Source: Alphaproteobacteria bacterium MarineAlpha9_Bin1 (GTDB taxonomy: Bacteria > Pseudomonadota > Alphaproteobacteria > TMED109). Taken from it: a DNA stretch of 53,882 bases. Shown piece after piece: positions 1-53,882 of the stretch. A program made the position numbers and the translations under genes. Each line of letters begins with the position of its first letter. The first letter of the stretch is position 1. The notes under the pieces are model-generated. The model was not told the origin of the DNA. It saw only the letters and a program-made list of their open reading frames with translations, and made no database searches. The stretch is taken from positions 1 through 53,882 of the forward strand of contig PTKJ01000001.1 in assembly GCA_002937675.1 (NCBI GenBank), read 5' to 3'.

Positions 1-1386
1 AAATTTTCTAATGGAGAAAAAGTATTAGCAGAAGATGTAATATACTCATGGAAATTATTAAAAGAGAAGGGAAGACCACATACTAGGTCATACTATTCCT
101 TGGTAAAAAAAGCATATTCACTGGGAAATCATTTAGTCCGGTTTGAATTTTCACAAAAAAGCAATTATGAAATGCCTTTAATAATTGGACTATTACCTAT
201 TCTTTCTAAGTCCTACTGGAAAGATAAAAATTTCAATAAGACAATCTTGGAGCCTATAGTCAGCTCTGGTCCTTATAAAATAAAAAAAATAGAGGCTGGT
301 AGGCTTATTATATATGAGAAGGATGTAAATTGGTGGCGAAAAAATAGTAAGGATAGTTCAGGCAGATATAATTTTCAATTTATAAGATATGATTTTTATA
401 GAGATGCAAATATTGCCTTAGAAGCATTCCTGTCAGGTGAATATGATATACATATTGAAAATGATTCGGTTAGATGGAAAACAAATTTGGTTAATAATAG
501 TCAAATTATAACCAAAACATATCCAAAAAAATCTCCCTCGGGAATAGAAGCTATTATTTTTAATTCTAGAAGAACACCTTTCGACGATATAAACGTGAGA
601 AAAGCTGTTTCTCTATTATTTCCTTATGACTTCATAAATAAAATTCTATTTCATAATTTACTTTCTAGAACCTATGGGCCGTGGGACAACAGTAATCTTC
701 AAGCAACTGAACAACCTAATCCTACTTCCTTCAGTATAATTTCTAAATATAAAGATCAAATTAGTCTCGAAGCATTAAAAATAATTAATATCAATAAACC
801 TCTAAATAATAGAGCCTTAGTGAAAAAAGCCTTAAATCTTTTAAATGAATCCGGGTGGAAATTAGAAAACAACAAAATGGTAAGCAAAAAGAATAAAAAA
901 AAATTAACGTTCTCAGTTATTACAAACCAGGCAAGAATGGAAAAATTACTGCTTGTATGGGCGCAACAATTAGAAAAAATAGGAGTTGACTTAAGAGTTC
1001 GTGTTACGGATAGCTCTCAATTTCAATACAGGCTACAAAGTTTTGATTTTGATTCAATTGTTTTTAAATATTACATGTCTCTTTCACCAGGAAATGAGCA
1101 ATACATATACTGGGGTAATTGGGCAGCAAGTCAAAGCGGGTCACGTAATTATGCAGGAATAAATCATCCAGCAATAGATGAAAGTATTAATGTGATCGTA
1201 AATTCTAAAAACAGGGATAAGCTTATAGAAGCAACACAAACACTTGACAGACTTTTGAGGGCAGGAAAATGGATGCTTCCATTATTTCACGATCCAGTTC
1301 ATAGAATCGCTTTTCAAAAAGATATAAAAATTCCTTCATCAATGCCTTTATATGGTTTTAATCCATGGGTATCTTGGCGTCAGTAA
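1..1386 (+). CDS. ABC transporter periplasmic substrate-binding protein, family 5 (peptide/YejA-like); the 5' end lies outside the window
   Basis: Frame 1 is open from nt 1 (KFSNGEKVLAEDVIYSWKLLKEKG...) and runs into the 100..1386 ORF. The FxxGxxxxAxDVxxSW block and overall layout are typical of SBP_bac_5 proteins. Confidence 0.7.
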   Translation, partial: KFSNGEKVLAEDVIYSWKLLKEKGRPHTRSYYSLVKKAYSLGNHLVRFEFSQKSNYEMPLIIGLLPILSKSYWKDKNFNKTILEPIVSSGPYKIKKIEAGRLIIYEKDVNWWRKNSKDSSGRYNFQFIRYDFYRDANIALEAFLSGEYDIHIENDSVRWKTNLVNNSQIITKTYPKKSPSGIEAIIFNSRRTPFDDINVRKAVSLLFPYDFINKILFHNLLSRTYGPWDNSNLQATEQPNPTSFSIISKYKDQISLEALKIININKPLNNRALVKKALNLLNESGWKLENNKMVSKKNKKKLTFSVITNQARMEKLLLVWAQQLEKIGVDLRVRVTDSSQFQYRLQSFDFDSIVFKYYMSLSPGNEQYIYWGNWAASQSGSRNYAGINHPAIDESINVIVNSKNRDKLIEATQTLDRLLRAGKWMLPLFHDPVHRIAFQKDIKIPSSMPLYGFNPWVSWRQ

Positions 1387-1452
1387 TAAACTAAAAAATC
1401 TTTTAAATAAATATGAAAGTTATATATAGTAAAGTTCAAGTTAGGAAAAAAT

Positions 1453-2463
1453 TTGACTTACAAAATAGACATTATAGGAAAATCAACCATAACAGTGGAT
1501 GATGGTGATTGCATATTAGAATCTGCACTTTCTCAAAAAGTGGATTTTCCACATGGTTGCAAATCTGGGAATTGTGGGGCATGCAAATCTAAATTAGTCT
1601 CTGGAGATATTTATATGATGCCATATTCAGAATTTGCACTAGAAGACTCTGAGAGAAAAAAAAAATTAATTCTAGCTTGTCGTGCTATACCTCAGACAGA
1701 TTGTAGTATTAAGATAGTTAACGAAAATAAAGAAAAAACTATTAAACAAAGCATAAAAGAATTAAAATATAAAGTTTCAAAAATAAACAAAGTAACAACA
1801 GATATAATTACTATAGAATTAGAAAATATTTCTGATAAAAAATTTAAGTTTTTAGCTGGACAATATGCAGAATTAAAATTTAGCAACTTGGATTCCAGAC
1901 AATTTTCTATGGCAAATTGTCCCTCAGAAGATAAATTAGAATTTCATATTAAAATACTGGGTGAGGGACTAGTAAGTGATTATGTTTCTAAAGAATTAAG
2001 TATAGAAGAAAAAGTTTTAATAACCGGTCCCTTCGGAAACTCTTATTTAAGAGAAAACCACAAGGGCCCAATATTATGTGTAGCAGGAGGAACCGGATTA
2101 GCACCTATTCTCTCTATAGCACTTTCTTATCAAGAGAAAAAAATGAAACAACCAGCCTATATATACGTAGGAGCTAAAACAGAAAATGATTTTTACTACC
2201 TGGATCAATTTATTAAAATAGCAAAGAATAATTCAAAATTTAAATTTTTTCCAATTATTTCGGAACAAAAAAATACTAGTAATTTTAGAACTGGACTAGT
2301 TACAGATGTTATAATAGAAGACATAGAAGACTTTGATGGATTTAAAGCATATTTAGCTGGACCTCCCCCAATGGTTGAAGCAGCAGAAAAGTTTTTTCCC
2401 AATCTTGGGCTTAATATAAATGATATTCATGCGGATGCTTTTTACAATAAATATGAGAATTAG
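1453..2463 (+). CDS. Oxygenase reductase: N-terminal plant-type 2Fe-2S ferredoxin fused to an FAD/NAD(P)H ferredoxin-reductase module (BenC/MMOR-type order)
   Basis: Cys cluster CKSGNCGACKSKL...LACR, flavin motif RQFSMAN, and NAD-binding GGTGLAP. TTG start with AGGAA upstream. Confidence 0.85.
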   Translation: MTYKIDIIGKSTITVDDGDCILESALSQKVDFPHGCKSGNCGACKSKLVSGDIYMMPYSEFALEDSERKKKLILACRAIPQTDCSIKIVNENKEKTIKQSIKELKYKVSKINKVTTDIITIELENISDKKFKFLAGQYAELKFSNLDSRQFSMANCPSEDKLEFHIKILGEGLVSDYVSKELSIEEKVLITGPFGNSYLRENHKGPILCVAGGTGLAPILSIALSYQEKKMKQPAYIYVGAKTENDFYYLDQFIKIAKNNSKFKFFPIISEQKNTSNFRTGLVTDVIIEDIEDFDGFKAYLAGPPPMVEAAEKFFPNLGLNINDIHADAFYNKYEN

Positions 2464-2469
2464 ATAAAA

Positions 2470-3414
2470 ATGGGTAAAGGATTATTAGAGAATAGAATTG
2501 CTATAGTATCAGGAGGAGCTAGAGGAATAGGAAAAGCAATTGCTTTTAGTCTAGCTCAACAAGGATGCAATATAGTCATTATAGATCCAGGATTTTCCAT
2601 AGAAGGTGAAGAAACTAATGAAAATAATTTAGTTCAAGAGACCGCAGAGACAATATCTAAGAAATACAATGTAAAAGTTTTAGGATATTCAAGTGATATT
2701 TCAGACTATGAAGTAGTAAAAAACATCTGTGATGAAGTAAAAAGTAGCTTTGGAAAAATAGATATTATAGTTAATAATGCTGCCATTTTAAGAGATAGTT
2801 TCATATTTAAATTAGATCAACACAGTTGGAGAAAGGTAATCGATACTAATCTTTCTGGTTCTTTCAATCTTACTTCATGTTCTAGCAAGATTATTAGAGA
2901 GCAAACTAAAAATGACTCTAGTTATTCTGATGGAAGAATTTTAAATATTATTTCCACAGCGGGAATATGGGGCAACTATGGACAAGCTGCCTATGCTTCT
3001 GCAAAGGCAGGATTAATGGCGCTCACGAGAGTTACTGCTCTAGATTTACAGAGGGCTGGCATTACTTGCAATGCAATTGCTCCATTCGCTTCTACAAGAG
3101 TTACAGAATCTATTAACCCACAAAATGAGGAACAAAAAAACTACAAATCTTCTGCTTTAAAAATTAAAGCACACTACGTAGGAGAATTGGCGTCAGCACT
3201 AGCTAGCAATAATGGTAAGAACATAACCGGGCAAGTATTTGGAGTAAGAGGAAAAGAAGTCTTTATTTTCAATAATGCAAATCCAGTGTATACTCATATA
3301 CGTAATTCGAATAATATAGAGGACCTAATAAAAGAGATTACAAATAATTTTACTAGACATTCTAGCCCACTTAAAACTGATTTAGAGGTGTTTTCTTCTG
3401 ATCCCATATTGTAA
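2470..3414 (+). CDS. Short-chain dehydrogenase/reductase, MFE-2-type (3R)-hydroxyacyl-CoA dehydrogenase-like
   Basis: VSGGARGIGKA glycine motif, NNAAILRDSF, GNYGQAAYASAKAG (YxxxK), and CNAIAPFASTRVTE. These blocks parallel the dehydrogenase domain of multifunctional enzyme 2 as I recall it. Confidence 0.75.
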   Translation: MGKGLLENRIAIVSGGARGIGKAIAFSLAQQGCNIVIIDPGFSIEGEETNENNLVQETAETISKKYNVKVLGYSSDISDYEVVKNICDEVKSSFGKIDIIVNNAAILRDSFIFKLDQHSWRKVIDTNLSGSFNLTSCSSKIIREQTKNDSSYSDGRILNIISTAGIWGNYGQAAYASAKAGLMALTRVTALDLQRAGITCNAIAPFASTRVTESINPQNEEQKNYKSSALKIKAHYVGELASALASNNGKNITGQVFGVRGKEVFIFNNANPVYTHIRNSNNIEDLIKEITNNFTRHSSPLKTDLEVFSSDPIL

Positions 3415-3431
3415 AATAAAAGGATTGTTAA

Positions 3432-4139
3432 ATGAGCAATGATTTTATTCCCCCTAAAGTTGAGACTTGTGAAGAACTAGATAATCATCCTGCTGAATTT
3501 AAAGAGGCCATCATAAAGTTAGTAAGAAGCCATGCCGTCAATGAACTTTACGGCGCTAGAGTGTTTGATGAACCAGCAATTTCTCTTGCTCCTACCCCTT
3601 ATGCTAAATGGCTTACTTGCAGAGTAGCTATGGAGGAGTATGGTCATCACGTAAGATTTAAAGAACTAGGAGAAAAACTAAATATACCTTATGAACAAAT
3701 GACCCCAGAGGGTAAAAACCCATTATCAATATTTGAATTTCCCTTAAAGACATGGGAAGAGTTTTGTGTCATTAAACTTTTAGCAGATCTAGCAGAAATA
3801 TTACAGGTTGAAGATTTATTAGAATGCACCTTTCTACCGTTAAAAAATGTAGCGAAAATGACAATGCCTGAAGAAAAGTTTCACGCAAAGTTTGGAGAAG
3901 ATTTTACCACAGAAATTATTAAAACCGAAAAAGGTAAAAAAGAAATTCAGGATGCTATAAACCACTATTTTCCTATGCTTCCAGCTTTTTTTGGTCGCCC
4001 TAACTCTAAAAACAATGCTATTTATAGGAAGTGGGGAATAAAAAAAAGAAAAAACGAAGAAATGTTAGAGGATTATTTAAATATTACACATAAACTAGTA
4101 GTAGAAAAACTGTCGCTGGAGTTACCTAAAATTCATTAA
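3432..4139 (+). CDS. Ferritin-like di-iron oxygenase subunit, PaaA-like (phenylacetyl-CoA epoxidase catalytic-subunit family), short form
   Basis: Two ExxH motifs (MEEYGHH and PEEKFHAKFG). Blocks SHAVNELYGA and IQDAINHYFPMLPAFFG parallel PaaA QHAHSE, DEAGH, KEESFHQRQG and LQDAINRFWWP. Confidence 0.65.
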   Translation: MSNDFIPPKVETCEELDNHPAEFKEAIIKLVRSHAVNELYGARVFDEPAISLAPTPYAKWLTCRVAMEEYGHHVRFKELGEKLNIPYEQMTPEGKNPLSIFEFPLKTWEEFCVIKLLADLAEILQVEDLLECTFLPLKNVAKMTMPEEKFHAKFGEDFTTEIIKTEKGKKEIQDAINHYFPMLPAFFGRPNSKNNAIYRKWGIKKRKNEEMLEDYLNITHKLVVEKLSLELPKIH

Positions 4140-4182
4140 TGTATGTGAAATATATTTCATAATAAAATAAGAAGTTATAAAT

Positions 4183-5226
4183 ATGGAAAACAATAATACA
4201 ACTAATAATTTTAAAAATAATTTTTATAACGATATTAAGCAATTACACCTAGCACCATTATGGGAAGTTTTGTCGAATCTTGTAACCACAAGCCCAAAGA
4301 CAAAAGCAGTTCCACACCTATGGAAATGGGAAAATATAAAAAAGCATGTCCTTACATCCGGAGAGGTAATATCAGCTGAAGAAGCTGAAAGGAGAGTACT
4401 CATTCTTGAAAACCCTGGAATGAAAGGAGAAAGCAAAATAACTGATACCCTTTATGCAGGACTGCAATTAATTCTTCCTGGAGAAATAGCTCCCAGCCAT
4501 CGACATACGCAATCGGCTTTGAGATTTATTATAGATGGGAATGGAGCATATACAACAGTAGATGGGGAAAAAACAACAATGCTTCCTGGAGATTTTATAA
4601 TTACACCTTCTTGGACATGGCATGATCATGGTAATGAATCTGATGAGCCTATGATATGGCTTGATGGACTAGATATACCTATAATTCAGCAATTTACTTC
4701 TAGTTTTACAGAAAGACTAGGGCAAAAAACTCAAATTATAAATAAACCAGAAGGAGATTCTTTAGCACGTTTTGGATCAGGATTACTTCCTGTTAATAAT
4801 ATTTCATTAAACAATAAAGTATCCCCTGTGTTTTCATACCCCTACAGTCGGACGCGTGAAGCTTTAGAAAAAATGAAGAATAGAGATAAATGGGATGAAT
4901 CTCATGGAATAAGATTAAAATATACTAATCCATTAAATGGTGGACACGCAATACCGACAATGGCAACTTTTATGCAATTACTTCCTAAATCTTTTAGTGG
5001 AAAATATAGCAGAAGCACAGATGGAACAATTTATTGTGTGATAGAAGGATTCGGAGAAACAGTGATTGGAGAAGAAAAATATAACTGGAGTAAAGGAGAT
5101 GTCTTTGTTGTTCCAGGTTGGTTTAAATTCAAACATAATACACAAGAAGAAGCCGTTCTGTTTTCGTACTCAGATAGGCCGGTTCAAGAAATGTTAGGTC
5201 TTTTTAGAGAAGAAGTTATGGAATAG
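4183..5226 (+). CDS. Gentisate 1,2-dioxygenase family bicupin
   Basis: 347 aa. Cupin 1 has PSHRHTQSALRFIIDGNGAYTTVDGEK...WHDHGN, and the second cupin has GDVFVVPGW. Both are typical of gentisate/1-hydroxy-2-naphthoate dioxygenases. Confidence 0.8.
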   Translation: MENNNTTNNFKNNFYNDIKQLHLAPLWEVLSNLVTTSPKTKAVPHLWKWENIKKHVLTSGEVISAEEAERRVLILENPGMKGESKITDTLYAGLQLILPGEIAPSHRHTQSALRFIIDGNGAYTTVDGEKTTMLPGDFIITPSWTWHDHGNESDEPMIWLDGLDIPIIQQFTSSFTERLGQKTQIINKPEGDSLARFGSGLLPVNNISLNNKVSPVFSYPYSRTREALEKMKNRDKWDESHGIRLKYTNPLNGGHAIPTMATFMQLLPKSFSGKYSRSTDGTIYCVIEGFGETVIGEEKYNWSKGDVFVVPGWFKFKHNTQEEAVLFSYSDRPVQEMLGLFREEVME

Positions 5227-5242
5227 GTTAACCTTAATTTCA

Positions 5243-5791
5243 ATGAATGGATCTACAGAAAATATTATTAATAAATTTAACAATTCAATTTTAGATATAA
5301 ATTGGTTTTCTAATATTGGAGAATTTAGTGAACAGAATACTCTAAAAGATGTAAACAATTATCTATGTTCTATAAATAGAGTTGCTACATTAAAAATAAT
5401 TTCTAGTTGGGATGATGCTTCTATAATAATAAATAGCCCAGAATTTGACAAAAATCTCTGGAAAGAGGAAGAAAACGAGAAAAAGTTACTTTATTTAGAT
5501 ATTATTAAAAACATTTCAAAAGAAGAATTAAGTAAATATTTATCTATTATAACCAAAACATCTTATGAAATTATTAATAATACTTTAATTGAGATAGCAA
5601 AAAAAAATAAGATCAGAGATCAATATTTTGTTAAAGTGGCTGGAGGAGCAGCAGGCTTAGCATGTCACCAAAAAACCCTAGCTTTGATATCTGAAGCAGG
5701 ACAAACTCACATGTTCCATACTAAATTTACACTATTCACATTGGGACATTGGCCACTCATGATAAGTAGGGATAAAATAAGTATTTTTTGA
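5243..5791 (+). CDS. Hypothetical protein (no recognisable motif)
   Basis: 182-codon ORF on the same strand, 16 nt after the dioxygenase and 28 nt before the thioesterase. No signal peptide. Confidence 0.5.
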   Translation: MNGSTENIINKFNNSILDINWFSNIGEFSEQNTLKDVNNYLCSINRVATLKIISSWDDASIIINSPEFDKNLWKEEENEKKLLYLDIIKNISKEELSKYLSIITKTSYEIINNTLIEIAKKNKIRDQYFVKVAGGAAGLACHQKTLALISEAGQTHMFHTKFTLFTLGHWPLMISRDKISIF

Positions 5792-5819
5792 TATTATATA
5801 AAAGGAATTACTACAAATT

Positions 5820-6257
5820 ATGACCTTAAAAAAAAATATATATAAAATAACAGTTAATTGGGGGGATTGTGATCCAGCAGGAATAGTATTCTACCCAAAT
5901 TTTTATAAATGGATGGATGAAGCTCACTGGGACTACTTTGATCAGATAGGTCAATCAATTATAAAACTTAAAAAACAATATAAAATTATAGGTTTGCCAC
6001 TACTGCAAACCAGCGGTATCTACTATAAACCTTGCAAACAGGGTGATAATTTGGAATTAGAAACTAGATTAATAGAGCTAAAAAAATCCAGCCTTAGACT
6101 TCAATATATTATAACTAATAAAGGACATATTGCATCTATCGGATATGAAGCAAGAATATGGGCTAAGAAAAAAGATACTAATATTTCTTCTCAGACCATA
6201 CCGTTCAGAGTTAAGAATGAATTACTAAAATACATCAAAGATGAAATAATATTATGA
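5820..6257 (+). CDS. Hotdog-fold acyl-CoA thioesterase, 4-hydroxybenzoyl-CoA thioesterase/YbgC family
   Basis: N-terminal VNWGDCDPAGIVFYPNFYKWMDEA matches the DxDxxGxVxxxxY signature. About 145 aa. Confidence 0.8.
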   Translation: MTLKKNIYKITVNWGDCDPAGIVFYPNFYKWMDEAHWDYFDQIGQSIIKLKKQYKIIGLPLLQTSGIYYKPCKQGDNLELETRLIELKKSSLRLQYIITNKGHIASIGYEARIWAKKKDTNISSQTIPFRVKNELLKYIKDEIIL

Positions 6258-7495
6258 AATCAAATATCGGAATAAACAAAAATAGACTCATAAAAAGTAT
6301 CGAGGAAATGGCCCAAATTGGCGCTACTGCCAAAGGGGGTGTTAACCGACAGGCTTTAACTGATTTAGATAAAGTATCAAGAGATTTATTCATAAAATGG
6401 TGCAAAAACGAAAACTTAAAAATTACCATAGATAAAATGGGAAATATATTTGCTAGGAGACAAGGTAAAAACAATAATCTTCCTCCAATCTTAAGCGGTA
6501 GCCATTTAGACACCCAACCGACTGGTGGTAAATATGACGGGGCTTTAGGAGTTTTGTCTGCTTTGGAGGTTATACGAAGTTTAAATGACATAAAATATAT
6601 CACCGAAGCTCCTTTAGAAATCGTTGTATGGACTAATGAAGAAGGCTGTCGTTTTCCACCTGCTATGACTGGCTCTGCCGTTTTTTCAGGCCAGTATAAC
6701 TTAAATGATGCATTATTAATTGAAGATTTAGATGGTAAAACTCTTGGAGAAGAACTTTCTAGAATAAAATATAATGGTAAAACAAATTGTAGACCTAGAA
6801 AAATAGGTGCTTTCATAGAAACACATATAGAACAAGGACCAATTCTAGAAATTGCAGATAAATCAATTGGTGTAGTTGTAGGCTCTCAAGCACAAAAATG
6901 GTATGAAGTTAACATTGTTGGCATGGAAGCACATGCGGGTCCTACTCCTATGAACAAAAGAAAAGATGCTCTCGTTGGAGCTTCAAATATTGTTTTGCTA
7001 GTCAACTCCATAGGTAATAAATTTCAGCCAGGTGGATGTTCTACCTGTGGAGTTTTAAATATCAAATCACCTTCAAGAAACGTAATACCTGGTGAATGTT
7101 TTCTAACTATAGATTTTAGACACCCTAGTGATCAAAGACTTAAAGAGATGGATAAAAATTTGAGATTAGAAATAAAAAAAATTGCAAATAATTATAATTT
7201 GAAAATTTCCATTAAACAGATTTTGGAGCTCAAATCGAAATCTTTTAATAAAAAAGTTAGAAAAACTATTGAAAAAGTCTCTTCAAATTTAGAGCTACCA
7301 CATCAAGAAATTATTTCTGGTGCAGGACATGATGCTGTAAACATAAATGATATTGCCCCTACTGGAATGATTTTTATTCCTTGTGTAGATGGAATAAGTC
7401 ATAATGAAACAGAAAAAGCTTTAAAAAAAGATATATCAGCAGGCGCGCAGGTATTGCTACACTCTATGATTGAGCTTGCAGATAATACTAAATGA
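6254..7495 (+). CDS. M20 Zn-dependent amidohydrolase (allantoate amidohydrolase / N-carbamoyl-L-amino-acid hydrolase / beta-ureidopropionase subfamily)
   Basis: GSHLDTQPTGGKYDGALGVLSALEV, WTNEEG, and GAGHDA. ATGA overlap with the upstream thioesterase. Confidence 0.85.
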   Translation: MKSNIGINKNRLIKSIEEMAQIGATAKGGVNRQALTDLDKVSRDLFIKWCKNENLKITIDKMGNIFARRQGKNNNLPPILSGSHLDTQPTGGKYDGALGVLSALEVIRSLNDIKYITEAPLEIVVWTNEEGCRFPPAMTGSAVFSGQYNLNDALLIEDLDGKTLGEELSRIKYNGKTNCRPRKIGAFIETHIEQGPILEIADKSIGVVVGSQAQKWYEVNIVGMEAHAGPTPMNKRKDALVGASNIVLLVNSIGNKFQPGGCSTCGVLNIKSPSRNVIPGECFLTIDFRHPSDQRLKEMDKNLRLEIKKIANNYNLKISIKQILELKSKSFNKKVRKTIEKVSSNLELPHQEIISGAGHDAVNINDIAPTGMIFIPCVDGISHNETEKALKKDISAGAQVLLHSMIELADNTK

Positions 7496-7526
7496 TTGTT
7501 TAAAATATTATTTTAAGGAATAAACC

Positions 7527-7874
7527 ATGACATTTAACTGGACTGAAGCAAAAGTAAAAAAACTAGAAAAATTATGGACTAAAAACACACCAGCAAGGGA
7601 TATCGCAAAACAACTAGGTAAGGGAATTAGTAGAAATGCTATAATAGGTAAAGCAAACAGACTTGGACTCACTAGAACAGCAGAAAAAAAAGAAAAAAAA
7701 AATATTATAGTAAATGAAGACGTACTTCTCGATACTAGGGGTTGTCGCTGGCCATTCGGTGATCCTGGCAACGAAGATTTTCACTTTTGTGGAGATATAC
7801 AAGTACCAGGAAAACCATATTGCTTAGAACACTGTATGATTGCTTACAGAAAAAAAGATTCAAAGAGAGGGTAA
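7527..7874 (+). CDS. gcrA: Cell-cycle regulator GcrA (short, 115 aa)
   Basis: N-terminal WTEAKVKKLEKLW...ARDIAKQLG..ISRNAIIGKANRLGL. C-terminal CRWPFGDP...FHFCG...PYCLEHC. Confidence 0.85.
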   Translation: MTFNWTEAKVKKLEKLWTKNTPARDIAKQLGKGISRNAIIGKANRLGLTRTAEKKEKKNIIVNEDVLLDTRGCRWPFGDPGNEDFHFCGDIQVPGKPYCLEHCMIAYRKKDSKRG

Positions 7875-7875
7875 T

Positions 7876-8127
7876 TTATTTTTTTCTATTTTTTGCGAGC
7901 TGTTTTCTTATTGTTTTGTCTAATTCTTCTCTGAGAATTTCTCTTGCTACCTTATCAATATTTTCGTTCAACCATTTTTTAAGAAGATCACTTGCTACTT
8001 TATTTACAACCTCTTTTAAAATCTTTTGAGTATCTTCTACCGCAAAAGTATCTGCGTACTTTGCAAGCTCTGCCTTTACTGCTATCGCAGTTTCTTTTGA
8101 TAAAATTTCTTTAGTCTTATTAACCAT
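7876..8127 (-). CDS. Small DUF2497 / PopZ C-terminal-domain-like protein
   Basis: The 83-aa C-terminal LLKKWLNENIDKVAREILREELDK resembles the PopZ/DUF2497 block LLKEWLDxNLPxxVExxVxEE. ATG start. Confidence 0.5.
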   Translation of the reverse strand: MVNKTKEILSKETAIAVKAELAKYADTFAVEDTQKILKEVVNKVASDLLKKWLNENIDKVAREILREELDKTIRKQLAKNRKK

Positions 8128-8430
8128 TCTAACTCACTTAATCCACAATAATATATACTTATACAATTATTATTAACCTATAAACCTTCTTATTATAAAT
8201 CTAATTATTTTTTTTAAAAATAAAATTCCTATTGGGCTTTTTATTGTTCTCAGTAGCAAAGTTTTTATTTTTGGATAAAAATTCCATATGAGAAAAAATA
8301 TAACGGTTATGATTAATACTATTAATACGATTCTAATCATTCAACTATTTTCAATAAATTTACTGCTTAATAATTAATTTTATTCTATAATTATCATTAT
8401 TTCATGAGAAAGAAAACATGAGTAGGACAT

Positions 8431-9273
8431 ATGTCACTAAATAAAACAGATCTTAATGACGCAAAGAATTTTTATGAAGAAAACGGGGTTGCCGTTCTAA
8501 GAAATGTTCTTGATGAAAAATACCTAGAACCTATGCGGAAAGCTATAGATAACGTATTGCAAAACCCTGGTTCTGCTTCTATTGAATATACACCTCCTAA
8601 TGAAAAAGGAAGGTATTATGGGGACTTTTTTATTTGGAGAACTAATGAAACATTTAAAAATTTTGCCTTCAAATCAGTTTTACCCGAAATTGCAGCAAAT
8701 ATTTCAGAAAGTAAAAAAATAAATTTTTTTTATGACCAGTTGCTTGTCAAAGAACCAAGTACTAAAGAGCTAACTCCATGGCATCATGACCTTCCTTATT
8801 GGCCTATAAGAGGACAAAAAATTATTTCCATTTGGGTACCTTTTGATGATGTAACAAAGGAAACAGGAGCAGTCGAATATATAAAAGGTTCACATAAGTG
8901 GAACAAAATGTTTGCTCCCGCTTCTTTTGGCAAAAAAACTAAATTTTCTGATTTATACGATAAAATGGGATTAGAAAAAATACCTGATATTGACTCCAAC
9001 AAAGGTAATTATGACATTATTTCTTGGGATGTAAAACCAGGAGATATAATCCTTCATCATCCTTTAGTTTTACATTCGTCATCTGGAAATTCATCTTCTG
9101 CAAAGAGAAGAAGAGGGTTGGCTCTCCGATATGTCGGAGAAGATGTAGTTTGGGATGGTAGGGAAGGAACATTTATGGAAAATAAAAAGATCCAAAAACT
9201 TTTACCTCCAATAAATTTAAATGATGGTGACATTCTAACAAGTGAGTTGTTTCCCGTTATCTGGCAACAGTAG
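8431..9273 (+). CDS. Fe(II)/2-oxoglutarate dioxygenase, phytanoyl-CoA dioxygenase (PhyH) family
   Basis: WHHDLPYWP (HxD) with distal His in ILHHPLVLHSS and Arg in RRGLALRY. 280 aa. Confidence 0.75.
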   Translation: MSLNKTDLNDAKNFYEENGVAVLRNVLDEKYLEPMRKAIDNVLQNPGSASIEYTPPNEKGRYYGDFFIWRTNETFKNFAFKSVLPEIAANISESKKINFFYDQLLVKEPSTKELTPWHHDLPYWPIRGQKIISIWVPFDDVTKETGAVEYIKGSHKWNKMFAPASFGKKTKFSDLYDKMGLEKIPDIDSNKGNYDIISWDVKPGDIILHHPLVLHSSSGNSSSAKRRRGLALRYVGEDVVWDGREGTFMENKKIQKLLPPINLNDGDILTSELFPVIWQQ

Positions 9274-9282
9274 AACCGACGG

Positions 9283-10056
9283 ATGCTAAATTATATTTGC
9301 AGCACAAGTGAAGATAAAACACCTTTAATTTTAATACATGGGATAGCAGGTACCTCAAAAGTATTCGAACCACAAATTAATGAGTTTGGTAAACAATACT
9401 ACGTCATCTCCATAGATTTGCCAGGATATGGGAGGTCTTCAATGCTAGAAAATACCAGTATTTCTAGTTATGCTAATGCTGTTTATGATTTTTTGATTTC
9501 TCATGCATTAGAATCTCCTATTTTGTTAGGGCATTCATTAGGTGGAATGATTGTTCAAAAAATTATCACTCAACACCCATCGTATGCAAAAGCATCCATA
9601 TTAGTTGGAACTTCATCTAAATTTGGCGGCAATGATGTATTATGGCAAAAACACTTTATAAATTCTCGCTTAAGACCATTAAATGAAGGAAAAACTTTAG
9701 CAGAAATTTCTGAATCATTGATAAATAATATAGTTGGCCCCAAGACTGAAAAAAAAATTATTAAGTTTGCATCTAACATTATGTCTTCTATATCTGATAA
9801 GTCCTACAGAGTAGCTATAAACTCTTTAATAGGTTTTGATCTTAAAAATAAATTATCAAGTATATCTATTCCGACATTATTAATTGCTGGAGAAAATGAC
9901 AACCAAGCTCCTGCCAAAATAATGCGAAGAATGTCTGAGAATATAAAACTAAGCCAGTTTGTAGTAATTAATGAGTGTGGACATTTAATAAACATTGAAA
10001 AGCCTGTTGATTTTAACAATGCTCTAAAAGATTTTTTTATAAAATATAATCTTTAA
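9283..10056 (+). CDS. Alpha/beta-fold hydrolase (enol-lactonase / MhpC / deformylase-like)
   Basis: LILIHGIAGT oxyanion region, nucleophile elbow GHSLGG, and C-terminal ECGHL. Confidence 0.85.
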   Translation: MLNYICSTSEDKTPLILIHGIAGTSKVFEPQINEFGKQYYVISIDLPGYGRSSMLENTSISSYANAVYDFLISHALESPILLGHSLGGMIVQKIITQHPSYAKASILVGTSSKFGGNDVLWQKHFINSRLRPLNEGKTLAEISESLINNIVGPKTEKKIIKFASNIMSSISDKSYRVAINSLIGFDLKNKLSSISIPTLLIAGENDNQAPAKIMRRMSENIKLSQFVVINECGHLINIEKPVDFNNALKDFFIKYNL

Positions 10057-10073
10057 AAAAGTAAGGAAAAAAA

Positions 10074-11336
10074 ATGCAATCTAAAGACCTTAAATTTGAT
10101 GAACCCATGTTTGAAAGTAAGGCTTTTCAGCTTACAGATGAAGAAGAGAAAATTTGTAAAAAAGCTCGGGAGTTAGGAAGTGAAAAATTCGCCCCAAGAG
10201 CTTATCAATATGATGACGAAGCAAAATTTCCAACAGAAAATTACAAAGATCTGCATAAAGAAGGGTTTCTTGGAATATGCATACCCAAAGAAAATGGGGG
10301 ATTGGGTGCAAGCTTTAGATGTTATACATTAGCAGCAGCGGAAATAGGAAGATACTGTGGATCTACAGCTCTAACCTGGAACATGCATGTATGTTCAACT
10401 CTTTGGACCGGATCTCTTACAGATGATTTAAATATGCCAAATAACATATACCAAGAGCACCGTAAACAGAGAACTATCCACTACAATCGCATAATAAATG
10501 ATGGAGCTATTTACTCTCAACCTTTCTCTGAGAGCGGAAGTGCGGCAGCAGGAACAACTCCCTTTTCTACTATCGCTGAACCTGTAAAAAATGGATGGAG
10601 AATAAATGGGAAAAAGATATTTGCATCCTTAGCTGGACATGCTTCTTATTACGGTATTCTTTGTACTGAAAAATTAGCTGACAAAGAGCCAAGTCAAAAA
10701 AACACCCTTTATCTTGCTATTCCTGCTAATCAAGAGGGAGTAAGTGTTATAGGAGATTGGAATCCTCTTGGGATGAGAGGTACAGTATCAAGAACTCTTA
10801 TTTTCAAAGATGTATTTGTTCCTAACGAATCCGCTTTAATGCCTAGAGGTATGTATTTTGAAGCAGCAAGAAGATGGCCACACATGTTTTTAACGTTATC
10901 ACCTACTTATGTGGGTTTAGCTCAAGCTGCATTAGATTTTACGGTCAAATATCTCAGAGGAGAACTACCAGGAACCCCTCCCATAAAAAGAAGAATGTAT
11001 CCTACCAAACAAATAACTGTGGCTGAAATGCAAATACAATTAGAATCTTTAAAAGCATTATGGTTTCAAAGTATTTCAGAAGCCTGTGTTGACCCTAGTC
11101 CAGCACAAATAAAAAGAGCTTATGCCACACAGTTTTCAGTAATGGAAGGAGCACATAAAATCGCTCAATTAGCTATCAGAACATGTGGAGGGCAAGCAAT
11201 GCTCAAATCATTGTCTTTAGAGAGGATTCTCAGAGATAGCCGTTGTGGCTCCTTAATGCTCCCATGGACTGCAGAAATATGTCTAGATAGATTAGGCAAA
11301 GTCTCTCTTTACAACCCAGGAGAAACTGATCAGTAA
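10074..11336 (+). CDS. Acyl-CoA dehydrogenase-fold flavoprotein (atypical; may be a dehydrogenase or an ACAD-fold oxygenase)
   Basis: 420 aa with ACAD-like blocks (KEGFLGICIPKENGGLG, YSQPFSESGS, WNPLGMRGT, ERILRD). The usual C-terminal YEG Glu position reads LPW. Confidence 0.75.
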   Translation: MQSKDLKFDEPMFESKAFQLTDEEEKICKKARELGSEKFAPRAYQYDDEAKFPTENYKDLHKEGFLGICIPKENGGLGASFRCYTLAAAEIGRYCGSTALTWNMHVCSTLWTGSLTDDLNMPNNIYQEHRKQRTIHYNRIINDGAIYSQPFSESGSAAAGTTPFSTIAEPVKNGWRINGKKIFASLAGHASYYGILCTEKLADKEPSQKNTLYLAIPANQEGVSVIGDWNPLGMRGTVSRTLIFKDVFVPNESALMPRGMYFEAARRWPHMFLTLSPTYVGLAQAALDFTVKYLRGELPGTPPIKRRMYPTKQITVAEMQIQLESLKALWFQSISEACVDPSPAQIKRAYATQFSVMEGAHKIAQLAIRTCGGQAMLKSLSLERILRDSRCGSLMLPWTAEICLDRLGKVSLYNPGETDQ

Positions 11337-11343
11337 AAGTCAG

Positions 11344-12906
11344 ATGAAAAATAATTTATATAAATACATAGAAGAACATTCTATTAATAACCCAGAAAAA
11401 ATAGCGATAAATTTTGAACAGACTACTATAAATTATCTTCAATTATTTAATAGAATTGAATTACTAGCCTCATATATATCTATAAATTTAAAATGTAAAA
11501 AGGGAGACAGAATTGCAATTCTATCTTTAAATAGAATAGAATTTATTACTCTTTTTTATGCTTGTTCTAAATTAGGAACCATTTTAGTTCCCATTAATTG
11601 GAGGCTAACAAAATATGAAATAACAAATATTCTTAAAAATGTGACTGCAAAATTATTATTTACTGAATTAGAATTTAAAAACACTATAAGTGAACTGTAT
11701 ATTAACATTCCTAAACTAAGAATAATTGGGATAGATTTTATTCCCCAAACAAAATTATCTTTAAAAAATAGCATAAAAATTAATAAAAATTCAGAAGTCA
11801 AAAAAATTATTAGTGATTTTAATCACCCCATACTTATTGTTCACACGTCAGGTACGACAGGACAAGCAAAAGGAGCAGTTCTATCACAAAAAGCTGTTTA
11901 TTATAATATATTGAACAGCATACATATGCACAAATTGGAAAAATCAGATCATATTCTAACAGTAATTCCCTTATTCCATGTAGGTGGCTTAAATATTCAA
12001 ACCATTCCTGCTATACACATTGGTGCTACAGTTACTTTACATAGAAAGTTTGATTTGAAAGAAACATTTAAAGCATTAAAATTATTAAAACCTACATTTA
12101 CAGTATTCGTACCAACGATCATGGAAGCAATTCTAAATTTTAAAGATTGGAGTCCTCTAAAATTTTCTTCATTAAAAGCAATTACTACTGGATCTACAAT
12201 AATTGCTCCCGATTTAATAAAAACTTATGAAGAAAACAATATTCCTATAATCCAAGTTTATGGTTCTACTGAAACTGGACCAATTGCCGTCTGCCAGAAT
12301 TTATCCGAGAAAAGGAAACCATACGGAAACTCGGGTACACCAGCATTATACACGAAAGCGGAAATTTTTAATAATAAAAATGAAATGGTAAAAAAAAATA
12401 TTATTGGTGAGATTGGTATCCGTGGACCTAATTTATTTTCTTACTACTGGAAAGATAAAAAAGAAACAAAAAAAGCTTTTATTAATGGCTGGTTTATGAC
12501 AGGGGATTACGCAAAAAAAAATGAAAAGAACCAATTTTTTATAGCAGGACGAAAAGAGAATATAATTATATCAGGAGGAGAAAATATTTACTCTGCAGAA
12601 TTAGAACAAGTGTTTTTAAAAGAAAAAAATATAGAAGAAGCTGCAGTTATTGGAATCCCAGATAAAAAATGGCAAGAAATACCTATAGCTTTTGTGAAAA
12701 CAAAAAAACAATTTAAATTGAATGAATATCTAATTAATAATAACTTAAAAAAAAAACTAGCAAAATATAAGATACCTAGAATATTAATTAAAATAGATGA
12801 GATTCCTAAAAATGCCTTAGGAAAAATTGATTATAAATTGCTAAGAGACTATTATAACGACTTAAAATCAAGAAAGAAATTAAAGAAAACAAGTAATGTT
12901 ATTTAG
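11344..12906 (+). CDS. AMP-dependent acyl/aryl-CoA ligase
   Basis: AMP-binding motif HTSGTTGQAKGAVLS, YGSTETG, and GWFMTGD. C-terminal lysine in PKNALGKIDYK. Confidence 0.85.
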   Translation: MKNNLYKYIEEHSINNPEKIAINFEQTTINYLQLFNRIELLASYISINLKCKKGDRIAILSLNRIEFITLFYACSKLGTILVPINWRLTKYEITNILKNVTAKLLFTELEFKNTISELYINIPKLRIIGIDFIPQTKLSLKNSIKINKNSEVKKIISDFNHPILIVHTSGTTGQAKGAVLSQKAVYYNILNSIHMHKLEKSDHILTVIPLFHVGGLNIQTIPAIHIGATVTLHRKFDLKETFKALKLLKPTFTVFVPTIMEAILNFKDWSPLKFSSLKAITTGSTIIAPDLIKTYEENNIPIIQVYGSTETGPIAVCQNLSEKRKPYGNSGTPALYTKAEIFNNKNEMVKKNIIGEIGIRGPNLFSYYWKDKKETKKAFINGWFMTGDYAKKNEKNQFFIAGRKENIIISGGENIYSAELEQVFLKEKNIEEAAVIGIPDKKWQEIPIAFVKTKKQFKLNEYLINNNLKKKLAKYKIPRILIKIDEIPKNALGKIDYKLLRDYYNDLKSRKKLKKTSNVI

Positions 12907-13909
12907 AGTCATCATATTCTGTCTCGTCTTTTTTGGATCCTTCAAATCTTATGCTGATACTACTACCTTGCGTATGGCAAATTGGCTGCCTCCTACCCAT
13001 CCATGGGTACTAAACATCATGATTCCTTGGATAGAAAAAGTTAAAGTTGCTACAAAAGGTAGAATAACTATAGAAATTCTAAAGGCACCATTAGGACCCC
13101 CTCCAGCACATTTTGATTTTGCAGTAAATGGAATTGTGGATATTACTTATGGCGTACATAATTATACAGCAGGACGTTTTCCAACAACTAGACTCGCAGA
13201 GCTTCCTTTTCTGAGCAATAGTTCAGAAATTTTATCTGTAGCCTGGCAAAGAATTTATGAAAGAGAATTGTTAAAACTAAATGAACATAAAGGCACGCAT
13301 CTTTTAGGAGTTTTTACACATGGTCCGGGCCAACTATGGCTTAACAACTTCTATAATTCGTTAGAAAGTATAAAAGGATTAAAAATTAGAATTGGCGGTG
13401 GAATTGCTCAGAGCTCTGCTAAAGCTTTGGGTTTAGTTCCTCTTCAAGCTCCTGTTACTAAAGCTTATGAGCTTTTGTCAGGAGGAGTAGCAGATGGAAT
13501 AACACTTCCTGCGGAAAGTATATCTTTTTTTAAATTAGATAGAATAATAAAGCAGGGATTTCTAGTAGAAGGTGGTCTATATAACGTAAGTATGTTTGTA
13601 GTTATGAATAAAAAAAAATGGGATTCACTATCTAAAATAGATCAAGAAGCTATAACATCTGTCTCCAGGATAGAGCTTGCAAAACTTGCTGGAAAAGCTT
13701 GGGATAATGCAGACAGAGAAGGAATAACAATATCAAAGCAAAATGGTGTAAAAATTACTCAACTATCTGAAAGTGACAAAAAATTAATAAAAAAAATATT
13801 ATCACCCATTATTGAAGAAACACTCAAGAAGATAGAAAAAGAAAAAAATATAGATGCTCACAAAATATATTCATTGCTTATAGAAGAAATAAAGTCTCTG
13901 GAAAATTAA
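12896..13909 (+). CDS. TRAP transporter solute-binding protein (DctP family)
   Basis: Sec signal MLFRVIIFCLVFFGSFKSYA/DT. LRMANWLPPTHP block. Followed by Q and M components. 11-nt overlap with the ligase. Confidence 0.8.
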   Translation: MLFRVIIFCLVFFGSFKSYADTTTLRMANWLPPTHPWVLNIMIPWIEKVKVATKGRITIEILKAPLGPPPAHFDFAVNGIVDITYGVHNYTAGRFPTTRLAELPFLSNSSEILSVAWQRIYERELLKLNEHKGTHLLGVFTHGPGQLWLNNFYNSLESIKGLKIRIGGGIAQSSAKALGLVPLQAPVTKAYELLSGGVADGITLPAESISFFKLDRIIKQGFLVEGGLYNVSMFVVMNKKKWDSLSKIDQEAITSVSRIELAKLAGKAWDNADREGITISKQNGVKITQLSESDKKLIKKILSPIIEETLKKIEKEKNIDAHKIYSLLIEEIKSLEN

Positions 13910-13931
13910 TAAAAAATAAAATTCTAAAATA

Positions 13932-14501
13932 ATGTTAAATTTAATCTTTAAAATTTCCAATAAACTTCTATTAACTTTTTGTGTATTGGCTCTTACTATT
14001 TTAGTTATTATCACTGTGGTAGATGTGTTTGGCAGATATATTCTTGGATTACCATTGCCTGGAACATCTGAGATCACAGAAATACTTTTAGCTATTTTGG
14101 TATATATAGGGCTGCCCTACATATGCAGAGATGAAGGACACGTCACTGTTTCTATAATTTCTAATAGCCTAAAATATTCTCTTGCTCGGATACATAGCGT
14201 AATAATAAATGCAATTTCTTGTATTATTTTGCTTATTATTTCAAAACAATTATACGACCATGGTATTAATTTATATTCTTATAATGATATAACTACGTTT
14301 TTGGAAATTCCAAAAGCTCCGATAGCATTTTTGATGTCATTTCTTACATTATTAGCTTCAATAATGACTTTATTAAACTGCTACAACTACTTAATAGATA
14401 AAAGGTCTGTTAAAACTCAGTCTCCTGAAGATAGGATGTACGCTGCATATAAAAGACCAGGGATAATAGAATCATCTCTAGATGAAAAAGACCAGGAATA
14501 A
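13932..14501 (+). CDS. TRAP transporter small permease (DctQ family)
   Basis: 189-aa protein with four predicted TM segments, lying between the DctP and DctM genes. Confidence 0.75.
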   Translation: MLNLIFKISNKLLLTFCVLALTILVIITVVDVFGRYILGLPLPGTSEITEILLAILVYIGLPYICRDEGHVTVSIISNSLKYSLARIHSVIINAISCIILLIISKQLYDHGINLYSYNDITTFLEIPKAPIAFLMSFLTLLASIMTLLNCYNYLIDKRSVKTQSPEDRMYAAYKRPGIIESSLDEKDQE

Positions 14502-14535
14502 ATCATGAAAATAATAATAAAAGTGTTATTTTAAA

Positions 14536-15834
14536 ATGCTGGTATGGGTTCTTGGCTTAATATTAGTAATTATTCTGATTGCCTTAGGTTTGCCAATTGC
14601 ATTTTCAATGATGATTATCGGCTTTTTGGGTTTGACTTATATTATAGGCTTAGAACCCGCCTTAGCCATGGTTGGACAAGTATTTTTTGATAATGGGATG
14701 AGCTATTCTCTTTCCATTTTACCTTTGTTTCTTCTCATGGGAAACTTTGTAGTAAAAGCAGGACTAGCTGATGAACTTTATTCTGCATCTAACGCCTGGC
14801 TAAGACATAAAAAAGGAGGACTAGCTATGGCAACAGTACTAGCTTGTGGAGGGTTTAGTTCAGTATGCGGGTCATCCTTAGCAACTGCAGCTACAATGGC
14901 TAAAATCGCTTTACCATCAATGAAGAAATATGGTTATTCTGATTCCTTATCAACTGGAGTTATTGCAGCTGGAGGAACACTAGGAATCTTAATACCACCG
15001 TCAATGATTTTAGTAATTTATGGAATTATTACTAGTCAAGACATAGGACAATTATTTTTAGCAGGAATAGTTCCCGGCTTATTAGGAATTATTGGATACA
15101 TTATAGCTGTAAAAATTTCATTATGGTTTGAAAAAGACTCTTATACTAGCCTGCCACCTCTACCTTTTTTAGAAAAAGTAAAAGCTCTAAAAGGCGTAAT
15201 CGGAATCTTAAGCCTATTTACTATTGTCATGGGAGGAATATATTTAGGTATATTTACTGCTACTGAAGCAGCTGGAATAGGAGCTTTTGGTTCTTTACTA
15301 ATTATTATTTTAAAAAGAAAAATTTCCATTAGTTCTTTTATTGAAACACTAATCGAGACAGCTAAAATTACGACTATGCTATTTTTTTTACTTTTTGGAG
15401 CAATAGTATTTTCAAATTTTATAAACTTAGCCGGCCTGCCAAATGATCTTGTAGACTTTTTGTCCTTATTCAATTTTAATCTCTACACATTACTAATTGG
15501 TATTTTTATTATTTATCTGATTCTTGGAATGATTCTAGAAAGCCTTTCAATGATGATGCTTACAGTTCCAATATTTTATCCTTTAGTATCGGAAATGGGA
15601 GGAAATTTAATTTGGTTTGGAATTCTCGTTGTAGTTGCAGTTGAAATTAGTTTAATTACACCTCCTGTCGGCCTAAATGTTCATATATTAAAAACTATTG
15701 TTAAAAATACGGTAAGTTTAAAAACTATTTTTAAAGGCGTAATTCCGTTTGTTTTGATTGATATAATTAGACTAATAATATTATTATTAATACCTGCTAT
15801 TGCGTTATTCCTGCCATATAGTATAGCTTCCTAA
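14536..15834 (+). CDS. TRAP transporter large permease (DctM family)
   Basis: 432-aa polytopic membrane protein with DctM-like blocks (GGLAMATVLACGGFSSVCGSS, GTLGILIPPS). Confidence 0.9.
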   Translation: MLVWVLGLILVIILIALGLPIAFSMMIIGFLGLTYIIGLEPALAMVGQVFFDNGMSYSLSILPLFLLMGNFVVKAGLADELYSASNAWLRHKKGGLAMATVLACGGFSSVCGSSLATAATMAKIALPSMKKYGYSDSLSTGVIAAGGTLGILIPPSMILVIYGIITSQDIGQLFLAGIVPGLLGIIGYIIAVKISLWFEKDSYTSLPPLPFLEKVKALKGVIGILSLFTIVMGGIYLGIFTATEAAGIGAFGSLLIIILKRKISISSFIETLIETAKITTMLFFLLFGAIVFSNFINLAGLPNDLVDFLSLFNFNLYTLLIGIFIIYLILGMILESLSMMMLTVPIFYPLVSEMGGNLIWFGILVVVAVEISLITPPVGLNVHILKTIVKNTVSLKTIFKGVIPFVLIDIIRLIILLLIPAIALFLPYSIAS

Positions 15835-15836
15835 AA

Positions 15837-16871
15837 TCATTTTAATTTTCCTTTTTCTACCACTTTTTTGCCATCTAAAGTAATAGTGGTATTCAAAATA
15901 GGAATATCAAAATGACCTGCCGTAGTTCTGCCAGCAAATTCATTAGCTCCCGTAGAAAATAAAAAGTTACCGGCAAGTGCTCTTAGTTCTGTGCCATTAG
16001 TATCTCTTTGATCATACATCGAAAGAGCCTCATATCGTGCTTTTAAGTTCATCCCCCACCCCACATGACTAACCGCGTATGCATTTTTATCATTCCAGAC
16101 GGAAAAATAATTTTTCATTAAATCTACATCAACTCCCTCTCCCAATATATCAACTACAAAATCATTTTTAATGCCCAGAGTAATAGGACTTTCAACATAT
16201 TTTTTAAAAGTTAAATTGATATCACCCCTATTGATAACAAGTTTACCATTAACTTGTTTAGAACGAGGAAAAGCTACAACCATTCCTCCAGGCCAGTGAG
16301 ACATAGTACCCTTTTTAGCCGTATAACCCCAAACACCTACTGCTGGAGCATCAACCAATCCAATATTTAAATCTGTTCCTGCTTCAGAATAGACATGCAT
16401 TTGTTTTGCTTCCCTTAATTTTTTTGCAGCTATCTTTACCTTAGTCTCTAAATCGACATCTGGTAATAACCGTTCCAGAGCTTCCGGATGTTCATTTGAA
16501 ACCATTAAAATACGGGCTCCAGATTTTAAAATCTCAGCTGTTTCAGGAGAATGAAGTAGGCCTTCCACAGTTAAATCTACAATGAAATCAGAAGCACATA
16601 AAGCAGCTAATACCGCTAAATCGCCATCAATGGCTTGCGATGCTCCTGTAGATCTAATAGGAATATTATATTTGTTAATTGGACTTACTAATTTTACATG
16701 TGCAGGTCTTATACCTAAATTTTGTAAGGCTAGTTCAGTTATATGCACATTTATTTCACGTGATTGAGTTTCAGATAAAATTACTACAGTTTCATTAGGT
16801 TTAACTTGGCATAACTTGAAAACTTCTTCAAAAGCCTTTATCCACTTGCCTTCTATTCTATCTGCAAACAT
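15837..16871 (-). CDS. NicX-like Fe(II) ring-cleavage dioxygenase (2,5-dihydroxypyridine 5,6-dioxygenase / aminopeptidase-T-like fold family)
   Basis: Blocks LLHSPE, HWPGG, GDINLTFKKY, SHVGWG, GNFLFSTGANE and HFDIP parallel my recollection of Pseudomonas putida NicX. ATG at 16871 follows GAGGTG; the GTG at 16877 is an alternative start. Confidence 0.55.
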   Translation of the reverse strand: MFADRIEGKWIKAFEEVFKLCQVKPNETVVILSETQSREINVHITELALQNLGIRPAHVKLVSPINKYNIPIRSTGASQAIDGDLAVLAALCASDFIVDLTVEGLLHSPETAEILKSGARILMVSNEHPEALERLLPDVDLETKVKIAAKKLREAKQMHVYSEAGTDLNIGLVDAPAVGVWGYTAKKGTMSHWPGGMVVAFPRSKQVNGKLVINRGDINLTFKKYVESPITLGIKNDFVVDILGEGVDVDLMKNYFSVWNDKNAYAVSHVGWGMNLKARYEALSMYDQRDTNGTELRALAGNFLFSTGANEFAGRTTAGHFDIPILNTTITLDGKKVVEKGKLK

Positions 16872-17011
16872 TTTCACCTCATTAAAATGATCTTATCATT
16901 ATCAATATTCCAACAAAAGCTAGCATTATAAAAAATATTATAGAAATAAAAAATTATTTTTTAACAATAAATTATATTGCATTGCTTATTATTAAACATT
17001 TATCCTGCGTT

Positions 17012-17401
17012 ATGATAAATAAAACCGTTACACACAAAGGAGGGTGTCACTGTAAAAGGATAAGATATGAACTAATTGGGCCTCAAAGCATAAATGTATT
17101 GGAGTGTTCATGTTCTATATGTTTACCCATTTTATATTTGCACTACATAGTTCCAAAAGATAAATTTAAGCTGATTAGAGGCAAAAAATTTTTAACTATT
17201 TATCAATTTAACAAAAACATAGCAAAACATTACTTTTGTAGTGTATGTGGAATTAAATCATTTTATATTCCTAGATCTCACCCTAATTCAATAAGTGTAA
17301 ATGCAAGATGCATAGATGAGGGCACAATAAAAAAGATAAAAACGACCAAGTTCGATGGAAAAAATTGGGAAAAAAATATAGACGCTTTAAAAAATAACTA
17401 A
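17012..17401 (+). CDS. GFA family (glutathione-dependent formaldehyde-activating / CENP-V-like) Zn-Cys protein
   Basis: HKGGCHCKRIRYEL, CSCSIC, and HYFCSVCG cysteine pattern. ATG at 17012 preferred over the TTG at 16982. Confidence 0.7.
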   Translation: MINKTVTHKGGCHCKRIRYELIGPQSINVLECSCSICLPILYLHYIVPKDKFKLIRGKKFLTIYQFNKNIAKHYFCSVCGIKSFYIPRSHPNSISVNARCIDEGTIKKIKTTKFDGKNWEKNIDALKNN

Positions 17402-17411
17402 GGAAATTAAT

Positions 17412-18566
17412 ATGAAAAACAATAAATCTAAAAATTTAAAAAGAAGAGATGTTCTAATAGGAGTATCTGTTTTGACTGGTGCTGCCGTTTTAACATCTTG
17501 TGATGATAAAATCGATGGTGGCACACCTGATAAGCCTAAAGAATCAACTTCAATTTCTAAAAATATTATACAGTGGAGAATGGCCACTACTTGGCCTAAA
17601 AATTTTCCAGGCGTAGGAACTACTGCAGAAAATGTTGCTAAAGACATAACTAAAGCTTCAGGAGGAAGAATAGAAATAAAAGTTTACGGCTCGGGAGAGA
17701 TAGTTCCTGCATACGAAGTTTTTGATGCCGTTAGAGAAGGTACTGTAGAAATAGGACATTGCTGGAGTGGATATTGGATTTCTAAACATCCAGCCTTAGC
17801 ATATTTTGGAGGAATTCCTGGCGGACTAAGTCCATCAGAGCAAAGTTCCTGGATATTACAAGGAGGAGGACAAAAATTATGGGAAGAAATATTAGACCCT
17901 TTTGGAATTCAGCCTTTTCAGGCAGGTATTGTTCAAACAGAAATGTTTGGCTGGTATAAAAATCCTTTAAATACATTAGATGACATAAAAGGTTTAAAAA
18001 TTAGAATGGCCGGTCTTCCCAATGAAGTTCTTAATAGAATGGGAGCAACTGCAGTAAATATACCAGGAGGTGAGGTTATGAGCTCTTTTCAAGCAGGAGT
18101 TGTTGATGCAGTTGAGTGGGGAGGACCGTGGATGGATTTAGCATTTGGTTTTCCTAAAATAGCTAAAATTTGTTATGGTCCTGGCATTCATAGTCCTGGT
18201 GCAACGAATGAAGTATTAATCAATAAAGAACAATACAAAAAACTTCCAAACGACTTTAAAGAAATCATTAGAATTGCTGCAAATAATGCTAATACTCAAT
18301 CTTATGGGGAATATATTCATCGTAATGCTATAAGTTTTCAAGTTATGGTTAAGGAGCATAATGTTGAATTTAAAATACTACCAATGGAGATTATTAAAGA
18401 GTTTTTAAAAATTTCTAAAGAAGTTGTACTAGATAATGCCGAAAAAGATCCTGCTGCCATGAAAGTGTATACGCATTATCAAGATTATTTAAAAAAGGCA
18501 ATTGACATTACTAAATATCAAGAATTAGGCTATTTAAATGCAAGAGAAATAAGTAATAATAGTTAA
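17412..18566 (+). CDS. TRAP-type solute-binding protein (COG4663-like) with a twin-arginine/lipobox leader
   Basis: Leader KRRDVLIGVSVLTGAAVLTSC/DD. Mature part starts WRMATTWPKNFPGVG, as in the mannitol/chloroaromatic-type TRAP binding proteins. Confidence 0.75.
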   Translation: MKNNKSKNLKRRDVLIGVSVLTGAAVLTSCDDKIDGGTPDKPKESTSISKNIIQWRMATTWPKNFPGVGTTAENVAKDITKASGGRIEIKVYGSGEIVPAYEVFDAVREGTVEIGHCWSGYWISKHPALAYFGGIPGGLSPSEQSSWILQGGGQKLWEEILDPFGIQPFQAGIVQTEMFGWYKNPLNTLDDIKGLKIRMAGLPNEVLNRMGATAVNIPGGEVMSSFQAGVVDAVEWGGPWMDLAFGFPKIAKICYGPGIHSPGATNEVLINKEQYKKLPNDFKEIIRIAANNANTQSYGEYIHRNAISFQVMVKEHNVEFKILPMEIIKEFLKISKEVVLDNAEKDPAAMKVYTHYQDYLKKAIDITKYQELGYLNAREISNNS

Positions 18567-18570
18567 TGAA

Positions 18571-19251
18571 ATGCATGAAAACTCTAAAGCTTTTCTCGCC
18601 ATATGGCATGACTTACTAGATGAAGGAAAAATAGACTGGGAAAAATGGCACACTTATGAACACATGCCAGAACGTATAGGAATTCCTGGCTTTCTAGGAG
18701 GACGCCGTTACATGAACCACAATGATCAAGACCAATGTTGTTTTACAATATATGAAGGTAGTGATTTATCAGTGTTTAAATCTGCTCCTTATCTTAAACG
18801 TTTAAATAACCCTACATCTTGGACAAAAAAAAGCGCAGCAACTTTTAGGAATTTTACTCGAGGTGCATGTAAGCGTGTTTCTTTTTGTGGACCACAAAAT
18901 GGGTATGGCGGTATTGTGATGACTATTCGACTGTTGCGTAACGATGATTTCTCTGAGAATTCACAGCAATTAGACCAACTAACAACAAATATAAATGAAA
19001 TGGATGGCGTTATAACCACAACTCTTGGACTCTGTGATACCCAAATCACTTCCACGGAAACCACCGAGCAAAAATTAAGAAAAGGTACTACTGAAGTGTC
19101 ACTTGATGGTGTTCTAATTATTGAAGGATATGATACGACGGTGCTAGAAGGACAAGCACAAAAAATTCTACGGATAATAAGTTCTGCTGATATTCATTTA
19201 GATCCAGTACAAAATCAAATATACTCACTTTCAAATATGCTCATAGCATAA
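18571..19251 (+). CDS. Hypothetical protein (226 aa, no confident family call)
   Basis: Starts 4 nt after the binding-protein gene. N-terminal block AFLAIWHDL...WHTYEHMPERIGIPGFLGGRRY. Possibly two alpha+beta halves. Confidence 0.5.
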   Translation: MHENSKAFLAIWHDLLDEGKIDWEKWHTYEHMPERIGIPGFLGGRRYMNHNDQDQCCFTIYEGSDLSVFKSAPYLKRLNNPTSWTKKSAATFRNFTRGACKRVSFCGPQNGYGGIVMTIRLLRNDDFSENSQQLDQLTTNINEMDGVITTTLGLCDTQITSTETTEQKLRKGTTEVSLDGVLIIEGYDTTVLEGQAQKILRIISSADIHLDPVQNQIYSLSNMLIA

Positions 19252-19282
19252 GTGAAGCCAAGAAAAAATGAGAGGAGACAAA

Positions 19283-19366
19283 ATGAGGCTAAAAGATAAA
19301 GTGGCTATTGTTACTGGTGCATTGGATTATTTTAATCATCAACAAATTTGGAAGCATGTTCTATAA
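19283..19366 (+). pseudogene. Remnant of the 5' end of a short-chain dehydrogenase gene
   Basis: GAGAGGAGA Shine-Dalgarno, then ATG and MRLKDKVAIVTGA, a canonical SDR N-terminus. The reading frame then diverges (LDYFNHQQIWKHVL*) and runs antisense into the 3' end of the symporter gene. Confidence 0.55.
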
Positions 19367-20801
19367 CTGCTTGTTCTTGTTCTTTAGCAAAACTAATCAC
19401 TGCAACTATTATTAGATTTATCACCAAGCCTATTAAACCTGGGTGTAAATCATAAGGTGAGGTAGAACTTAAATATTGGAAATATATGGTTACTAATACT
19501 CCGCCAATAAGTCCTAGAATTATGCCTACAGTAGAAGCTTTCTTCCAAAACAAACCTGCGTAAACTGCTGGAGCCAACTGAACTATAGGACCATAAGCTC
19601 CCAACAATAAAGAAATAAGACCATCACTTCCAAATATAGCAATACAGTAAGCAATTGCCCCAACACCTAAAACAGCTCCCCTCATTATCCATAATTCAGT
19701 GTTTTCCTTCATATTGGGAAAAATTACCTTACATATATCCCTTCCAAAAGAAACCGAGGCGCCGTGGGTAATAGCATCGGAAGAAGACATAGCTGCAGCA
19801 AGTGCCCCTGCCCCAACAAGGCCATATAATAAACCAGAGTTTGTTAAGTGATGTGTAATTAAGTAGGGTAATACTTGACCAGAATGTTCCAGAGCATCAG
19901 GCGGGACTACTCCGATCGCAGAGAAACCAATAAAAAGGACAGGCAATAAAAATATTGCAAAAACAGGGTAAGCTACTACCGTCAATTTTATTCTTCTTTC
20001 TGTTGTAGTATATGATTTAGTAAAAAGGTGTGGCCACATTAAAAAACCAAGCATAGAAACAAAAATATTACTGCTGTATCTTGCTGAGGAAAGGGCTGAT
20101 CCCTCTTTGCCTATGGTTAAAAAATTTGGATCATTTTCAGCTATTTTTCTAAACATATTATCCAAGCCACCATGCAAAGTTTCCACAAAATATATACCTA
20201 GAACCCAAGCGACCAAAAGCATTAGAATAGCTTGAAAAACATCACTCCATGCTGCGCCTCTTACTCCACTAGTTGCTACGTATATAACTACAATTCCAAA
20301 TGCTATTAGAGCACCCAACCAGAAAGAAATATGTCCATAGGTTAACACATTAAAAATATAAGCCATTCCTTTTATCTGAAGAGTTAAATAAGGAATAAAA
20401 GCTAATAGTGCAACAATTCCTATTATAACCACTAGAAATTTTGAATTATATCTATCTCCTAAGAAATCACCCATAGTTATATAATTCGATTCGCGACCTA
20501 ATTTAGCAATTTTAGGTCCGATTATATACCAAGGGAGTAATCCTAATGTACAGTAAGCTAGTATATAAAGTGAAGCAGCACCTTTTGAATAAGCCCATCC
20601 AGGACCTCCTAAAAATGAAAAAGCTGAAAAAATAGTTCCGCCCATTAAAAACCACATTACAAAAAGACTAAACCCTCTATCGCCTACAGCATATTCCGAA
20701 ACAGAAAACAAAGACCTGCCTCTTCCAGCCGCTAATCCTAAGGCGAATGCAAGGAACAAATAAATAGACATTGCCAATAAAGCTACTTGCCATGCCTCCA
20801 T
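19332..20801 (-). CDS. Sodium:solute symporter family (SSS) transporter
   Basis: 489-aa polytopic membrane protein with SSS-like blocks (GVRGAAWSDVFQAILM, AAAMSSSD). Confidence 0.85.
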   Translation of the reverse strand: MEAWQVALLAMSIYLFLAFALGLAAGRGRSLFSVSEYAVGDRGFSLFVMWFLMGGTIFSAFSFLGGPGWAYSKGAASLYILAYCTLGLLPWYIIGPKIAKLGRESNYITMGDFLGDRYNSKFLVVIIGIVALLAFIPYLTLQIKGMAYIFNVLTYGHISFWLGALIAFGIVVIYVATSGVRGAAWSDVFQAILMLLVAWVLGIYFVETLHGGLDNMFRKIAENDPNFLTIGKEGSALSSARYSSNIFVSMLGFLMWPHLFTKSYTTTERRIKLTVVAYPVFAIFLLPVLFIGFSAIGVVPPDALEHSGQVLPYLITHHLTNSGLLYGLVGAGALAAAMSSSDAITHGASVSFGRDICKVIFPNMKENTELWIMRGAVLGVGAIAYCIAIFGSDGLISLLLGAYGPIVQLAPAVYAGLFWKKASTVGIILGLIGGVLVTIYFQYLSSTSPYDLHPGLIGLVINLIIVAVISFAKEQEQAVIEHASKFVDD

Positions 20802-20802
20802 A

Positions 20803-21024
20803 CTATTTCTCCTCTGTTGTGGAATCTAATTTGATAAAAATAAGCAAACCTATGAATTCAATAACTATCCAAAAAATAACCCAAGCCATAGAAAAAGGTA
20901 ATCCAAAAACGAAGGGCTCCACCCTATTACCTAAAGAAAATACTGGGAAAATTAACATAATTAAAATAAAAAGAGTAAATACAACAAAAATAATTTTTGA
21001 GCTTATTGCTTGGCTTTTTTTCAC
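20803..21024 (-). CDS. Small two-TM membrane protein, SSS-associated subunit (DUF3311-like)
   Basis: 73 aa. Its stop lies 1 nt before the symporter ATG. Contains EPFVFGLPFSMAW between two hydrophobic helices. Confidence 0.55.
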   Translation of the reverse strand: MKKSQAISSKIIFVVFTLFILIMLIFPVFSLGNRVEPFVFGLPFSMAWVIFWIVIEFIGLLIFIKLDSTTEEK

Positions 21025-21162
21025 CGTAGTCCCCCTTTATATGGAGTAATAAATCTAAACTAGATTTGATGTATTAATCAATAATAATTTATTTTATAAC
21101 TTAAATTTTTTATCTTAATTTTTATCATAATTAGTATTAAGATGATTCTAGGAGAAAACACA

Positions 21163-22032
21163 ATGAGTTTAGATTGGCGAAATTTTACTTCTAACGAAAT
21201 TGAAAAAAACTTTAATCCGCGAATAGCAGTACCAGATTTTGACAATTATATAGAAGAAGCTCAAAATAAAGCAGGCCTTGCTAGAACAAATTTAGCTGGA
21301 AAATTAGATGTAGAGTATGGCAAACACCCTATGCAAAAACTTGACGTATTCGCATCCCAAAATATAGAAAAAGCTCCAGTCCATATTTTTATTCATGGGG
21401 GATACTGGAGAGCTTTAGATAAATCGGACCACAGTCACCTAGCAACACCTTTTGTTGAAAATGGTTGTATATATTTTATATTAAATTATGGTTTGTGCCC
21501 TAATATCAAACTTTCTCAAATAAATGATCAGATTCATTCTTCTTTAAAGTGGATATATGAAAATTGTAGTAATTATGGAGGCAACCCAGAAAATATAAAT
21601 ATATCAGGTCATTCTGCAGGAGCACATTTATGTGCAATGCTGATTAATACAAATTGGAAAAATAGAAATTTACCACATGATATTATTAAATCTGCATACC
21701 TTATTAGCGGCATTTATGAGCCAGAAGTCGTTTTAAAGTTATCTCTTAATGAAGAAATAGGACTTAATAAACAAGAAGCTGCGAATAACACCCCTATCCC
21801 AACTTCAAAGGTCAACTCGAAAATTTTTTTATCGGTAGGAGATATTGAACCACCTGGATGGATAGAACAAACCAAAATTTATGCACACAAATTAAAAGAA
21901 AAAGGAAACACAGTTAATTTCCAAATTTTAAAAAATGAAAATCATTTTTCAATTCTGAATGTATTATCTGACTCTGATAATAAATTTACTAAAAAAATGA
22001 TAACTGTAACAAAAGAAGGAACTAATGAATAA
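21163..22032 (+). CDS. Alpha/beta hydrolase, arylformamidase (kynurenine formamidase) / esterase-like
   Basis: HIFIHGGYWRALDK and nucleophile elbow GHSAGAHL. AGGAG lies 8 nt before the ATG at 21163; the track start at 21142 is less likely. Confidence 0.7.
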   Translation: MSLDWRNFTSNEIEKNFNPRIAVPDFDNYIEEAQNKAGLARTNLAGKLDVEYGKHPMQKLDVFASQNIEKAPVHIFIHGGYWRALDKSDHSHLATPFVENGCIYFILNYGLCPNIKLSQINDQIHSSLKWIYENCSNYGGNPENINISGHSAGAHLCAMLINTNWKNRNLPHDIIKSAYLISGIYEPEVVLKLSLNEEIGLNKQEAANNTPIPTSKVNSKIFLSVGDIEPPGWIEQTKIYAHKLKEKGNTVNFQILKNENHFSILNVLSDSDNKFTKKMITVTKEGTNE

Positions 22033-22903
22033 CTCAAAAGTTGAAAAACTTAAAAATATAGTCTCAAACGATAAATTATATATTATGCCATGTTGTTATG
22101 ATGCACTTTCAGCGAAAATGATAGAACAATCTGGTTTTGAGTTAAGTTTTATGAGTGGGTTTGCTACGTCTGCCACCAGACTTGGATTACCTGATACAGG
22201 ACTTATTTCATATGGTGAAATTATAGATCAAGGAAGAAACATTTGTGAAAATGTCAATATACCCATCATAGGCGATGGAGACACAGGTTATGGAAACGAA
22301 ATCAATGTAAGAAGAACAGTAAAAGGATTTTACAACGCAGGATTTTCAGCAATAATGATAGAAGATCAAGAATCACCCAAACGTTGTGGTCATACAAGAG
22401 GCAAAAAAGTAATTTCACGAGAAGATGCTATAACGAGAATGAAAGCAGCCATAGATGAAAGAGATTCTGGCTCGAATATTTTAATTATGGCTAGAACAGA
22501 TGCACGCTTTGATTTGGGAATAAATGAAGCAATTGACAGAATGAAGATTTTCAGAGAGTTAGGAGCCGATATATTATTTGTTGAAGGACCTCAAAATAGA
22601 GAAGAAATGCATAAGATATGCAAAAAATTAGATGGTCCAAAAATAATCAATCTTGTTGAAGGCGGAGATACTCCTATACTGAGTTATAAAGAATTAGAAG
22701 AGATGGGCTTCAGAATTGCTGCTTTCCCTTTAACCATACTTTCTGCGTCTATGAAAGCAACTCAAGAAGTATTGAATAATTTTAAGAATAAAGTAAGAAA
22801 TGAAAAAAATTTGATGTCTTTTGAAGAAATCCAAAAAATTGTGGGTTTTAAAGATTACTTTTCATTAGAAAAAAAATATGTAAAATCTAAAGACAATGAC
22901 TAA
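22025..22903 (+). CDS. Isocitrate lyase/PEP mutase superfamily lyase (methylisocitrate lyase / 2,3-dimethylmalate lyase / petal-death-protein-like)
   Basis: GDGDTGYGN and IEDQESPKRCGH (the K-R-C-G-H catalytic loop of the lyase branch), plus MARTDAR. 8-nt overlap with the upstream gene. Confidence 0.8.
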   Translation: MNNSKVEKLKNIVSNDKLYIMPCCYDALSAKMIEQSGFELSFMSGFATSATRLGLPDTGLISYGEIIDQGRNICENVNIPIIGDGDTGYGNEINVRRTVKGFYNAGFSAIMIEDQESPKRCGHTRGKKVISREDAITRMKAAIDERDSGSNILIMARTDARFDLGINEAIDRMKIFRELGADILFVEGPQNREEMHKICKKLDGPKIINLVEGGDTPILSYKELEEMGFRIAAFPLTILSASMKATQEVLNNFKNKVRNEKNLMSFEEIQKIVGFKDYFSLEKKYVKSKDND

Positions 22904-23090
22904 GAATAATTTATACGTTTTTTTATATATTATCTTAATTGCAATAGGAATTCCTTGGTATTGGCCTCAAGATTCCAGATCAATAATTTTAGGGGTTCCG
23001 GCCTGGGTTGCTGTTGCTGTATTATGTTCTCTACTAGCTTCTTTGTTAACTGCGTATATATTAATCAATTCATTAAGTGATGAAGAATAA
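22896..23090 (+). CDS. Small two-TM membrane protein, SSS-associated subunit (DUF3311-like)
   Basis: 64 aa. Contains IPWYWPQDSRSIILGVPAW between two hydrophobic helices. Its stop overlaps the symporter ATG (TAATG). Confidence 0.55.
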   Translation: MTKNNLYVFLYIILIAIGIPWYWPQDSRSIILGVPAWVAVAVLCSLLASLLTAYILINSLSDEE

Positions 23091-24583
23091 TGAGCAATAT
23101 TCTTCCGTTAGGATATGGGGCATGGACCTTTATTTCTATTTACTTACTTTCGCTTTTGGTCATCGGATGGTTTGCTAAAAAATCTAGAAAAGAAGACACA
23201 TTAAATGACTTTTATCTAGCCGGAAATAGTTTGGGTTTAGGTATTCTATTTCTTACTCTTTTCGCTACACAATATAGTGGAAATACTTTCTTTGGATTTA
23301 CTGGTGCTACTTATCGTGTTGGTTATTCTTGGATTCTAAGTATACACTTTATGACGAGCATCGTGGTTTGTTACCTTTTGTTTGCACCTAAACTACATAG
23401 GTTATCCAAAAAACAAAACTTTTTAACCCCTGCTGATTATATTCAGTATCGCTTTAAATATAATAAATTAAGCCTAATAATTACCATAATTGGAATAGCT
23501 GTTTTAAGTAATTATTTATTAGCTCAATTAATGGCAATGGGCAGAGCAATGCAAGGAATTTCAGGAGACGCTGGAGGCTCGTTTTATTATATAGCAGGGG
23601 TACTTGTATTAGCTACTATAATTGTTATTTATGGGACGATGGGTGGATTACGCGCCGTTGCCTGGACTGATGCAATACAAGGCGTAATCCTTTTAGTGGG
23701 TTTCTCTGTACTACTATTTATATTATTTGACAAATTTGGACCTTTATCTAAAGCAACAGAAATTATAGCTAACATGGATAAGATCAATAATACAAGAAAA
23801 GCTGCAGTTCCAGATGCTGAAACTTGTAGATTATGGCTCAGCTATATAATTATTTTAGGATTTGGTCTTTCCTTATATCCTCAAGCCATCCAAAGGATAT
23901 ATGCGGCTAAATCTGAAAAAGTATTAAAGAAGAGTCTTGTTGTTATGGCATTTATGCCCATACCTACCATGATTATAAGTGTTATTGCTGGAATAATGGC
24001 ACTAGCGTATATATCAGGATTAGAGGGGGCAGCTACTGATCAGGTATTTGGTCGAGTCTTAAGAGAAATCCAGGAATATTCCATTTTAGGTTACGGTGTT
24101 AGTATTGTAATATTGGCCGCTATATTAGCGGCAATGATGTCTACAGCTGATTCTGCCTTATTAACAATATCTTCAATGTTTACCAAAGATATTTATGCAA
24201 AAATTTTCAAAAGTTCTCCTGATGAAAAAACACTTACTCTTGTAGGTAAGTTTTGTTCTTGGGCTTTTCTGGCGCTTATGATTATATTTGCTATCATACT
24301 TAAAGATAATACTTCGCTAGTTAAATTAATGGATAGAAAACTAGATTTGATGATACAAGTATCTCCAGCATTTATGTTAGGCATACATTATAGTTGGCTA
24401 AAAGCAAAGCCTGTTTTTTGGGGAATAGTATGTGGTACAATTGTTGCTCTTTCTATCCCGTATATTGATTTAAGTTTTATTTCCAAAGGTAAGGTATTTG
24501 GTTTTCATGCTGGATTGATTGGCCTACTACCAAACCTGGCCATTGCCCTCATTGGTTCTTACTTAAAAAAGGAAACAACATGA
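23090..24583 (+). CDS. Sodium:solute symporter family (SSS) transporter
   Basis: 497-aa polytopic membrane protein with GGLRAVAWTDAIQGVILL and AAMMSTADS blocks. Confidence 0.85.
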   Translation: MSNILPLGYGAWTFISIYLLSLLVIGWFAKKSRKEDTLNDFYLAGNSLGLGILFLTLFATQYSGNTFFGFTGATYRVGYSWILSIHFMTSIVVCYLLFAPKLHRLSKKQNFLTPADYIQYRFKYNKLSLIITIIGIAVLSNYLLAQLMAMGRAMQGISGDAGGSFYYIAGVLVLATIIVIYGTMGGLRAVAWTDAIQGVILLVGFSVLLFILFDKFGPLSKATEIIANMDKINNTRKAAVPDAETCRLWLSYIIILGFGLSLYPQAIQRIYAAKSEKVLKKSLVVMAFMPIPTMIISVIAGIMALAYISGLEGAATDQVFGRVLREIQEYSILGYGVSIVILAAILAAMMSTADSALLTISSMFTKDIYAKIFKSSPDEKTLTLVGKFCSWAFLALMIIFAIILKDNTSLVKLMDRKLDLMIQVSPAFMLGIHYSWLKAKPVFWGIVCGTIVALSIPYIDLSFISKGKVFGFHAGLIGLLPNLAIALIGSYLKKETT

Positions 24584-24879
24584 ACGCGATCTTTTACCTA
24601 ATAAATAGTGCAATAGATCTTTTATTTTTTATTATTATATTACAAGTAATAATAAGTTGGCTTATAGCATTTAATATCCTGAACACTTATAACCAATTCA
24701 TTGGGCAAATTATATTTTTTTTAAATAGGATCACTTTTCCTTTATTATCTCCAATAAAAAAAATTCTTCCTAATTTAGGCCCAATAGATATATCACCTGT
24801 CATTGTATTAATTTTACTAAAAGTCTTGCAGGTATATATAAATAGAGATCTTAAACCTTTTTTATTTGCTCATATGTAA
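24580..24879 (+). CDS. YggT family membrane protein
   Basis: 99 aa with two TM segments. ISWLIAFNILN...LGPIDISPVI resembles YggT. ATGA overlap with the symporter. Confidence 0.65.
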   Translation: MNAIFYLINSAIDLLFFIIILQVIISWLIAFNILNTYNQFIGQIIFFLNRITFPLLSPIKKILPNLGPIDISPVIVLILLKVLQVYINRDLKPFLFAHM

Positions 24880-24883
24880 TTAA

Positions 24884-26080
24884 TTATTTTTTTCTTAACT
24901 TAAGCCTTAAGGCGTTTAATTTTATAAAACCATCTGCGTCCTTTTGATTATAACCTTCTCCCTCATCAAAAGTAACAACACCCTGATTATAAATACTTTT
25001 TGGAGATCTTCTTCCCATAAGAATACAATTACCTTTATGTAGCCTAAGTTTTACCTCTCCAGTAACATTCGTCTGACTTTTATCTATTAAAGACTGCAAC
25101 ATTTCTCTCTCTGGAGAAAACCATAAACCATTATAAATTAATGAAGCATAACGAGGAATACATTCATCTCTTATAAGCATAGTGGGGCCATCCAAGATAA
25201 GTTGTTCTATTCCCCTATGTGCGATCAACAAAACTGTTCCACCAGGTGTTTCATAAACTCCTCTAGATTTCATTCCCACAAATCTATTTTCTACAATATC
25301 AATTCTGCCTATACCATGTCTTCCTGCCTTCTCATTTAAATCTTGTAATAATTTTGCTGGACTCATTTTTTTTCCATTAATTGCTACTAGATTCCCTGCT
25401 TCAAAAGCCAATTCTAAATCCTCAGCCTCCTCAGGTGCATCATTTATAGAAACAGAACGAGTAAACATATCTTCGTCTGGAGGTACCCATGGATCTTCAA
25501 GTGCCTTTCCTTCATATGATATATGCAAAAGATTAGCGTCTGTTGAATAAGGAGGTTCTCCACGTTTGTCTTTCGGGACTGATATACCTTTTTGTTCAGC
25601 CCATTCAACTAATTTTATTCTAGAATTAAAGTCCCATTCTCTCCACGGAGCAACCACTTTAATATCCGGGTTTAGAGCCGAATATGCTAACTCAAACCTA
25701 ACTTGATCATTGCCCTTCCCTGTCGAACCATGAGAAACAGTATCCGCTCCAGTTTCTTTTGCAATCTCAATTTGTCTTTTAGCTATAAGAGGTCTAGCTA
25801 TAGATGTTCCCAACAAATATGTTCCTTCATAAACTGCATTAGCTCTGAACATAGGAAATACATAATTACTTACAAATTCTTCTTTAAGATCCTCTACATA
25901 GATTTCCGAAACACCCATGCTTTCTGCACGTGCCTTAGCTGATTCAATTTCCTCTCCCTGTCCTATATCAGCTGTAAAAGTTACTACTTCACAATCATAA
26001 GTCTCTTGTAGCCACTTTAAAATCACTGAAGTATCCAAACCTCCAGAATAAGCGAGTACTATTTTTTTAAATTTTTTCAT
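24884..26080 (-). CDS. argG: Argininosuccinate synthase
   Basis: [23 protein letters not shown], and full-length similarity to type-1 ArgG. ATG at 26080 preferred over the TTG at 26092. Confidence 0.95.
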
Positions 26081-26244
26081 AATATTTTCCAATTCTTAAG
26101 AAAACTTAATTTATATTTTTTATCTTCTTTTTGCTTACACTGCCACTTTTTAATTATCCCCATGCGGCTATATATTCTGTCTTCTTGGTCATCTAATAGT
26201 GGTAAATATGCCTCCATTATTACATGCCGCATTAGCAAACCCAT
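26077..26244 (-). CDS. Candidate small ORF (55 aa) ending in an ATGA overlap with the argG start
   Basis: Hand translation gives [55 protein letters not shown]. No obvious Shine-Dalgarno. It fills the gap between two genes. Confidence 0.3.
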
Positions 26245-26265
26245 TTATAGGAAGCATGGAGGACA

Positions 26266-26778
26266 CTATTTGCAAATCTTACTTATTGCTTTATAGGACG
26301 CAGTAAAACCTCTTAACGAATAGGTATCTGTTGTATTTGTTCCTCTTGATGATATCCCCTTCACAATCATTGTCGTTCCACGCTTCATACCCTTGATTAA
26401 TAAATCATCAATCTCTTCATCTTCCGCCCAAGCCATTTGGTCTTTTAATATATTGAACTCTGCAATAGGCTTGCCATCAATTATAATATCTAACTTAGAG
26501 CCCTTCTTTATAGGATAACCAGCTTGAAAATTTACTACGCCAGAGCTTTGCTTTGACACTTTCATTGTAACTTGAGAAACGACTTTTCCTCTTCGCGTGT
26601 ATTTTCCTTCTTCTTTTTTAGGATAAGTAAAAATACCGCAGACTTTACCTTCTTCCATATTCCAGTAAAAAGCCGCCCAATCTCCATACGTACCTATATT
26701 CTTTGCAACAGGACTGTCGGCTGAATACGCACATAAACAAAAAAATAAATATACAATTAAGACGATATGCTTAAACAT
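26266..26778 (-). CDS. Secreted protein of unknown function (possibly IalB-like)
   Basis: Sec signal MFKHIVLIVYLFFCLCAYSA/DS. About 150-aa mature domain with GDWAAFYW and a C-terminal Cys. Confidence 0.45.
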   Translation of the reverse strand: MFKHIVLIVYLFFCLCAYSADSPVAKNIGTYGDWAAFYWNMEEGKVCGIFTYPKKEEGKYTRRGKVVSQVTMKVSKQSSGVVNFQAGYPIKKGSKLDIIIDGKPIAEFNILKDQMAWAEDEEIDDLLIKGMKRGTTMIVKGISSRGTNTTDTYSLRGFTASYKAISKICK

Positions 26779-26887
26779 GTTTTCAGTTTACCTAATTACC
26801 TAAATATTTATATATTACATTATCAAAGCAATGTATAATTAGAATATAAAAAACTCTAATTTTCTATAAATATTCTGGAAAATAAAT

Positions 26888-27862
26888 ATGAAGCGATTAG
26901 TCGTAAACAAATATGGCGGACCAGAAGTGCTTCAATTAGAAAATTTTGATAAATTAAAAATCGAAGAATCTAAATTAAGAATTAAAGTTAAAAATATTGG
27001 AGTAAATTTTGCTGATAGCCTAATTATAAAAGGTCGTTACCAGGAGCGTCCCCGCCCCCCATTCTCTCCAGGATTAGAACTCTCAGGAGAAATAATTGAA
27101 ATAGGAAAAAAAATCTCTAATTTTCAAATAGGAGAGAGAGTGATAGGTATAGCAAAATATGGAACATATACCGAAGAAATCATAATGCCTGCCGAAAATG
27201 TTTATAAAATACCAGACGAAATGGACTATGTAACAGCCGCCTCTTTTCCTGTCGCTTATGGAACTGCTCATGGAGCTATTTCATGGAAGGGTAAACTGAA
27301 AAAAAAACAAACTTGTTTGATTCTTGGAGCAGCAGGCGGAGTAGGATTAGCAGCAGTTGAAGTTGCCAATGCTTTTGGTGCTAAAGTTATTGCAGCGGCA
27401 GGAAGTGATAACAAGTGTGAAATCTGTATAGAGCATGGAGCAGCATATTCTATAAATTATAACACTAGTAAAATTCGTCACCAAATAAAAGAAATTGCTC
27501 CAAACGGAGTGGATCTAGTACTAGATATGGTAGGCGGAGAACCAGCTGAAGACGCTTTAAAAAACCTAGCATGGGAGGGAAAATATATTTCAGTAGGCTT
27601 TGCAAGTGGAATTATACCTAAAATTTCAGCCAACAGACTTTTACTAAAGAGTTCATACGCAATTGGTCTATATTGGGGCCAATATGCATTTATAAACCCT
27701 ACATTGATAGGACAATCCTTTGACGATCTTATACAATTATATCTTCAAAAAAAACTAAAGCCATTAGTAGGAAAAGTTTTTAAATTAGAAGAAGCTGCAT
27801 TTGCACTTGATTATCTTTTGAGTAGAAAAAATACTGGAAAAATCATTCTCAATTGTAATTAA
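26888..27862 (+). CDS. NADPH:quinone oxidoreductase / zinc-type alcohol dehydrogenase superfamily (MDR)
   Basis: GVNFADSLIIKGRYQ and the GAAGGVGLAAVEVA Rossmann motif. 324 aa. Confidence 0.85.
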   Translation: MKRLVVNKYGGPEVLQLENFDKLKIEESKLRIKVKNIGVNFADSLIIKGRYQERPRPPFSPGLELSGEIIEIGKKISNFQIGERVIGIAKYGTYTEEIIMPAENVYKIPDEMDYVTAASFPVAYGTAHGAISWKGKLKKKQTCLILGAAGGVGLAAVEVANAFGAKVIAAAGSDNKCEICIEHGAAYSINYNTSKIRHQIKEIAPNGVDLVLDMVGGEPAEDALKNLAWEGKYISVGFASGIIPKISANRLLLKSSYAIGLYWGQYAFINPTLIGQSFDDLIQLYLQKKLKPLVGKVFKLEEAAFALDYLLSRKNTGKIILNCN

Positions 27863-27863
27863 T

Positions 27864-28493
27864 TTAAGAAAGTATTTCAGCCTGAGATTTATCTCTTACT
27901 TCTTCAATGGAGATTTCTGGTGCAAGCTCTGAAACTTTTACACACTCATCGACTATCTCAAATACACCATATTCAGAAATCACCATATCTACAACTTTTG
28001 CTCCTGTTAAAGGAAGAGTACAGTTAGAAACAAGTTTAGCAGATCCGTCCTTAGCCACATGTTCCATTAAGATTACTACCTTTTTTACTCCTGCCACCAA
28101 ATCCATTGCTCCTCCCATACCTTTTATCATTTTTCCTGGTATCATCCAATTAGCTAAGTCCCCGTTTTGTGCTACTTGCATAGCTCCTAAGATTGATAAA
28201 TCTATATGTCCTCCTCTTATCATCCCAAAAGAGTCGGCGCTAGAAAAATAACTTGTCATAGGTAGTGCTGTTATAGTCTGTTTACCGGCATTTATTAAAT
28301 CAGGATCTTCCTCACCTTCTATAGGAAATGGACCCATACCTAACATGCCATTTTCTGACTGCAAAATTACATTCGCATCTTTTGGGATGTGATTCGCAAC
28401 TAAAGTTGGCATACCTATTCCTAAATTAACATAATATCCGTCCTTAAGTTCTTTAGCTGCCCTAGCACACATTTCATCCCTACTCCAAACCAT
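27864..28493 (-). CDS. scoB: 3-oxoacid CoA-transferase subunit B
   Basis: [13 protein letters not shown] (catalytic Glu of the SENG motif). Pairs with the upstream A subunit. Confidence 0.9.
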
Positions 28494-28510
28494 TTAATTT
28501 CTCCATATGA

Positions 28511-29215
28511 TTAGTCATTTGCTTTTCTTGTAGTTAGATTTTCTATTCTTTTGTTATAATGGCTACCCTTAATTATTCTTTGAACAAAAATTCCTGATGT
28601 ATGAATCTGATCCGCATCTAGTTTCCCGGGTTCAACCAAATGTTCAACTTCAGCTATAGTAATTTTTCCAGCAGTTGCCATTAAGGGATTAAAATTTCTT
28701 GCTGTTTTTTTATAAATTAAGTTTCCTTCTGAATCTCCTTTCCAGGCTTTAATCAAAGAAAGATCAGCTCTAAGACTTTTTTCCATAATATACTCTCTTC
28801 CTTCAAATTGCCGTGCTTCTTTCCCTTCTGCTATTTTTGTTCCTGCACCAGTAGGAGTATAAAATGCAGGAATACCTGCTCCTCCGGCTCTTATTCTTTC
28901 TGCCAGAGTACCTTGAGGGTTAAATTCTAATTCAATTTCTCCGTTTAAATACTGCTCAGCAAAAATTTTATTTTCACCTACATAGGAAGAAATCATTTTA
29001 GAAATTTGTTTTGTTTCTAATAACAAACCAAGACCTTCTCCATCAATACCTGCGTTATTACTTATGGCTGTTATATTTTTTATTTTACTTTCCTTCAGGG
29101 CATCTATCATCCTCTCTGGAATACCACATAATCCAAACCCTCCACACATTAGAACCATTCCATCAAATGCAACACCTTCTAAAGCTTCTTTGCTATTTGA
29201 ATATATTTTATTCAA
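28511..29215 (-). CDS. scoA: 3-oxoacid CoA-transferase subunit A
   Basis: MCGGFGLCGIPE and ELEFNPQGTLAERIRAGGAGIPAFYTPTG. Confidence 0.9.
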   Translation of the reverse strand: MNKIYSNSKEALEGVAFDGMVLMCGGFGLCGIPERMIDALKESKIKNITAISNNAGIDGEGLGLLLETKQISKMISSYVGENKIFAEQYLNGEIELEFNPQGTLAERIRAGGAGIPAFYTPTGAGTKIAEGKEARQFEGREYIMEKSLRADLSLIKAWKGDSEGNLIYKKTARNFNPLMATAGKITIAEVEHLVEPGKLDADQIHTSGIFVQRIIKGSHYNKRIENLTTRKAND

Positions 29216-29337
29216 TATTCCCCACCCTAATTAAGTATAAAACATAAATTGTTTTGTTTAATAAATAAACCTCAATATTATTAAAAAAAAATGAACTGAC
29301 TATTAACAAAATTCAAAAAACTCTGTTAAGGAGAATA

Positions 29338-30228
29338 ATGTTAAAAAATATATTATCTCTATGGACTAATTTACCGAACAATATTCAAGGATTTATTTTT
29401 ATTTTAGGTGCCTCAGCAAGTTTTCCTGTAATGGGAACGATAGTGAAACACTTAACAGAAGAGCTTCACCCTTTTCAAATAGCTTTTTTTAGGTGTTTCT
29501 TTGGATTGTTAATTATAATGCCCCTATTTTTAAATAAGCCTATAAAAATTTTTCAAACTAAAAAATTTAAGATGCACTTTTATAGAGGATTACTAGGCAT
29601 AGGGGCTATTACCGCAGGATTCTCAGCCTTAGCGATGATGCCACTAGCAAGCGCAGTTACGTTAGGCTTCACTAGAATATTATTTTTAGTACCCCTTGCC
29701 ATGATAGTCCTTGGTGAAAGACCTGGGTTCATAAGAATTATTTTAACCTTTTTGGGTTTTTTAGGAGTAGCTATAATGGTTGATCCTTCAAGTGAGAATG
29801 GTGTATCTATCTCATCTGCATGTGTAGCTCTAATTGGTGCTTTTTTTGTCAGTGCCGTAAAACTTTCTGTAAAATCACTTTCCTCAACTGAGCCAACACT
29901 TACGATACAATTTTATTATGGTATCATTTCTAGTTTAGGATTAATAATTCCTGCCTATATATTTTGGTTACCAATGCGTTTAGAACATTTAATATTAATT
30001 TTATTGGGAGCTTTATTTGGAACCTTGGGGCAAATGTTTACAATATGGGGATTAAGAATTGGTAACATTACTGTTGTCATGCCTGCAGATTACACAAGGC
30101 TTATTTTCGCTGGTATATATGGGTATTTTTTATTTGCAGAGATACCAAATATAAATGAATTTTTGGGAGCCATAATTATTATATCTAGTACTTTAATAAT
30201 TTTATTTAGATCTAATTTCAAAAATTAA
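29338..30228 (+). CDS. DMT superfamily (EamA-like) transporter
   Basis: 296 aa with about 10 TM segments in two EamA-like halves. AAGGAG Shine-Dalgarno. Confidence 0.8.
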   Translation: MLKNILSLWTNLPNNIQGFIFILGASASFPVMGTIVKHLTEELHPFQIAFFRCFFGLLIIMPLFLNKPIKIFQTKKFKMHFYRGLLGIGAITAGFSALAMMPLASAVTLGFTRILFLVPLAMIVLGERPGFIRIILTFLGFLGVAIMVDPSSENGVSISSACVALIGAFFVSAVKLSVKSLSSTEPTLTIQFYYGIISSLGLIIPAYIFWLPMRLEHLILILLGALFGTLGQMFTIWGLRIGNITVVMPADYTRLIFAGIYGYFLFAEIPNINEFLGAIIIISSTLIILFRSNFKN

Positions 30229-30242
30229 ATTAAATTTTAAAA

Positions 30243-30701
30243 CTACACATACTGGTTATTTATAGCTATGGCCACAAATCCCAGACATATAAATACTACT
30301 ATTGTAAAAAGCTTTCTAAGCCTAAGGTACCAAGCCGGAAAAATAGATTTTCTTGTAGATAATAAATCAACATAATATGTAACGGCAAAACATAAAATTA
30401 AAAACAAAATTATTATAATATAGTTGGTAGTAAAACCCATTAAAATAAACCAACTTGCTAAAGCAGGAATTACTGACCAAACATAGACTTTAGAATTTTT
30501 ATTTTTACCATATATAGCAACTCCCCAATGCACTGCTCCTAAAAATGATAAAACAATAACAGAATAATTTAGAAGATTATAAAGAGCTATTAGCTTCCAT
30601 TCATATGGAAAAACATAAACACCAATAGATAAAAATACAAATGGAATGGTTCCTCCTAATCCACAAACTAAAGCAGGAAAAGGTGTTTCGGATAATCTCA
30701 A
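30243..30701 (-). CDS. DUF3429-like membrane protein
   Basis: 152 aa with 4-5 TM segments and a FLGAVHWG block. Confidence 0.5.
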   Translation of the reverse strand: MRLSETPFPALVCGLGGTIPFVFLSIGVYVFPYEWKLIALYNLLNYSVIVLSFLGAVHWGVAIYGKNKNSKVYVWSVIPALASWFILMGFTTNYIIIILFLILCFAVTYYVDLLSTRKSIFPAWYLRLRKLFTIVVFICLGFVAIAINNQYV

Positions 30702-30732
30702 GAGGTTTAAAACGTTTTTAATAACAATATTC

Positions 30733-31038
30733 CTATTTCTCGAATTCTTTATCCATTAATTTAGCAAGCAAAAAATCTTTTTTAGTCAGACCTAGTACAT
30801 CGTGCGTTGAAAGCAGCACATCTACTTTGTTATAAACATTTTTCCATTCCGGGTGATGATTCATTTCCTCTGCTATTGAAGATATTGAGATCATCCAGGA
30901 AAAAGCTTCCTCAAAATCCTTAAAAACAAAGCTTTTTATAATAGCTTTATACTCTTGATCAAGAGTCCAACCGTTCAAGTGACTAACCAATTTTTTAATC
31001 TCAATATTTTTTAATTTTACAGAATTATTATTCGTCAT
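30733..31038 (-). CDS. phhB: Pterin-4a-carbinolamine dehydratase
   Basis: EEMNHHPEWKNVYNKVDVLLSTHDVLGLTKKD signature. 101 aa. Confidence 0.85.
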   Translation of the reverse strand: MTNNNSVKLKNIEIKKLVSHLNGWTLDQEYKAIIKSFVFKDFEEAFSWMISISSIAEEMNHHPEWKNVYNKVDVLLSTHDVLGLTKKDFLLAKLMDKEFEK

Positions 31039-31187
31039 ATTGTCTCCTTAACTAAATTGTTTATAAATCTTACAATAAAAATCAAAAAAAAGTACATGTT
31101 TTACTTGATATACTAGCGATTTAAACAATATATATATATAGTAATACTTGTTTGTTTAAACCATTTAATAGTGGAGTACAGAATACA

Positions 31188-31907
31188 ATGAATATTGGAC
31201 ATTTTACTAGAAACTCAAGCACACAGGCAAGAGCAAGAGCACTTAGTCCTGATGATGTGGGTTTACGTGCTTATATGCAAAGAATTTATGCCTATATGAC
31301 TGCAGGATTGGCAATTACGGCTTCGGTAGCATGGTTGCTTCCAAATACGACGATAGGAATGGCCATAATTACTTCGCCACTTTCTTTCATCGCAATGATT
31401 GCTCCCATAGGCCTAGTATTAATTCTTGCAAGCCGAATTCACAAAATGCAGGCTAAAACAGCACAAACTATGTTTTGGATCTTAGCTGCATGTTATGGAA
31501 TATTTTTTGCAAATATTTTCGTACAGTACACTGGAGAGTCAATATTTAGAGTTTTCTTTATCTCTTCCTCTACATTTTTAGGAGCAAGTCTGTATGGATA
31601 TGTAACAAAAAGATCGCTTGCTAGACTAGGATCATTCCTTTTTATGGGTTTAATTGGAATTATAATGGCCAGTGTCGTAAATATCTTTTTGGGCTCTTCA
31701 CCAATGCAATTCATTATATGCATTATTGGTGTATTAATTTTTACAGGTTTAACTGCCTATGATACTCAAACACTTAAAGAAATGTACGTGGCAGGAGAAA
31801 GCGGAGAAACGCAGGTTAAAAAAGGAGTAATGGGAGCTCTCAAATTATATCTAGATTTTATCAATCTATTTATTTTGCTTCTTATGCTATTAGGAGGTAG
31901 GCGATAA
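31188..31907 (+). CDS. Bax inhibitor-1 / YccA family membrane protein
   Basis: LRAYMQRIYAYMTAGLAIT and a C-terminal lysine/arginine tail, with 7 TM segments. ATG at 31188 follows GGAG; the TTG at 31152 is unlikely. Confidence 0.85.
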   Translation: MNIGHFTRNSSTQARARALSPDDVGLRAYMQRIYAYMTAGLAITASVAWLLPNTTIGMAIITSPLSFIAMIAPIGLVLILASRIHKMQAKTAQTMFWILAACYGIFFANIFVQYTGESIFRVFFISSSTFLGASLYGYVTKRSLARLGSFLFMGLIGIIMASVVNIFLGSSPMQFIICIIGVLIFTGLTAYDTQTLKEMYVAGESGETQVKKGVMGALKLYLDFINLFILLLMLLGGRR

Positions 31908-31930
31908 AACAAATTTCATAAATTTAATGG

Positions 31931-31967
31931 AAGACGCTAATCTTTATGATTAGCGTCTTTTTTTTTT
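31931..31967 (+). terminator. Rho-independent terminator downstream of the BI-1 gene
   Basis: Perfect 11-bp stem AAGACGCTAAT / ATTAGCGTCTT with a 7-nt loop, followed by a T8 run. Confidence 0.85.
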
Positions 31968-32010
31968 ATATACTATATTACAACGAATAATAGGCCCAAA
32001 GGAATGAAAT

Positions 32011-33888
32011 ATGTCTTACGAGGAAGAGTATGATTTATGGCAAGACAACCCGGAACAATATTGGGAAAAAAAGGCACAAAATATAACATGGTACAAGAAA
32101 TGGACAAATGTGATTGATGAGTCTAAAAAACCATTATGGAGTTGGTTTCCAAATGCAGAATTAAATACATGTTATAACTGCCTTGATTTTCATATAAACA
32201 ATGGAAAGGGGAATAAGGCAGCGCTCATTTATGACAGCCCTGTCACAGAACAAAAAAAAATTTATACCTATAGTGACCTTCTTAATAAAACAGCGAGAAT
32301 AGCAGGAGCATTAAAATCCTTTAACGTTGGAAAAGGAGATAGAGTTCTAATCTACATGCCCATGATTCCTGAAGCAGTTACATCCATGCTTGCATGTGCC
32401 AGGATTGGCGCAATACACGTTGTCGTATTTGGAGGGTTTGCTCCTAATGAATTAGCAACTAGAATAAATGATTCTAAACCTAAATTAATTATTGCTGGAT
32501 CATGCGGTATAGAACCTGGAAAAATTATAAGCTATAAGCCTATGCTAGACAAAGCAATAGAATTATCTGATTACAAAGTTAATACCTGTTTTATATATCA
32601 AAGAGAAATTTTGAAAGCTGACCTCCAAAAAGGTCGTGATTACGATTTAGAATCCGTCATAGAACAATCAGATCCTGCTCCTCCAGTTCCTGTAAAGGCT
32701 ACCGATCCACTATATATTTTATATACTTCTGGAACCACTGGAGATCCTAAGGGAATGGTAAGAGATAATGGAGGGCACGCAGTCGCTTTAAAAACAAGTA
32801 TGGAAATGGTTTATGGAATAAATTCGCAAGACGTGTTTTGGGCTGCTTCAGATATTGGTTGGGTTGTAGGTCATTCATACATAGTTTACGGTCCGCTTCT
32901 AAAAGGATGTACTACTGTATTATTCGAGGGAAAACCTGTTGGAACCCCTGATGCAGGTGTTTTTTGGAGAGTAATAAGTGAATATAATGTCTCTGTAATG
33001 TTTACTGCACCGACTGCTCTTAGAGCAATTAAACGTGAAGACCCTGAAGGCAAAGAAATACAAAAATATAACTTAGATAATTTTAAAATGCTGTTCCTTG
33101 CCGGTGAACGTGCAGACCCACCAACTATTCAATGGGCAGAAAAAAATCTTAATGTTCCAGTAATTGACCACTGGTGGCAAACAGAAACGGGATGGACGAT
33201 AGCAGGTAATTTTTCAGGATTAGGACTTTTTAATGTAAAACATGGATCTACTGGTAAACCTTCTCCAGGATTTGACGTTCAATGCCTTGACGACAATGGA
33301 AATCCTAAAGCCAGCGGAGAAATAGGATCTTTAGCAATTAAACTGCCCTTGCCTCCAAGTTGCAGCACTACATTATGGAATAATGAAGAAAGATATAAAA
33401 GTACTTATTTAGAACAATTTAAAGGCTGGTACACTTCTGCGGATGCGGGATATATTGATAATGATGGATATATTTGGGTTATGTCTAGAACTGACGACAT
33501 TATAAATTGTGCTGGACATAGACTATCCACTGGAGCCATGGAAGAAGTACTAGCGAAACACCCCGATGTGGCGGAATGTGCAGTTTTAGGCATCAAAGAT
33601 GAACTTAAAGGACAAGTTCCAATGGGATTTATTGTGTTAAACTCTGGCACTACTAATAGTGCTGATAATATTGTCAATGATGCCATAAAAATGGTTAGGG
33701 AAGAGATAGGACCAGTAGCGTCTTTTCGCAAAGTAAAAGTTGTTAAAAGATTACCCAAAACTAGATCTGGAAAAATTCTAAGGAGTACAATGGCAGCTAT
33801 AGCAGATGGTAGTCATTACAGGATTCCAGCAACAATAGATGATCCAGATATACTAGAAGAAATAAAACTAGCTCTAAAACAAAGATGA
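32011..33888 (+). CDS. prpE: Propionate-CoA ligase (acetyl/propionyl-CoA synthetase family)
   Basis: 625 aa. YTSGTTGDPKGMV, WWQTETG, and C-terminal RSGKILR. Length and N-terminus are typical of PrpE. Confidence 0.75.
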   Translation: MSYEEEYDLWQDNPEQYWEKKAQNITWYKKWTNVIDESKKPLWSWFPNAELNTCYNCLDFHINNGKGNKAALIYDSPVTEQKKIYTYSDLLNKTARIAGALKSFNVGKGDRVLIYMPMIPEAVTSMLACARIGAIHVVVFGGFAPNELATRINDSKPKLIIAGSCGIEPGKIISYKPMLDKAIELSDYKVNTCFIYQREILKADLQKGRDYDLESVIEQSDPAPPVPVKATDPLYILYTSGTTGDPKGMVRDNGGHAVALKTSMEMVYGINSQDVFWAASDIGWVVGHSYIVYGPLLKGCTTVLFEGKPVGTPDAGVFWRVISEYNVSVMFTAPTALRAIKREDPEGKEIQKYNLDNFKMLFLAGERADPPTIQWAEKNLNVPVIDHWWQTETGWTIAGNFSGLGLFNVKHGSTGKPSPGFDVQCLDDNGNPKASGEIGSLAIKLPLPPSCSTTLWNNEERYKSTYLEQFKGWYTSADAGYIDNDGYIWVMSRTDDIINCAGHRLSTGAMEEVLAKHPDVAECAVLGIKDELKGQVPMGFIVLNSGTTNSADNIVNDAIKMVREEIGPVASFRKVKVVKRLPKTRSGKILRSTMAAIADGSHYRIPATIDDPDILEEIKLALKQR

Positions 33889-34292
33889 AAAATATAAACG
33901 TAAGAGCCTATGGACTAATAATTTATAAAGGCAAAATACTTGTTTGTAATGAAATAATAAATAATTACCATGCTACTAAATTTCCTGGAGGCGGACTAAA
34001 AAAAGGAGAAAACCCTGAACAGGCTCTTAAAAGAGAAATATTTGAAGAAATAAGATTGACAACTAATAAAATGATTCTTCTTCATGCTCCTGGAACCCTA
34101 TTATCTCCATGGAATAAAAAATTATACACTCCTTTTTATTTTTATGTAAAAACTTTCGGCTCTCCAACAGTACCGCCTTCTGAAAACTTAGCTATAGAGT
34201 ATTTGACCCCAAAAGAAATAATTGAAAAGAAAAACATAGCGATGCCAGAAAAAAAAGCTACATTAGAGCTAAAAAAATTAGAAGTTATTTAA
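33885..34292 (+). CDS. NUDIX hydrolase
   Basis: Nudix box GGGLKKGENPEQALKREIFEEIRL. ATGA overlap with prpE. Confidence 0.75.
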   Translation: MKNINVRAYGLIIYKGKILVCNEIINNYHATKFPGGGLKKGENPEQALKREIFEEIRLTTNKMILLHAPGTLLSPWNKKLYTPFYFYVKTFGSPTVPPSENLAIEYLTPKEIIEKKNIAMPEKKATLELKKLEVI

Positions 34293-34305
34293 GCCCATAA
34301 AAAAA

Positions 34306-35457
34306 CTAATTTGACTTAAAAATATATTTTCTAAAAATAACAAGTACTAACAATAAAAATATGCCCCCTATAAGATATGGACTGTTTTTATCTATAAATT
34401 CAAAAAATCCACCCGCTAATGCAGGACCAATTATTCTCGCCAATGCTGATGATGATTGTGTTATACCTAAAACCCAACCTTTTCTGTCCTCTGAGACTAT
34501 ATTTACTATCAACGCCATAACTGTGGGCAGGAACAATCCCAAACCTACTGCGATAAGCATCATTGATAACACTGCATGGATAATTTCTGCTGATAACCAT
34601 ATGCCCAACATTCCAAAACTTAATACTAAACACCCTAAAAAGCATAATAATGATTCTCCAAAACGTTTCACTAAGGGACCTATCAAAACGCCTTGGACTA
34701 GTGCTCCACAAATTCCTGCAAATGCAAACAAATACCCATTTTGTTGTGCGCCCCAAAAAAATGTTCTCTCCGACCATAGGGAAAAAGTGGATTCCATAAA
34801 TGCAAACACTATTGTAACAAAGAAAAATAATAATATTAAATATCTTAAATTTGGTGCTGATAATGCTTGAATTAAATTCTGTAGTCTTTTTTTCCTGAAA
34901 TCATTTATTAATATTTTTGTTTCTTTTAGTGACATTAAAGCTATTATCAATGCTATAAAAGATAAAATTGCTGCAGCAATAGGAGGTAAAAATACGCTCG
35001 GATTATTAGGGTCGGTACCAGTTAATATTCCCCCTACCGCAGGTCCTATTATAAACCCTAAACCAAAAGCAGCACCAAAATAACCCATAGCTTTAGCTCT
35101 ATCCCCTTTTTCAGTTATATCCATTATGTAGGCCTGCGCTACAACAATATTACCAGCCATCAGGCCCGCAAACGATCTTGCTATAAATAAAGCGGATAAA
35201 CTTTCAGCAAAGGCAAGTAAGACATACGCTACTACTGTTCCAAACAATGTGCACCATATAATAATTCTTCTGCCATATTTATCGCTCAAGCCACCCCAAA
35301 TCGGCGCTGAAATAAATTGTGATAAAGAGTAAACTGCCATAAGCATTGTTACTTTTTGAGGAGATGCATTAAAAGTTTCTGCATAAAATGGAAGAAGTGG
35401 AATAATTATTCCAAAACCCACCAAATCTATAAAAACTACTAATAGGAGGACAAACAA
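34306..35457 (-). CDS. MFS transporter (TetA/drug-H+ antiporter-like)
   Basis: 12 TM segments and motif A GGLSDKYGRR. Confidence 0.85.
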   Translation of the reverse strand: MFVLLLVVFIDLVGFGIIIPLLPFYAETFNASPQKVTMLMAVYSLSQFISAPIWGGLSDKYGRRIIIWCTLFGTVVAYVLLAFAESLSALFIARSFAGLMAGNIVVAQAYIMDITEKGDRAKAMGYFGAAFGLGFIIGPAVGGILTGTDPNNPSVFLPPIAAAILSFIALIIALMSLKETKILINDFRKKRLQNLIQALSAPNLRYLILLFFFVTIVFAFMESTFSLWSERTFFWGAQQNGYLFAFAGICGALVQGVLIGPLVKRFGESLLCFLGCLVLSFGMLGIWLSAEIIHAVLSMMLIAVGLGLFLPTVMALIVNIVSEDRKGWVLGITQSSSALARIIGPALAGGFFEFIDKNSPYLIGGIFLLLVLVIFRKYIFKSN

Positions 35458-35488
35458 AAAATTATCTCAAAATTCATGATTTTATATT

Positions 35489-36439
35489 TTAAATGCGACC
35501 ATATCGCAAAAATTTCTCTTGTCTTTTGAGCAAAAGATCATCAGGAGATATGTTAATTAATTCATTGAGTTCTTGTAAAATTGCATCATAAACATTTCTT
35601 ATAGTTGAATGGTGATCTCTATGTGCTCCTCCTGTTGGTTCAGCTATAATAGTATCAATTACACCTTTATTTTTTAAAAAATTTGCTGTGAGTCCAAGAG
35701 ACTCTGCTGCTTCTTCTGCCTTATCATTATCTCTCCACAAAATGGAAGCACATCCTTCAGGAGAAATTACAGAATATATAGAATTCTGTAACATTAAGAC
35801 TTTATCTGAAGTTGCTAACGCTAATGCTCCTCCTGATCCTCCCTCTCCTATTATTACACTTATAAAAGGAACTTTTACCTCAAGACTAGTTTTTATACAT
35901 TGTGCTATTGCTTCAGCCTGCCCTCTCTCTTCAGCACCAATTCCAGGATAAGCACCAGCCGTATCAACAAAAGTAATTATTGGTAACCCAAATTTGTCAG
36001 CAAGTTTCAAAAGACGTGCAATTTTACGAAATCCCTCAGGTTTAACCATTCCAAAATTGTGCTTTAATCTAGAATCAGTATCAAATCCTTTTTCCTGTCC
36101 TATAATCATAACTGACCTTGAGTGAAATGTTCCAATTCCTGCAATCACTGCTCTATCTTCCGAAAAACTTCTATCACCAGATAAAATTTGAAAATCACTC
36201 ACCAGAATATCTAAATAATCAATAAAATGTGGTCTTTCAGGATGACGGGCCACAAGTGTAATTTGCCACGGAGATAATTTTTCATATGTTTTTTTTATTA
36301 GACCTCCTATTTTTTCTTTTAATTTTGAAATTTCATTATCATTATTTTCAGATTTTTCTCCCACTAAATCAAGACCAGTAAGCTCTTTAACCTTGCCTTC
36401 CAAATCTGCAATGTGTTTTTCAAAATTTAAAAACTGCAT
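35489..36439 (-). CDS. accA: Acetyl-CoA carboxylase carboxyltransferase subunit alpha
   Basis: ARHPERPH, FVDTAGAYPGIGAEERGQAEAIA, and EGGSGGALA. Confidence 0.95.
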   Translation of the reverse strand: MQFLNFEKHIADLEGKVKELTGLDLVGEKSENNDNEISKLKEKIGGLIKKTYEKLSPWQITLVARHPERPHFIDYLDILVSDFQILSGDRSFSEDRAVIAGIGTFHSRSVMIIGQEKGFDTDSRLKHNFGMVKPEGFRKIARLLKLADKFGLPIITFVDTAGAYPGIGAEERGQAEAIAQCIKTSLEVKVPFISVIIGEGGSGGALALATSDKVLMLQNSIYSVISPEGCASILWRDNDKAEEAAESLGLTANFLKNKGVIDTIIAEPTGGAHRDHHSTIRNVYDAILQELNELINISPDDLLLKRQEKFLRYGRI

Positions 36440-36534
36440 AGTGATAGTCCCCTAAAATTATTATATTAATAACAAAATATTTATAAAACTTTATATTACC
36501 TTATAAACCCTGAATATTTTTAAACAACTATAGA

Positions 36535-37449
36535 TTATAATATTTTTTTTGACAACGGGTGCATATCTAAAGCTCTACGACGCGTATCATCAGCAATATG
36601 AGTATATATTTGTACAGTTGATATATCCGTATGCCCTAACATTTCCTGTAAAACTCTTAAATCTGCCCCTCCTGCTAGCATATGAGTAGCAAATGCATGC
36701 CTTAAACTATGTGGAGATATTTTTTTATCATCTAAACCGGCTTTTGAAGCAGTAATTTTCAAAAGTTGTGAAAACCTTCTAGCCGTTAGATATCCTTTAT
36801 CGCTGGAAGAAGGAAACATCCATGGGGAAAACAAATTGTTTTTAATAAAAAAGTTTCTAATTGATAAGTATTCCTTCATAGCTTTCATAGCAATTTTTCC
36901 TACTGGAACCAGTCTCTCTTTATCTCCCTTTCCTCTAACTAACAAATAAGATTTTTCTAGGTTTATTGATTGTAGAAGCAAGCTAACCAGCTCTTCTACC
37001 CTTACTCCTGTTGAATACATAAGCTCTACTAAAGCAAGTAATCTAATTTTTTTCGGATTTTCATAAGGCTTAATAGAATTAATTAACCTTTCTATATCAG
37101 AAATGCTTAACACATATGGAAGAATTAGATGCCTTCTGGGCGCTCTAAAATCACTTATTGGGTTTTCCTTTATGAATTCATCAATAACTAAAAACTTATA
37201 AAACTCCTTTATTGAAGAAATTTTTCTTAAATAGCTGTTTCTTGAAAGATTCTGATCATTTAAATAAGCTAACCATCCTGAAATATGTGTTCTTTTAATA
37301 GTTAAAACCGAAAGATGGTATTTTTTATGTATAAAACTTACAAAAATTTTTGTATCACTGAGATAAGCTCTTCTAGTATTTGGTGAAGACATTTTTTCAG
37401 CTATCATCATTTCGTCGAAGAGTTGAATCAGGTTGTAATCTTTATTCAT
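36535..37449 (-). CDS. xerD: Tyrosine recombinase XerD (chromosome dimer resolution)
   Basis: RGKGDKERLVP, HSLRHAFATHML, and LGHTDISTVQIYTH. Adjacent to accA, as in many alphaproteobacteria. Confidence 0.8.
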   Translation of the reverse strand: MNKDYNLIQLFDEMMIAEKMSSPNTRRAYLSDTKIFVSFIHKKYHLSVLTIKRTHISGWLAYLNDQNLSRNSYLRKISSIKEFYKFLVIDEFIKENPISDFRAPRRHLILPYVLSISDIERLINSIKPYENPKKIRLLALVELMYSTGVRVEELVSLLLQSINLEKSYLLVRGKGDKERLVPVGKIAMKAMKEYLSIRNFFIKNNLFSPWMFPSSSDKGYLTARRFSQLLKITASKAGLDDKKISPHSLRHAFATHMLAGGADLRVLQEMLGHTDISTVQIYTHIADDTRRRALDMHPLSKKIL

Positions 37450-37452
37450 AAT

Positions 37453-39297
37453 TTACTGGGTTGCAGCTATTGCTGCTTCAACCGCGATTGCTCTGGCATC
37501 ATCTTCAAGTTCTATTTTTCTTAGTGCTCTAATCACTGCATTCAAGCTAACTAGGCCAGATTTAGAGGGGCCATCAGAGCCTAGCATAATTAAACTTATA
37601 GCAACAACCTCTGCCACTCTCCGTTTTTTCGCAGCATCTATTAATTGGTAACGTAGTGCACTAGAAGGAATACTTTCTTCTGTGTGTGTATATTCTGGAT
37701 TTACTAGATTTTTCCATGAACCCTCTGCGATCTCTATCCCCATAGCACTAAGTAAAACTAGTAACCGACTTGCCCTATGTTGTTTCTCCATGTGGCTTAA
37801 AGTATCAGGCAAACCTGACCAAACATCCGTAGCCTGAGAACTAATAAAGGGACTAGGAAGAGGTTGACCAGAAACTGCAATCAAGGGAAGTAATCTCAAT
37901 AAACTACCAGACGCTTCAAAATCTAAATCAGCCGTTTTTCCGAGTAAAGCAAGCCACTCGGAAGCTAATTTATAATTACCTCCTGCCATTGCAGCTCTAG
38001 CAGCTGAGTCAGCAAACCATATCAAATCAGATCTGGGTTTTAAAGTCGCTAAAATAGGTATAATTGCCGATGCATATGTTGCAAACAAGTCCTCTTCGTC
38101 TGATCTATCTAACAATAGTCTTAAAAACCTTGCTCTTTCTATATATGAAGTTGCTCTCATAGAAGCCTGATACAATAGAGTTCTTGCCATATAGCCCTCC
38201 ATATTTTTACTTTCTGTAGCTGCTCGAGTAAAAATATTTTCTGCAAAACTATATTCAGCACAAAGTTGACCTAAAAAACTACTTTCCAAGGCACCTGCCG
38301 CCACAGCTTGTTCTGCCAATAAAATTCTCAATTTCCAAGGATGAGAAGGGGTCAATGCTACTACTCTTTTTCCGGAAGGACTTAATTTAAACCTTTGTTT
38401 GTCTAGTAACTCACCTGGAAGTACAGCTACTAGTATTTGGAAATATGTGCTTTCTAAATTACTTTCTTCAGGAGGAGCATAACCATCTGCCAAAGAATAT
38501 ATTAATGAAGAAAAAACATCTTCACTTTCTAATTCAGCCATTAATAATTCAAGACTTAATAAAGCTGCATCTCTTTTTCCCTCTATTAACTGGCATATTA
38601 CTAGAATTTTTCTCCAATGTAGCTCTTCGGTACGCCTTGCTAAATTAATTACTTCTGAACAAACTTGCTTTGTTTCTCCAGACAATAATCTAGCACTAAT
38701 AGCTTCTTTTGCTAATGTATCCACCATATCTGCGGGATGGACTGTTTCACTTAATTTCAAAAGTTCTTTTCCTGCTCCTAAACGAGCTAATTTAGAAAAT
38801 CTTAAAGAAAGAAATGTTGCCTCCTTATTTTCTAACTCTATAGGCTTTCCATCAGGCCCAATTACAGAAAGTTCCTTTGTGGATGATACTAAAGGTCTGG
38901 CTGCGCGACTTAGCAACAATCTTTTTGCTAAACTACGCATCGCAGCAGATGGAGCATTAACAGGTAAAAGTTCTATGAGAATTTTTGCAAAATTAGCATC
39001 TGTTCCATTCCACATGTCCCATCCTAGACTACCATCTTCTTCTGACAATATTCCTGTCCAGCCGGCACTAATTTTGGGTAACTCAGTAATGGCTATGTTA
39101 TCTACGGTATCAATGACTTTATCACTATAATTATTTGTCTCATTATCAGTGTCTTCCAATTCTACATCTGGAATAATATTTTTTGGAGTGCCTGTGGTCT
39201 CAAATTCACTTTCCTGAGAAAAAGATTGAATAGTAAAAAAAATGCACAATAAAATTATTACCTTTGTAAGCAAAAGCTTTTGATTATAAATACTCAT
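37453..39297 (-). CDS. Secreted/periplasmic protein of unknown function (614 aa, Ala/Leu/Arg-rich)
   Basis: Sec signal (LLLTKVIILLCIFFTIQSFS/QE) and an acidic linker, followed by a long helical-looking Ala/Leu-rich body. Starts 3 nt upstream of xerD. Confidence 0.6.
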   Translation of the reverse strand: MSIYNQKLLLTKVIILLCIFFTIQSFSQESEFETTGTPKNIIPDVELEDTDNETNNYSDKVIDTVDNIAITELPKISAGWTGILSEEDGSLGWDMWNGTDANFAKILIELLPVNAPSAAMRSLAKRLLLSRAARPLVSSTKELSVIGPDGKPIELENKEATFLSLRFSKLARLGAGKELLKLSETVHPADMVDTLAKEAISARLLSGETKQVCSEVINLARRTEELHWRKILVICQLIEGKRDAALLSLELLMAELESEDVFSSLIYSLADGYAPPEESNLESTYFQILVAVLPGELLDKQRFKLSPSGKRVVALTPSHPWKLRILLAEQAVAAGALESSFLGQLCAEYSFAENIFTRAATESKNMEGYMARTLLYQASMRATSYIERARFLRLLLDRSDEEDLFATYASAIIPILATLKPRSDLIWFADSAARAAMAGGNYKLASEWLALLGKTADLDFEASGSLLRLLPLIAVSGQPLPSPFISSQATDVWSGLPDTLSHMEKQHRASRLLVLLSAMGIEIAEGSWKNLVNPEYTHTEESIPSSALRYQLIDAAKKRRVAEVVAISLIMLGSDGPSKSGLVSLNAVIRALRKIELEDDARAIAVEAAIAATQ

Positions 39298-39418
39298 TTT
39301 CTATAACCTTTTCTATAATTTGTGGGTGCACGGGAAGTCCTTTTATCATAAATGTTACGGAAATCCCTACAATACTAATAGCTATTAAGAAAAATAAGAT
39401 TTTTAAAAATTTACCCAT
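39284..39418 (-). CDS. Candidate 44-aa single-pass membrane peptide
   Basis: Hand translation gives MGKFLKILFFLIAISIVGISVTFMIKGLPVHPQIIEKVIENEYL*. It overlaps the start of the 614-aa ORF by 14 nt. Confidence 0.3.
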   Translation of the reverse strand: MGKFLKILFFLIAISIVGISVTFMIKGLPVHPQIIEKVIENEYL

Positions 39419-39564
39419 ATTAACCCATTCCTAATAAAATATTATGCATTAATCTAATTATTCTAACTTTAAAGCATATATTGAACATTTGCTTTTTAAT
39501 ACTATCTTATTTTTCTAATTTACATCTTTACAGCTAGATGAGATATTAAATAAATTAAACGACA

Positions 39565-40182
39565 GTGTTTAAAAATAACATGATTCAGTCATTAAATAAA
39601 ATAATTCATAATCCATTAAGTCTTAAAAAGAAAGAGTTTATAAATAATAAACTTAAAGATAAACCAATAATCCTCGTAGGAATGCCAGGTTCTGGAAAAA
39701 CAGCTATAGGTAAAATTATGGCAAAGAAGTTAAATAGAATCTTTTATGACTCAGACCAGATCATTGAGGGAAGGTTTGGCCATACTATAAGCGAAATATT
39801 TGAAAAAATGGGTGAAAAAAAATTTAGAGAAATTGAGTACGAAGAATTATTAAAAATTAAAAATGGTAATTTTGTAATTGCTACAGGAGGAGGAGCTTAT
39901 ATATATCCTAAAAGCCATTACCTAATTAACAAATATGGTTTTACTATTTGGATAAAAGCCAGCCAAAAAATTATTGTACAAAGAACTATAAATAATAAAA
40001 ATAGACCATTACTCCAAGGATCAGGTATAATTACTAAAGTAAAAGTTTTATTAAGAGAAAGAAACCCAATATATTCCAAGGCTAAACTTACTGTATTTGC
40101 GACTAAAGAAAATAAAATTAAAATGCTGAATAATGTTATTTACGCTATCTCAAAAAATCTAAATGATAATAAAAATGGTTAA
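39565..40182 (+). CDS. aroK: Shikimate kinase
   Basis: Walker A GMPGSGKT and ATGGG. The start is uncertain (GTG at 39565 or ATG at 39580). Confidence 0.9.
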   Translation: MFKNNMIQSLNKIIHNPLSLKKKEFINNKLKDKPIILVGMPGSGKTAIGKIMAKKLNRIFYDSDQIIEGRFGHTISEIFEKMGEKKFREIEYEELLKIKNGNFVIATGGGAYIYPKSHYLINKYGFTIWIKASQKIIVQRTINNKNRPLLQGSGIITKVKVLLRERNPIYSKAKLTVFATKENKIKMLNNVIYAISKNLNDNKNG

Positions 40183-41275
40183 AACCGTAAAAACTTGCTT
40201 TAATCACACAAATTATAAAATATATATTGGTAAAAACATTTTGGAAAAAATAGATTTTTATCATAAAAGTCTATTTCAAAATAGGCCAAAATTGATAACC
40301 TATGATAAAAATTTATATCAAACTTCCACTTTTAATATTCTACTGAAGCAATTTGGAAATAAAACCAAAACTATTCCTATAAAGCCTGGAGAAGAAAGCA
40401 AATCAATAAAAAGCTTGGAAAAACTCTATAATAACTTACTCTCAGCCGGAATAGATCGAGATTCAGTTATTTATGCATTAGGGGGAGGAGTGATAGGAGA
40501 CCTAGTAGGATTTGCAGCTGCAACTATACTGAGAGGTGTAGACTATGTCCAAATCCCTACTACTCTTCTTTCACAAATTGACTCTTCCGTGGGAGGTAAA
40601 ACTGCCATAAACAATCAGTATGGAAAAAATCTTATAGGTTCTTTTTATCAACCCAAACTGGTCATCATAGATATTGATACATTATCGAGTCTTTCTCAAA
40701 GACAAATGAAAACAGGCTATGCCGAAATGGTTAAGTACGCTATCATCAATGACCTGAATTTTTTCAAGTGGCTTGAAAAAAATGGGAAGCACGTTTTAAA
40801 TAAAGAAGACAAATGCCTAGAAAAATCTATTCATCAATGTGTATCTTCTAAAGTAAATATAGTTTCTAAAGATGAAAAAGACAAAAATGAGAGAGCTCTT
40901 TTAAACCTAGGGCATACATTTGCACATGCATTTGAAAAAAATTCTAATTATAGCAATATGACTCATGGAGAAGCAGTATCTGTAGGGTTACTTTTAGCTT
41001 CTAAACTCTCAAATAAGCTAAAATATTGTGATCTAGAAGATACTATTAGAATTGAAGAGCATTTAGGTCAACTTCAATTGCCGACAAAAATTCAAAACTT
41101 ATTTCCAAAAAACATAAGAGCGAATGATATTATTGCATCTATGAAACTAGATAAAAAAAATTATGGTAATATCATAAGGTTCATATTAATAAAGGGTATA
41201 GGAAAGGCATTTATTTGTGATAAAGTAAAAGAAAAAGATCTGAAAGAATTTCTTATTGAGAATGGAGCAATTTAA
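40163..41275 (+). CDS. aroB: 3-dehydroquinate synthase
   Basis: GGGVIGDLVGFAAAT, SSVGGKTAIN, and LNLGHTFAHA. Overlaps the aroK end. Confidence 0.9.
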   Translation: MIIKMVKTVKTCFNHTNYKIYIGKNILEKIDFYHKSLFQNRPKLITYDKNLYQTSTFNILLKQFGNKTKTIPIKPGEESKSIKSLEKLYNNLLSAGIDRDSVIYALGGGVIGDLVGFAAATILRGVDYVQIPTTLLSQIDSSVGGKTAINNQYGKNLIGSFYQPKLVIIDIDTLSSLSQRQMKTGYAEMVKYAIINDLNFFKWLEKNGKHVLNKEDKCLEKSIHQCVSSKVNIVSKDEKDKNERALLNLGHTFAHAFEKNSNYSNMTHGEAVSVGLLLASKLSNKLKYCDLEDTIRIEEHLGQLQLPTKIQNLFPKNIRANDIIASMKLDKKNYGNIIRFILIKGIGKAFICDKVKEKDLKEFLIENGAI

Positions 41276-41341
41276 ATACTATAAAATGAATCTTGACAAA
41301 CTTAGTAAACTAATTTTTCAAATAACAATCTACGAAATAAA

Positions 41342-42577
41342 ATGGTAATAGAAATAATTATTATAGTTCTTTTACTTATAGTTTCTGCTTTTTTTTCCTC
41401 ATCAGAGACTGCTATAACTAGGGTTTCTGATTCAGAAATACGTAAAAAAGCAGAAGATGGAAATTTTAAAGCCATTAGAACAAAAAATCTTTTGGAAAAT
41501 AGAGAGAAGGTAATTGGAGCACTTTTATTAGGTAACAATGCTGTCAACATTTTGGCTTCTGCAATTGCTACTAGCATTTTGATTGTTCCTTTTGGAGACG
41601 TGGGAATTTTCTACGCAACAATACTAATGACTATTCTAATATTTATTTTTTCAGAAGTGCTGCCTAAAACTTATGCCATAAGAAAATCGGAAAAACTAAC
41701 CTTATACTCTACTCCATATATAAAATTTATTACTATGATTCTAGCTCCTATAAATATCATGGTTCAAATCTTAGTTAGTTCCATACTAAATTTTGCTGGG
41801 GGAGAAAAAAATAGAAGTGATTGGAGACAAAATTTAAGGGGTGCAATAATTTTAGCTAATGATCAAGGAGAAGTTAGGAAAAGAGACAGGAAGATGCTTG
41901 AAGGAATCTTAGATCTAAATGATTTAAGCGTAGAAGAAATTATGACTCATAGAAAAAATATAGAAAGTCTTAATATTTCTCAAGAAAACCAGACTCTATC
42001 CAACCTTGCTATAAAAAGTCATTTTAGCAGAATTCCTATATGGAAAAACAATCCTGACAACATTATTGGAATTCTACACATTAAAGATTTAATTAGAGCT
42101 ATTACGATTTCCAAAAACTTTGAAATAGAAAAAATTATGCAGAAACCTTTATTTATTCCTGAAACCACCTCTCTTTCAATTCAATTAAATCAATTTAGAC
42201 AGTCTTCTACACCGATGGCCTTAGTAGTGGATGAGTACGGTGTACTTCAAGGTTTGATAACTCTAGAAGATATTTTAGAAGAAATTGTTGGAGAAATTTT
42301 CGATGAATTTGACAAACCTTCTTCTCAACCTTCTGAATTAAATGACGGAAGTGTTTTAGTTGATGGCACTATGACCGTAAGAGATTTCAATCGTTTTATG
42401 GACTGGAAGATTCCCGATGATGAAGCCTCAACCCTTGCAGGCTTGGTTATAGAAAAAGCGCAAAAACTTCCTCAAAAAGGACAAATATTGAGTATTAAAG
42501 ACTATAAGTTTAAAGTAATAAGTAGAAGCAAAACCAGAATTTCTAAATTGTCAATAGTAAAAAAACTTAATAACTAA
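41342..42577 (+). CDS. CNNM/DUF21-CBS-CorC_HlyC family protein (TlyC-like hemolysin/Mg-Co efflux family)
   Basis: N-terminal 4-TM DUF21 (FFSSSETA), a CBS pair, and a C-terminal CorC_HlyC domain (TLAGLVIEK). Confidence 0.85.
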   Translation: MVIEIIIIVLLLIVSAFFSSSETAITRVSDSEIRKKAEDGNFKAIRTKNLLENREKVIGALLLGNNAVNILASAIATSILIVPFGDVGIFYATILMTILIFIFSEVLPKTYAIRKSEKLTLYSTPYIKFITMILAPINIMVQILVSSILNFAGGEKNRSDWRQNLRGAIILANDQGEVRKRDRKMLEGILDLNDLSVEEIMTHRKNIESLNISQENQTLSNLAIKSHFSRIPIWKNNPDNIIGILHIKDLIRAITISKNFEIEKIMQKPLFIPETTSLSIQLNQFRQSSTPMALVVDEYGVLQGLITLEDILEEIVGEIFDEFDKPSSQPSELNDGSVLVDGTMTVRDFNRFMDWKIPDDEASTLAGLVIEKAQKLPQKGQILSIKDYKFKVISRSKTRISKLSIVKKLNN

Positions 42578-42578
42578 A

Positions 42579-43454
42579 ATGTTTATAGAGTTAATTTCAA
42601 TTATTTTTCCAGTCATAATAATTATAGGCATAGGATATATCTGGAACAATATTGGTAATAATTTAAATCAAAAAGAAATTATAAAATTCATTGCCTGGAT
42701 TGGAGCTCCTTGCCTAGTATTTAATTCTCTTATAAATCTTGATTCCTCTTTTTCTGTAGTAAAAAATGTTATTATAGCGGCAATACTTATGATTGTAGGC
42801 ATGTTATTATTTTCATATATAGTACTTAAAATATTGAATTTAAATTTTAGAACATATGTTAATCCCATAACTTTCGTTAATAGTGGCAACTTAGGAATAA
42901 CTCTGTGCTTATTCGCTTTTGGTAATATAGGATTAGAGATATCTATTATTTATTTTGCAGTAGTTTCTATAGCAAATTTTACACTAGGTGTGTCCATATG
43001 GTCAGGAGAATGGTCGCCAAAAATTTTGCTGAAAAGTCCTATACTTTTTGCCGCTATGGCCGTTATATTTTTTAACGTAATTAACATTCCTATTCCTAAA
43101 ATGGCCATGAATACAATATCTTTGTTATCTGGAGCCACTATCCCTCTTCTCCTATTTAGCATGGGAATATCTATTGCAAATATAAAATTTGATATAAGTT
43201 TTAAACTTATTTTTTTAATTTTATTGAGAACCACATTTGCTTTGTTTCTAGCTTACTCTGTCACAGTTATTTTAGATCTAGATGGGGTTTCGCAAAAAAT
43301 TATATTGTTACAGGCAGTTTTACCTGCAGCGTTATTTAACTTTTTATTTTCGTCAGAATATTCTATTTCCCCACCTGAAGTAGCAAATTATATTATGCTA
43401 TCAACTATAATTTCAATATTAACTATTTCTATATTCTTATTCATCATCATATAG
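42579..43454 (+). CDS. AEC (auxin efflux carrier) family transporter
   Basis: 291-aa polytopic membrane protein with an AEC-like layout. Confidence 0.7.
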   Translation: MFIELISIIFPVIIIIGIGYIWNNIGNNLNQKEIIKFIAWIGAPCLVFNSLINLDSSFSVVKNVIIAAILMIVGMLLFSYIVLKILNLNFRTYVNPITFVNSGNLGITLCLFAFGNIGLEISIIYFAVVSIANFTLGVSIWSGEWSPKILLKSPILFAAMAVIFFNVINIPIPKMAMNTISLLSGATIPLLLFSMGISIANIKFDISFKLIFLILLRTTFALFLAYSVTVILDLDGVSQKIILLQAVLPAALFNFLFSSEYSISPPEVANYIMLSTIISILTISIFLFIII

Positions 43455-43475
43455 GTAATTTACAAGGAGAATACA

Positions 43476-44009
43476 ATGCCACTTACGAGAGCAAAAAATA
43501 GGAAAGCTATTCATAACAGAAACGTACATTGTTCCGGATACTTAAGAGAGGACAATCTCTGGGATATTGAGGGCCACTTAATTGACACAAAAACCTATGA
43601 CTTTGAAACTTGGTCAAGAGGAGAAGTAAAAGCTGGTACCCCTGTACATGATATGAGCATAAGAATTACATTAGATGACAACCTAAAAATTCATGACATT
43701 GAACTAGATATGTCAGCTAACCCCTATCAATCTTGTCCTGCAGTCATACCTAATTTTAACAAACTAAAAGGCATAGAAATTACTAAAGGCTTTAAGAAAA
43801 AAATAAGAGAGGTAGTCGGAGGAATAAAAGGATGCACACACATGGTAGAGTTGCTTTCTCCCATAGCTACTACTGCTTTTCAAACTATTTATTCCTACAA
43901 GAATAAGAAACAAAAAGGTGCGGCACCTAAATTAATAAATTCTTGCTATAGTTGGAGTGAGAAAGGCGAAGTGATAAAAAAGGAATACCCTGATTATTAT
44001 AAAAAATAG
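43476..44009 (+). CDS. DUF2889 family protein
   Basis: IHNRNVHCSGYLREDNLWDIEGHLIDTK, PVHDMSIRITLD, ANPYQSCP, and GCTHMVELL blocks. AAGGAG Shine-Dalgarno. Confidence 0.55.
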   Translation: MPLTRAKNRKAIHNRNVHCSGYLREDNLWDIEGHLIDTKTYDFETWSRGEVKAGTPVHDMSIRITLDDNLKIHDIELDMSANPYQSCPAVIPNFNKLKGIEITKGFKKKIREVVGGIKGCTHMVELLSPIATTAFQTIYSYKNKKQKGAAPKLINSCYSWSEKGEVIKKEYPDYYKK

Positions 44010-44010
44010 C

Positions 44011-44280
44011 TTAAGGAGTATCTAAACTCATAGTAAGAGCGTGCAAACCTGACTTAAACTCTTCAGCTAGCAAATTTTGCACCATTCTTTCTCTTTCTAT
44101 TCTAGTTTTACCGGAAAACTGGTGGCTCTTTATTATAATCTTAAAATGGCTTTCCCCTCCTTTGGGAGCACTATTATGTCCTTCGTGAAGTGCACTTTCA
44201 TCAATAATACTAATATATTGAGGAGAAAGAAATTTAATAATTACTTGCTCTATACGATTTTTTCGTTCACTTTTAGTCAT
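44011..44280 (-). CDS. bolA: BolA family protein
   Basis: DESALHEGH...HFKIIIKSHQFSGKTRIERERMV. 89 aa. Confidence 0.85.
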   Translation of the reverse strand: MTKSERKNRIEQVIIKFLSPQYISIIDESALHEGHNSAPKGGESHFKIIIKSHQFSGKTRIERERMVQNLLAEEFKSGLHALTMSLDTP

Positions 44281-44335
44281 TTACAATCTACCCTATAAAT
44301 AATAAAAAAAATACATATAAATCACGTACTTGCTA

Positions 44336-44917
44336 ATGAAATATACTAGAAAACATAAAGATAGATTCCAATTCATATCATTACAAGAAGAAAACAGATT
44401 GCAGTTGATTAAATATTGTGAATGGCAAGATTGTAATAAAGAAGGGGAGTACAGAGCACCAAGAAAAAGAAATTTTTTAAGAGATTTTCATTGGTTTTGT
44501 CTAGAACATGTAAGAATGTACAATAATAAGTGGGATTATTTTTCTGGCTGTTCTCAAAATGAAATAGAGAAAGAGATTAAAGAGGACACAACATGGCATA
44601 GACCAACTTGGCCAATGGGAATATATAATGGTACTTTTTATGTTAAAGATGATAATTATAAAATTTTTAACGACAAAAGTTTTAAAGATTCAAATGAAAC
44701 CAACACTGATAATGAAAATGAAAATGAAAAAAAAATCTCAGATGCTTATATTACCCTAGGAGTTAATAATGATGCTTTCTTGCCTGAAATCAAAAGAAGA
44801 TATAAAACATTGGTCAAAATATATCATCCTGATAAAAACCAAAATGAAGAAAATACATCTGATAAATTAATTAAAATAAACACTGCATACTCTATCCTCT
44901 TAGAAATATTAAGCTGA
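44336..44917 (+). CDS. J-domain protein with an N-terminal Cys/His motif
   Basis: C-terminal J domain DAYITLGV...EIKRRYKTLVKIYHPDKN. N-terminal CEWQDC...DFHWFCLEHV. ATG at 44336 preferred over the TTG at 44330. Confidence 0.75.
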   Translation: MKYTRKHKDRFQFISLQEENRLQLIKYCEWQDCNKEGEYRAPRKRNFLRDFHWFCLEHVRMYNNKWDYFSGCSQNEIEKEIKEDTTWHRPTWPMGIYNGTFYVKDDNYKIFNDKSFKDSNETNTDNENENEKKISDAYITLGVNNDAFLPEIKRRYKTLVKIYHPDKNQNEENTSDKLIKINTAYSILLEILS

Positions 44918-44953
44918 TAAAATTTGAACAATTATATATCTTGAAAGAATAAT

Positions 44954-45970
44954 ATGACCGAAAATAAAAATACTCATAATCTACCAGATACTACTATTGA
45001 TGCAAAAAAAGCATTTGATATAGATGTTGACTTGAAAGTACCTGCTTATACTGAACCCGACGAATACGTACCAATCATTGATAAAAATTATTATTTTGAT
45101 AAAGATACGACACTCTCTATTTTGGCAGGTTTCAAACATAACAGAAGAGTACTTATTCAGGGATACCACGGTACAGGTAAATCAACACATATAGAACAAA
45201 TTGCGGCCCGTTTAAACTGGCGTTGTGTTAGAGTTAATTTAGACAGTCATATTAGCAGAATAGATTTGATAGGAAGAGACGCCATTGTTTTACAAGAGGA
45301 AAAACAAGTGACAACTTTTAAAGAAGGAATATTACCCTGGGCTATTCAATCTCCTACAGCATTAGTATTTGATGAATATGATGCAGGAAGACCAGACGTT
45401 ATGTTTGTAATACAAAGAATTTTAGAAAGCGATGGAAAATTGACATTATTAGATCAAAGTAAAGTCATCACTCCACATAAATCTTTTAGATTATTTGCAA
45501 CCACAAATACTGTGGGGCTAGGAGATACCTCAGGAATATATCATGGAACTCAACAAATCAACCATGGGCAGATGGACAGATGGAATATTGTCTCTTCTTT
45601 AAATTATTTAGATGAAGAAATTGAAGTAAAAATCGTTATTCTTCAGATTAATTTAGATACATCTAATGTTTTAAATCAAGATGAAATCTACAAAATGGTC
45701 AGATTAGCTAATTTATCAAGAAATAGCTTTAAAAATGGAGATCTATCCACCGTTATGTCTCCAAGAACAGTAATAACATGGGCAGAAAACGCCCTAATAT
45801 TTAAAGATATAATGTATGCCTTTAAAGTAACATTCTTAAATAAATGCGATGAAACAGAGCGTTCTACCTTAAGTGAATATTATCAACGCTGCTTTGGAAA
45901 AGAATTTCCAAAAGAATGGTTAAGTTTTATATATGAAAAAGATAGTAACAATAATGAAACTGAAATATGA
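44954..45970 (+). CDS. cobS: CobS-type AAA+ (MoxR-like) ATPase
   Basis: [42 protein letters not shown], and [11 protein letters not shown]. Confidence 0.85.
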
Positions 45971-47778
45971 GTAAAAAAAATACAATAAAAGTATTTAAAA
46001 AATCAATATCATCTACTGTTCGTGCAATCTCAGAAAACAAAAATATTGATGTACACTACGGTCCATCAACTAAAAAACAAAAAAACAATCAAATAACATT
46101 ACCCTTACCAAGCCTTAAATTTTCTGAAAGTGAAAAAATAGAGATTAGGGGAAATGCTGATAGTAGTGCTCTTAAAATAAAATATCATAATGAATTAATC
46201 CATAAATCAAAAGTCATAAACTCTGCAGTAAGTAAGAAAATTTTTGATTCAATAGAAGTAGCAAGATACGAATCTATCGGGATAAATAAATTTCCTGGTA
46301 TTTTAAAAAATATTGAAAAAATAATGGAATCTAAATATGACTCTAAAAATCTAAAAAATATTTTTGAAAAAAAAGATATAGATTTAGAAGATGCTGTTCA
46401 ACTCATTATCCAAGAACACTTTACCGGTAAAATACTATCTAAAAAATTAAATAAAATTATTAGTATATGGCGCCAAGATATAGGACCAATCATAAAAGAA
46501 AACTTAAACTTGTTAATAGACAATTTAAATAAACAAAAAGATTTTTCCGATTTATCATTATTACTTGCAGAAAAATTACAATCTATGGATATAGAGTCCA
46601 ATACAGAAAACGATGGAAATGGTGAAATGGAAGATGGTAGTTTGGAAGAAGATCAAAAAAACTCAGAAAATTCTGATGAAATCAATCAAGATACTGGTTT
46701 TGAGTCAGAAGATGGAAATTCGGATGTATCAGAAGAATCAGATAATAGCTTAACTGAATCAGAAAACAACGAAGGCGAAAATAATGAAAATATAAACCCA
46801 ATATATGAACCTCCTAAAGAAAATATAAAAAATTTTTACTATACGGCCTTTACTAAAAAGTTTGATGAAATAATAGCAGCATCCGAACTATGTGATATAG
46901 ATGAGCTCATAAGATTGAGAAATAACCTAGATAAACAGCTAGAAAATATGGATAATATTATTTCCAGACTAGCCAACAGGTTGCAAAGAAAGCTAATGGC
47001 TCAACAAAAACGCTGGTGGGAATTTAATCTTGAGGAGGGAATATTAGATTCAGCGAGACTCAGCAGAGTGATATTGAATCCTGAACAACCCTTATCATAT
47101 AAAATGGAAATAGAATCAGAATTTAAGGATACGGTAGTTAGTTTGCTTATAGATAACTCTGGCTCTATGAGAGGAAGACCAATAACAGTAGCGGCATTAA
47201 GCGCAGATATCTTGGCAAGAACCCTAGAAAGATGCGGAGTTAAGGTAGAGATTTTAGGCTTTACTACTCGATCTTGGAAAGGAGGTAAAGCAAGAGATGA
47301 ATGGATAAAAAGTGGAAGACCGCCTGAGCCAGGGAGATTGAATGAAATAAGACATATTGTTTACAAAAGTGCTAATGACCCTTGGAGAAGAGCAAGATTG
47401 AATCTAGGATTAATGCTTAGAGAAGGCATTTTAAAAGAAAACATAGACGGAGAGGCTATTGAGTGGGCTCATAATAGGTTATTGCAACGTGTGGAACACA
47501 GAAAAATTTTAATGGTTATTTCAGATGGAGCCCCAGTTGATGATTCAACTTTAAGCACTAATACAGGAAGCTACCTAGATAAGCACCTTCGAGAAGTAAT
47601 AAAAAAAATAGAAGACCAATCTAGAATTGAATTGCTAGCTATAGGTATTGGCCATGATGTTACTAGGTACTACAAACAAGCTCTTACGATAGTAGAAGTA
47701 GACCAACTAGGAGGAGCAATAACAAATCAATTAGCTATGCTATTTGACCCTATAAAAGCATCACAAAAGACAGCTTAA
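45967..47778 (+). CDS. cobT: CobT-type protein with an acidic linker and a C-terminal von Willebrand A domain
   Basis: Acidic low-complexity stretch (about nt 46600-46800), then the vWA MIDAS region [11 protein letters not shown] and [14 protein letters not shown] overlap with cobS. Confidence 0.8.
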
Positions 47779-47788
47779 TTTGTCAAGA

Positions 47789-48079
47789 TTAATTTTTAAT
47801 AGACAATTTCTTTAAAATTAGCTTTTTATATTGAATAGCTGAGGAAGAAAGATCCGAATCAGAGGCTACTTCCAAAAACTTATCTATACCTCCTTTTTTT
47901 TCAACTGTTCTGAGTGCATTAGAACACACTTTGAAACGCATAGATTTCCCTAGTATTTCACTATAAAGTGAAGCACTCTGAAGATTGGGCAAAAAACGTC
48001 TTCTAGTTCTATTATTGGCATGACTAACATTATTTCCCGCCATGACTTTTTTACCACTCAACTCGCATACTCTTGACAT
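47789..48079 (-). CDS. rpmB: 50S ribosomal protein L28
   Basis: MSRVCELSGKKVMAGNNVSHANNRTRRRFLPNLQ. Confidence 0.95.
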   Translation of the reverse strand: MSRVCELSGKKVMAGNNVSHANNRTRRRFLPNLQSASLYSEILGKSMRFKVCSNALRTVEKKGGIDKFLEVASDSDLSSSAIQYKKLILKKLSIKN

Positions 48080-48156
48080 AAACCTTCCTTTAAAATATTT
48101 CTTTCAAATCTGATAGATTAACAACATGAATCAGTCAAGAAAGTTTTTCAATTTAA

Positions 48157-50316
48157 TTATTTATTTTTTACAGGTCTTTGCTCTATCAAGCCTAAAACCC
48201 TCCTTGCTGCATCCATAATATTTGTTCCAGGACCAAAGATAGCATTAACACCGAATTTTTCTAATTTTTCATAATCTTCAAAGGGAATAACTCCCCCAGC
48301 TATAACTAGAACATTATTATTGCCATTAGCTCTAATCTGATCAATCATCTGTGGAATAAGCTTTAAATGACCTCCTGCTAAACTTGATGCACCCACTACA
48401 TCTGGTAAAAAAGATTTCACCAATTTTGCTGCTTCTCCTGGAGTTTGAAATAAAGGTCCAACCTTAGTTTCAAATCCCAAATCTTTATATGCACTTGCAA
48501 CTACATTTGCTCCTCTATCATGGCCATCTTGTCCCAATTTTACTATTAGTAGCCTAGGTTTTTTATTTAACTTTTTAGTATAATCAGCAATTGCATTTTT
48601 AACATATATAAAATTCTCTTCCCTACTTAGCTCTCTTCCATAAATACCTTTAACTCCAGTATATGAAGAAGAAAACCTTCCAAAAACTTTTTCTAATGCC
48701 AAACTTATTTCTCCCACTGTTGCCCTTTCTCTTGCTGCCAATATAGAAAGTTCTAAAAGATTAGAATTATTATCCTTAGCACCAATTGTTAATCTATTAA
48801 GTGCTTTTTCCACTTCAGTTTTATCCCTATGTTTCTTTAACTCAATCAAAGACGCGATCTGTTGATTTCTAACTTTTTCATTATCTACTTTTAAAATTTT
48901 AAATTCTTTTTCTGAAGAAAATTTATATTTATTTACTCCTACCACTACTTGTTTAGAAGAATCTATTGCGGCTTGTCTTTTCGCTGCAGACTCTTCTATC
49001 ATTTTTTTAGGAATACCCTTCTCTACAGCTTTTGTCATTCCACCAACAGCCTCAATCTTATTAATCAAACTCTCTGCTGCCACAATTAACCTACCTGTAA
49101 GAGCTTCTATATAATAGGAGCCTCCTAGAGGATCTACAGTTTTAGTCATTCCTGTTTCTTCCTTTAGAATTAATTGTGTATTCCTAGCAATCCTTGCAGA
49201 AAATTTTGTAGGTAATGCTACTGCTTCATCATAGGCATTGGTATGTAAAGATTGGGTTCCTCCTAAAATTGCAGCCATAGCTTCCACTGTAGTTCTTACA
49301 ATATTATTGTATGGATCTTGTTGTGTAAGAGAAACCCCAGAGGTTTGACAGTGAGTTCTTAATATTAATGATTTACTATTATTTGGATTAAATTGCTTTT
49401 TTATAAATTTTGCCCATAACCATCTCGCCGCTCGTAATTTTGCGATTTCCATAAAAAAATTCATACCTATAGCAAAGAAAAAAGATAATCTAGGAGCAAA
49501 AACGTCAATATCTAGTCCTGAATTGGTGGCAGCTTTAACATATTCTAATCCATCTGCAAGAGTGAAAGCGAGCTCTTGTACATTATTAGCACCCGCCTCT
49601 TGCATATGATACCCACTTATAGATATTGAATTAAATAAAGGCATTTTCTTGGTAGTATACTTAATTATATCTGAAACTATCCTCATAGATGAAGTCGGAG
49701 GATATATATAGGTATTTCTTACCATAAATTCTTTCAAAATATCATTTTGTATTGTTCCTTTTAATTGAGCTTGGCTTACACCTTGTTCTTCAGCAGTTAC
49801 AATAAAATTAGCTAGAACAGGTAATACCGCCCCATTCATGGTCATTGATACTGACATCTTATCTAATGGAATACCTTTAAATAAAATCTTCATATCTTCT
49901 ACAGAATCTATGGCAACTCCCGACATTCCAACATCTCCCATAACACGAGGATGATCACTGTCATAACCTCTATGAGTTGCAAGATCAAACGCAACAGATA
50001 AGCCCATCTGCCCCTCTTTTAAATTACGTTTATAAAAAAGATTAGACTCCTTAGCTGTAGAAAAACCCGAGTATTGCCTTATTGTCCAAGGTCTTCCGGA
50101 ATACATAGTAGCCTTAGGTCCTCTTAGATAAGGATCTATTCCAGGCATTGTATTTAAATGTTCTAAGTTAGATAAATCTTTATCAGTATAAAGTGGCTGA
50201 ATTTCTATTCCCTCCGGCGTAGTCCAAACTAAAGAGCCTACATCCTTTCCTTGTAATTCTTTTTTTGCTAACTCTGTCCATTCTTTGAGAGAACGAGAAG
50301 GAAATTTAACCATCAC
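48157..50316 (-). CDS. scpA: Methylmalonyl-CoA mutase, single-chain large form with a C-terminal B12-binding domain
   Basis: 719 aa. [15 protein letters not shown], and the cobalamin-binding [13 protein letters not shown] (DxHxxG). Confidence 0.9.
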
Positions 50317-50362
50317 TATCCTAACTTATATAAAAGTATATTATTAAATTGCTATAAAAATT

Positions 50363-50791
50363 TTAGTTATCGGTCTTATCCACCCAAGGAACTTTAACAA
50401 ATGGAATACCATCTTCTTCTAAATCTTCAGCCTCTTCATCACTAGTAACTCCCCTGATAGCCCTTTCTTCACTCGTTCCTAAATATATAGATCTTGCTTC
50501 TTCTGCAAAACGATCTCCTACATCTTCTGAATTTTTTTCTATTTGATTCCTCAGAGTTCTAAGTTTAGTGTACAGTTCGGCCTCTCTAACTTTAACTGGC
50601 TTGTTATTATTAGATTTTTTCTTTCTAGCTTTTTTTATGGCAGGCGCCATTAATGCTCTATCAACATCAGTATCACCGCAAATAGGACAAGAAATTAAAC
50701 TATCGTTTGCCTGCTGCTCAAATTCACTGGAACTAGGAAACCATCCTTCAAAAACATGGTCATATTTGCATTTAAGATCATACTTGATCAA
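50363..50791 (-). CDS. DUF1178 family protein
   Basis: MIKYDLKCKYDHVFEGWFPSSSEFEQQ...ISCPICG N-terminal zinc-ribbon-like block. Confidence 0.65.
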   Translation of the reverse strand: MIKYDLKCKYDHVFEGWFPSSSEFEQQANDSLISCPICGDTDVDRALMAPAIKKARKKKSNNNKPVKVREAELYTKLRTLRNQIEKNSEDVGDRFAEEARSIYLGTSEERAIRGVTSDEEAEDLEEDGIPFVKVPWVDKTDN

Positions 50792-50913
50792 TATATACAG
50801 CTCCTAACTAATTTATTCATATACTATTTGAAAAGTTATATAATACTTGTTTTTAAATGTATAAACAAAAAAATAATTAAAAAACCATATATAGCTGAAA
50901 GAAAAAATTAATA

Positions 50914-51441
50914 ATGACAACTCAAATTAATTTTGAACCATCTCCTTGGATAGTCAAAAATCTAAAAAATATTAGCAAAAATTGCAATATTTTAGATCTA
51001 GCGTGTGGTTATGGAAGACATTCAATTTATGCCAAAAAAATTGGACTTAATGTAACCGCGGCAGATATAGACTATGAAAAATTATTCTATTTAAAAAACG
51101 TTCACAATATTACGGTTTTAAGATTAGACATAGAAAAAAAATTTAATTGGCCATTTAAAAAAAATATATTTGATGCCGTAATGGTCACTAATTATTTATA
51201 TAGACCAATATTTAAAAAAATTTTTCATAGTATCAAATCAAAAGGATTTTTATTATATGAGACTTTCTCAGAAGAAAATATAAAATTTGGGCCACCCAAA
51301 AATACTAATTATTTATTAAAATCTGGAGAATTACTGAACCTCGCTAATAAAAACAGAATGACTATCATAGAATATGAAGAAATTATAACCCAAAAGAAGA
51401 AGCCTAAAGCAATTCAAAGAATATTTGCAAAAATAAAATAA
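50914..51441 (+). CDS. Class I SAM-dependent methyltransferase (small)
   Basis: Motif I ILDLACGYGRHS, with an acidic residue after beta-2 (AADID). Confidence 0.7.
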   Translation: MTTQINFEPSPWIVKNLKNISKNCNILDLACGYGRHSIYAKKIGLNVTAADIDYEKLFYLKNVHNITVLRLDIEKKFNWPFKKNIFDAVMVTNYLYRPIFKKIFHSIKSKGFLLYETFSEENIKFGPPKNTNYLLKSGELLNLANKNRMTIIEYEEIITQKKKPKAIQRIFAKIK

Positions 51442-51444
51442 GCT

Positions 51445-52233
51445 TCATGTTGCAAAAATGCTCTTAGTTTTTGAAGATATGTTTACATCTATATCTGCAT
51501 AGATAATTTCTTTTAACCCACTATTTTGGTCTATTATTTTACCCCATGGATCTACTACCATAGAATGACCCCATGTATATCTATTTCCATAATGGTTTCC
51601 TACTTGAGCCGGCGCTAGAATCCAAACGGAGTTTTCTATGGCCCGTGCTCTCAATAATACTTCCCAATGTGCTTCACCAGTAGTTTTAGTGAATGCTGAA
51701 GGAACAGTAATTATATTTGCTCCTTTACTGCATAATGTTTTATAAAGTTCTGGAAATCTTAAATCAAAACATATTGAAAGCCCAATTTTTCCAAATTCTG
51801 TTTTAACAATTGAGACAATTTTACCTGGAAGATAACGGTCAGATTCTCTATAAAATTCATTTTTGGAGATTTCCGCGTCAAACATATTAATTTTATTGTA
51901 CCTAGCAACAACTTTTCCTTCTCTATTTATTAACAAAGACCTATTTTGCATCTTGCTCTTATCCCCATTGTCAGGAAAAACTGCTATGGAGCCGAGTAAA
52001 ACATAAATATTATTTTCCTTTGCCGATGCAATAGCAGCTTCTAAGGCAGGATGCTCTTTTTCCAAGCAAGCATATTTTTGAATAATCTTGCCTGGACCTA
52101 GACACGAGCAGTTTTCTGGAAAAAGAACCATATCTGCATCATTCAAAGAAGCAGCTTTAACCGAGTCCACAATTTTTTCTATATTAAGATTAATTTCGGG
52201 CAATGACGTCATTTGGACTAATGCTACTTTCAT
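51445..52233 (-). CDS. Carbon-nitrogen hydrolase (nitrilase superfamily amidase)
   Basis: FPE (Glu), NKINMFD (Lys), and the GLSICFDLRFPE (Cys) triad context. Confidence 0.85.
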   Translation of the reverse strand: MKVALVQMTSLPEINLNIEKIVDSVKAASLNDADMVLFPENCSCLGPGKIIQKYACLEKEHPALEAAIASAKENNIYVLLGSIAVFPDNGDKSKMQNRSLLINREGKVVARYNKINMFDAEISKNEFYRESDRYLPGKIVSIVKTEFGKIGLSICFDLRFPELYKTLCSKGANIITVPSAFTKTTGEAHWEVLLRARAIENSVWILAPAQVGNHYGNRYTWGHSMVVDPWGKIIDQNSGLKEIIYADIDVNISSKTKSIFAT

Positions 52234-52499
52234 GCACTTGTCTCTCTATTGAGCATTCTATCTAATTTTTTTTTCTTTACAAGTTTGTATAATTCATCAA
52301 ATCCTCCTATATGTAATTTTCCAAAAAATATCTGAGGCACTGAAGTTTTACCACCACTTAGTTTAATCATCTCATTTTTTTTTCGTTTATCTACACCAAT
52401 ATTTATCTCTTCATAAAGTATATTTTTACTATCCAATAACTCTTTTGCCATTAAACAATAACCACATAAATCTCCGGTATATATTGTTACATTTTTCAA
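52230..52499 (-). CDS. grxC: Glutaredoxin 3
   Basis: The active site reads CGYC (canonical is CPYC). TSVPQIFFGKLHIGGFDEL. ATGA overlap with the downstream hydrolase. Confidence 0.85.
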   Translation of the reverse strand: MKNVTIYTGDLCGYCLMAKELLDSKNILYEEINIGVDKRKKNEMIKLSGGKTSVPQIFFGKLHIGGFDELYKLVKKKKLDRMLNRETSA

Positions 52500-52573
52500 T
52501 TAGTTTCTCCCAATTGAACAGTTGCTTCCAACAAAAGTGCTAAAATATTTATATTATATGATAAAATACAAAT

Positions 52574-53380
52574 ATGAACATTAATAATTCTATACCCAGC
52601 ATATTTGAGACTGTAAAAACAAGATCAAACATTTTATCTTTAAATGATAAAAATCATTTTTTTGATAAAAATAAATTGATTATCAATACTTCTAGATCCC
52701 TATCAGAGAGAATCTCTGAAATAAACAATCACTTTGGGATAGCTATTGAAATAAATGCAAGAAGTGACAAAACGCTAAGTATAATAAAAAAAACAAAAAA
52801 TATTGATGAAGTAGTATCATCATCTTTATTCAAGAGAGAAACAAAAAGTGTTTTACATATTATAGCTGAAGAAGAATTTATTCCAATTCAACATAATTCA
52901 ACGGATCTAATTTATACTGTATTTGGCTTAGACTATATAAATGATCTGCCAGGAACTTTATCACAAATTCATGATGCTCTAAAAAAAGATGGAATGTTTG
53001 TTGCCGCATTTTTGGGAGAAGGAACTCTTCTACCACTTGCTGATAGCTTCGCTATCGCGGATGAAAAAATACTAGGAGGGGTTCATCCTAGAATCCATCC
53101 TTTTTTCGAAATAAAAACTTTAGCTAATCTCATGCATCGTTTGGGTTTTAAAGATATAGTTGCTGATCAAGAGAAAATAAACAAAAAATATTTAAATCTT
53201 AAAGATTTACTTTTTGATATTCGAAGTTTTGGCATTACAAATTTAATGACAGAAAGAAGAAAACAATTCACTCCTGCTAGCGTCTTTAAGATAATAGAAA
53301 GGAATCTAAAAAAACAATCTTCAATTAAGCCTTATTTTTTTATGCCTTTTAATATTTTATTTGTGAGCTGCTGGAAGTAA
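52574..53380 (+). CDS. SAM-dependent methyltransferase-like protein (type 11 / BioC-NDUFAF5-like)
   Basis: LKKDGMFVAAFLGEGTL post-motif region and family-like C-terminus. Motif I is degenerate. Confidence 0.5.
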   Translation: MNINNSIPSIFETVKTRSNILSLNDKNHFFDKNKLIINTSRSLSERISEINNHFGIAIEINARSDKTLSIIKKTKNIDEVVSSSLFKRETKSVLHIIAEEEFIPIQHNSTDLIYTVFGLDYINDLPGTLSQIHDALKKDGMFVAAFLGEGTLLPLADSFAIADEKILGGVHPRIHPFFEIKTLANLMHRLGFKDIVADQEKINKKYLNLKDLLFDIRSFGITNLMTERRKQFTPASVFKIIERNLKKQSSIKPYFFMPFNILFVSCWK

Positions 53381-53393
53381 AGAATACAGGCTT

Positions 53394-53804
53394 TTAAGAA
53401 AGAATTTCTCTGAGAGGATCAATTAAAGATTTGTCAGCTTCCAACATATCAATTTCTATTAGTTCCTGTTTATTATAGAAATTAATTTTTTGATTTTCTT
53501 TCAACAGAAAATTCCCTTTCCATTTCTTGCAGATATAGACAAGCATTAATAAATTAAAACTTGGATAGGTATAACTAACAAAAGTTAAAGGCAATAAATC
53601 ATTAATTTTAATATTGATACCTAATTCTTCAAATAATTCTCTGCACAAAGCTCTTTCCGGAGTTTCATTTGTTTTTATTTTTCCCCCAGGTAATTCCCAT
53701 AAAAATGGCATACTCTTATTTGCTGGCCTTCGCTGAAAAAGTATTTTTTTATCCTTTATTAAAGCTGCTGCAACTACTATTAACAATGTATTTTTTTTAC
53801 TCAT
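53394..53804 (-). CDS. NUDIX hydrolase, MutT-like (d)NTP pyrophosphohydrolase
   Basis: WELPGGKIKTNETPERALCRELFEELGI Nudix box. 136 aa. Confidence 0.8.
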   Translation of the reverse strand: MSKKNTLLIVVAAALIKDKKILFQRRPANKSMPFLWELPGGKIKTNETPERALCRELFEELGINIKINDLLPLTFVSYTYPSFNLLMLVYICKKWKGNFLLKENQKINFYNKQELIEIDMLEADKSLIDPLREILS

Positions 53805-53882
53805 ATTTTTTATGTTTTTTAAAGTGAATCATTTTATCCTATAGTAATTAGAAGAATTTGATCAATGCTGAAAAATATTTAC

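What the first reader, a model, noticed from the sequence alone, without database searches (positions are those of the whole stretch)
1453..7495. Seven-gene operon joining a PaaA-like di-iron oxygenase and reductase to a gentisate-type dioxygenase, a hotdog thioesterase, an MFE-2-like dehydrogenase and an M20 amidohydrolase
Seven same-strand ORFs are separated by only 6-43 nt, plus one ATGA overlap at 6254/6257, so they read as one transcription unit. As far as I know, characterised routes to gentisate use flavoprotein hydroxylases, Rieske salicylate 5-hydroxylase, or the Streptomyces salicylyl-CoA/gentisyl-CoA route. PaaA/BoxB-type di-iron enzymes are known only as aryl-CoA epoxidases. Placing a PaaA-like subunit and a thioesterase beside a para-diol cleavage enzyme suggests ring oxygenation at the CoA-thioester level, then thioester hydrolysis and ring fission. 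I do not recognise that combination as described. The window contains no maleylpyruvate isomerase or hydrolase and no cognate regulator. The amidohydrolase hints that the substrate carries an amide or carbamoyl group.
Basis: partly seen in the sequence, partly recalled or inferred. Interest (0 to 1): 0.75.

Follow-up and report, generated by a model that had tools for sequence, protein, structure and literature searches.

The report
Uncharacterised di-iron aryl-CoA route to gentisate
A marine alphaproteobacterium carries a conserved gene set (found in at least 568 bacterial species, never characterised) that most likely oxygenates an aromatic acid as its CoA thioester with a PaaA-like di-iron enzyme, releases gentisate and cleaves the ring; the neighbouring amidohydrolase is not part of it.

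Summary
The seven ORFs, their 6-43 nt gaps and the ATGA overlap are real. Tight spacing is the norm in this 91%-coding window, so spacing alone does not define an operon.

Comparative genomics shows a conserved five-gene core:
- a BenC/MmoC-type reductase;
- an MFE-2-like (3R)-hydroxyacyl-CoA-dehydrogenase-type SDR;
- a 235-aa PaaA-like di-iron protein with all six PaaA metal ligands;
- a bona fide gentisate 1,2-dioxygenase;
- a 182-aa protein with no Pfam, NCBIfam or PDB match and an unmatched predicted fold.

In 53 species-level loci with adequate flanks, the PaaA-like gene is accompanied by the SDR (98%), the unknown protein (91%), the reductase (91%), the dioxygenase (85%) and a CoA ligase (85%). 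MarR, a 4HBT thioesterase, a TRAP transporter and an FAA-family hydrolase are each frequent. The M20 amidase occurs in 4% of loci, all close relatives of the window.

The amide or carbamoyl hint is not supported. The substrate is unknown. I favour benzoyl-CoA, through epoxidation, water addition and dehydrogenation to gentisyl-CoA. No paper in the searchable library describes this module. I rate it a new variant of the PaaA/BoxB hybrid-pathway theme, interest about 0.65.

The parts
1453..2463 (+). NAD(P)H:oxygenase reductase. It has an N-terminal plant-type [2Fe-2S] ferredoxin domain followed by FAD and NAD domains, the BenC/MmoC/T4moF domain order. This is not the PaaE order.
   Evidence: Pfam Fer2, FAD_binding_6 and NAD_binding_1. 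Best NCBIfam matches are BenC and MmoC, below cut-off. PDB matches 5ogx, 1krh and 4wqm. Motifs C36x4C41x2C44, RQFS149 and GGTG212. Present next to the PaaA-like gene in 91% of 53 loci.
2470..3414 (+). 314-aa SDR of the (3R)-hydroxyacyl-CoA dehydrogenase (MFE-2/PRK07791) type. Its motifs suggest NAD preference and it has a conserved C-terminal extension. Proposed role: dehydrogenation (re-aromatisation) of a ring-hydroxylated dihydro-aroyl-CoA.
   Evidence: Pfam adh_short. Best PDB match is 2et6, Candida MFE-2 (3R)-hydroxyacyl-CoA dehydrogenase, E=2e-57, against about 1e-38 for FabG. Motifs G15xxxGxG, D39, NNA102, S162 and Y175xxxK179. Immediately upstream of the PaaA-like gene in 98% of loci. 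Also upstream in a sister lineage whose PaaA-like protein is 49% identical to the window's (SDR 39% identical over its full length).
3432..4139 (+). 235-aa PaaA-like di-iron oxygenase subunit, the proposed aryl-CoA ring oxygenase.
   Evidence: PF05138 at 82.6 bits, above the 28.5 cut-off. TIGR02156 PaaA at 81.7 bits, far below its 280 cut-off. E. coli PaaA 3pvr E=1.5e-14, with ligands E38, E69, H72, D119, E148 and H151 aligned to the PaaA ligands. These ligands are invariant in 16 homologues. AF2 pLDDT 93.6; best fold match is PaaA (4ii4_A: TM 0.87, rmsd 1.8 A, 26% identity), ahead of PaaC (13% identity) and BoxB. The family is tight, about 65-90% identity across at least 568 species genomes.
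4183..5226 (+). Gentisate 1,2-dioxygenase (bicupin).
   Evidence: TIGR02272 equivalog at 529 bits, above the 442 cut-off. E. coli O157 gentisate dioxygenase 2d40 E=3e-117. Metal-ligand motifs H106-x-H108 and WHDHG146-150 are conserved. Lies between the PaaA-like gene and the unknown gene in 85% of loci.
5243..5791 (+). 182-aa conserved protein of unknown family. Proposed role: partner subunit of the oxygenase, or the enzyme that opens or isomerises the epoxide.
   Evidence: No Pfam or NCBIfam hit for it or for any of 25 orthologues. No PDB sequence hit. AF2 model pLDDT 88.5, pTM 0.86, mostly helical with a small sheet, and no Foldseek PDB match at E<=0.001. Not homologous to the PaaA-like family (hhalign probability 0.2%). 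Present in 91% of loci. Directly follows a PaaA-like gene whose product is 42% identical to the window's, in a distant sister lineage (hhalign probability 99.9%). In loci without the dioxygenase it abuts or overlaps the PaaA-like ORF.
5820..6257 (+). Hotdog (4HBT class) acyl-CoA thioesterase, the proposed gentisyl-CoA thioesterase.
   Evidence: Pfam 4HBT_2 and 4HBT. Best PDB matches are 4-hydroxybenzoyl-CoA thioesterases 5wh9 (3e-20) and 1bvq. Motif D16-C-D18-P-A-G. 54% identical to the thioesterase in the sister marine clade's cluster. A 4HBT thioesterase lies within 10 kb in 43% of loci.
6254..7495 (+). M20 hydantoinase/carbamoylase-family amidase. It is adjacent and overlaps the thioesterase stop codon (ATGA), but it is probably not part of the conserved system.
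   Evidence: NF006769 at 583 bits, above the 452 cut-off, and TIGR01879. Found next to the module only in L006-L008, the window's closest relatives, which is 2 of 53 scored loci. In the sister marine clade an aryl-type AMP-forming CoA ligase sits between the unknown gene and the thioesterase, and nothing homologous follows the thioesterase.

Best explanation
The region encodes a conserved, uncharacterised 'hybrid' aerobic pathway that handles an aromatic acid as its CoA thioester and funnels it to gentisate.

Shown:
- a catalytic-type PaaA homologue with an intact di-iron site;
- a [2Fe-2S]/FAD/NAD reductase of the kind that feeds di-iron and Rieske oxygenases;
- an SDR closest to (3R)-hydroxyacyl-CoA dehydrogenases;
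- a true gentisate 1,2-dioxygenase;
- a 4-hydroxybenzoyl-CoA-thioesterase-like hotdog protein;
- a new-family 182-aa protein that always travels with them.

Inferred mechanism:
1. The reductase passes electrons from NAD(P)H to the PaaA-like protein. That protein probably works with the 182-aa protein as partner.
2. The PaaA-like protein oxygenates the ring of an aroyl-CoA.
3. A non-aromatic hydroxylated intermediate is dehydrogenated by the SDR at the ring carbon beta to the thioester, giving gentisyl-CoA.
4. The thioesterase releases gentisate.
5. The dioxygenase opens the ring to maleylpyruvate.

Favoured specific version (about one in three): the substrate is benzoyl-CoA. A BoxB-like 2,3-epoxide is opened by conjugate addition of water to a 2,5-dihydrodiol-CoA. 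The SDR then oxidises this to gentisyl-CoA.

In relatives the cluster also supplies the CoA ligase, a MarR regulator, a TRAP importer and an FAA-family hydrolase. The window's lineage has lost these from the cluster. The M20 amidase is a lineage-specific neighbour, not a component.
For: - Family and motif evidence for each protein.
- The PaaA-like model superposes on PaaA, the catalytic subunit, at TM 0.87 and 1.8 A. It fits PaaC and BoxB less well.
- Synteny: the five-gene core recurs in Desertibaculum, Stellaceae, Ferrovibrio, Arenibaculum, marine Rhodospirillaceae-like MAGs and gammaproteobacterial Arenicellales.
- In 53 species-level loci: SDR 98%, unknown protein 91%, reductase 91%, dioxygenase 85%, CoA ligase 85% (62% ADP-forming alpha-type, 23% AMP-forming), MarR 55%, thioesterase 43%, TRAP 26%, FAA hydrolase 26%.
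- The AMP-forming ligase of the sister marine clade is closest to 3-hydroxybenzoate-CoA ligase and the benzoate-CoA ligase family.
- The cluster's TRAP binding protein is closest (E about 1e-73) to PDB entries 5im2, 5i5p and 5iga, then 7nr2. From memory these are aromatic-acid-binding TRAP proteins.
- The SDR, PaaA-like and unknown trio persists in sister lineages whose PaaA-like proteins are only 42-49% identical to the window's. The SDR is therefore integral, which argues for a non-aromatic intermediate needing dehydrogenation.
Against: - There are no biochemical or genetic data for any member. Every reaction step is inferred.
- The window's own operon has no CoA ligase, regulator or maleylpyruvate-processing gene.
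- 15% of loci lack the dioxygenase nearby and 57% lack a nearby thioesterase.
- Known PaaA needs PaaB and PaaC. Here no such partners exist, and the proposed partner is unrelated to PaaC.
- A simple monooxygenation of a hydroxybenzoyl-CoA would not need an SDR, and conversely the SDR's substrate is unknown.
- The ligase and TRAP similarities are below family cut-offs or rest on my memory of PDB ligands.
Confidence: 0.6

Rival explanations
1. The pathway logic is the same, but the oxygenase is a direct monohydroxylase of a hydroxybenzoyl-CoA. Candidates are salicylyl-CoA 5-hydroxylation, 3-hydroxybenzoyl-CoA 6-hydroxylation, or ipso (1,2) epoxidation of 4-hydroxybenzoyl-CoA with an NIH shift of the acyl group. 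This would be a di-iron analogue of SdgC or PhgA. The SDR would have an auxiliary role, for example reducing a quinone or epoxide by-product.
For: The known CoA-dependent routes to gentisate use ligase, hydroxylase, thioesterase and gentisate dioxygenase: PhgABC (PMC11848710, PMC7862547) and SdgC (PMC13215587). The ligase's best hit is a 3-hydroxybenzoate-CoA ligase. The thioesterase's best PDB hits are 4-hydroxybenzoyl-CoA thioesterases. PaaA's native ipso/ortho epoxidation chemistry (established knowledge) would give gentisyl-CoA from 4-hydroxybenzoyl-CoA after an acyl shift.
Against: It does not explain why a (3R)-hydroxyacyl-CoA-dehydrogenase-type SDR accompanies the PaaA-like gene in 98% of loci, and even in distant sisters. 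All ligase and thioesterase matches are below family cut-offs.
Confidence: 0.25
2. One reading: all seven genes, including the M20 amidase, form one pathway for an aromatic substrate carrying an amide or carbamoyl group. The amidase would liberate or process this group before or after ring oxygenation.
For: The ATGA overlap couples the amidase to the thioesterase. The adjacency is kept in L006-L008. Other clades carry different amidohydrolases beside the module: Peptidase_C26 in 16 loci, and penicillin amidase plus GH3 in 7-8 loci.
Against: The M20 gene is adjacent in only 2 of 53 scored loci. It belongs to the allantoate/N-carbamoyl-amino-acid hydrolase family, not to aroyl-amide hydrolases. 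Close spacing and overlaps are the norm in this genome, and GcrA follows at 31 nt. The three amidase types are unrelated and differently placed.
Confidence: 0.08
3. The PaaA-like, SDR, unknown and reductase set acts on a non-aromatic or otherwise unrelated acyl-CoA. One example is O2-dependent beta-hydroxylation or desaturation followed by dehydrogenation. Its frequent adjacency to gentisate dioxygenase would then reflect a shared regulon rather than consecutive steps.
For: 15% of loci have the trio without the dioxygenase, some with only SDR, PaaA-like, unknown and ligase. The SDR's closest relatives act on aliphatic (3R)-hydroxyacyl-CoAs.
Against: In 85% of loci the dioxygenase sits inside the set, between the PaaA-like and unknown genes. 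The ligase, thioesterase, TRAP and MarR neighbours are aromatic-acid types. The closest structural relatives of the oxygenase, PaaA and BoxB, are aryl-CoA ring epoxidases.
Confidence: 0.07

Closest known systems
PaaABC(D)E phenylacetyl-CoA 1,2-epoxidase (E. coli, Pseudomonas)
   Same: The catalytic subunit shares the fold and all six di-iron ligands with PaaA. The substrate class is inferred to be an aryl-CoA thioester. Electrons come from an NAD(P)H-dependent Fe-S flavoprotein.
   Different: The score is far below the PaaA equivalog cut-off (81.7 against 280 bits), with only about 26% identity. The protein is about 75 residues shorter. There are no PaaB, PaaC or PaaD genes. The reductase has the BenC/MmoC domain order, not PaaE's. 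Its obligatory companions are an SDR and a new-family protein. Downstream is gentisate cleavage, not oxepin-CoA hydrolysis (PaaG/PaaZ).
BoxAB benzoyl-CoA 2,3-epoxidase
   Same: A di-iron aryl-CoA ring oxygenase of the same superfamily. Benzoyl-CoA is my favoured substrate.
   Different: BoxB is about 475 aa and only remotely similar (E=0.005; TM normalised to BoxB length about 0.37). BoxA is a [4Fe-4S]/FAD protein. The Box route cleaves the ring non-oxygenolytically with BoxC. Here the ring would be re-aromatised and cut by a dioxygenase.
CoA-dependent routes to gentisate: SdgABCD (Streptomyces WA46, salicylyl-CoA 5-hydroxylase) and PhgABC (Brevibacillus laterosporus, 4-hydroxybenzoyl-CoA 1-hydroxylase with NIH shift)
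   Same: The overall logic is the same: ligase, hydroxylation on the CoA ester, gentisyl-CoA thioesterase, gentisate 1,2-dioxygenase (PMC11848710, PMC7862547, PMC13215587).
   Different: Those hydroxylases are single gene products that work in E. coli without a dedicated reductase (PMC11848710). From memory they are flavoproteins. Here the oxygenase is a PaaA-type di-iron protein with a separate reductase, an SDR and a new-family protein.
Gentisate 1,2-dioxygenase of E. coli O157:H7 (PDB 2d40) and the mhb/nag gentisate pathways
   Same: The cupin matches E. coli gentisate dioxygenase 2d40 at E=3e-117 (about 55% identity by my reading of the alignment) and passes the equivalog cut-off.
   Different: In the mhb and nag clusters gentisate is made from free 3-hydroxybenzoate or salicylate by flavoprotein or Rieske hydroxylases (established knowledge). 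No such hydroxylase is present here.

Membership tests
PaaA_PaaC ferritin-like di-iron family (PF05138), catalytic PaaA type | Score above the Pfam gathering threshold | tested here: met
   82.6 bits against a 28.5 cut-off
PaaA_PaaC ferritin-like di-iron family (PF05138), catalytic PaaA type | Six di-iron ligands (E, ExxH, D/E, ExxH) at the PaaA positions | tested here: met
   E38, E69, H72, D119, E148 and H151 align to the E. coli PaaA ligands. They are invariant in 16 homologues.
PaaA_PaaC ferritin-like di-iron family (PF05138), catalytic PaaA type | Fold superposes on PaaA better than on the non-catalytic PaaC | tested here: met
   PaaA gives TM 0.87, rmsd 1.8 A and 26% identity. PaaC gives TM 0.79-0.80 and 12-14% identity.
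1,2-phenylacetyl-CoA epoxidase PaaABCDE (the enzyme proper) | PaaA equivalog score (TIGR02156) | tested here: not met
   81.7 bits against a 280 cut-off
1,2-phenylacetyl-CoA epoxidase PaaABCDE (the enzyme proper) | Companion subunits PaaB, PaaC and PaaD, and a PaaE-type reductase | tested here: not met
   None are in the window cluster or in 80 related loci. The reductase is BenC/MmoC-type, and PaaE scores 106.7 against 420.8. The 182-aa partner is not PaaC-like.
1,2-phenylacetyl-CoA epoxidase PaaABCDE (the enzyme proper) | Epoxidation of phenylacetyl-CoA | not testable with these tools
   Needs an enzyme assay
Gentisate 1,2-dioxygenase (TIGR02272) | Equivalog score above cut-off | tested here: met
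   529.1 bits against 442.1. The rival 5-aminosalicylate dioxygenase model scores 277 against 650.
Gentisate 1,2-dioxygenase (TIGR02272) | N-terminal cupin His metal ligands (HxH ... H) | tested here: met
   H106-R-H108 and W-H147-D-H149-G are identical to E. coli gentisate dioxygenase 2d40 in the alignment.
Gentisate 1,2-dioxygenase (TIGR02272) | Activity on gentisate | not testable with these tools
   Needs an assay
MFE-2-type (3R)-hydroxyacyl-CoA dehydrogenase SDR | Classical SDR cofactor and catalytic motifs (TGxxxGxG, NNAG, S-YxxxK) | tested here: met
   G15xxxGxG, NNA102, S162 and Y175xxxK179. D39 at the predicted end of strand beta-2 suggests NAD preference.
MFE-2-type (3R)-hydroxyacyl-CoA dehydrogenase SDR | Closest characterised relatives are (3R)-hydroxyacyl-CoA dehydrogenases | tested here: met
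   2et6 at E=2e-57 against FabG at about 1e-38. Also 3oml, 1zbq and 1gz6. NCBIfam PRK07791 scores below cut-off, 192.7 against 373.
MFE-2-type (3R)-hydroxyacyl-CoA dehydrogenase SDR | Acts on a 3-hydroxyacyl-CoA | not testable with these tools
   Needs an assay
4HBT-class hotdog aryl-CoA thioesterase | 4HBT/4HBT_2 domain and an N-terminal catalytic Asp motif | tested here: met
   PF13279 at 44.7 bits against 25.5. D16-C-D18-P-A-G motif. Best PDB matches are 4-hydroxybenzoyl-CoA thioesterases.
CoA-dependent gentisate routes (Sdg/Phg type) | Aryl-CoA ligase, CoA-ester hydroxylase, gentisyl-CoA thioesterase and gentisate dioxygenase encoded together | tested here: inconclusive
   Across relatives a ligase (85%), thioesterase (43%) and dioxygenase (85%) accompany the oxygenase. 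The window's own cluster lacks the ligase.

The most novel reading that the evidence does not exclude
The module is a third kind of di-iron aryl-CoA oxygenase system. It turns benzoyl-CoA into gentisyl-CoA through beta-oxidation-like logic on a de-aromatised ring: epoxidation, conjugate water addition and epoxide opening by the new-fold 182-aa protein, then dehydrogenation by the (3R)-hydroxyacyl-CoA-dehydrogenase-type SDR. This would be an unrecognised aerobic benzoate-to-gentisate pathway, widespread in soil and ocean Alphaproteobacteria. It would supply an enzymatic basis for old reports (recalled from memory) of benzoate catabolism via benzoyl-CoA and gentisate.
Probability: 0.3. Interest if true: 0.8.

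Novelty: new variant of a known kind. Interest (0 to 1): 0.65.

Why it matters
Only two di-iron aryl-CoA oxygenases are characterised, PaaA and BoxB. Both lead to non-oxygenolytic ring opening. A PaaA-type enzyme that instead re-aromatises to a dihydroxy product and hands it to a classical ring-cleaving dioxygenase would be a new junction between the 'hybrid' CoA pathways and the classical gentisate pathway. It would also be a new way to make gentisate.

The module is highly conserved: the oxygenase is about 65-90% identical across orders. It occurs in at least 568 species-level genomes, including low-GC marine bacterioplankton. It could therefore matter for the turnover of aromatic dissolved organic matter.

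It also contains a protein family with no Pfam, NCBIfam or PDB match, and an SDR whose role implies unusual ring chemistry. Current annotation pipelines label the oxygenase as phenylacetyl-CoA epoxidase subunit PaaA or PaaI. That would mislead metabolic reconstructions.

Tried and rejected
- Spacing as operon evidence: rejected. 25 of 34 same-strand junctions in the window are <=45 nt.
- M20 amidase as a pathway member: rejected on conservation.
- The unknown protein as a degenerate PaaC-like partner: rejected, hhalign probability 0.2%.
- The unknown protein against Pfam, NCBIfam, PDB sequences and PDB folds: nothing. Word-indexed homologue searches returned only 2 and then 18 proteins.
- A cognate aryl-CoA ligase, MarR or FAA hydrolase elsewhere in the window: none found by tblastn or by Pfam scans of ORFs up to 40 kb. 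The ligase at 11344-12906 is only 26% identical to the cluster ligase of the sister clade. It belongs to a different cluster.
- Literature: ten full-text searches found no paper linking a PaaA-like di-iron protein to gentisate. Search terms included gentisyl-CoA, PaaA-like with gentisate, SAR11 with gentisate, benzoyl-CoA with gentisate, NIH shift, phgABC, PDB codes, and BoxB/PaaA with gentisate. The PhgABC primary paper and the TRAP structural paper are not held. PhgA sequences were not in the held supplements. The PDB-code search was a wasted query.
- Plasmid collection: no homologue.
- tRNA and Rfam scans of the window: nothing.

Full report
OBSERVATION

The seven + strand ORFs are present exactly as described: 1453-2463, 2470-3414, 3432-4139, 4183-5226, 5243-5791, 5820-6257 and 6254-7495. 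The gaps are 6, 17, 43, 16 and 28 nt. The ATGA stop/start overlap at 6254-6257 is in the sequence. The window is about 32% G+C with no compositional break over the region, so the cluster looks native.

Spacing, however, says little in this genome. With 91% coding density, 25 of 34 same-strand gene junctions in the window are <=45 nt, with a median of 19 nt. The next gene, the alphaproteobacterial cell-cycle regulator GcrA (7527-7874), follows the M20 gene after 31 nt. The promoter and terminator scans were no better than shuffled sequence. The case for a functional unit therefore has to come from conservation.

WHAT THE PROTEINS ARE

1. 1453-2463 is a [2Fe-2S]-FAD-NAD reductase with the BenC/MmoC/T4moF domain order. 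PaaE is a much weaker match. The Cys, RxFS and GGTG motifs are present.
2. 2470-3414 is a 314-aa classical SDR. Its best solved relative by a wide margin is the (3R)-hydroxyacyl-CoA dehydrogenase of yeast MFE-2 (2et6, E=2e-57, against about 1e-38 for FabG). It has the catalytic S162 and Y175xxxK179, and an Asp (D39) that suggests NAD preference.
3. 3432-4139 is a PaaA_PaaC family member at 82.6 bits (cut-off 28.5). It scores far below the PaaA equivalog cut-off, 81.7 against 280.
 - The alignment to E. coli PaaA places E38, E69, H72, D119, E148 and H151 on the six di-iron ligands.
 - These ligands are invariant in homologues.
 - A confident AF2 model (pLDDT 93.6) superposes best on the catalytic PaaA subunit (TM 0.87, 1.8 A, 26% identity). 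It fits an uncharacterised Sulfolobus protein (4mud), PaaC (13% identity) and BoxB less well.
4. 4183-5226 passes the gentisate 1,2-dioxygenase equivalog model, 529 against 442 bits. It matches the E. coli O157 enzyme at E=3e-117 with the His ligand motifs intact.
5. 5243-5791 (182 aa) has no Pfam, NCBIfam or PDB sequence match.
6. 5820-6257 is a 4HBT-class hotdog thioesterase. Its best solved relatives are 4-hydroxybenzoyl-CoA thioesterases.
7. 6254-7495 is an M20 amidase of the hydantoinase/carbamoylase (allantoate amidohydrolase-like) family.

The oxygenase is a catalytic-type di-iron protein. The cupin has its ligands. I found no assigned pathway.

COMPARATIVE GENOMICS

The PaaA-like protein belongs to a tight family. 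There were 2077 hits in the 90%-clustered database, and the best 120 are 68-99% identical. They are mostly labelled PaaA, PaaI or 'phenylacetic acid catabolic protein'. In the exhaustive 50%-clustered search only a handful of full-length sisters lie at 38-49% identity, before generic PaaA-like proteins at 25-30%.

A scan of one genome per species found at least 568 loci. Most are Alphaproteobacteria: Stellaceae, Ferrovibrio, Arenibaculum, Desertibaculum, Reyranellales, and marine Rhodospirillaceae-, Pelagibacterales- and 'MarineAlpha'-labelled MAGs. A few are Gammaproteobacteria (Arenicellales). The window's closest relatives are marine MAGs (L006-L008, 86-91% identity).

Gene calls on public contigs and my own ORF/BLAST synteny analysis of 85 loci show a recurrent order: reductase, SDR, PaaA-like, gentisate dioxygenase, unknown protein. 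Among 53 non-redundant loci with adequate flanks, the PaaA-like gene has the following within 10 kb:

| Neighbour | Share of loci |
|---|---|
| SDR | 98% |
| Unknown protein | 91% |
| Reductase | 91% |
| Gentisate dioxygenase | 85% |
| CoA ligase, total | 85% |
| - ADP-forming alpha-subunit-like protein | 62% |
| - AMP-forming ligase | 23% |
| Divergent MarR regulator | 55% |
| 4HBT thioesterase | 43% |
| TRAP transporter | 26% |
| FAA-family hydrolase | 26% |
| M20 amidase | 4% (only the window's nearest relatives) |

In the sister marine low-GC clade (L003-L005, L009-L016) the order is reductase, SDR, PaaA-like, dioxygenase, unknown, AMP-ligase, thioesterase. That ligase is closest to 3-hydroxybenzoate-CoA ligase HbdA and the benzoate-CoA ligase family, both below cut-off. 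Its thioesterase is 54% identical to the window's. The window lineage has therefore lost the ligase from the cluster and acquired the M20 gene after the thioesterase.

Some loci lack the dioxygenase (SDR, PaaA-like, unknown, ligase). There the unknown ORF abuts or overlaps the PaaA-like ORF. Two distant sisters whose PaaA-like proteins are 49% and 42% identical to the window's still keep their partners. One keeps the SDR upstream (39% identical over its full length, including the C-terminal extension). The other keeps the unknown protein downstream (hhalign probability 99.9%). The ancient unit is thus SDR, PaaA-like and unknown protein, plus the reductase, and it is usually wired to gentisate cleavage.

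THE UNKNOWN PROTEIN

- None of 25 orthologues hits Pfam.
- The family evolves fast: members are 20-54% identical to the window's protein, where the oxygenase keeps about 70%.
- It has few invariant polar residues (E76 and K161, plus Trp, Gly and Pro).
- An AF2 model is confident (pLDDT 88.5, pTM 0.86), but no PDB fold matches at E<=0.001.
- It is not a degenerate PaaA or PaaC.

I read it as either a structural or effector partner of the oxygenase, or the catalyst that opens or isomerises the primary oxygenation product. Neither role is shown.

MECHANISM

Shown: the protein families, the metal and catalytic motifs, and the conserved linkage.

Inferred: an aromatic acid is imported (TRAP in relatives) and activated to a CoA thioester (ligase in relatives). 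The reductase-fed PaaA-like di-iron protein then oxygenates the ring. PaaA and BoxB, the two closest characterised enzymes, are both aryl-CoA ring epoxidases (established knowledge).

The near-obligatory SDR of the (3R)-hydroxyacyl-CoA dehydrogenase type implies an intermediate that carries a hydroxyl on the ring carbon beta to the thioester and is not yet aromatic. Oxidising that hydroxyl and tautomerising would give an ortho-phenol. The thioesterase then frees gentisate, the dioxygenase makes maleylpyruvate, and an FAA-family hydrolase (in relatives) completes the route.

The most economical chemistry that needs every conserved part starts from benzoyl-CoA:
1. 2,3-epoxidation, as in BoxB.
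2. Conjugate addition of water with epoxide opening, giving a 2,5-dihydroxy-dihydrobenzoyl-CoA.
3. NAD+-dependent dehydrogenation to gentisyl-CoA.

I give the general scheme about 0.6 and this specific version about 0.3. The main rival is direct hydroxylation of a hydroxybenzoyl-CoA. That includes an attractive PaaA-style ipso-epoxidation of 4-hydroxybenzoyl-CoA with an acyl (NIH) shift. This rival leaves the SDR unexplained.

The TRAP binding protein of the cluster in relatives is closest (E about 1e-73) to PDB entries 5im2, 5i5p and 5iga, then 7nr2. I recall these as aromatic-acid-binding TRAP proteins, but I could not confirm that from held papers.

THE AMIDE HINT

The M20 gene is not conserved with the module. 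It belongs to the ureido/carbamoyl hydrolase branch. Other clades do carry unrelated amidohydrolases nearby: Peptidase_C26 in 16 loci, and penicillin amidase plus a GH3 amido-synthetase in 7-8 loci. A link to amide conjugates of aromatic acids therefore cannot be excluded, but the evidence is weak and heterogeneous.

COMPARISON WITH KNOWN SYSTEMS

The oxygenase is a member of the PaaA_PaaC superfamily of the catalytic type. It is not a phenylacetyl-CoA epoxidase: it fails the equivalog score, it lacks PaaB, PaaC and PaaD, and its reductase differs. It is also not BoxB.

The pathway logic matches the CoA-dependent gentisate routes Sdg and Phg (PMC13215587, PMC11848710, PMC7862547). Those hydroxylases, however, are single gene products that work in E. 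coli without a dedicated reductase (PMC11848710). Here there is a multi-component di-iron system plus an SDR.

Ten full-text searches found no description of this cluster. The library lacks most subscription-journal papers, so prior description elsewhere cannot be excluded.

VERDICT

This is a widespread, conserved and apparently uncharacterised variant of the di-iron aryl-CoA 'hybrid' strategy, coupled to the gentisate pathway, and it includes a protein family with no known relatives. Interest is 0.65. Novelty is 'new variant of a known kind'.

Noticed in passing
window 8431-15834 (+): A second tightly packed cluster lies just after GcrA. It contains a PhyH-family Fe/2OG dioxygenase (8431-9273), an alpha/beta hydrolase (9283-10056), an acyl-CoA-dehydrogenase-like protein with weak flavin-monooxygenase hits (10074-11336), an AMP-forming CoA ligase (11344-12906) and TRAP DctPQM (12896-15834). 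The DctP is closest to PDB 4p56, then 7nr2 and 5i5p. The whole arrangement is syntenic in L006 and L007. It might supply an aroyl-CoA to the ligase-less gentisate module, but that is speculation.
   Followed up: partly
window 7527-7874 (+): A short (115-aa) GcrA cell-cycle regulator sits 31 nt after the M20 amidase, between two catabolic clusters. The same placement occurs in L006 and L007. It is a useful internal control showing that spacing does not indicate co-function here.
   Followed up: partly
window 100-1386 (+), cut by the window start: A family-5 solute-binding protein (SBP_bac_5) with no adjacent permease genes lies 66 nt upstream of the reductase. It occupies the same position in all marine low-GC relatives (L003-L016, 59-75% identity). 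It may be the uptake component of this clade's version of the module.
   Followed up: partly
L068, L070, L075, L076, L080 (Stellaceae); L026, L033; L022, L043, L045, L055, L056, L067: There are variant architectures of the module. One is SDR, PaaA-like, unknown and ADP-type ligase, with no reductase or dioxygenase nearby. Another is reductase, PaaA-like and FAA hydrolase, with no SDR or unknown protein. A third is the full set minus the dioxygenase. These may be paralogous second copies or may serve a different end product.
   Followed up: partly
L002 12393-13787; L068 11890-13470 and 31 other loci: The commonest 'ligase' in the cluster is a 464-526-aa protein like the alpha subunit of ADP-forming acetyl-CoA synthetase (CoA_binding_2 plus Succ_CoA_lig). 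No ATP-grasp beta subunit is encoded beside it. Whether it activates the acid, works with a distant beta subunit, or cleaves the thioester with energy conservation is open.
   Followed up: no
16 loci (e.g. L068 7038-7823, L026 7649-8440); L002 1-3435 and 6-7 relatives: Different amidohydrolases recur next to the module in other clades. Soil Stellaceae-type loci have Peptidase_C26 (gamma-glutamyl hydrolase type) plus an alpha/beta hydrolase. The L002-type marine clade has penicillin amidase plus a GH3 amido-synthetase.
   Followed up: partly
window 15837-16877 (-), 18571-19251 (+), 37453-39297 (-): Three sizeable ORFs (346, 226 and 614 aa) have no Pfam match. The 614-aa ORF lies next to a tyrosine recombinase (Phage_integrase family; 36535-37449).
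   Followed up: no
window 19332-24583: Two sodium:solute symporters flank an esterase (BD-FAE/Abhydrolase_3, 21142-22032) and a PEP-mutase/isocitrate-lyase-family protein (22025-22903) whose ORFs overlap. This is a small unexplained catabolic unit.
   Followed up: no

What the first reader, a model, noticed from the sequence alone, without database searches (positions are those of the whole stretch)
3432..4139. Stand-alone, shortened PaaA-like di-iron subunit without PaaB/C/D partners, paired with a reductase of the opposite domain order to PaaE
The 235-aa protein keeps both ExxH iron-ligand motifs and several PaaA-like blocks. It is about 70 residues shorter than E. coli PaaA as I recall it, and no PaaB, PaaC or PaaD-like ORF is nearby. 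The only redox partner (1453..2463) has ferredoxin at the N-terminus followed by FNR, as in BenC/MMOR. PaaE has FNR followed by ferredoxin. This would be a minimal two-component version of a normally multi-subunit oxygenase.
Basis: partly seen in the sequence, partly recalled or inferred. Interest (0 to 1): 0.65.

Follow-up and report, generated by a model that had tools for sequence, protein, structure and literature searches.

The report
Short PaaA-like di-iron oxygenase, gentisate cluster
A short iron-containing oxygenase related to PaaA sits in a conserved, uncharacterised gene cluster, with a reductase, a dehydrogenase and a protein of unknown fold, that probably converts CoA-activated aromatic acids into gentisate for ring cleavage in marine and soil bacteria.

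Summary
ORF 3432-4139 (+) encodes a 235-aa PF05138 protein. It keeps all six PaaA di-iron ligands (E38, E69, H72, D119, E148, H151). Its model superposes on PaaA at 1.6-1.8 Å, and it lacks PaaA's C-terminal ~70 residues. No PaaB, PaaC or PaaD is encoded anywhere in the 54-kb window. The adjacent reductase has ferredoxin before FNR (BenC/MmoC type), not the PaaE order.

The "minimal two-component" reading is only partly right. Relatives occur in 460 representative genomes. In the 80 loci fetched, the gene sits in a conserved module:
- reductase;
- a (3R)-hydroxyacyl-CoA-dehydrogenase-like SDR;
- the PaaA-like protein;
- gentisate 1,2-dioxygenase;
- a 182-aa protein (U182) with no Pfam family and no PDB fold match.

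The module often also carries a benzoate/3-hydroxybenzoate-type CoA ligase, a 4-hydroxybenzoyl-CoA-type thioesterase and a transporter. U182 and the SDR are the most tightly linked partners.

My best reading is a new aryl-CoA oxygenase system that makes gentisyl-CoA. One plausible route is benzoyl-CoA epoxidation, ring opening and SDR re-aromatisation. Thioester hydrolysis and ring cleavage would follow. The substrate and the role of U182 are inferred, not shown. I found no description of this module in the searchable literature. I rate it a new variant of a known kind, of moderate to high interest.

The parts
1453..2463 (+). NAD(P)H:ferredoxin-type reductase, with an N-terminal plant-type [2Fe-2S] ferredoxin followed by FAD- and NAD-binding FNR domains (BenC/MmoC order). 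Presumed electron donor to the di-iron protein.
   Evidence: Pfam Fer2 10-81, FAD_binding_6 107-197, NAD_binding_1 210-312. NCBIfam best hits are BenC (208.6 bits) and MmoC (184 bits), both full-length and below their cut-offs; PaaE matches residues 106-332 only. Found upstream of the oxygenase in at least 57 of 69 loci.
2470..3414 (+). 314-aa short-chain dehydrogenase of the (3R)-hydroxyacyl-CoA dehydrogenase / MFE-2 type. It has a GxxxGxG motif, an Asp at the end of beta-2 (inferred NAD preference) and a YxxxK motif.
   Evidence: Pfam adh_short 4.4e-40. Best PDB match is 2et6, a (3R)-hydroxyacyl-CoA dehydrogenase, at 2.1e-57; MFE-2 and 17beta-HSD4 also match. Adjacent to the oxygenase in 68 of 74 loci, and also in the sister-clade locus L085.
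3432..4139 (+). The finding itself: a 235-aa PaaA-like di-iron carboxylate oxygenase with ligands E38, E69-x-x-H72, D119 and E148-x-x-H151. F101 corresponds to PaaA Phe108. R64-V65 replace PaaA's Ala-Lys68.
   Evidence: The AF2 model has pLDDT 94.9. Foldseek: PaaA TM 0.85-0.86 at rmsd 1.6-1.8 Å; SSO1313 0.83; PaaC 0.79; BoxB 0.70. Median 69% identity to orthologues in distant lineages.
4183..5226 (+). Gentisate 1,2-dioxygenase (bicupin).
   Evidence: NCBIfam TIGR02272 equivalog, 529.1 bits against a cut-off of 442.1. Two Cupin_2 domains. Directly downstream of the oxygenase in 53 of 69 loci.
5243..5791 (+). U182, a conserved 182-aa protein of unknown family and fold, mostly helical with a small C-terminal sheet. 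Candidate accessory subunit or intermediate-processing enzyme of the oxygenase.
   Evidence: No Pfam, NCBIfam or PDB sequence hit for it or for 22 orthologues. 216 homologues, all unnamed or called 'hypothetical protein'. Invariant residues: W21, F22, G26, Y40, W56, W73, E76, D126, A133-G135-A136, K161, G168-x-W170-P171-L172. The AF2 model has pLDDT 92.5, but the best PDB fold match is E 0.87 with TM below 0.3. Unrelated to the PaaA/PaaC profile. Present in 64 of 69 loci, and it stays next to the oxygenase where the dioxygenase is absent. A gammaproteobacterial orthologue is supported by hhalign at probability 98.7%.
5820..6257 (+). Hotdog-fold aryl-CoA thioesterase of the 4-hydroxybenzoyl-CoA thioesterase (4HBT class I / YbgC-like) type. 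Presumed gentisyl-CoA thioesterase.
   Evidence: Pfam 4HBT_2 and 4HBT. Best PDB matches are the 4-hydroxybenzoyl-CoA thioesterases 5wh9 (3.3e-20) and 1bvq (7e-12). The characterised gentisyl-CoA thioesterase BH1999 belongs to this same subfamily (PMC516016). A thioesterase is present in 26 of the 80 loci.
6254..7495 (+). M20 amidohydrolase of the allantoate amidohydrolase / N-carbamoyl-amino-acid hydrolase type. Its start overlaps the thioesterase stop by 4 nt. Probably a lineage-specific addition to the operon; its role is unknown.
   Evidence: NCBIfam NF006769, 583.7 bits against a cut-off of 452. Found at this position only in the closest relatives L001-L003.
100..1386 (+). 3' part of a family-5 ABC solute-binding protein gene, truncated by the window edge. 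It lies upstream of the module in the low-GC marine clade; other lineages carry a TRAP transporter and a MarR regulator instead.
   Evidence: Pfam SBP_bac_5 1.7e-43, starting at profile position 70. Orthologues in L001-L011 are about 585-600 aa. TRAP DctPQM and MarR in other loci.

Best explanation
ORF 3432-4139 encodes the catalytic di-iron subunit of an uncharacterised oxygenase system that acts on an aromatic acyl-CoA thioester. The system feeds the gentisate ring-cleavage pathway.

Proposed sequence of steps:
1. An aromatic carboxylate is taken up. The transporter is ABC-type here and TRAP-type in other lineages.
2. It is activated to its CoA thioester. Related loci carry a benzoate/3-hydroxybenzoate-type AMP-forming ligase or an NDP-forming acyl-CoA synthetase.
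3. The Fd-FNR reductase passes NAD(P)H electrons to the di-iron centre, which activates O2 and oxygenates the ring of the aryl-CoA.
4. The product is processed with the help of U182 and of the (3R)-hydroxyacyl-CoA-dehydrogenase-like SDR to give gentisyl-CoA.
5. The 4HBT-type thioesterase releases gentisate.
6. Gentisate 1,2-dioxygenase opens the ring.

The most economical chemistry that uses every conserved component is this. Benzoyl-CoA is epoxidised, as BoxB and PaaA do. The epoxide is opened with water to a 2,5-dihydroxy-dihydrobenzoyl-CoA, possibly by U182. The SDR then oxidises the beta-hydroxyl with NAD+ and re-aromatises the ring to gentisyl-CoA. This parallels the BenABC-BenD logic.

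Shown: protein identities, ligand completeness, fold, gene linkage and phyletic spread.

Inferred: the CoA-thioester substrate, gentisyl-CoA as product, the epoxide/diol route, and any role of U182.
For: Protein identity:
- PF05138 match with all six ligands invariant, and a model that superposes best on catalytic PaaA.
- PaaA's substrate-orienting Phe108 is conserved as invariant F101, within a shared SIF-x-(Y/F)-P motif.

Gene arrangement:
- Gaps of 6-43 nt between six co-directional genes.
- The order reductase, SDR, PaaA-like, gentisate dioxygenase, U182 is conserved across Alphaproteobacteria and Arenicellales.
- The dioxygenase scores above the curated equivalog cut-off.

Links to CoA thioesters:
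- The thioesterase is closest to 4-hydroxybenzoyl-CoA thioesterases, the subfamily that includes the characterised gentisyl-CoA thioesterase BH1999.
- The SDR is closest to (3R)-hydroxyacyl-CoA dehydrogenases.
- Cluster-encoded ligases are best matched by 3-hydroxybenzoate-CoA ligase HbdA and the benzoate-CoA ligase family.
- A Stellaceae variant carries an NDP-forming acyl-CoA synthetase.

Links to the gentisate pathway:
- A maiA-type isomerase follows the cluster in L070.
- Routes to gentisate through gentisyl-CoA are established with other hydroxylases: PhgABC (PMC7862547 and PMC11848710) and SdgC/salicylyl-CoA (from the literature hits and my own knowledge).

Conservation: the oxygenase is far more conserved (median 69% identity) than its neighbours (25-56%), as expected for a catalytic core with several partners.
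Against: - There is no biochemical evidence for any member of this clade.
- The window itself has no aryl-CoA ligase inside the module. The nearest AMP-ligase (11344-12906) is a different type, only 21-28% identical to the cluster ligases of other loci.
- Only 14 of 80 loci show a ligase and 26 of 80 a thioesterase within the flanks.
- The window encodes no maleylpyruvate isomerase or hydrolase.
- In some Stellaceae loci the SDR, PaaA-like and U182 genes occur without an adjacent reductase or gentisate dioxygenase. The core may therefore serve other end-points.
- A direct aromatic hydroxylation would not need an SDR, and nothing shown here proves a non-aromatic intermediate.
- U182 has no recognisable catalytic motif.
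- PaaA's Lys68 'lysine bridge' is not conserved (V65), so electron transfer or chemistry may differ.
- Transcription evidence is weak: three read-length contigs in one run labelled as a metatranscriptome.
Confidence: 0.55

Rival explanations
1. The enzyme is a direct aromatic hydroxylase of an already hydroxylated aryl-CoA. Candidates are a 3-hydroxybenzoyl-CoA 6-hydroxylase, a salicylyl-CoA 5-hydroxylase, or a 4-hydroxybenzoyl-CoA 1-hydroxylase with an NIH shift. In each case the reductase plus the di-iron protein make gentisyl-CoA in one step. The SDR and U182 would then have accessory or unrelated roles such as assembly, regulation or detoxification.
For: The cluster ligases score best against 3-hydroxybenzoate-CoA ligase HbdA. 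Single-step gentisyl-CoA-forming hydroxylases exist, though with other cofactors (PhgA; SdgC from the literature). PaaA attacks the ipso/ortho bond (C1-C2), which is the position needed for an NIH-shift route.
Against: This reading does not explain why a hydroxyacyl-CoA-dehydrogenase-type SDR is linked to the oxygenase more tightly than the reductase or the dioxygenase (68 of 74 loci). The SDR also accompanies a 49%-identical sister-clade gene. The HbdA scores are far below the cut-off (280-366 against 1000), and the benzoate-CoA ligase family scores nearly as well.
Confidence: 0.25
2. The core of SDR, PaaA-like protein and U182 acts on some other CoA ester or on a free acid, for example an alicyclic, heteroaromatic or amino-substituted substrate. 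The link to gentisate dioxygenase would hold only in some lineages, and gentisyl-CoA would not be the general product.
For: Stellaceae loci have the core without an adjacent dioxygenase or reductase, next to a C26 amidotransferase-like peptidase and an alpha/beta hydrolase. The window and its closest relatives add an M20 amidohydrolase and a peptide-type binding protein. Other short PaaA-like clades sit in quite different settings: an NRPS/aminodeoxychorismate-type cluster in Streptosporangium, and an enoyl-CoA hydratase / acyl-CoA dehydrogenase cluster in Rokubacteria.
Against: The dioxygenase lies directly downstream in 53 of 69 loci across two proteobacterial classes. It scores as a true gentisate 1,2-dioxygenase. 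The thioesterase and ligases are of the aryl-CoA type.
Confidence: 0.12
3. It is a genuine PaaA, the phenylacetyl-CoA 1,2-epoxidase catalytic subunit, as JGI annotates many homologues. Its PaaB, PaaC, PaaD and PaaE partners would be encoded elsewhere in the genome.
For: PaaA is the best-scoring named family. Source annotations read 'ring-1,2-phenylacetyl-CoA epoxidase subunit PaaA'.
Against: It scores 81.7 bits against the equivalog cut-off of 280. It lacks PaaA's C-terminal ~70 residues and Lys68. It falls in a clade separate from the long canonical PaaAs. No paaB, paaC, paaD, paaG, paaZ or paaJ is found in the window or in the 80 loci. Its conserved neighbours belong to the gentisate pathway, not the phenylacetate pathway.
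Confidence: 0.03
4. It is a non-catalytic, PaaC-like structural or ferritin-like protein.
For: Its length (235 aa) is close to that of PaaC (248 aa). The fold also matches PaaC (TM 0.79).
Against: All six metal ligands are present and invariant. The NCBIfam PaaC score is only 26.6 against a cut-off of 133. The fold match to PaaA is better.
Confidence: 0.02

Closest known systems
PaaABC(D)E phenylacetyl-CoA 1,2-epoxidase (E. coli PaaA; PDB 3PW1, 3PVR, 4IIT)
   Same: Same Pfam family and ferritin-like fold (TM 0.85-0.86, rmsd 1.6-1.8 Å, 24-27% identity). Identical six-residue di-iron ligand set. Phe108 equivalent is conserved. Electrons presumably come from an NAD(P)H-dependent Fe-S flavoprotein, and the context points to a CoA-thioester substrate.
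   Different: About 70 residues shorter at the C-terminus, so it lacks the Leu286 'door' segment. Lys68 of the lysine bridge is replaced (V65, with R64 next to it). No PaaB, PaaC or PaaD. The reductase has the opposite domain order, Fd-FNR (BenC/MmoC-like) instead of FNR-Fd. The conserved partners are an SDR and the unknown protein U182. The downstream enzymes are a thioesterase and gentisate dioxygenase rather than PaaG, PaaZ and PaaJ.
BoxAB benzoyl-CoA 2,3-epoxidase (Azoarcus evansii BoxB; PDB 3PM5, 3Q1G)
   Same: A di-iron aryl-CoA epoxidase working with one separate reductase and no PaaB/C-type subunits. Benzoyl-CoA is a candidate substrate here too. The fold is related (TM 0.70).
   Different: BoxB is about 475 aa and only distantly similar (E 5e-3; TIGR03225 20 bits against 499). 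BoxA is a different kind of reductase. The Box pathway continues with hydrolytic ring cleavage by BoxC, not with re-aromatisation and dioxygenolytic cleavage.
SSO1313 of Sulfolobus solfataricus (PDB 4MUD), an uncharacterised 235-aa 'ring oxidation complex / phenylacetic acid degradation-like protein'
   Same: A short stand-alone PF05138 protein of the same length. TM 0.83 on the query and 0.88 on the target.
   Different: Only about 20% identical and from a different clade. It has no known function or partners, so it gives no functional information.
Gentisyl-CoA-forming routes: PhgABC (4-hydroxybenzoyl-CoA 1-hydroxylase with NIH shift, Brevibacillus), SdgABC (salicylyl-CoA 5-hydroxylase, Streptomyces) and the gentisyl-CoA thioesterase BH1999 (B. 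halodurans)
   Same: Same pathway logic: CoA ligation, ring hydroxylation on the thioester, hydrolysis by a 4HBT-type thioesterase, then gentisate 1,2-dioxygenase.
   Different: To my knowledge, which I could not verify here, the hydroxylases of those systems are not PaaA-type di-iron proteins. Those systems have no U182 and no obligatory SDR.
BenABC-BenD (benzoate 1,2-dioxygenase plus cis-diol dehydrogenase)
   Same: A BenC-like Fd-FNR reductase (208 bits) and an SDR that could re-aromatise a non-aromatic oxygenated intermediate (established knowledge for BenD).
   Different: The oxygenase there is a Rieske non-haem iron dioxygenase acting on the free acid. Here it is a di-iron carboxylate protein, presumably acting on a CoA ester.

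Membership tests
PaaA, catalytic subunit of phenylacetyl-CoA 1,2-epoxidase (TIGR02156) | PF05138 ferritin-like four-helix-bundle domain | tested here: met
   Pfam 82.6 bits against 28.5. Foldseek TM 0.85-0.86 to PaaA chains.
PaaA, catalytic subunit of phenylacetyl-CoA 1,2-epoxidase (TIGR02156) | Six di-iron ligands (Glu42, Glu72, His75, Asp126, Glu155, His158) | tested here: met
   E38, E69, H72, D119, E148 and H151 align with them and are invariant in 37 sequences.
PaaA, catalytic subunit of phenylacetyl-CoA 1,2-epoxidase (TIGR02156) | Score at or above the curated equivalog cut-off | tested here: not met
   81.7 bits against a cut-off of 280.
PaaA, catalytic subunit of phenylacetyl-CoA 1,2-epoxidase (TIGR02156) | Full length of about 309 aa, including the C-terminal segment that covers the substrate entrance, and the Lys68 lysine bridge | tested here: not met
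   235 aa, aligned to PaaA ~18-241. Lys68 aligns with V65. Canonical long PaaAs carry Ala-Lys there and form a separate clade.
PaaA, catalytic subunit of phenylacetyl-CoA 1,2-epoxidase (TIGR02156) | Encoded with PaaB, PaaC, PaaD and an FNR-Fd reductase PaaE, within a paa operon | tested here: not met
   None in the 54-kb window and none in the conserved neighbourhood of 80 loci. The reductase has the Fd-FNR order. Presence elsewhere in the genomes could not be tested.
PaaA, catalytic subunit of phenylacetyl-CoA 1,2-epoxidase (TIGR02156) | Epoxidises phenylacetyl-CoA | not testable with these tools
   Needs an enzyme assay.
PaaC, non-catalytic structural subunit (TIGR02158) | Same fold but without the metal-ligand set; scores above the PaaC cut-off | tested here: not met
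   The ligands are complete. 26.6 bits against 133.35.
BoxB benzoyl-CoA 2,3-epoxidase (TIGR03225) | A ~470-aa di-iron protein scoring above the cut-off and encoded with boxA and boxC | tested here: not met
   20.1 bits against 499.1. 235 aa. No BoxA- or BoxC-type neighbours.
Bacterial multicomponent di-iron monooxygenases (sMMO / phenol / toluene type) | Fd-FNR (MmoC-type) reductase | tested here: met
   MmoC model 184 bits over residues 14-331, same domain order, below the equivalog cut-off.
Bacterial multicomponent di-iron monooxygenases (sMMO / phenol / toluene type) | Alpha-beta(-gamma) hydroxylase and a small MmoB-type effector protein | tested here: not met
   No such ORFs in the cluster. 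The U182 model matches no PDB fold, which rules out effector, PaaB and DUF59 structures.
CoA-dependent gentisate pathway module | Gentisate 1,2-dioxygenase above the curated cut-off, adjacent to the oxygenase | tested here: met
   TIGR02272 529.1 bits against 442.1. Adjacent in 53 of 69 loci.
CoA-dependent gentisate pathway module | Aryl-CoA ligase and 4HBT-type (gentisyl-CoA) thioesterase | tested here: inconclusive
   The thioesterase is present in the window and is closest to 4-hydroxybenzoyl-CoA thioesterases. A benzoate/3-hydroxybenzoate-type ligase is present in 14 related loci but not inside the window's module. Substrate specificity is untested.
CoA-dependent gentisate pathway module | Maleylpyruvate isomerase or hydrolase downstream | tested here: not met
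   None in the window. A maiA-type isomerase is present in Arenicellales locus L070.

The most novel reading that the evidence does not exclude
The four proteins (Fd-FNR reductase, short PaaA-like di-iron oxygenase, the novel-fold protein U182 and the hydroxyacyl-CoA-dehydrogenase-like SDR) form a previously unrecognised type of aryl-CoA oxygenase. This system would convert benzoyl-CoA to gentisyl-CoA by epoxidation, U182-assisted ring-oxide opening and dehydrogenative re-aromatisation. That would give a genetic basis for the old biochemical observation, recalled from Zaar et al. 2001 and not verifiable here, that some aerobes turn benzoyl-CoA into gentisate. It would also define a third aerobic 'hybrid' CoA-dependent aromatic pathway, beside Paa and Box, common in marine and soil Alphaproteobacteria.
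Probability: 0.3. Interest if true: 0.8.

Novelty: new variant of a known kind. Interest (0 to 1): 0.62.

Why it matters
Aerobic "hybrid" pathways that oxygenate aromatic CoA thioesters are known from two systems, Paa and Box. Both use di-iron epoxidases and then open the ring hydrolytically. This module would couple the same kind of enzyme to re-aromatisation and classical dioxygenolytic cleavage through gentisate.

It uses a different subunit architecture and a partner protein whose predicted fold matches nothing in the PDB. It is not rare. Relatives occur in 460 of the representative genomes scanned, and the window's own version is found nearly identical in many seawater metagenomes. Current annotation as "PaaA" or "phenylacetic acid catabolic protein" therefore probably mis-assigns aromatic-carbon fluxes in ocean and soil models.

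The system is small (four genes) and occurs in at least one cultured strain, so the hypothesis is directly testable.

Tried and rejected
- U182 as a remote PaaC-, PaaB- or MmoB-like subunit. Rejected: hhalign against the PaaA-like profile gives no similarity. Pfam and PDB sequence searches of 23 orthologues are empty. Foldseek of a confident model finds nothing.
- U182 as a downstream gentisate-pathway enzyme. Unlikely, because it stays next to the oxygenase in loci that lack the dioxygenase.
- A 205-aa ORF after a 41%-identical PaaA-like gene in a Streptosporangium NRPS cluster as a distant U182 homologue. Only a C-terminal GWWPIG motif matches (hhalign probability 26%) and HMMER gives E = 11. 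Not supported.
- Promoter and terminator scan. No enrichment over shuffles in this AT-rich DNA, so uninformative.
- Transcript evidence. One run labelled as a metatranscriptome has three 151-nt contigs on the oxygenase and thioesterase genes. Two vent metatranscriptomes gave only spurious 19-21-nt matches. Too weak to use.
- Literature. Seven full-text searches for gentisyl-CoA, PaaA-like, PF05138, benzoyl-CoA plus gentisate, and SAR11/SAR116 found no description of this module. Six primary papers were looked up by PMC id and are not held: Zhuang 2004 (BH1999), Gescher 2002, Chen 2014, Rather 2011 (BoxB), and an id recalled for Grishin 2011 (PaaAC). What I say about them, and about Zaar 2001 (known only as a citation), beyond what other papers cite is from memory.
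- Locus L084 (38%-identical cluster representative) turned out to be a frameshift-ridden 1x long-read contig of the same module and added nothing.
Full report
**1. The observation**

The window is low-GC DNA (about 30-37% per 2-kb bin, mean about 32%) from a marine alphaproteobacterium. It encodes a GcrA regulator, and its closest loci are Pelagibacterales- or 'Rhodospirillaceae'-labelled MAGs at about 90% protein identity.

ORF 3432-4139 (+) starts at an ATG preceded by AAGGA and encodes 235 aa. It matches Pfam PaaA_PaaC (PF05138) at E 3.5e-23. Among curated NCBI families PaaA scores best, but at 81.7 bits it is far below the 280-bit equivalog cut-off. PaaC and BoxB score much lower.

Against solved structures by sequence, the best matches are E. 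coli and Klebsiella PaaA (E about 1e-14). Next comes the 235-aa Sulfolobus protein SSO1313 (4MUD, 1e-10), then BoxB (5e-3).

The review PMC4498308 lists the PaaA iron ligands as Glu42, Glu72, His75, Asp126, Glu155 and His158. In the alignment, where the PDB index is the residue number plus 2, these align with E38, E69, H72, D119, E148 and H151. All six are invariant in an alignment of 37 family members.

An AlphaFold2 model (pLDDT 94.9) superposes on the following:

| Target | TM-score | rmsd |
|---|---|---|
| PaaA | 0.85-0.86 | 1.6-1.8 Å |
| SSO1313 | 0.83 | 2.4-2.5 Å |
| PaaC | about 0.79 | 2.2-2.4 Å |
| BoxB | about 0.70 | about 5 Å |

The alignment covers PaaA residues ~18-241. The missing ~70 residues are therefore PaaA's C-terminal segment, which contributes Leu286 to the lid over the substrate entrance. 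PaaA's Phe108 is conserved as invariant F101. Lys68 of the 'lysine bridge' is not conserved: V65 takes its place, with an invariant R64 beside it.

ORF 1453-2463 is a reductase with the domain order Fer2, FAD-binding, NAD-binding. BenC and MmoC match it full-length, whereas PaaE matches only the FNR part.

Pfam scans of essentially every gene-sized ORF in the window found no PaaB, no PaaD/DUF59 and no second PaaA/PaaC-like protein. A local HMM search agreed.

**2. What surrounds it**

The gene is the third of six co-directional genes separated by 6-43 nt:

| Coordinates | Gene |
|---|---|
| 1453-2463 | Fd-FNR reductase |
| 2470-3414 | 314-aa SDR |
| 3432-4139 | PaaA-like protein |
| 4183-5226 | gentisate 1,2-dioxygenase (TIGR02272, 529 bits against a cut-off of 442) |
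| 5243-5791 | 182-aa ORF with no family hit ("U182") |
| 5820-6257 | hotdog thioesterase, closest to 4-hydroxybenzoyl-CoA thioesterases (5wh9, 3e-20) |

A seventh gene, an M20 amidohydrolase, overlaps the thioesterase stop by 4 nt. The SDR is closest to (3R)-hydroxyacyl-CoA dehydrogenases and to the dehydrogenase domain of multifunctional enzyme type 2 (2et6, 2e-57).

**3. Relatives elsewhere**

The protein has more than 2000 detectable homologues. Relatives are encoded in 460 of the representative bacterial genomes scanned. Most are Alphaproteobacteria: marine MAGs, Stellaceae, Ferrovibrio, Reyranellales and the cultured Desertibaculum subflavum. Some are Arenicellales (Gammaproteobacteria).

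In the 80 loci I fetched, the gene order reductase, SDR, PaaA-like, gentisate dioxygenase, U182 recurs. Counting only loci with enough flanking sequence gives:

| Neighbour | Loci with it adjacent |
|---|---|
| SDR | 68 of 74 |
| U182 | 64 of 69 |
| Reductase | at least 57 of 69 |
| Gentisate dioxygenase | 53 of 69 |

Some misses are artefacts of ORF calling in GC-rich DNA. Where the dioxygenase is absent, U182 directly follows the oxygenase gene (L017, L038, L040, L052, L065, L072). U182 is therefore tied to the oxygenase, not to ring cleavage.

Further recurrent neighbours:
- MarR regulators and TRAP transporters.
- AMP-forming ligases whose best models are 3-hydroxybenzoate-CoA ligase HbdA and the benzoate-CoA ligase family.
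- A second copy of the same thioesterase type.
- In Arenicellales, a maiA-type glutathione-dependent isomerase.
- In a Stellaceae variant, an NDP-forming acyl-CoA synthetase.

No PaaB, PaaC or PaaD appears in any of these neighbourhoods.

The oxygenase is unusually conserved. Its median identity to the window protein in the distant loci is 69%. The dioxygenase reaches 56%, the SDR 44%, the reductase 43%, the thioesterase 35% and U182 25%.

**4. U182**

Neither the window protein nor 22 orthologues hit any Pfam family at a meaningful level. A profile of them finds nothing in the PDB by sequence.

A profile search found 216 homologues, all unnamed or 'hypothetical'. They share invariant residues W21, F22, G26, Y40, W56, W73, E76, D126, A133, G135, A136, K161, G168, W170, P171 and L172.

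The AlphaFold2 model is confident (pLDDT 92.5). It is mostly helical with a small sheet formed by residues 49-52 and the C-terminus. Foldseek against the PDB gives no match better than E 0.87 and TM 0.29.

U182 therefore does not resemble PaaB, PaaC, PaaD/DUF59 or the MmoB-type effectors, all of which have solved structures. It is also unrelated to the PaaA-like profile.

**5. The wider family**

An exhaustive search of 50%-identity cluster representatives gave 390 clusters at E ≤ 1e-3. I aligned 80 full-length sequences: 75 of these representatives, the window protein and four members of its own family. Of the 80, 47 carry the complete E-E-H-D-E-H ligand set.

The long proteins (about 290-380 aa) carry the PaaA-type Phe and Ala-Lys signature and form one clade in a rough neighbour-joining tree. 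The window's family forms a separate tight clade. Its nearest relatives are other ~235-240-aa proteins at 41-49% identity.

Contexts of three of these relatives:
- A 49%-identical one is again preceded by a 308-aa SDR.
- A 41%-identical one lies in a Streptosporangium NRPS cluster next to an AMP-ligase and a chorismate-utilising enzyme.
- A 29%-identical Rokubacteria one lies among enoyl-CoA hydratases, an acyl-CoA dehydrogenase, a ligase and a thioesterase.

Short, ligand-complete, PaaB/C/D-less PF05138 proteins are thus a broad and uncharacterised set, consistently linked to acyl-CoA or adenylate chemistry. Shortness alone is not anomalous.

**6. Mechanism**

Shown:
- A catalytic-type di-iron protein with a candidate electron donor encoded beside it.
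- Tight linkage to a hydroxyacyl-CoA-dehydrogenase-type SDR and to U182.
- Frequent linkage to aryl-CoA ligases, an aryl-CoA thioesterase and a bona fide gentisate dioxygenase.

Inferred:
- The substrate is an aromatic acyl-CoA, and the product that leaves the module is gentisyl-CoA.
- The thioesterase hydrolyses gentisyl-CoA to gentisate. The characterised gentisyl-CoA thioesterase BH1999 belongs to the same 4HBT subfamily (PMC516016).

CoA-dependent routes to gentisate are established with other hydroxylases (PhgABC; SdgC from the literature).

I favour benzoyl-CoA as the substrate because that route uses every conserved part:
1. Epoxidation, the reaction type of both characterised aryl-CoA di-iron oxygenases.
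2. Opening of the arene oxide with water at C5 to give a 2,5-dihydroxy-2,5-dihydrobenzoyl-CoA, perhaps by U182.
3. NAD+-dependent oxidation of the C2 hydroxyl, which is beta to the thioester, by the SDR. This re-aromatises the ring to gentisyl-CoA.

Step 3 has precedents in BenD, EntA and BadH (established knowledge). The net reaction would be benzoyl-CoA + O2 giving gentisyl-CoA.

This would fit the report, recalled from Zaar et al. 2001 (J Biol Chem 276:24997; cited but not readable here), of NADH- and O2-dependent conversion of benzoyl-CoA to gentisate in a Bacillus stearothermophilus-like strain.

The main rival is a one-step hydroxylation of 3-hydroxy-, 2-hydroxy- or 4-hydroxybenzoyl-CoA, the last with an NIH shift. 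That rival leaves the SDR and U182 unexplained.

**7. Weak points**

- No member of the clade has been characterised.
- The window's module contains no ligase of the aryl-CoA type.
- The window has no maleylpyruvate-processing genes.
- Some Stellaceae loci have the SDR, oxygenase and U182 core without an adjacent reductase or dioxygenase.
- Transcription evidence is negligible.
- I could not test whether paaB and paaC occur elsewhere in carrier genomes.

**8. Novelty and verdict**

Seven full-text searches found no description of this module. Databases call the protein 'PaaA', 'PaaI' or 'phenylacetic acid catabolic protein', which the membership tests do not support.

It works like PaaA and BoxB, as a di-iron aryl-CoA oxygenase. 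It fails the defining tests for membership of either family: score cut-off, length, lysine bridge, partner subunits and pathway context.

I classify it as a new variant of a known kind with one novel component, U182. The 'two-component minimal oxygenase' interpretation is partly supported and should be replaced by a three- to four-component aryl-CoA oxygenase module of a CoA-dependent gentisate pathway.

Noticed in passing
window 6254-7495 (+), with 100-1386 (+): An M20 amidohydrolase of the allantoate amidohydrolase / N-carbamoyl-amino-acid hydrolase type (NF006769, 584 bits) is translationally coupled to the thioesterase by a 4-nt overlap. A peptide/opine-type ABC binding protein lies upstream of the module. 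Both occur only in the low-GC marine clade (L001-L003 for the amidohydrolase, L001-L011 for the binding protein). They hint that this lineage imports an amide or carbamoyl conjugate of the aromatic acid.
   Followed up: partly
window 8431-15834 (+): A second putative CoA-dependent catabolic cluster. It encodes a PhyH-family dioxygenase, an alpha/beta hydrolase, an acyl-CoA dehydrogenase (weakly like FadE16 and cyclohexanecarboxyl-CoA dehydrogenases), an AMP-forming ligase (o-succinylbenzoate / long-chain type) and a TRAP transporter DctPQM. A PhyH gene also lies about 6 kb upstream of the module in Arenicellales locus L070 (1044-1889, minus strand).
   Followed up: no
window 3432-4139 compared with loci L012-L080: The di-iron protein is conserved at a median of 69% identity across orders and classes. 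Its operon neighbours are at 25-56%. This is an unusually strong constraint for a catabolic enzyme.
   Followed up: partly
L081 2833-7872 (Streptosporangium sp., JBFAAE010000054.1): A 41%-identical short PaaA-like gene lies in a biosynthetic-looking cluster. The cluster has an NRPS module, a 205-aa unknown ORF, an AMP-ligase and a GATase plus chorismate-binding (aminodeoxychorismate/anthranilate synthase-like) protein. This suggests that a sister clade tailors an aryl acid in natural-product synthesis.
   Followed up: partly
L082 1-14449 (Candidatus Rokubacteria, JBFONC010002290.1): Two short PaaA_PaaC genes lie in a cluster with four enoyl-CoA hydratases, an HGD-D (2-hydroxyacyl-CoA dehydratase-type) protein, an SDR, an acyl-CoA dehydrogenase, a thioesterase, an AMP-ligase and an ABC transporter. 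No PaaB or PaaD is present.
   Followed up: no
window 37453-39297 (-), 15837-16877 (-), 18571-19251 (+): Three sizeable ORFs (614, 346 and 226 aa) have no Pfam match. The 614-aa ORF lies directly downstream of a XerC/D-type tyrosine recombinase gene (36535-37449, minus strand).
   Followed up: no
L070 10375-11259 and 14131-15960: In Arenicellales the module is interleaved with a DyP-type peroxidase and followed by a tungsten/molybdenum aldehyde:ferredoxin oxidoreductase (AFOR). Both are unusual companions for an aerobic gentisate cluster.
   Followed up: no
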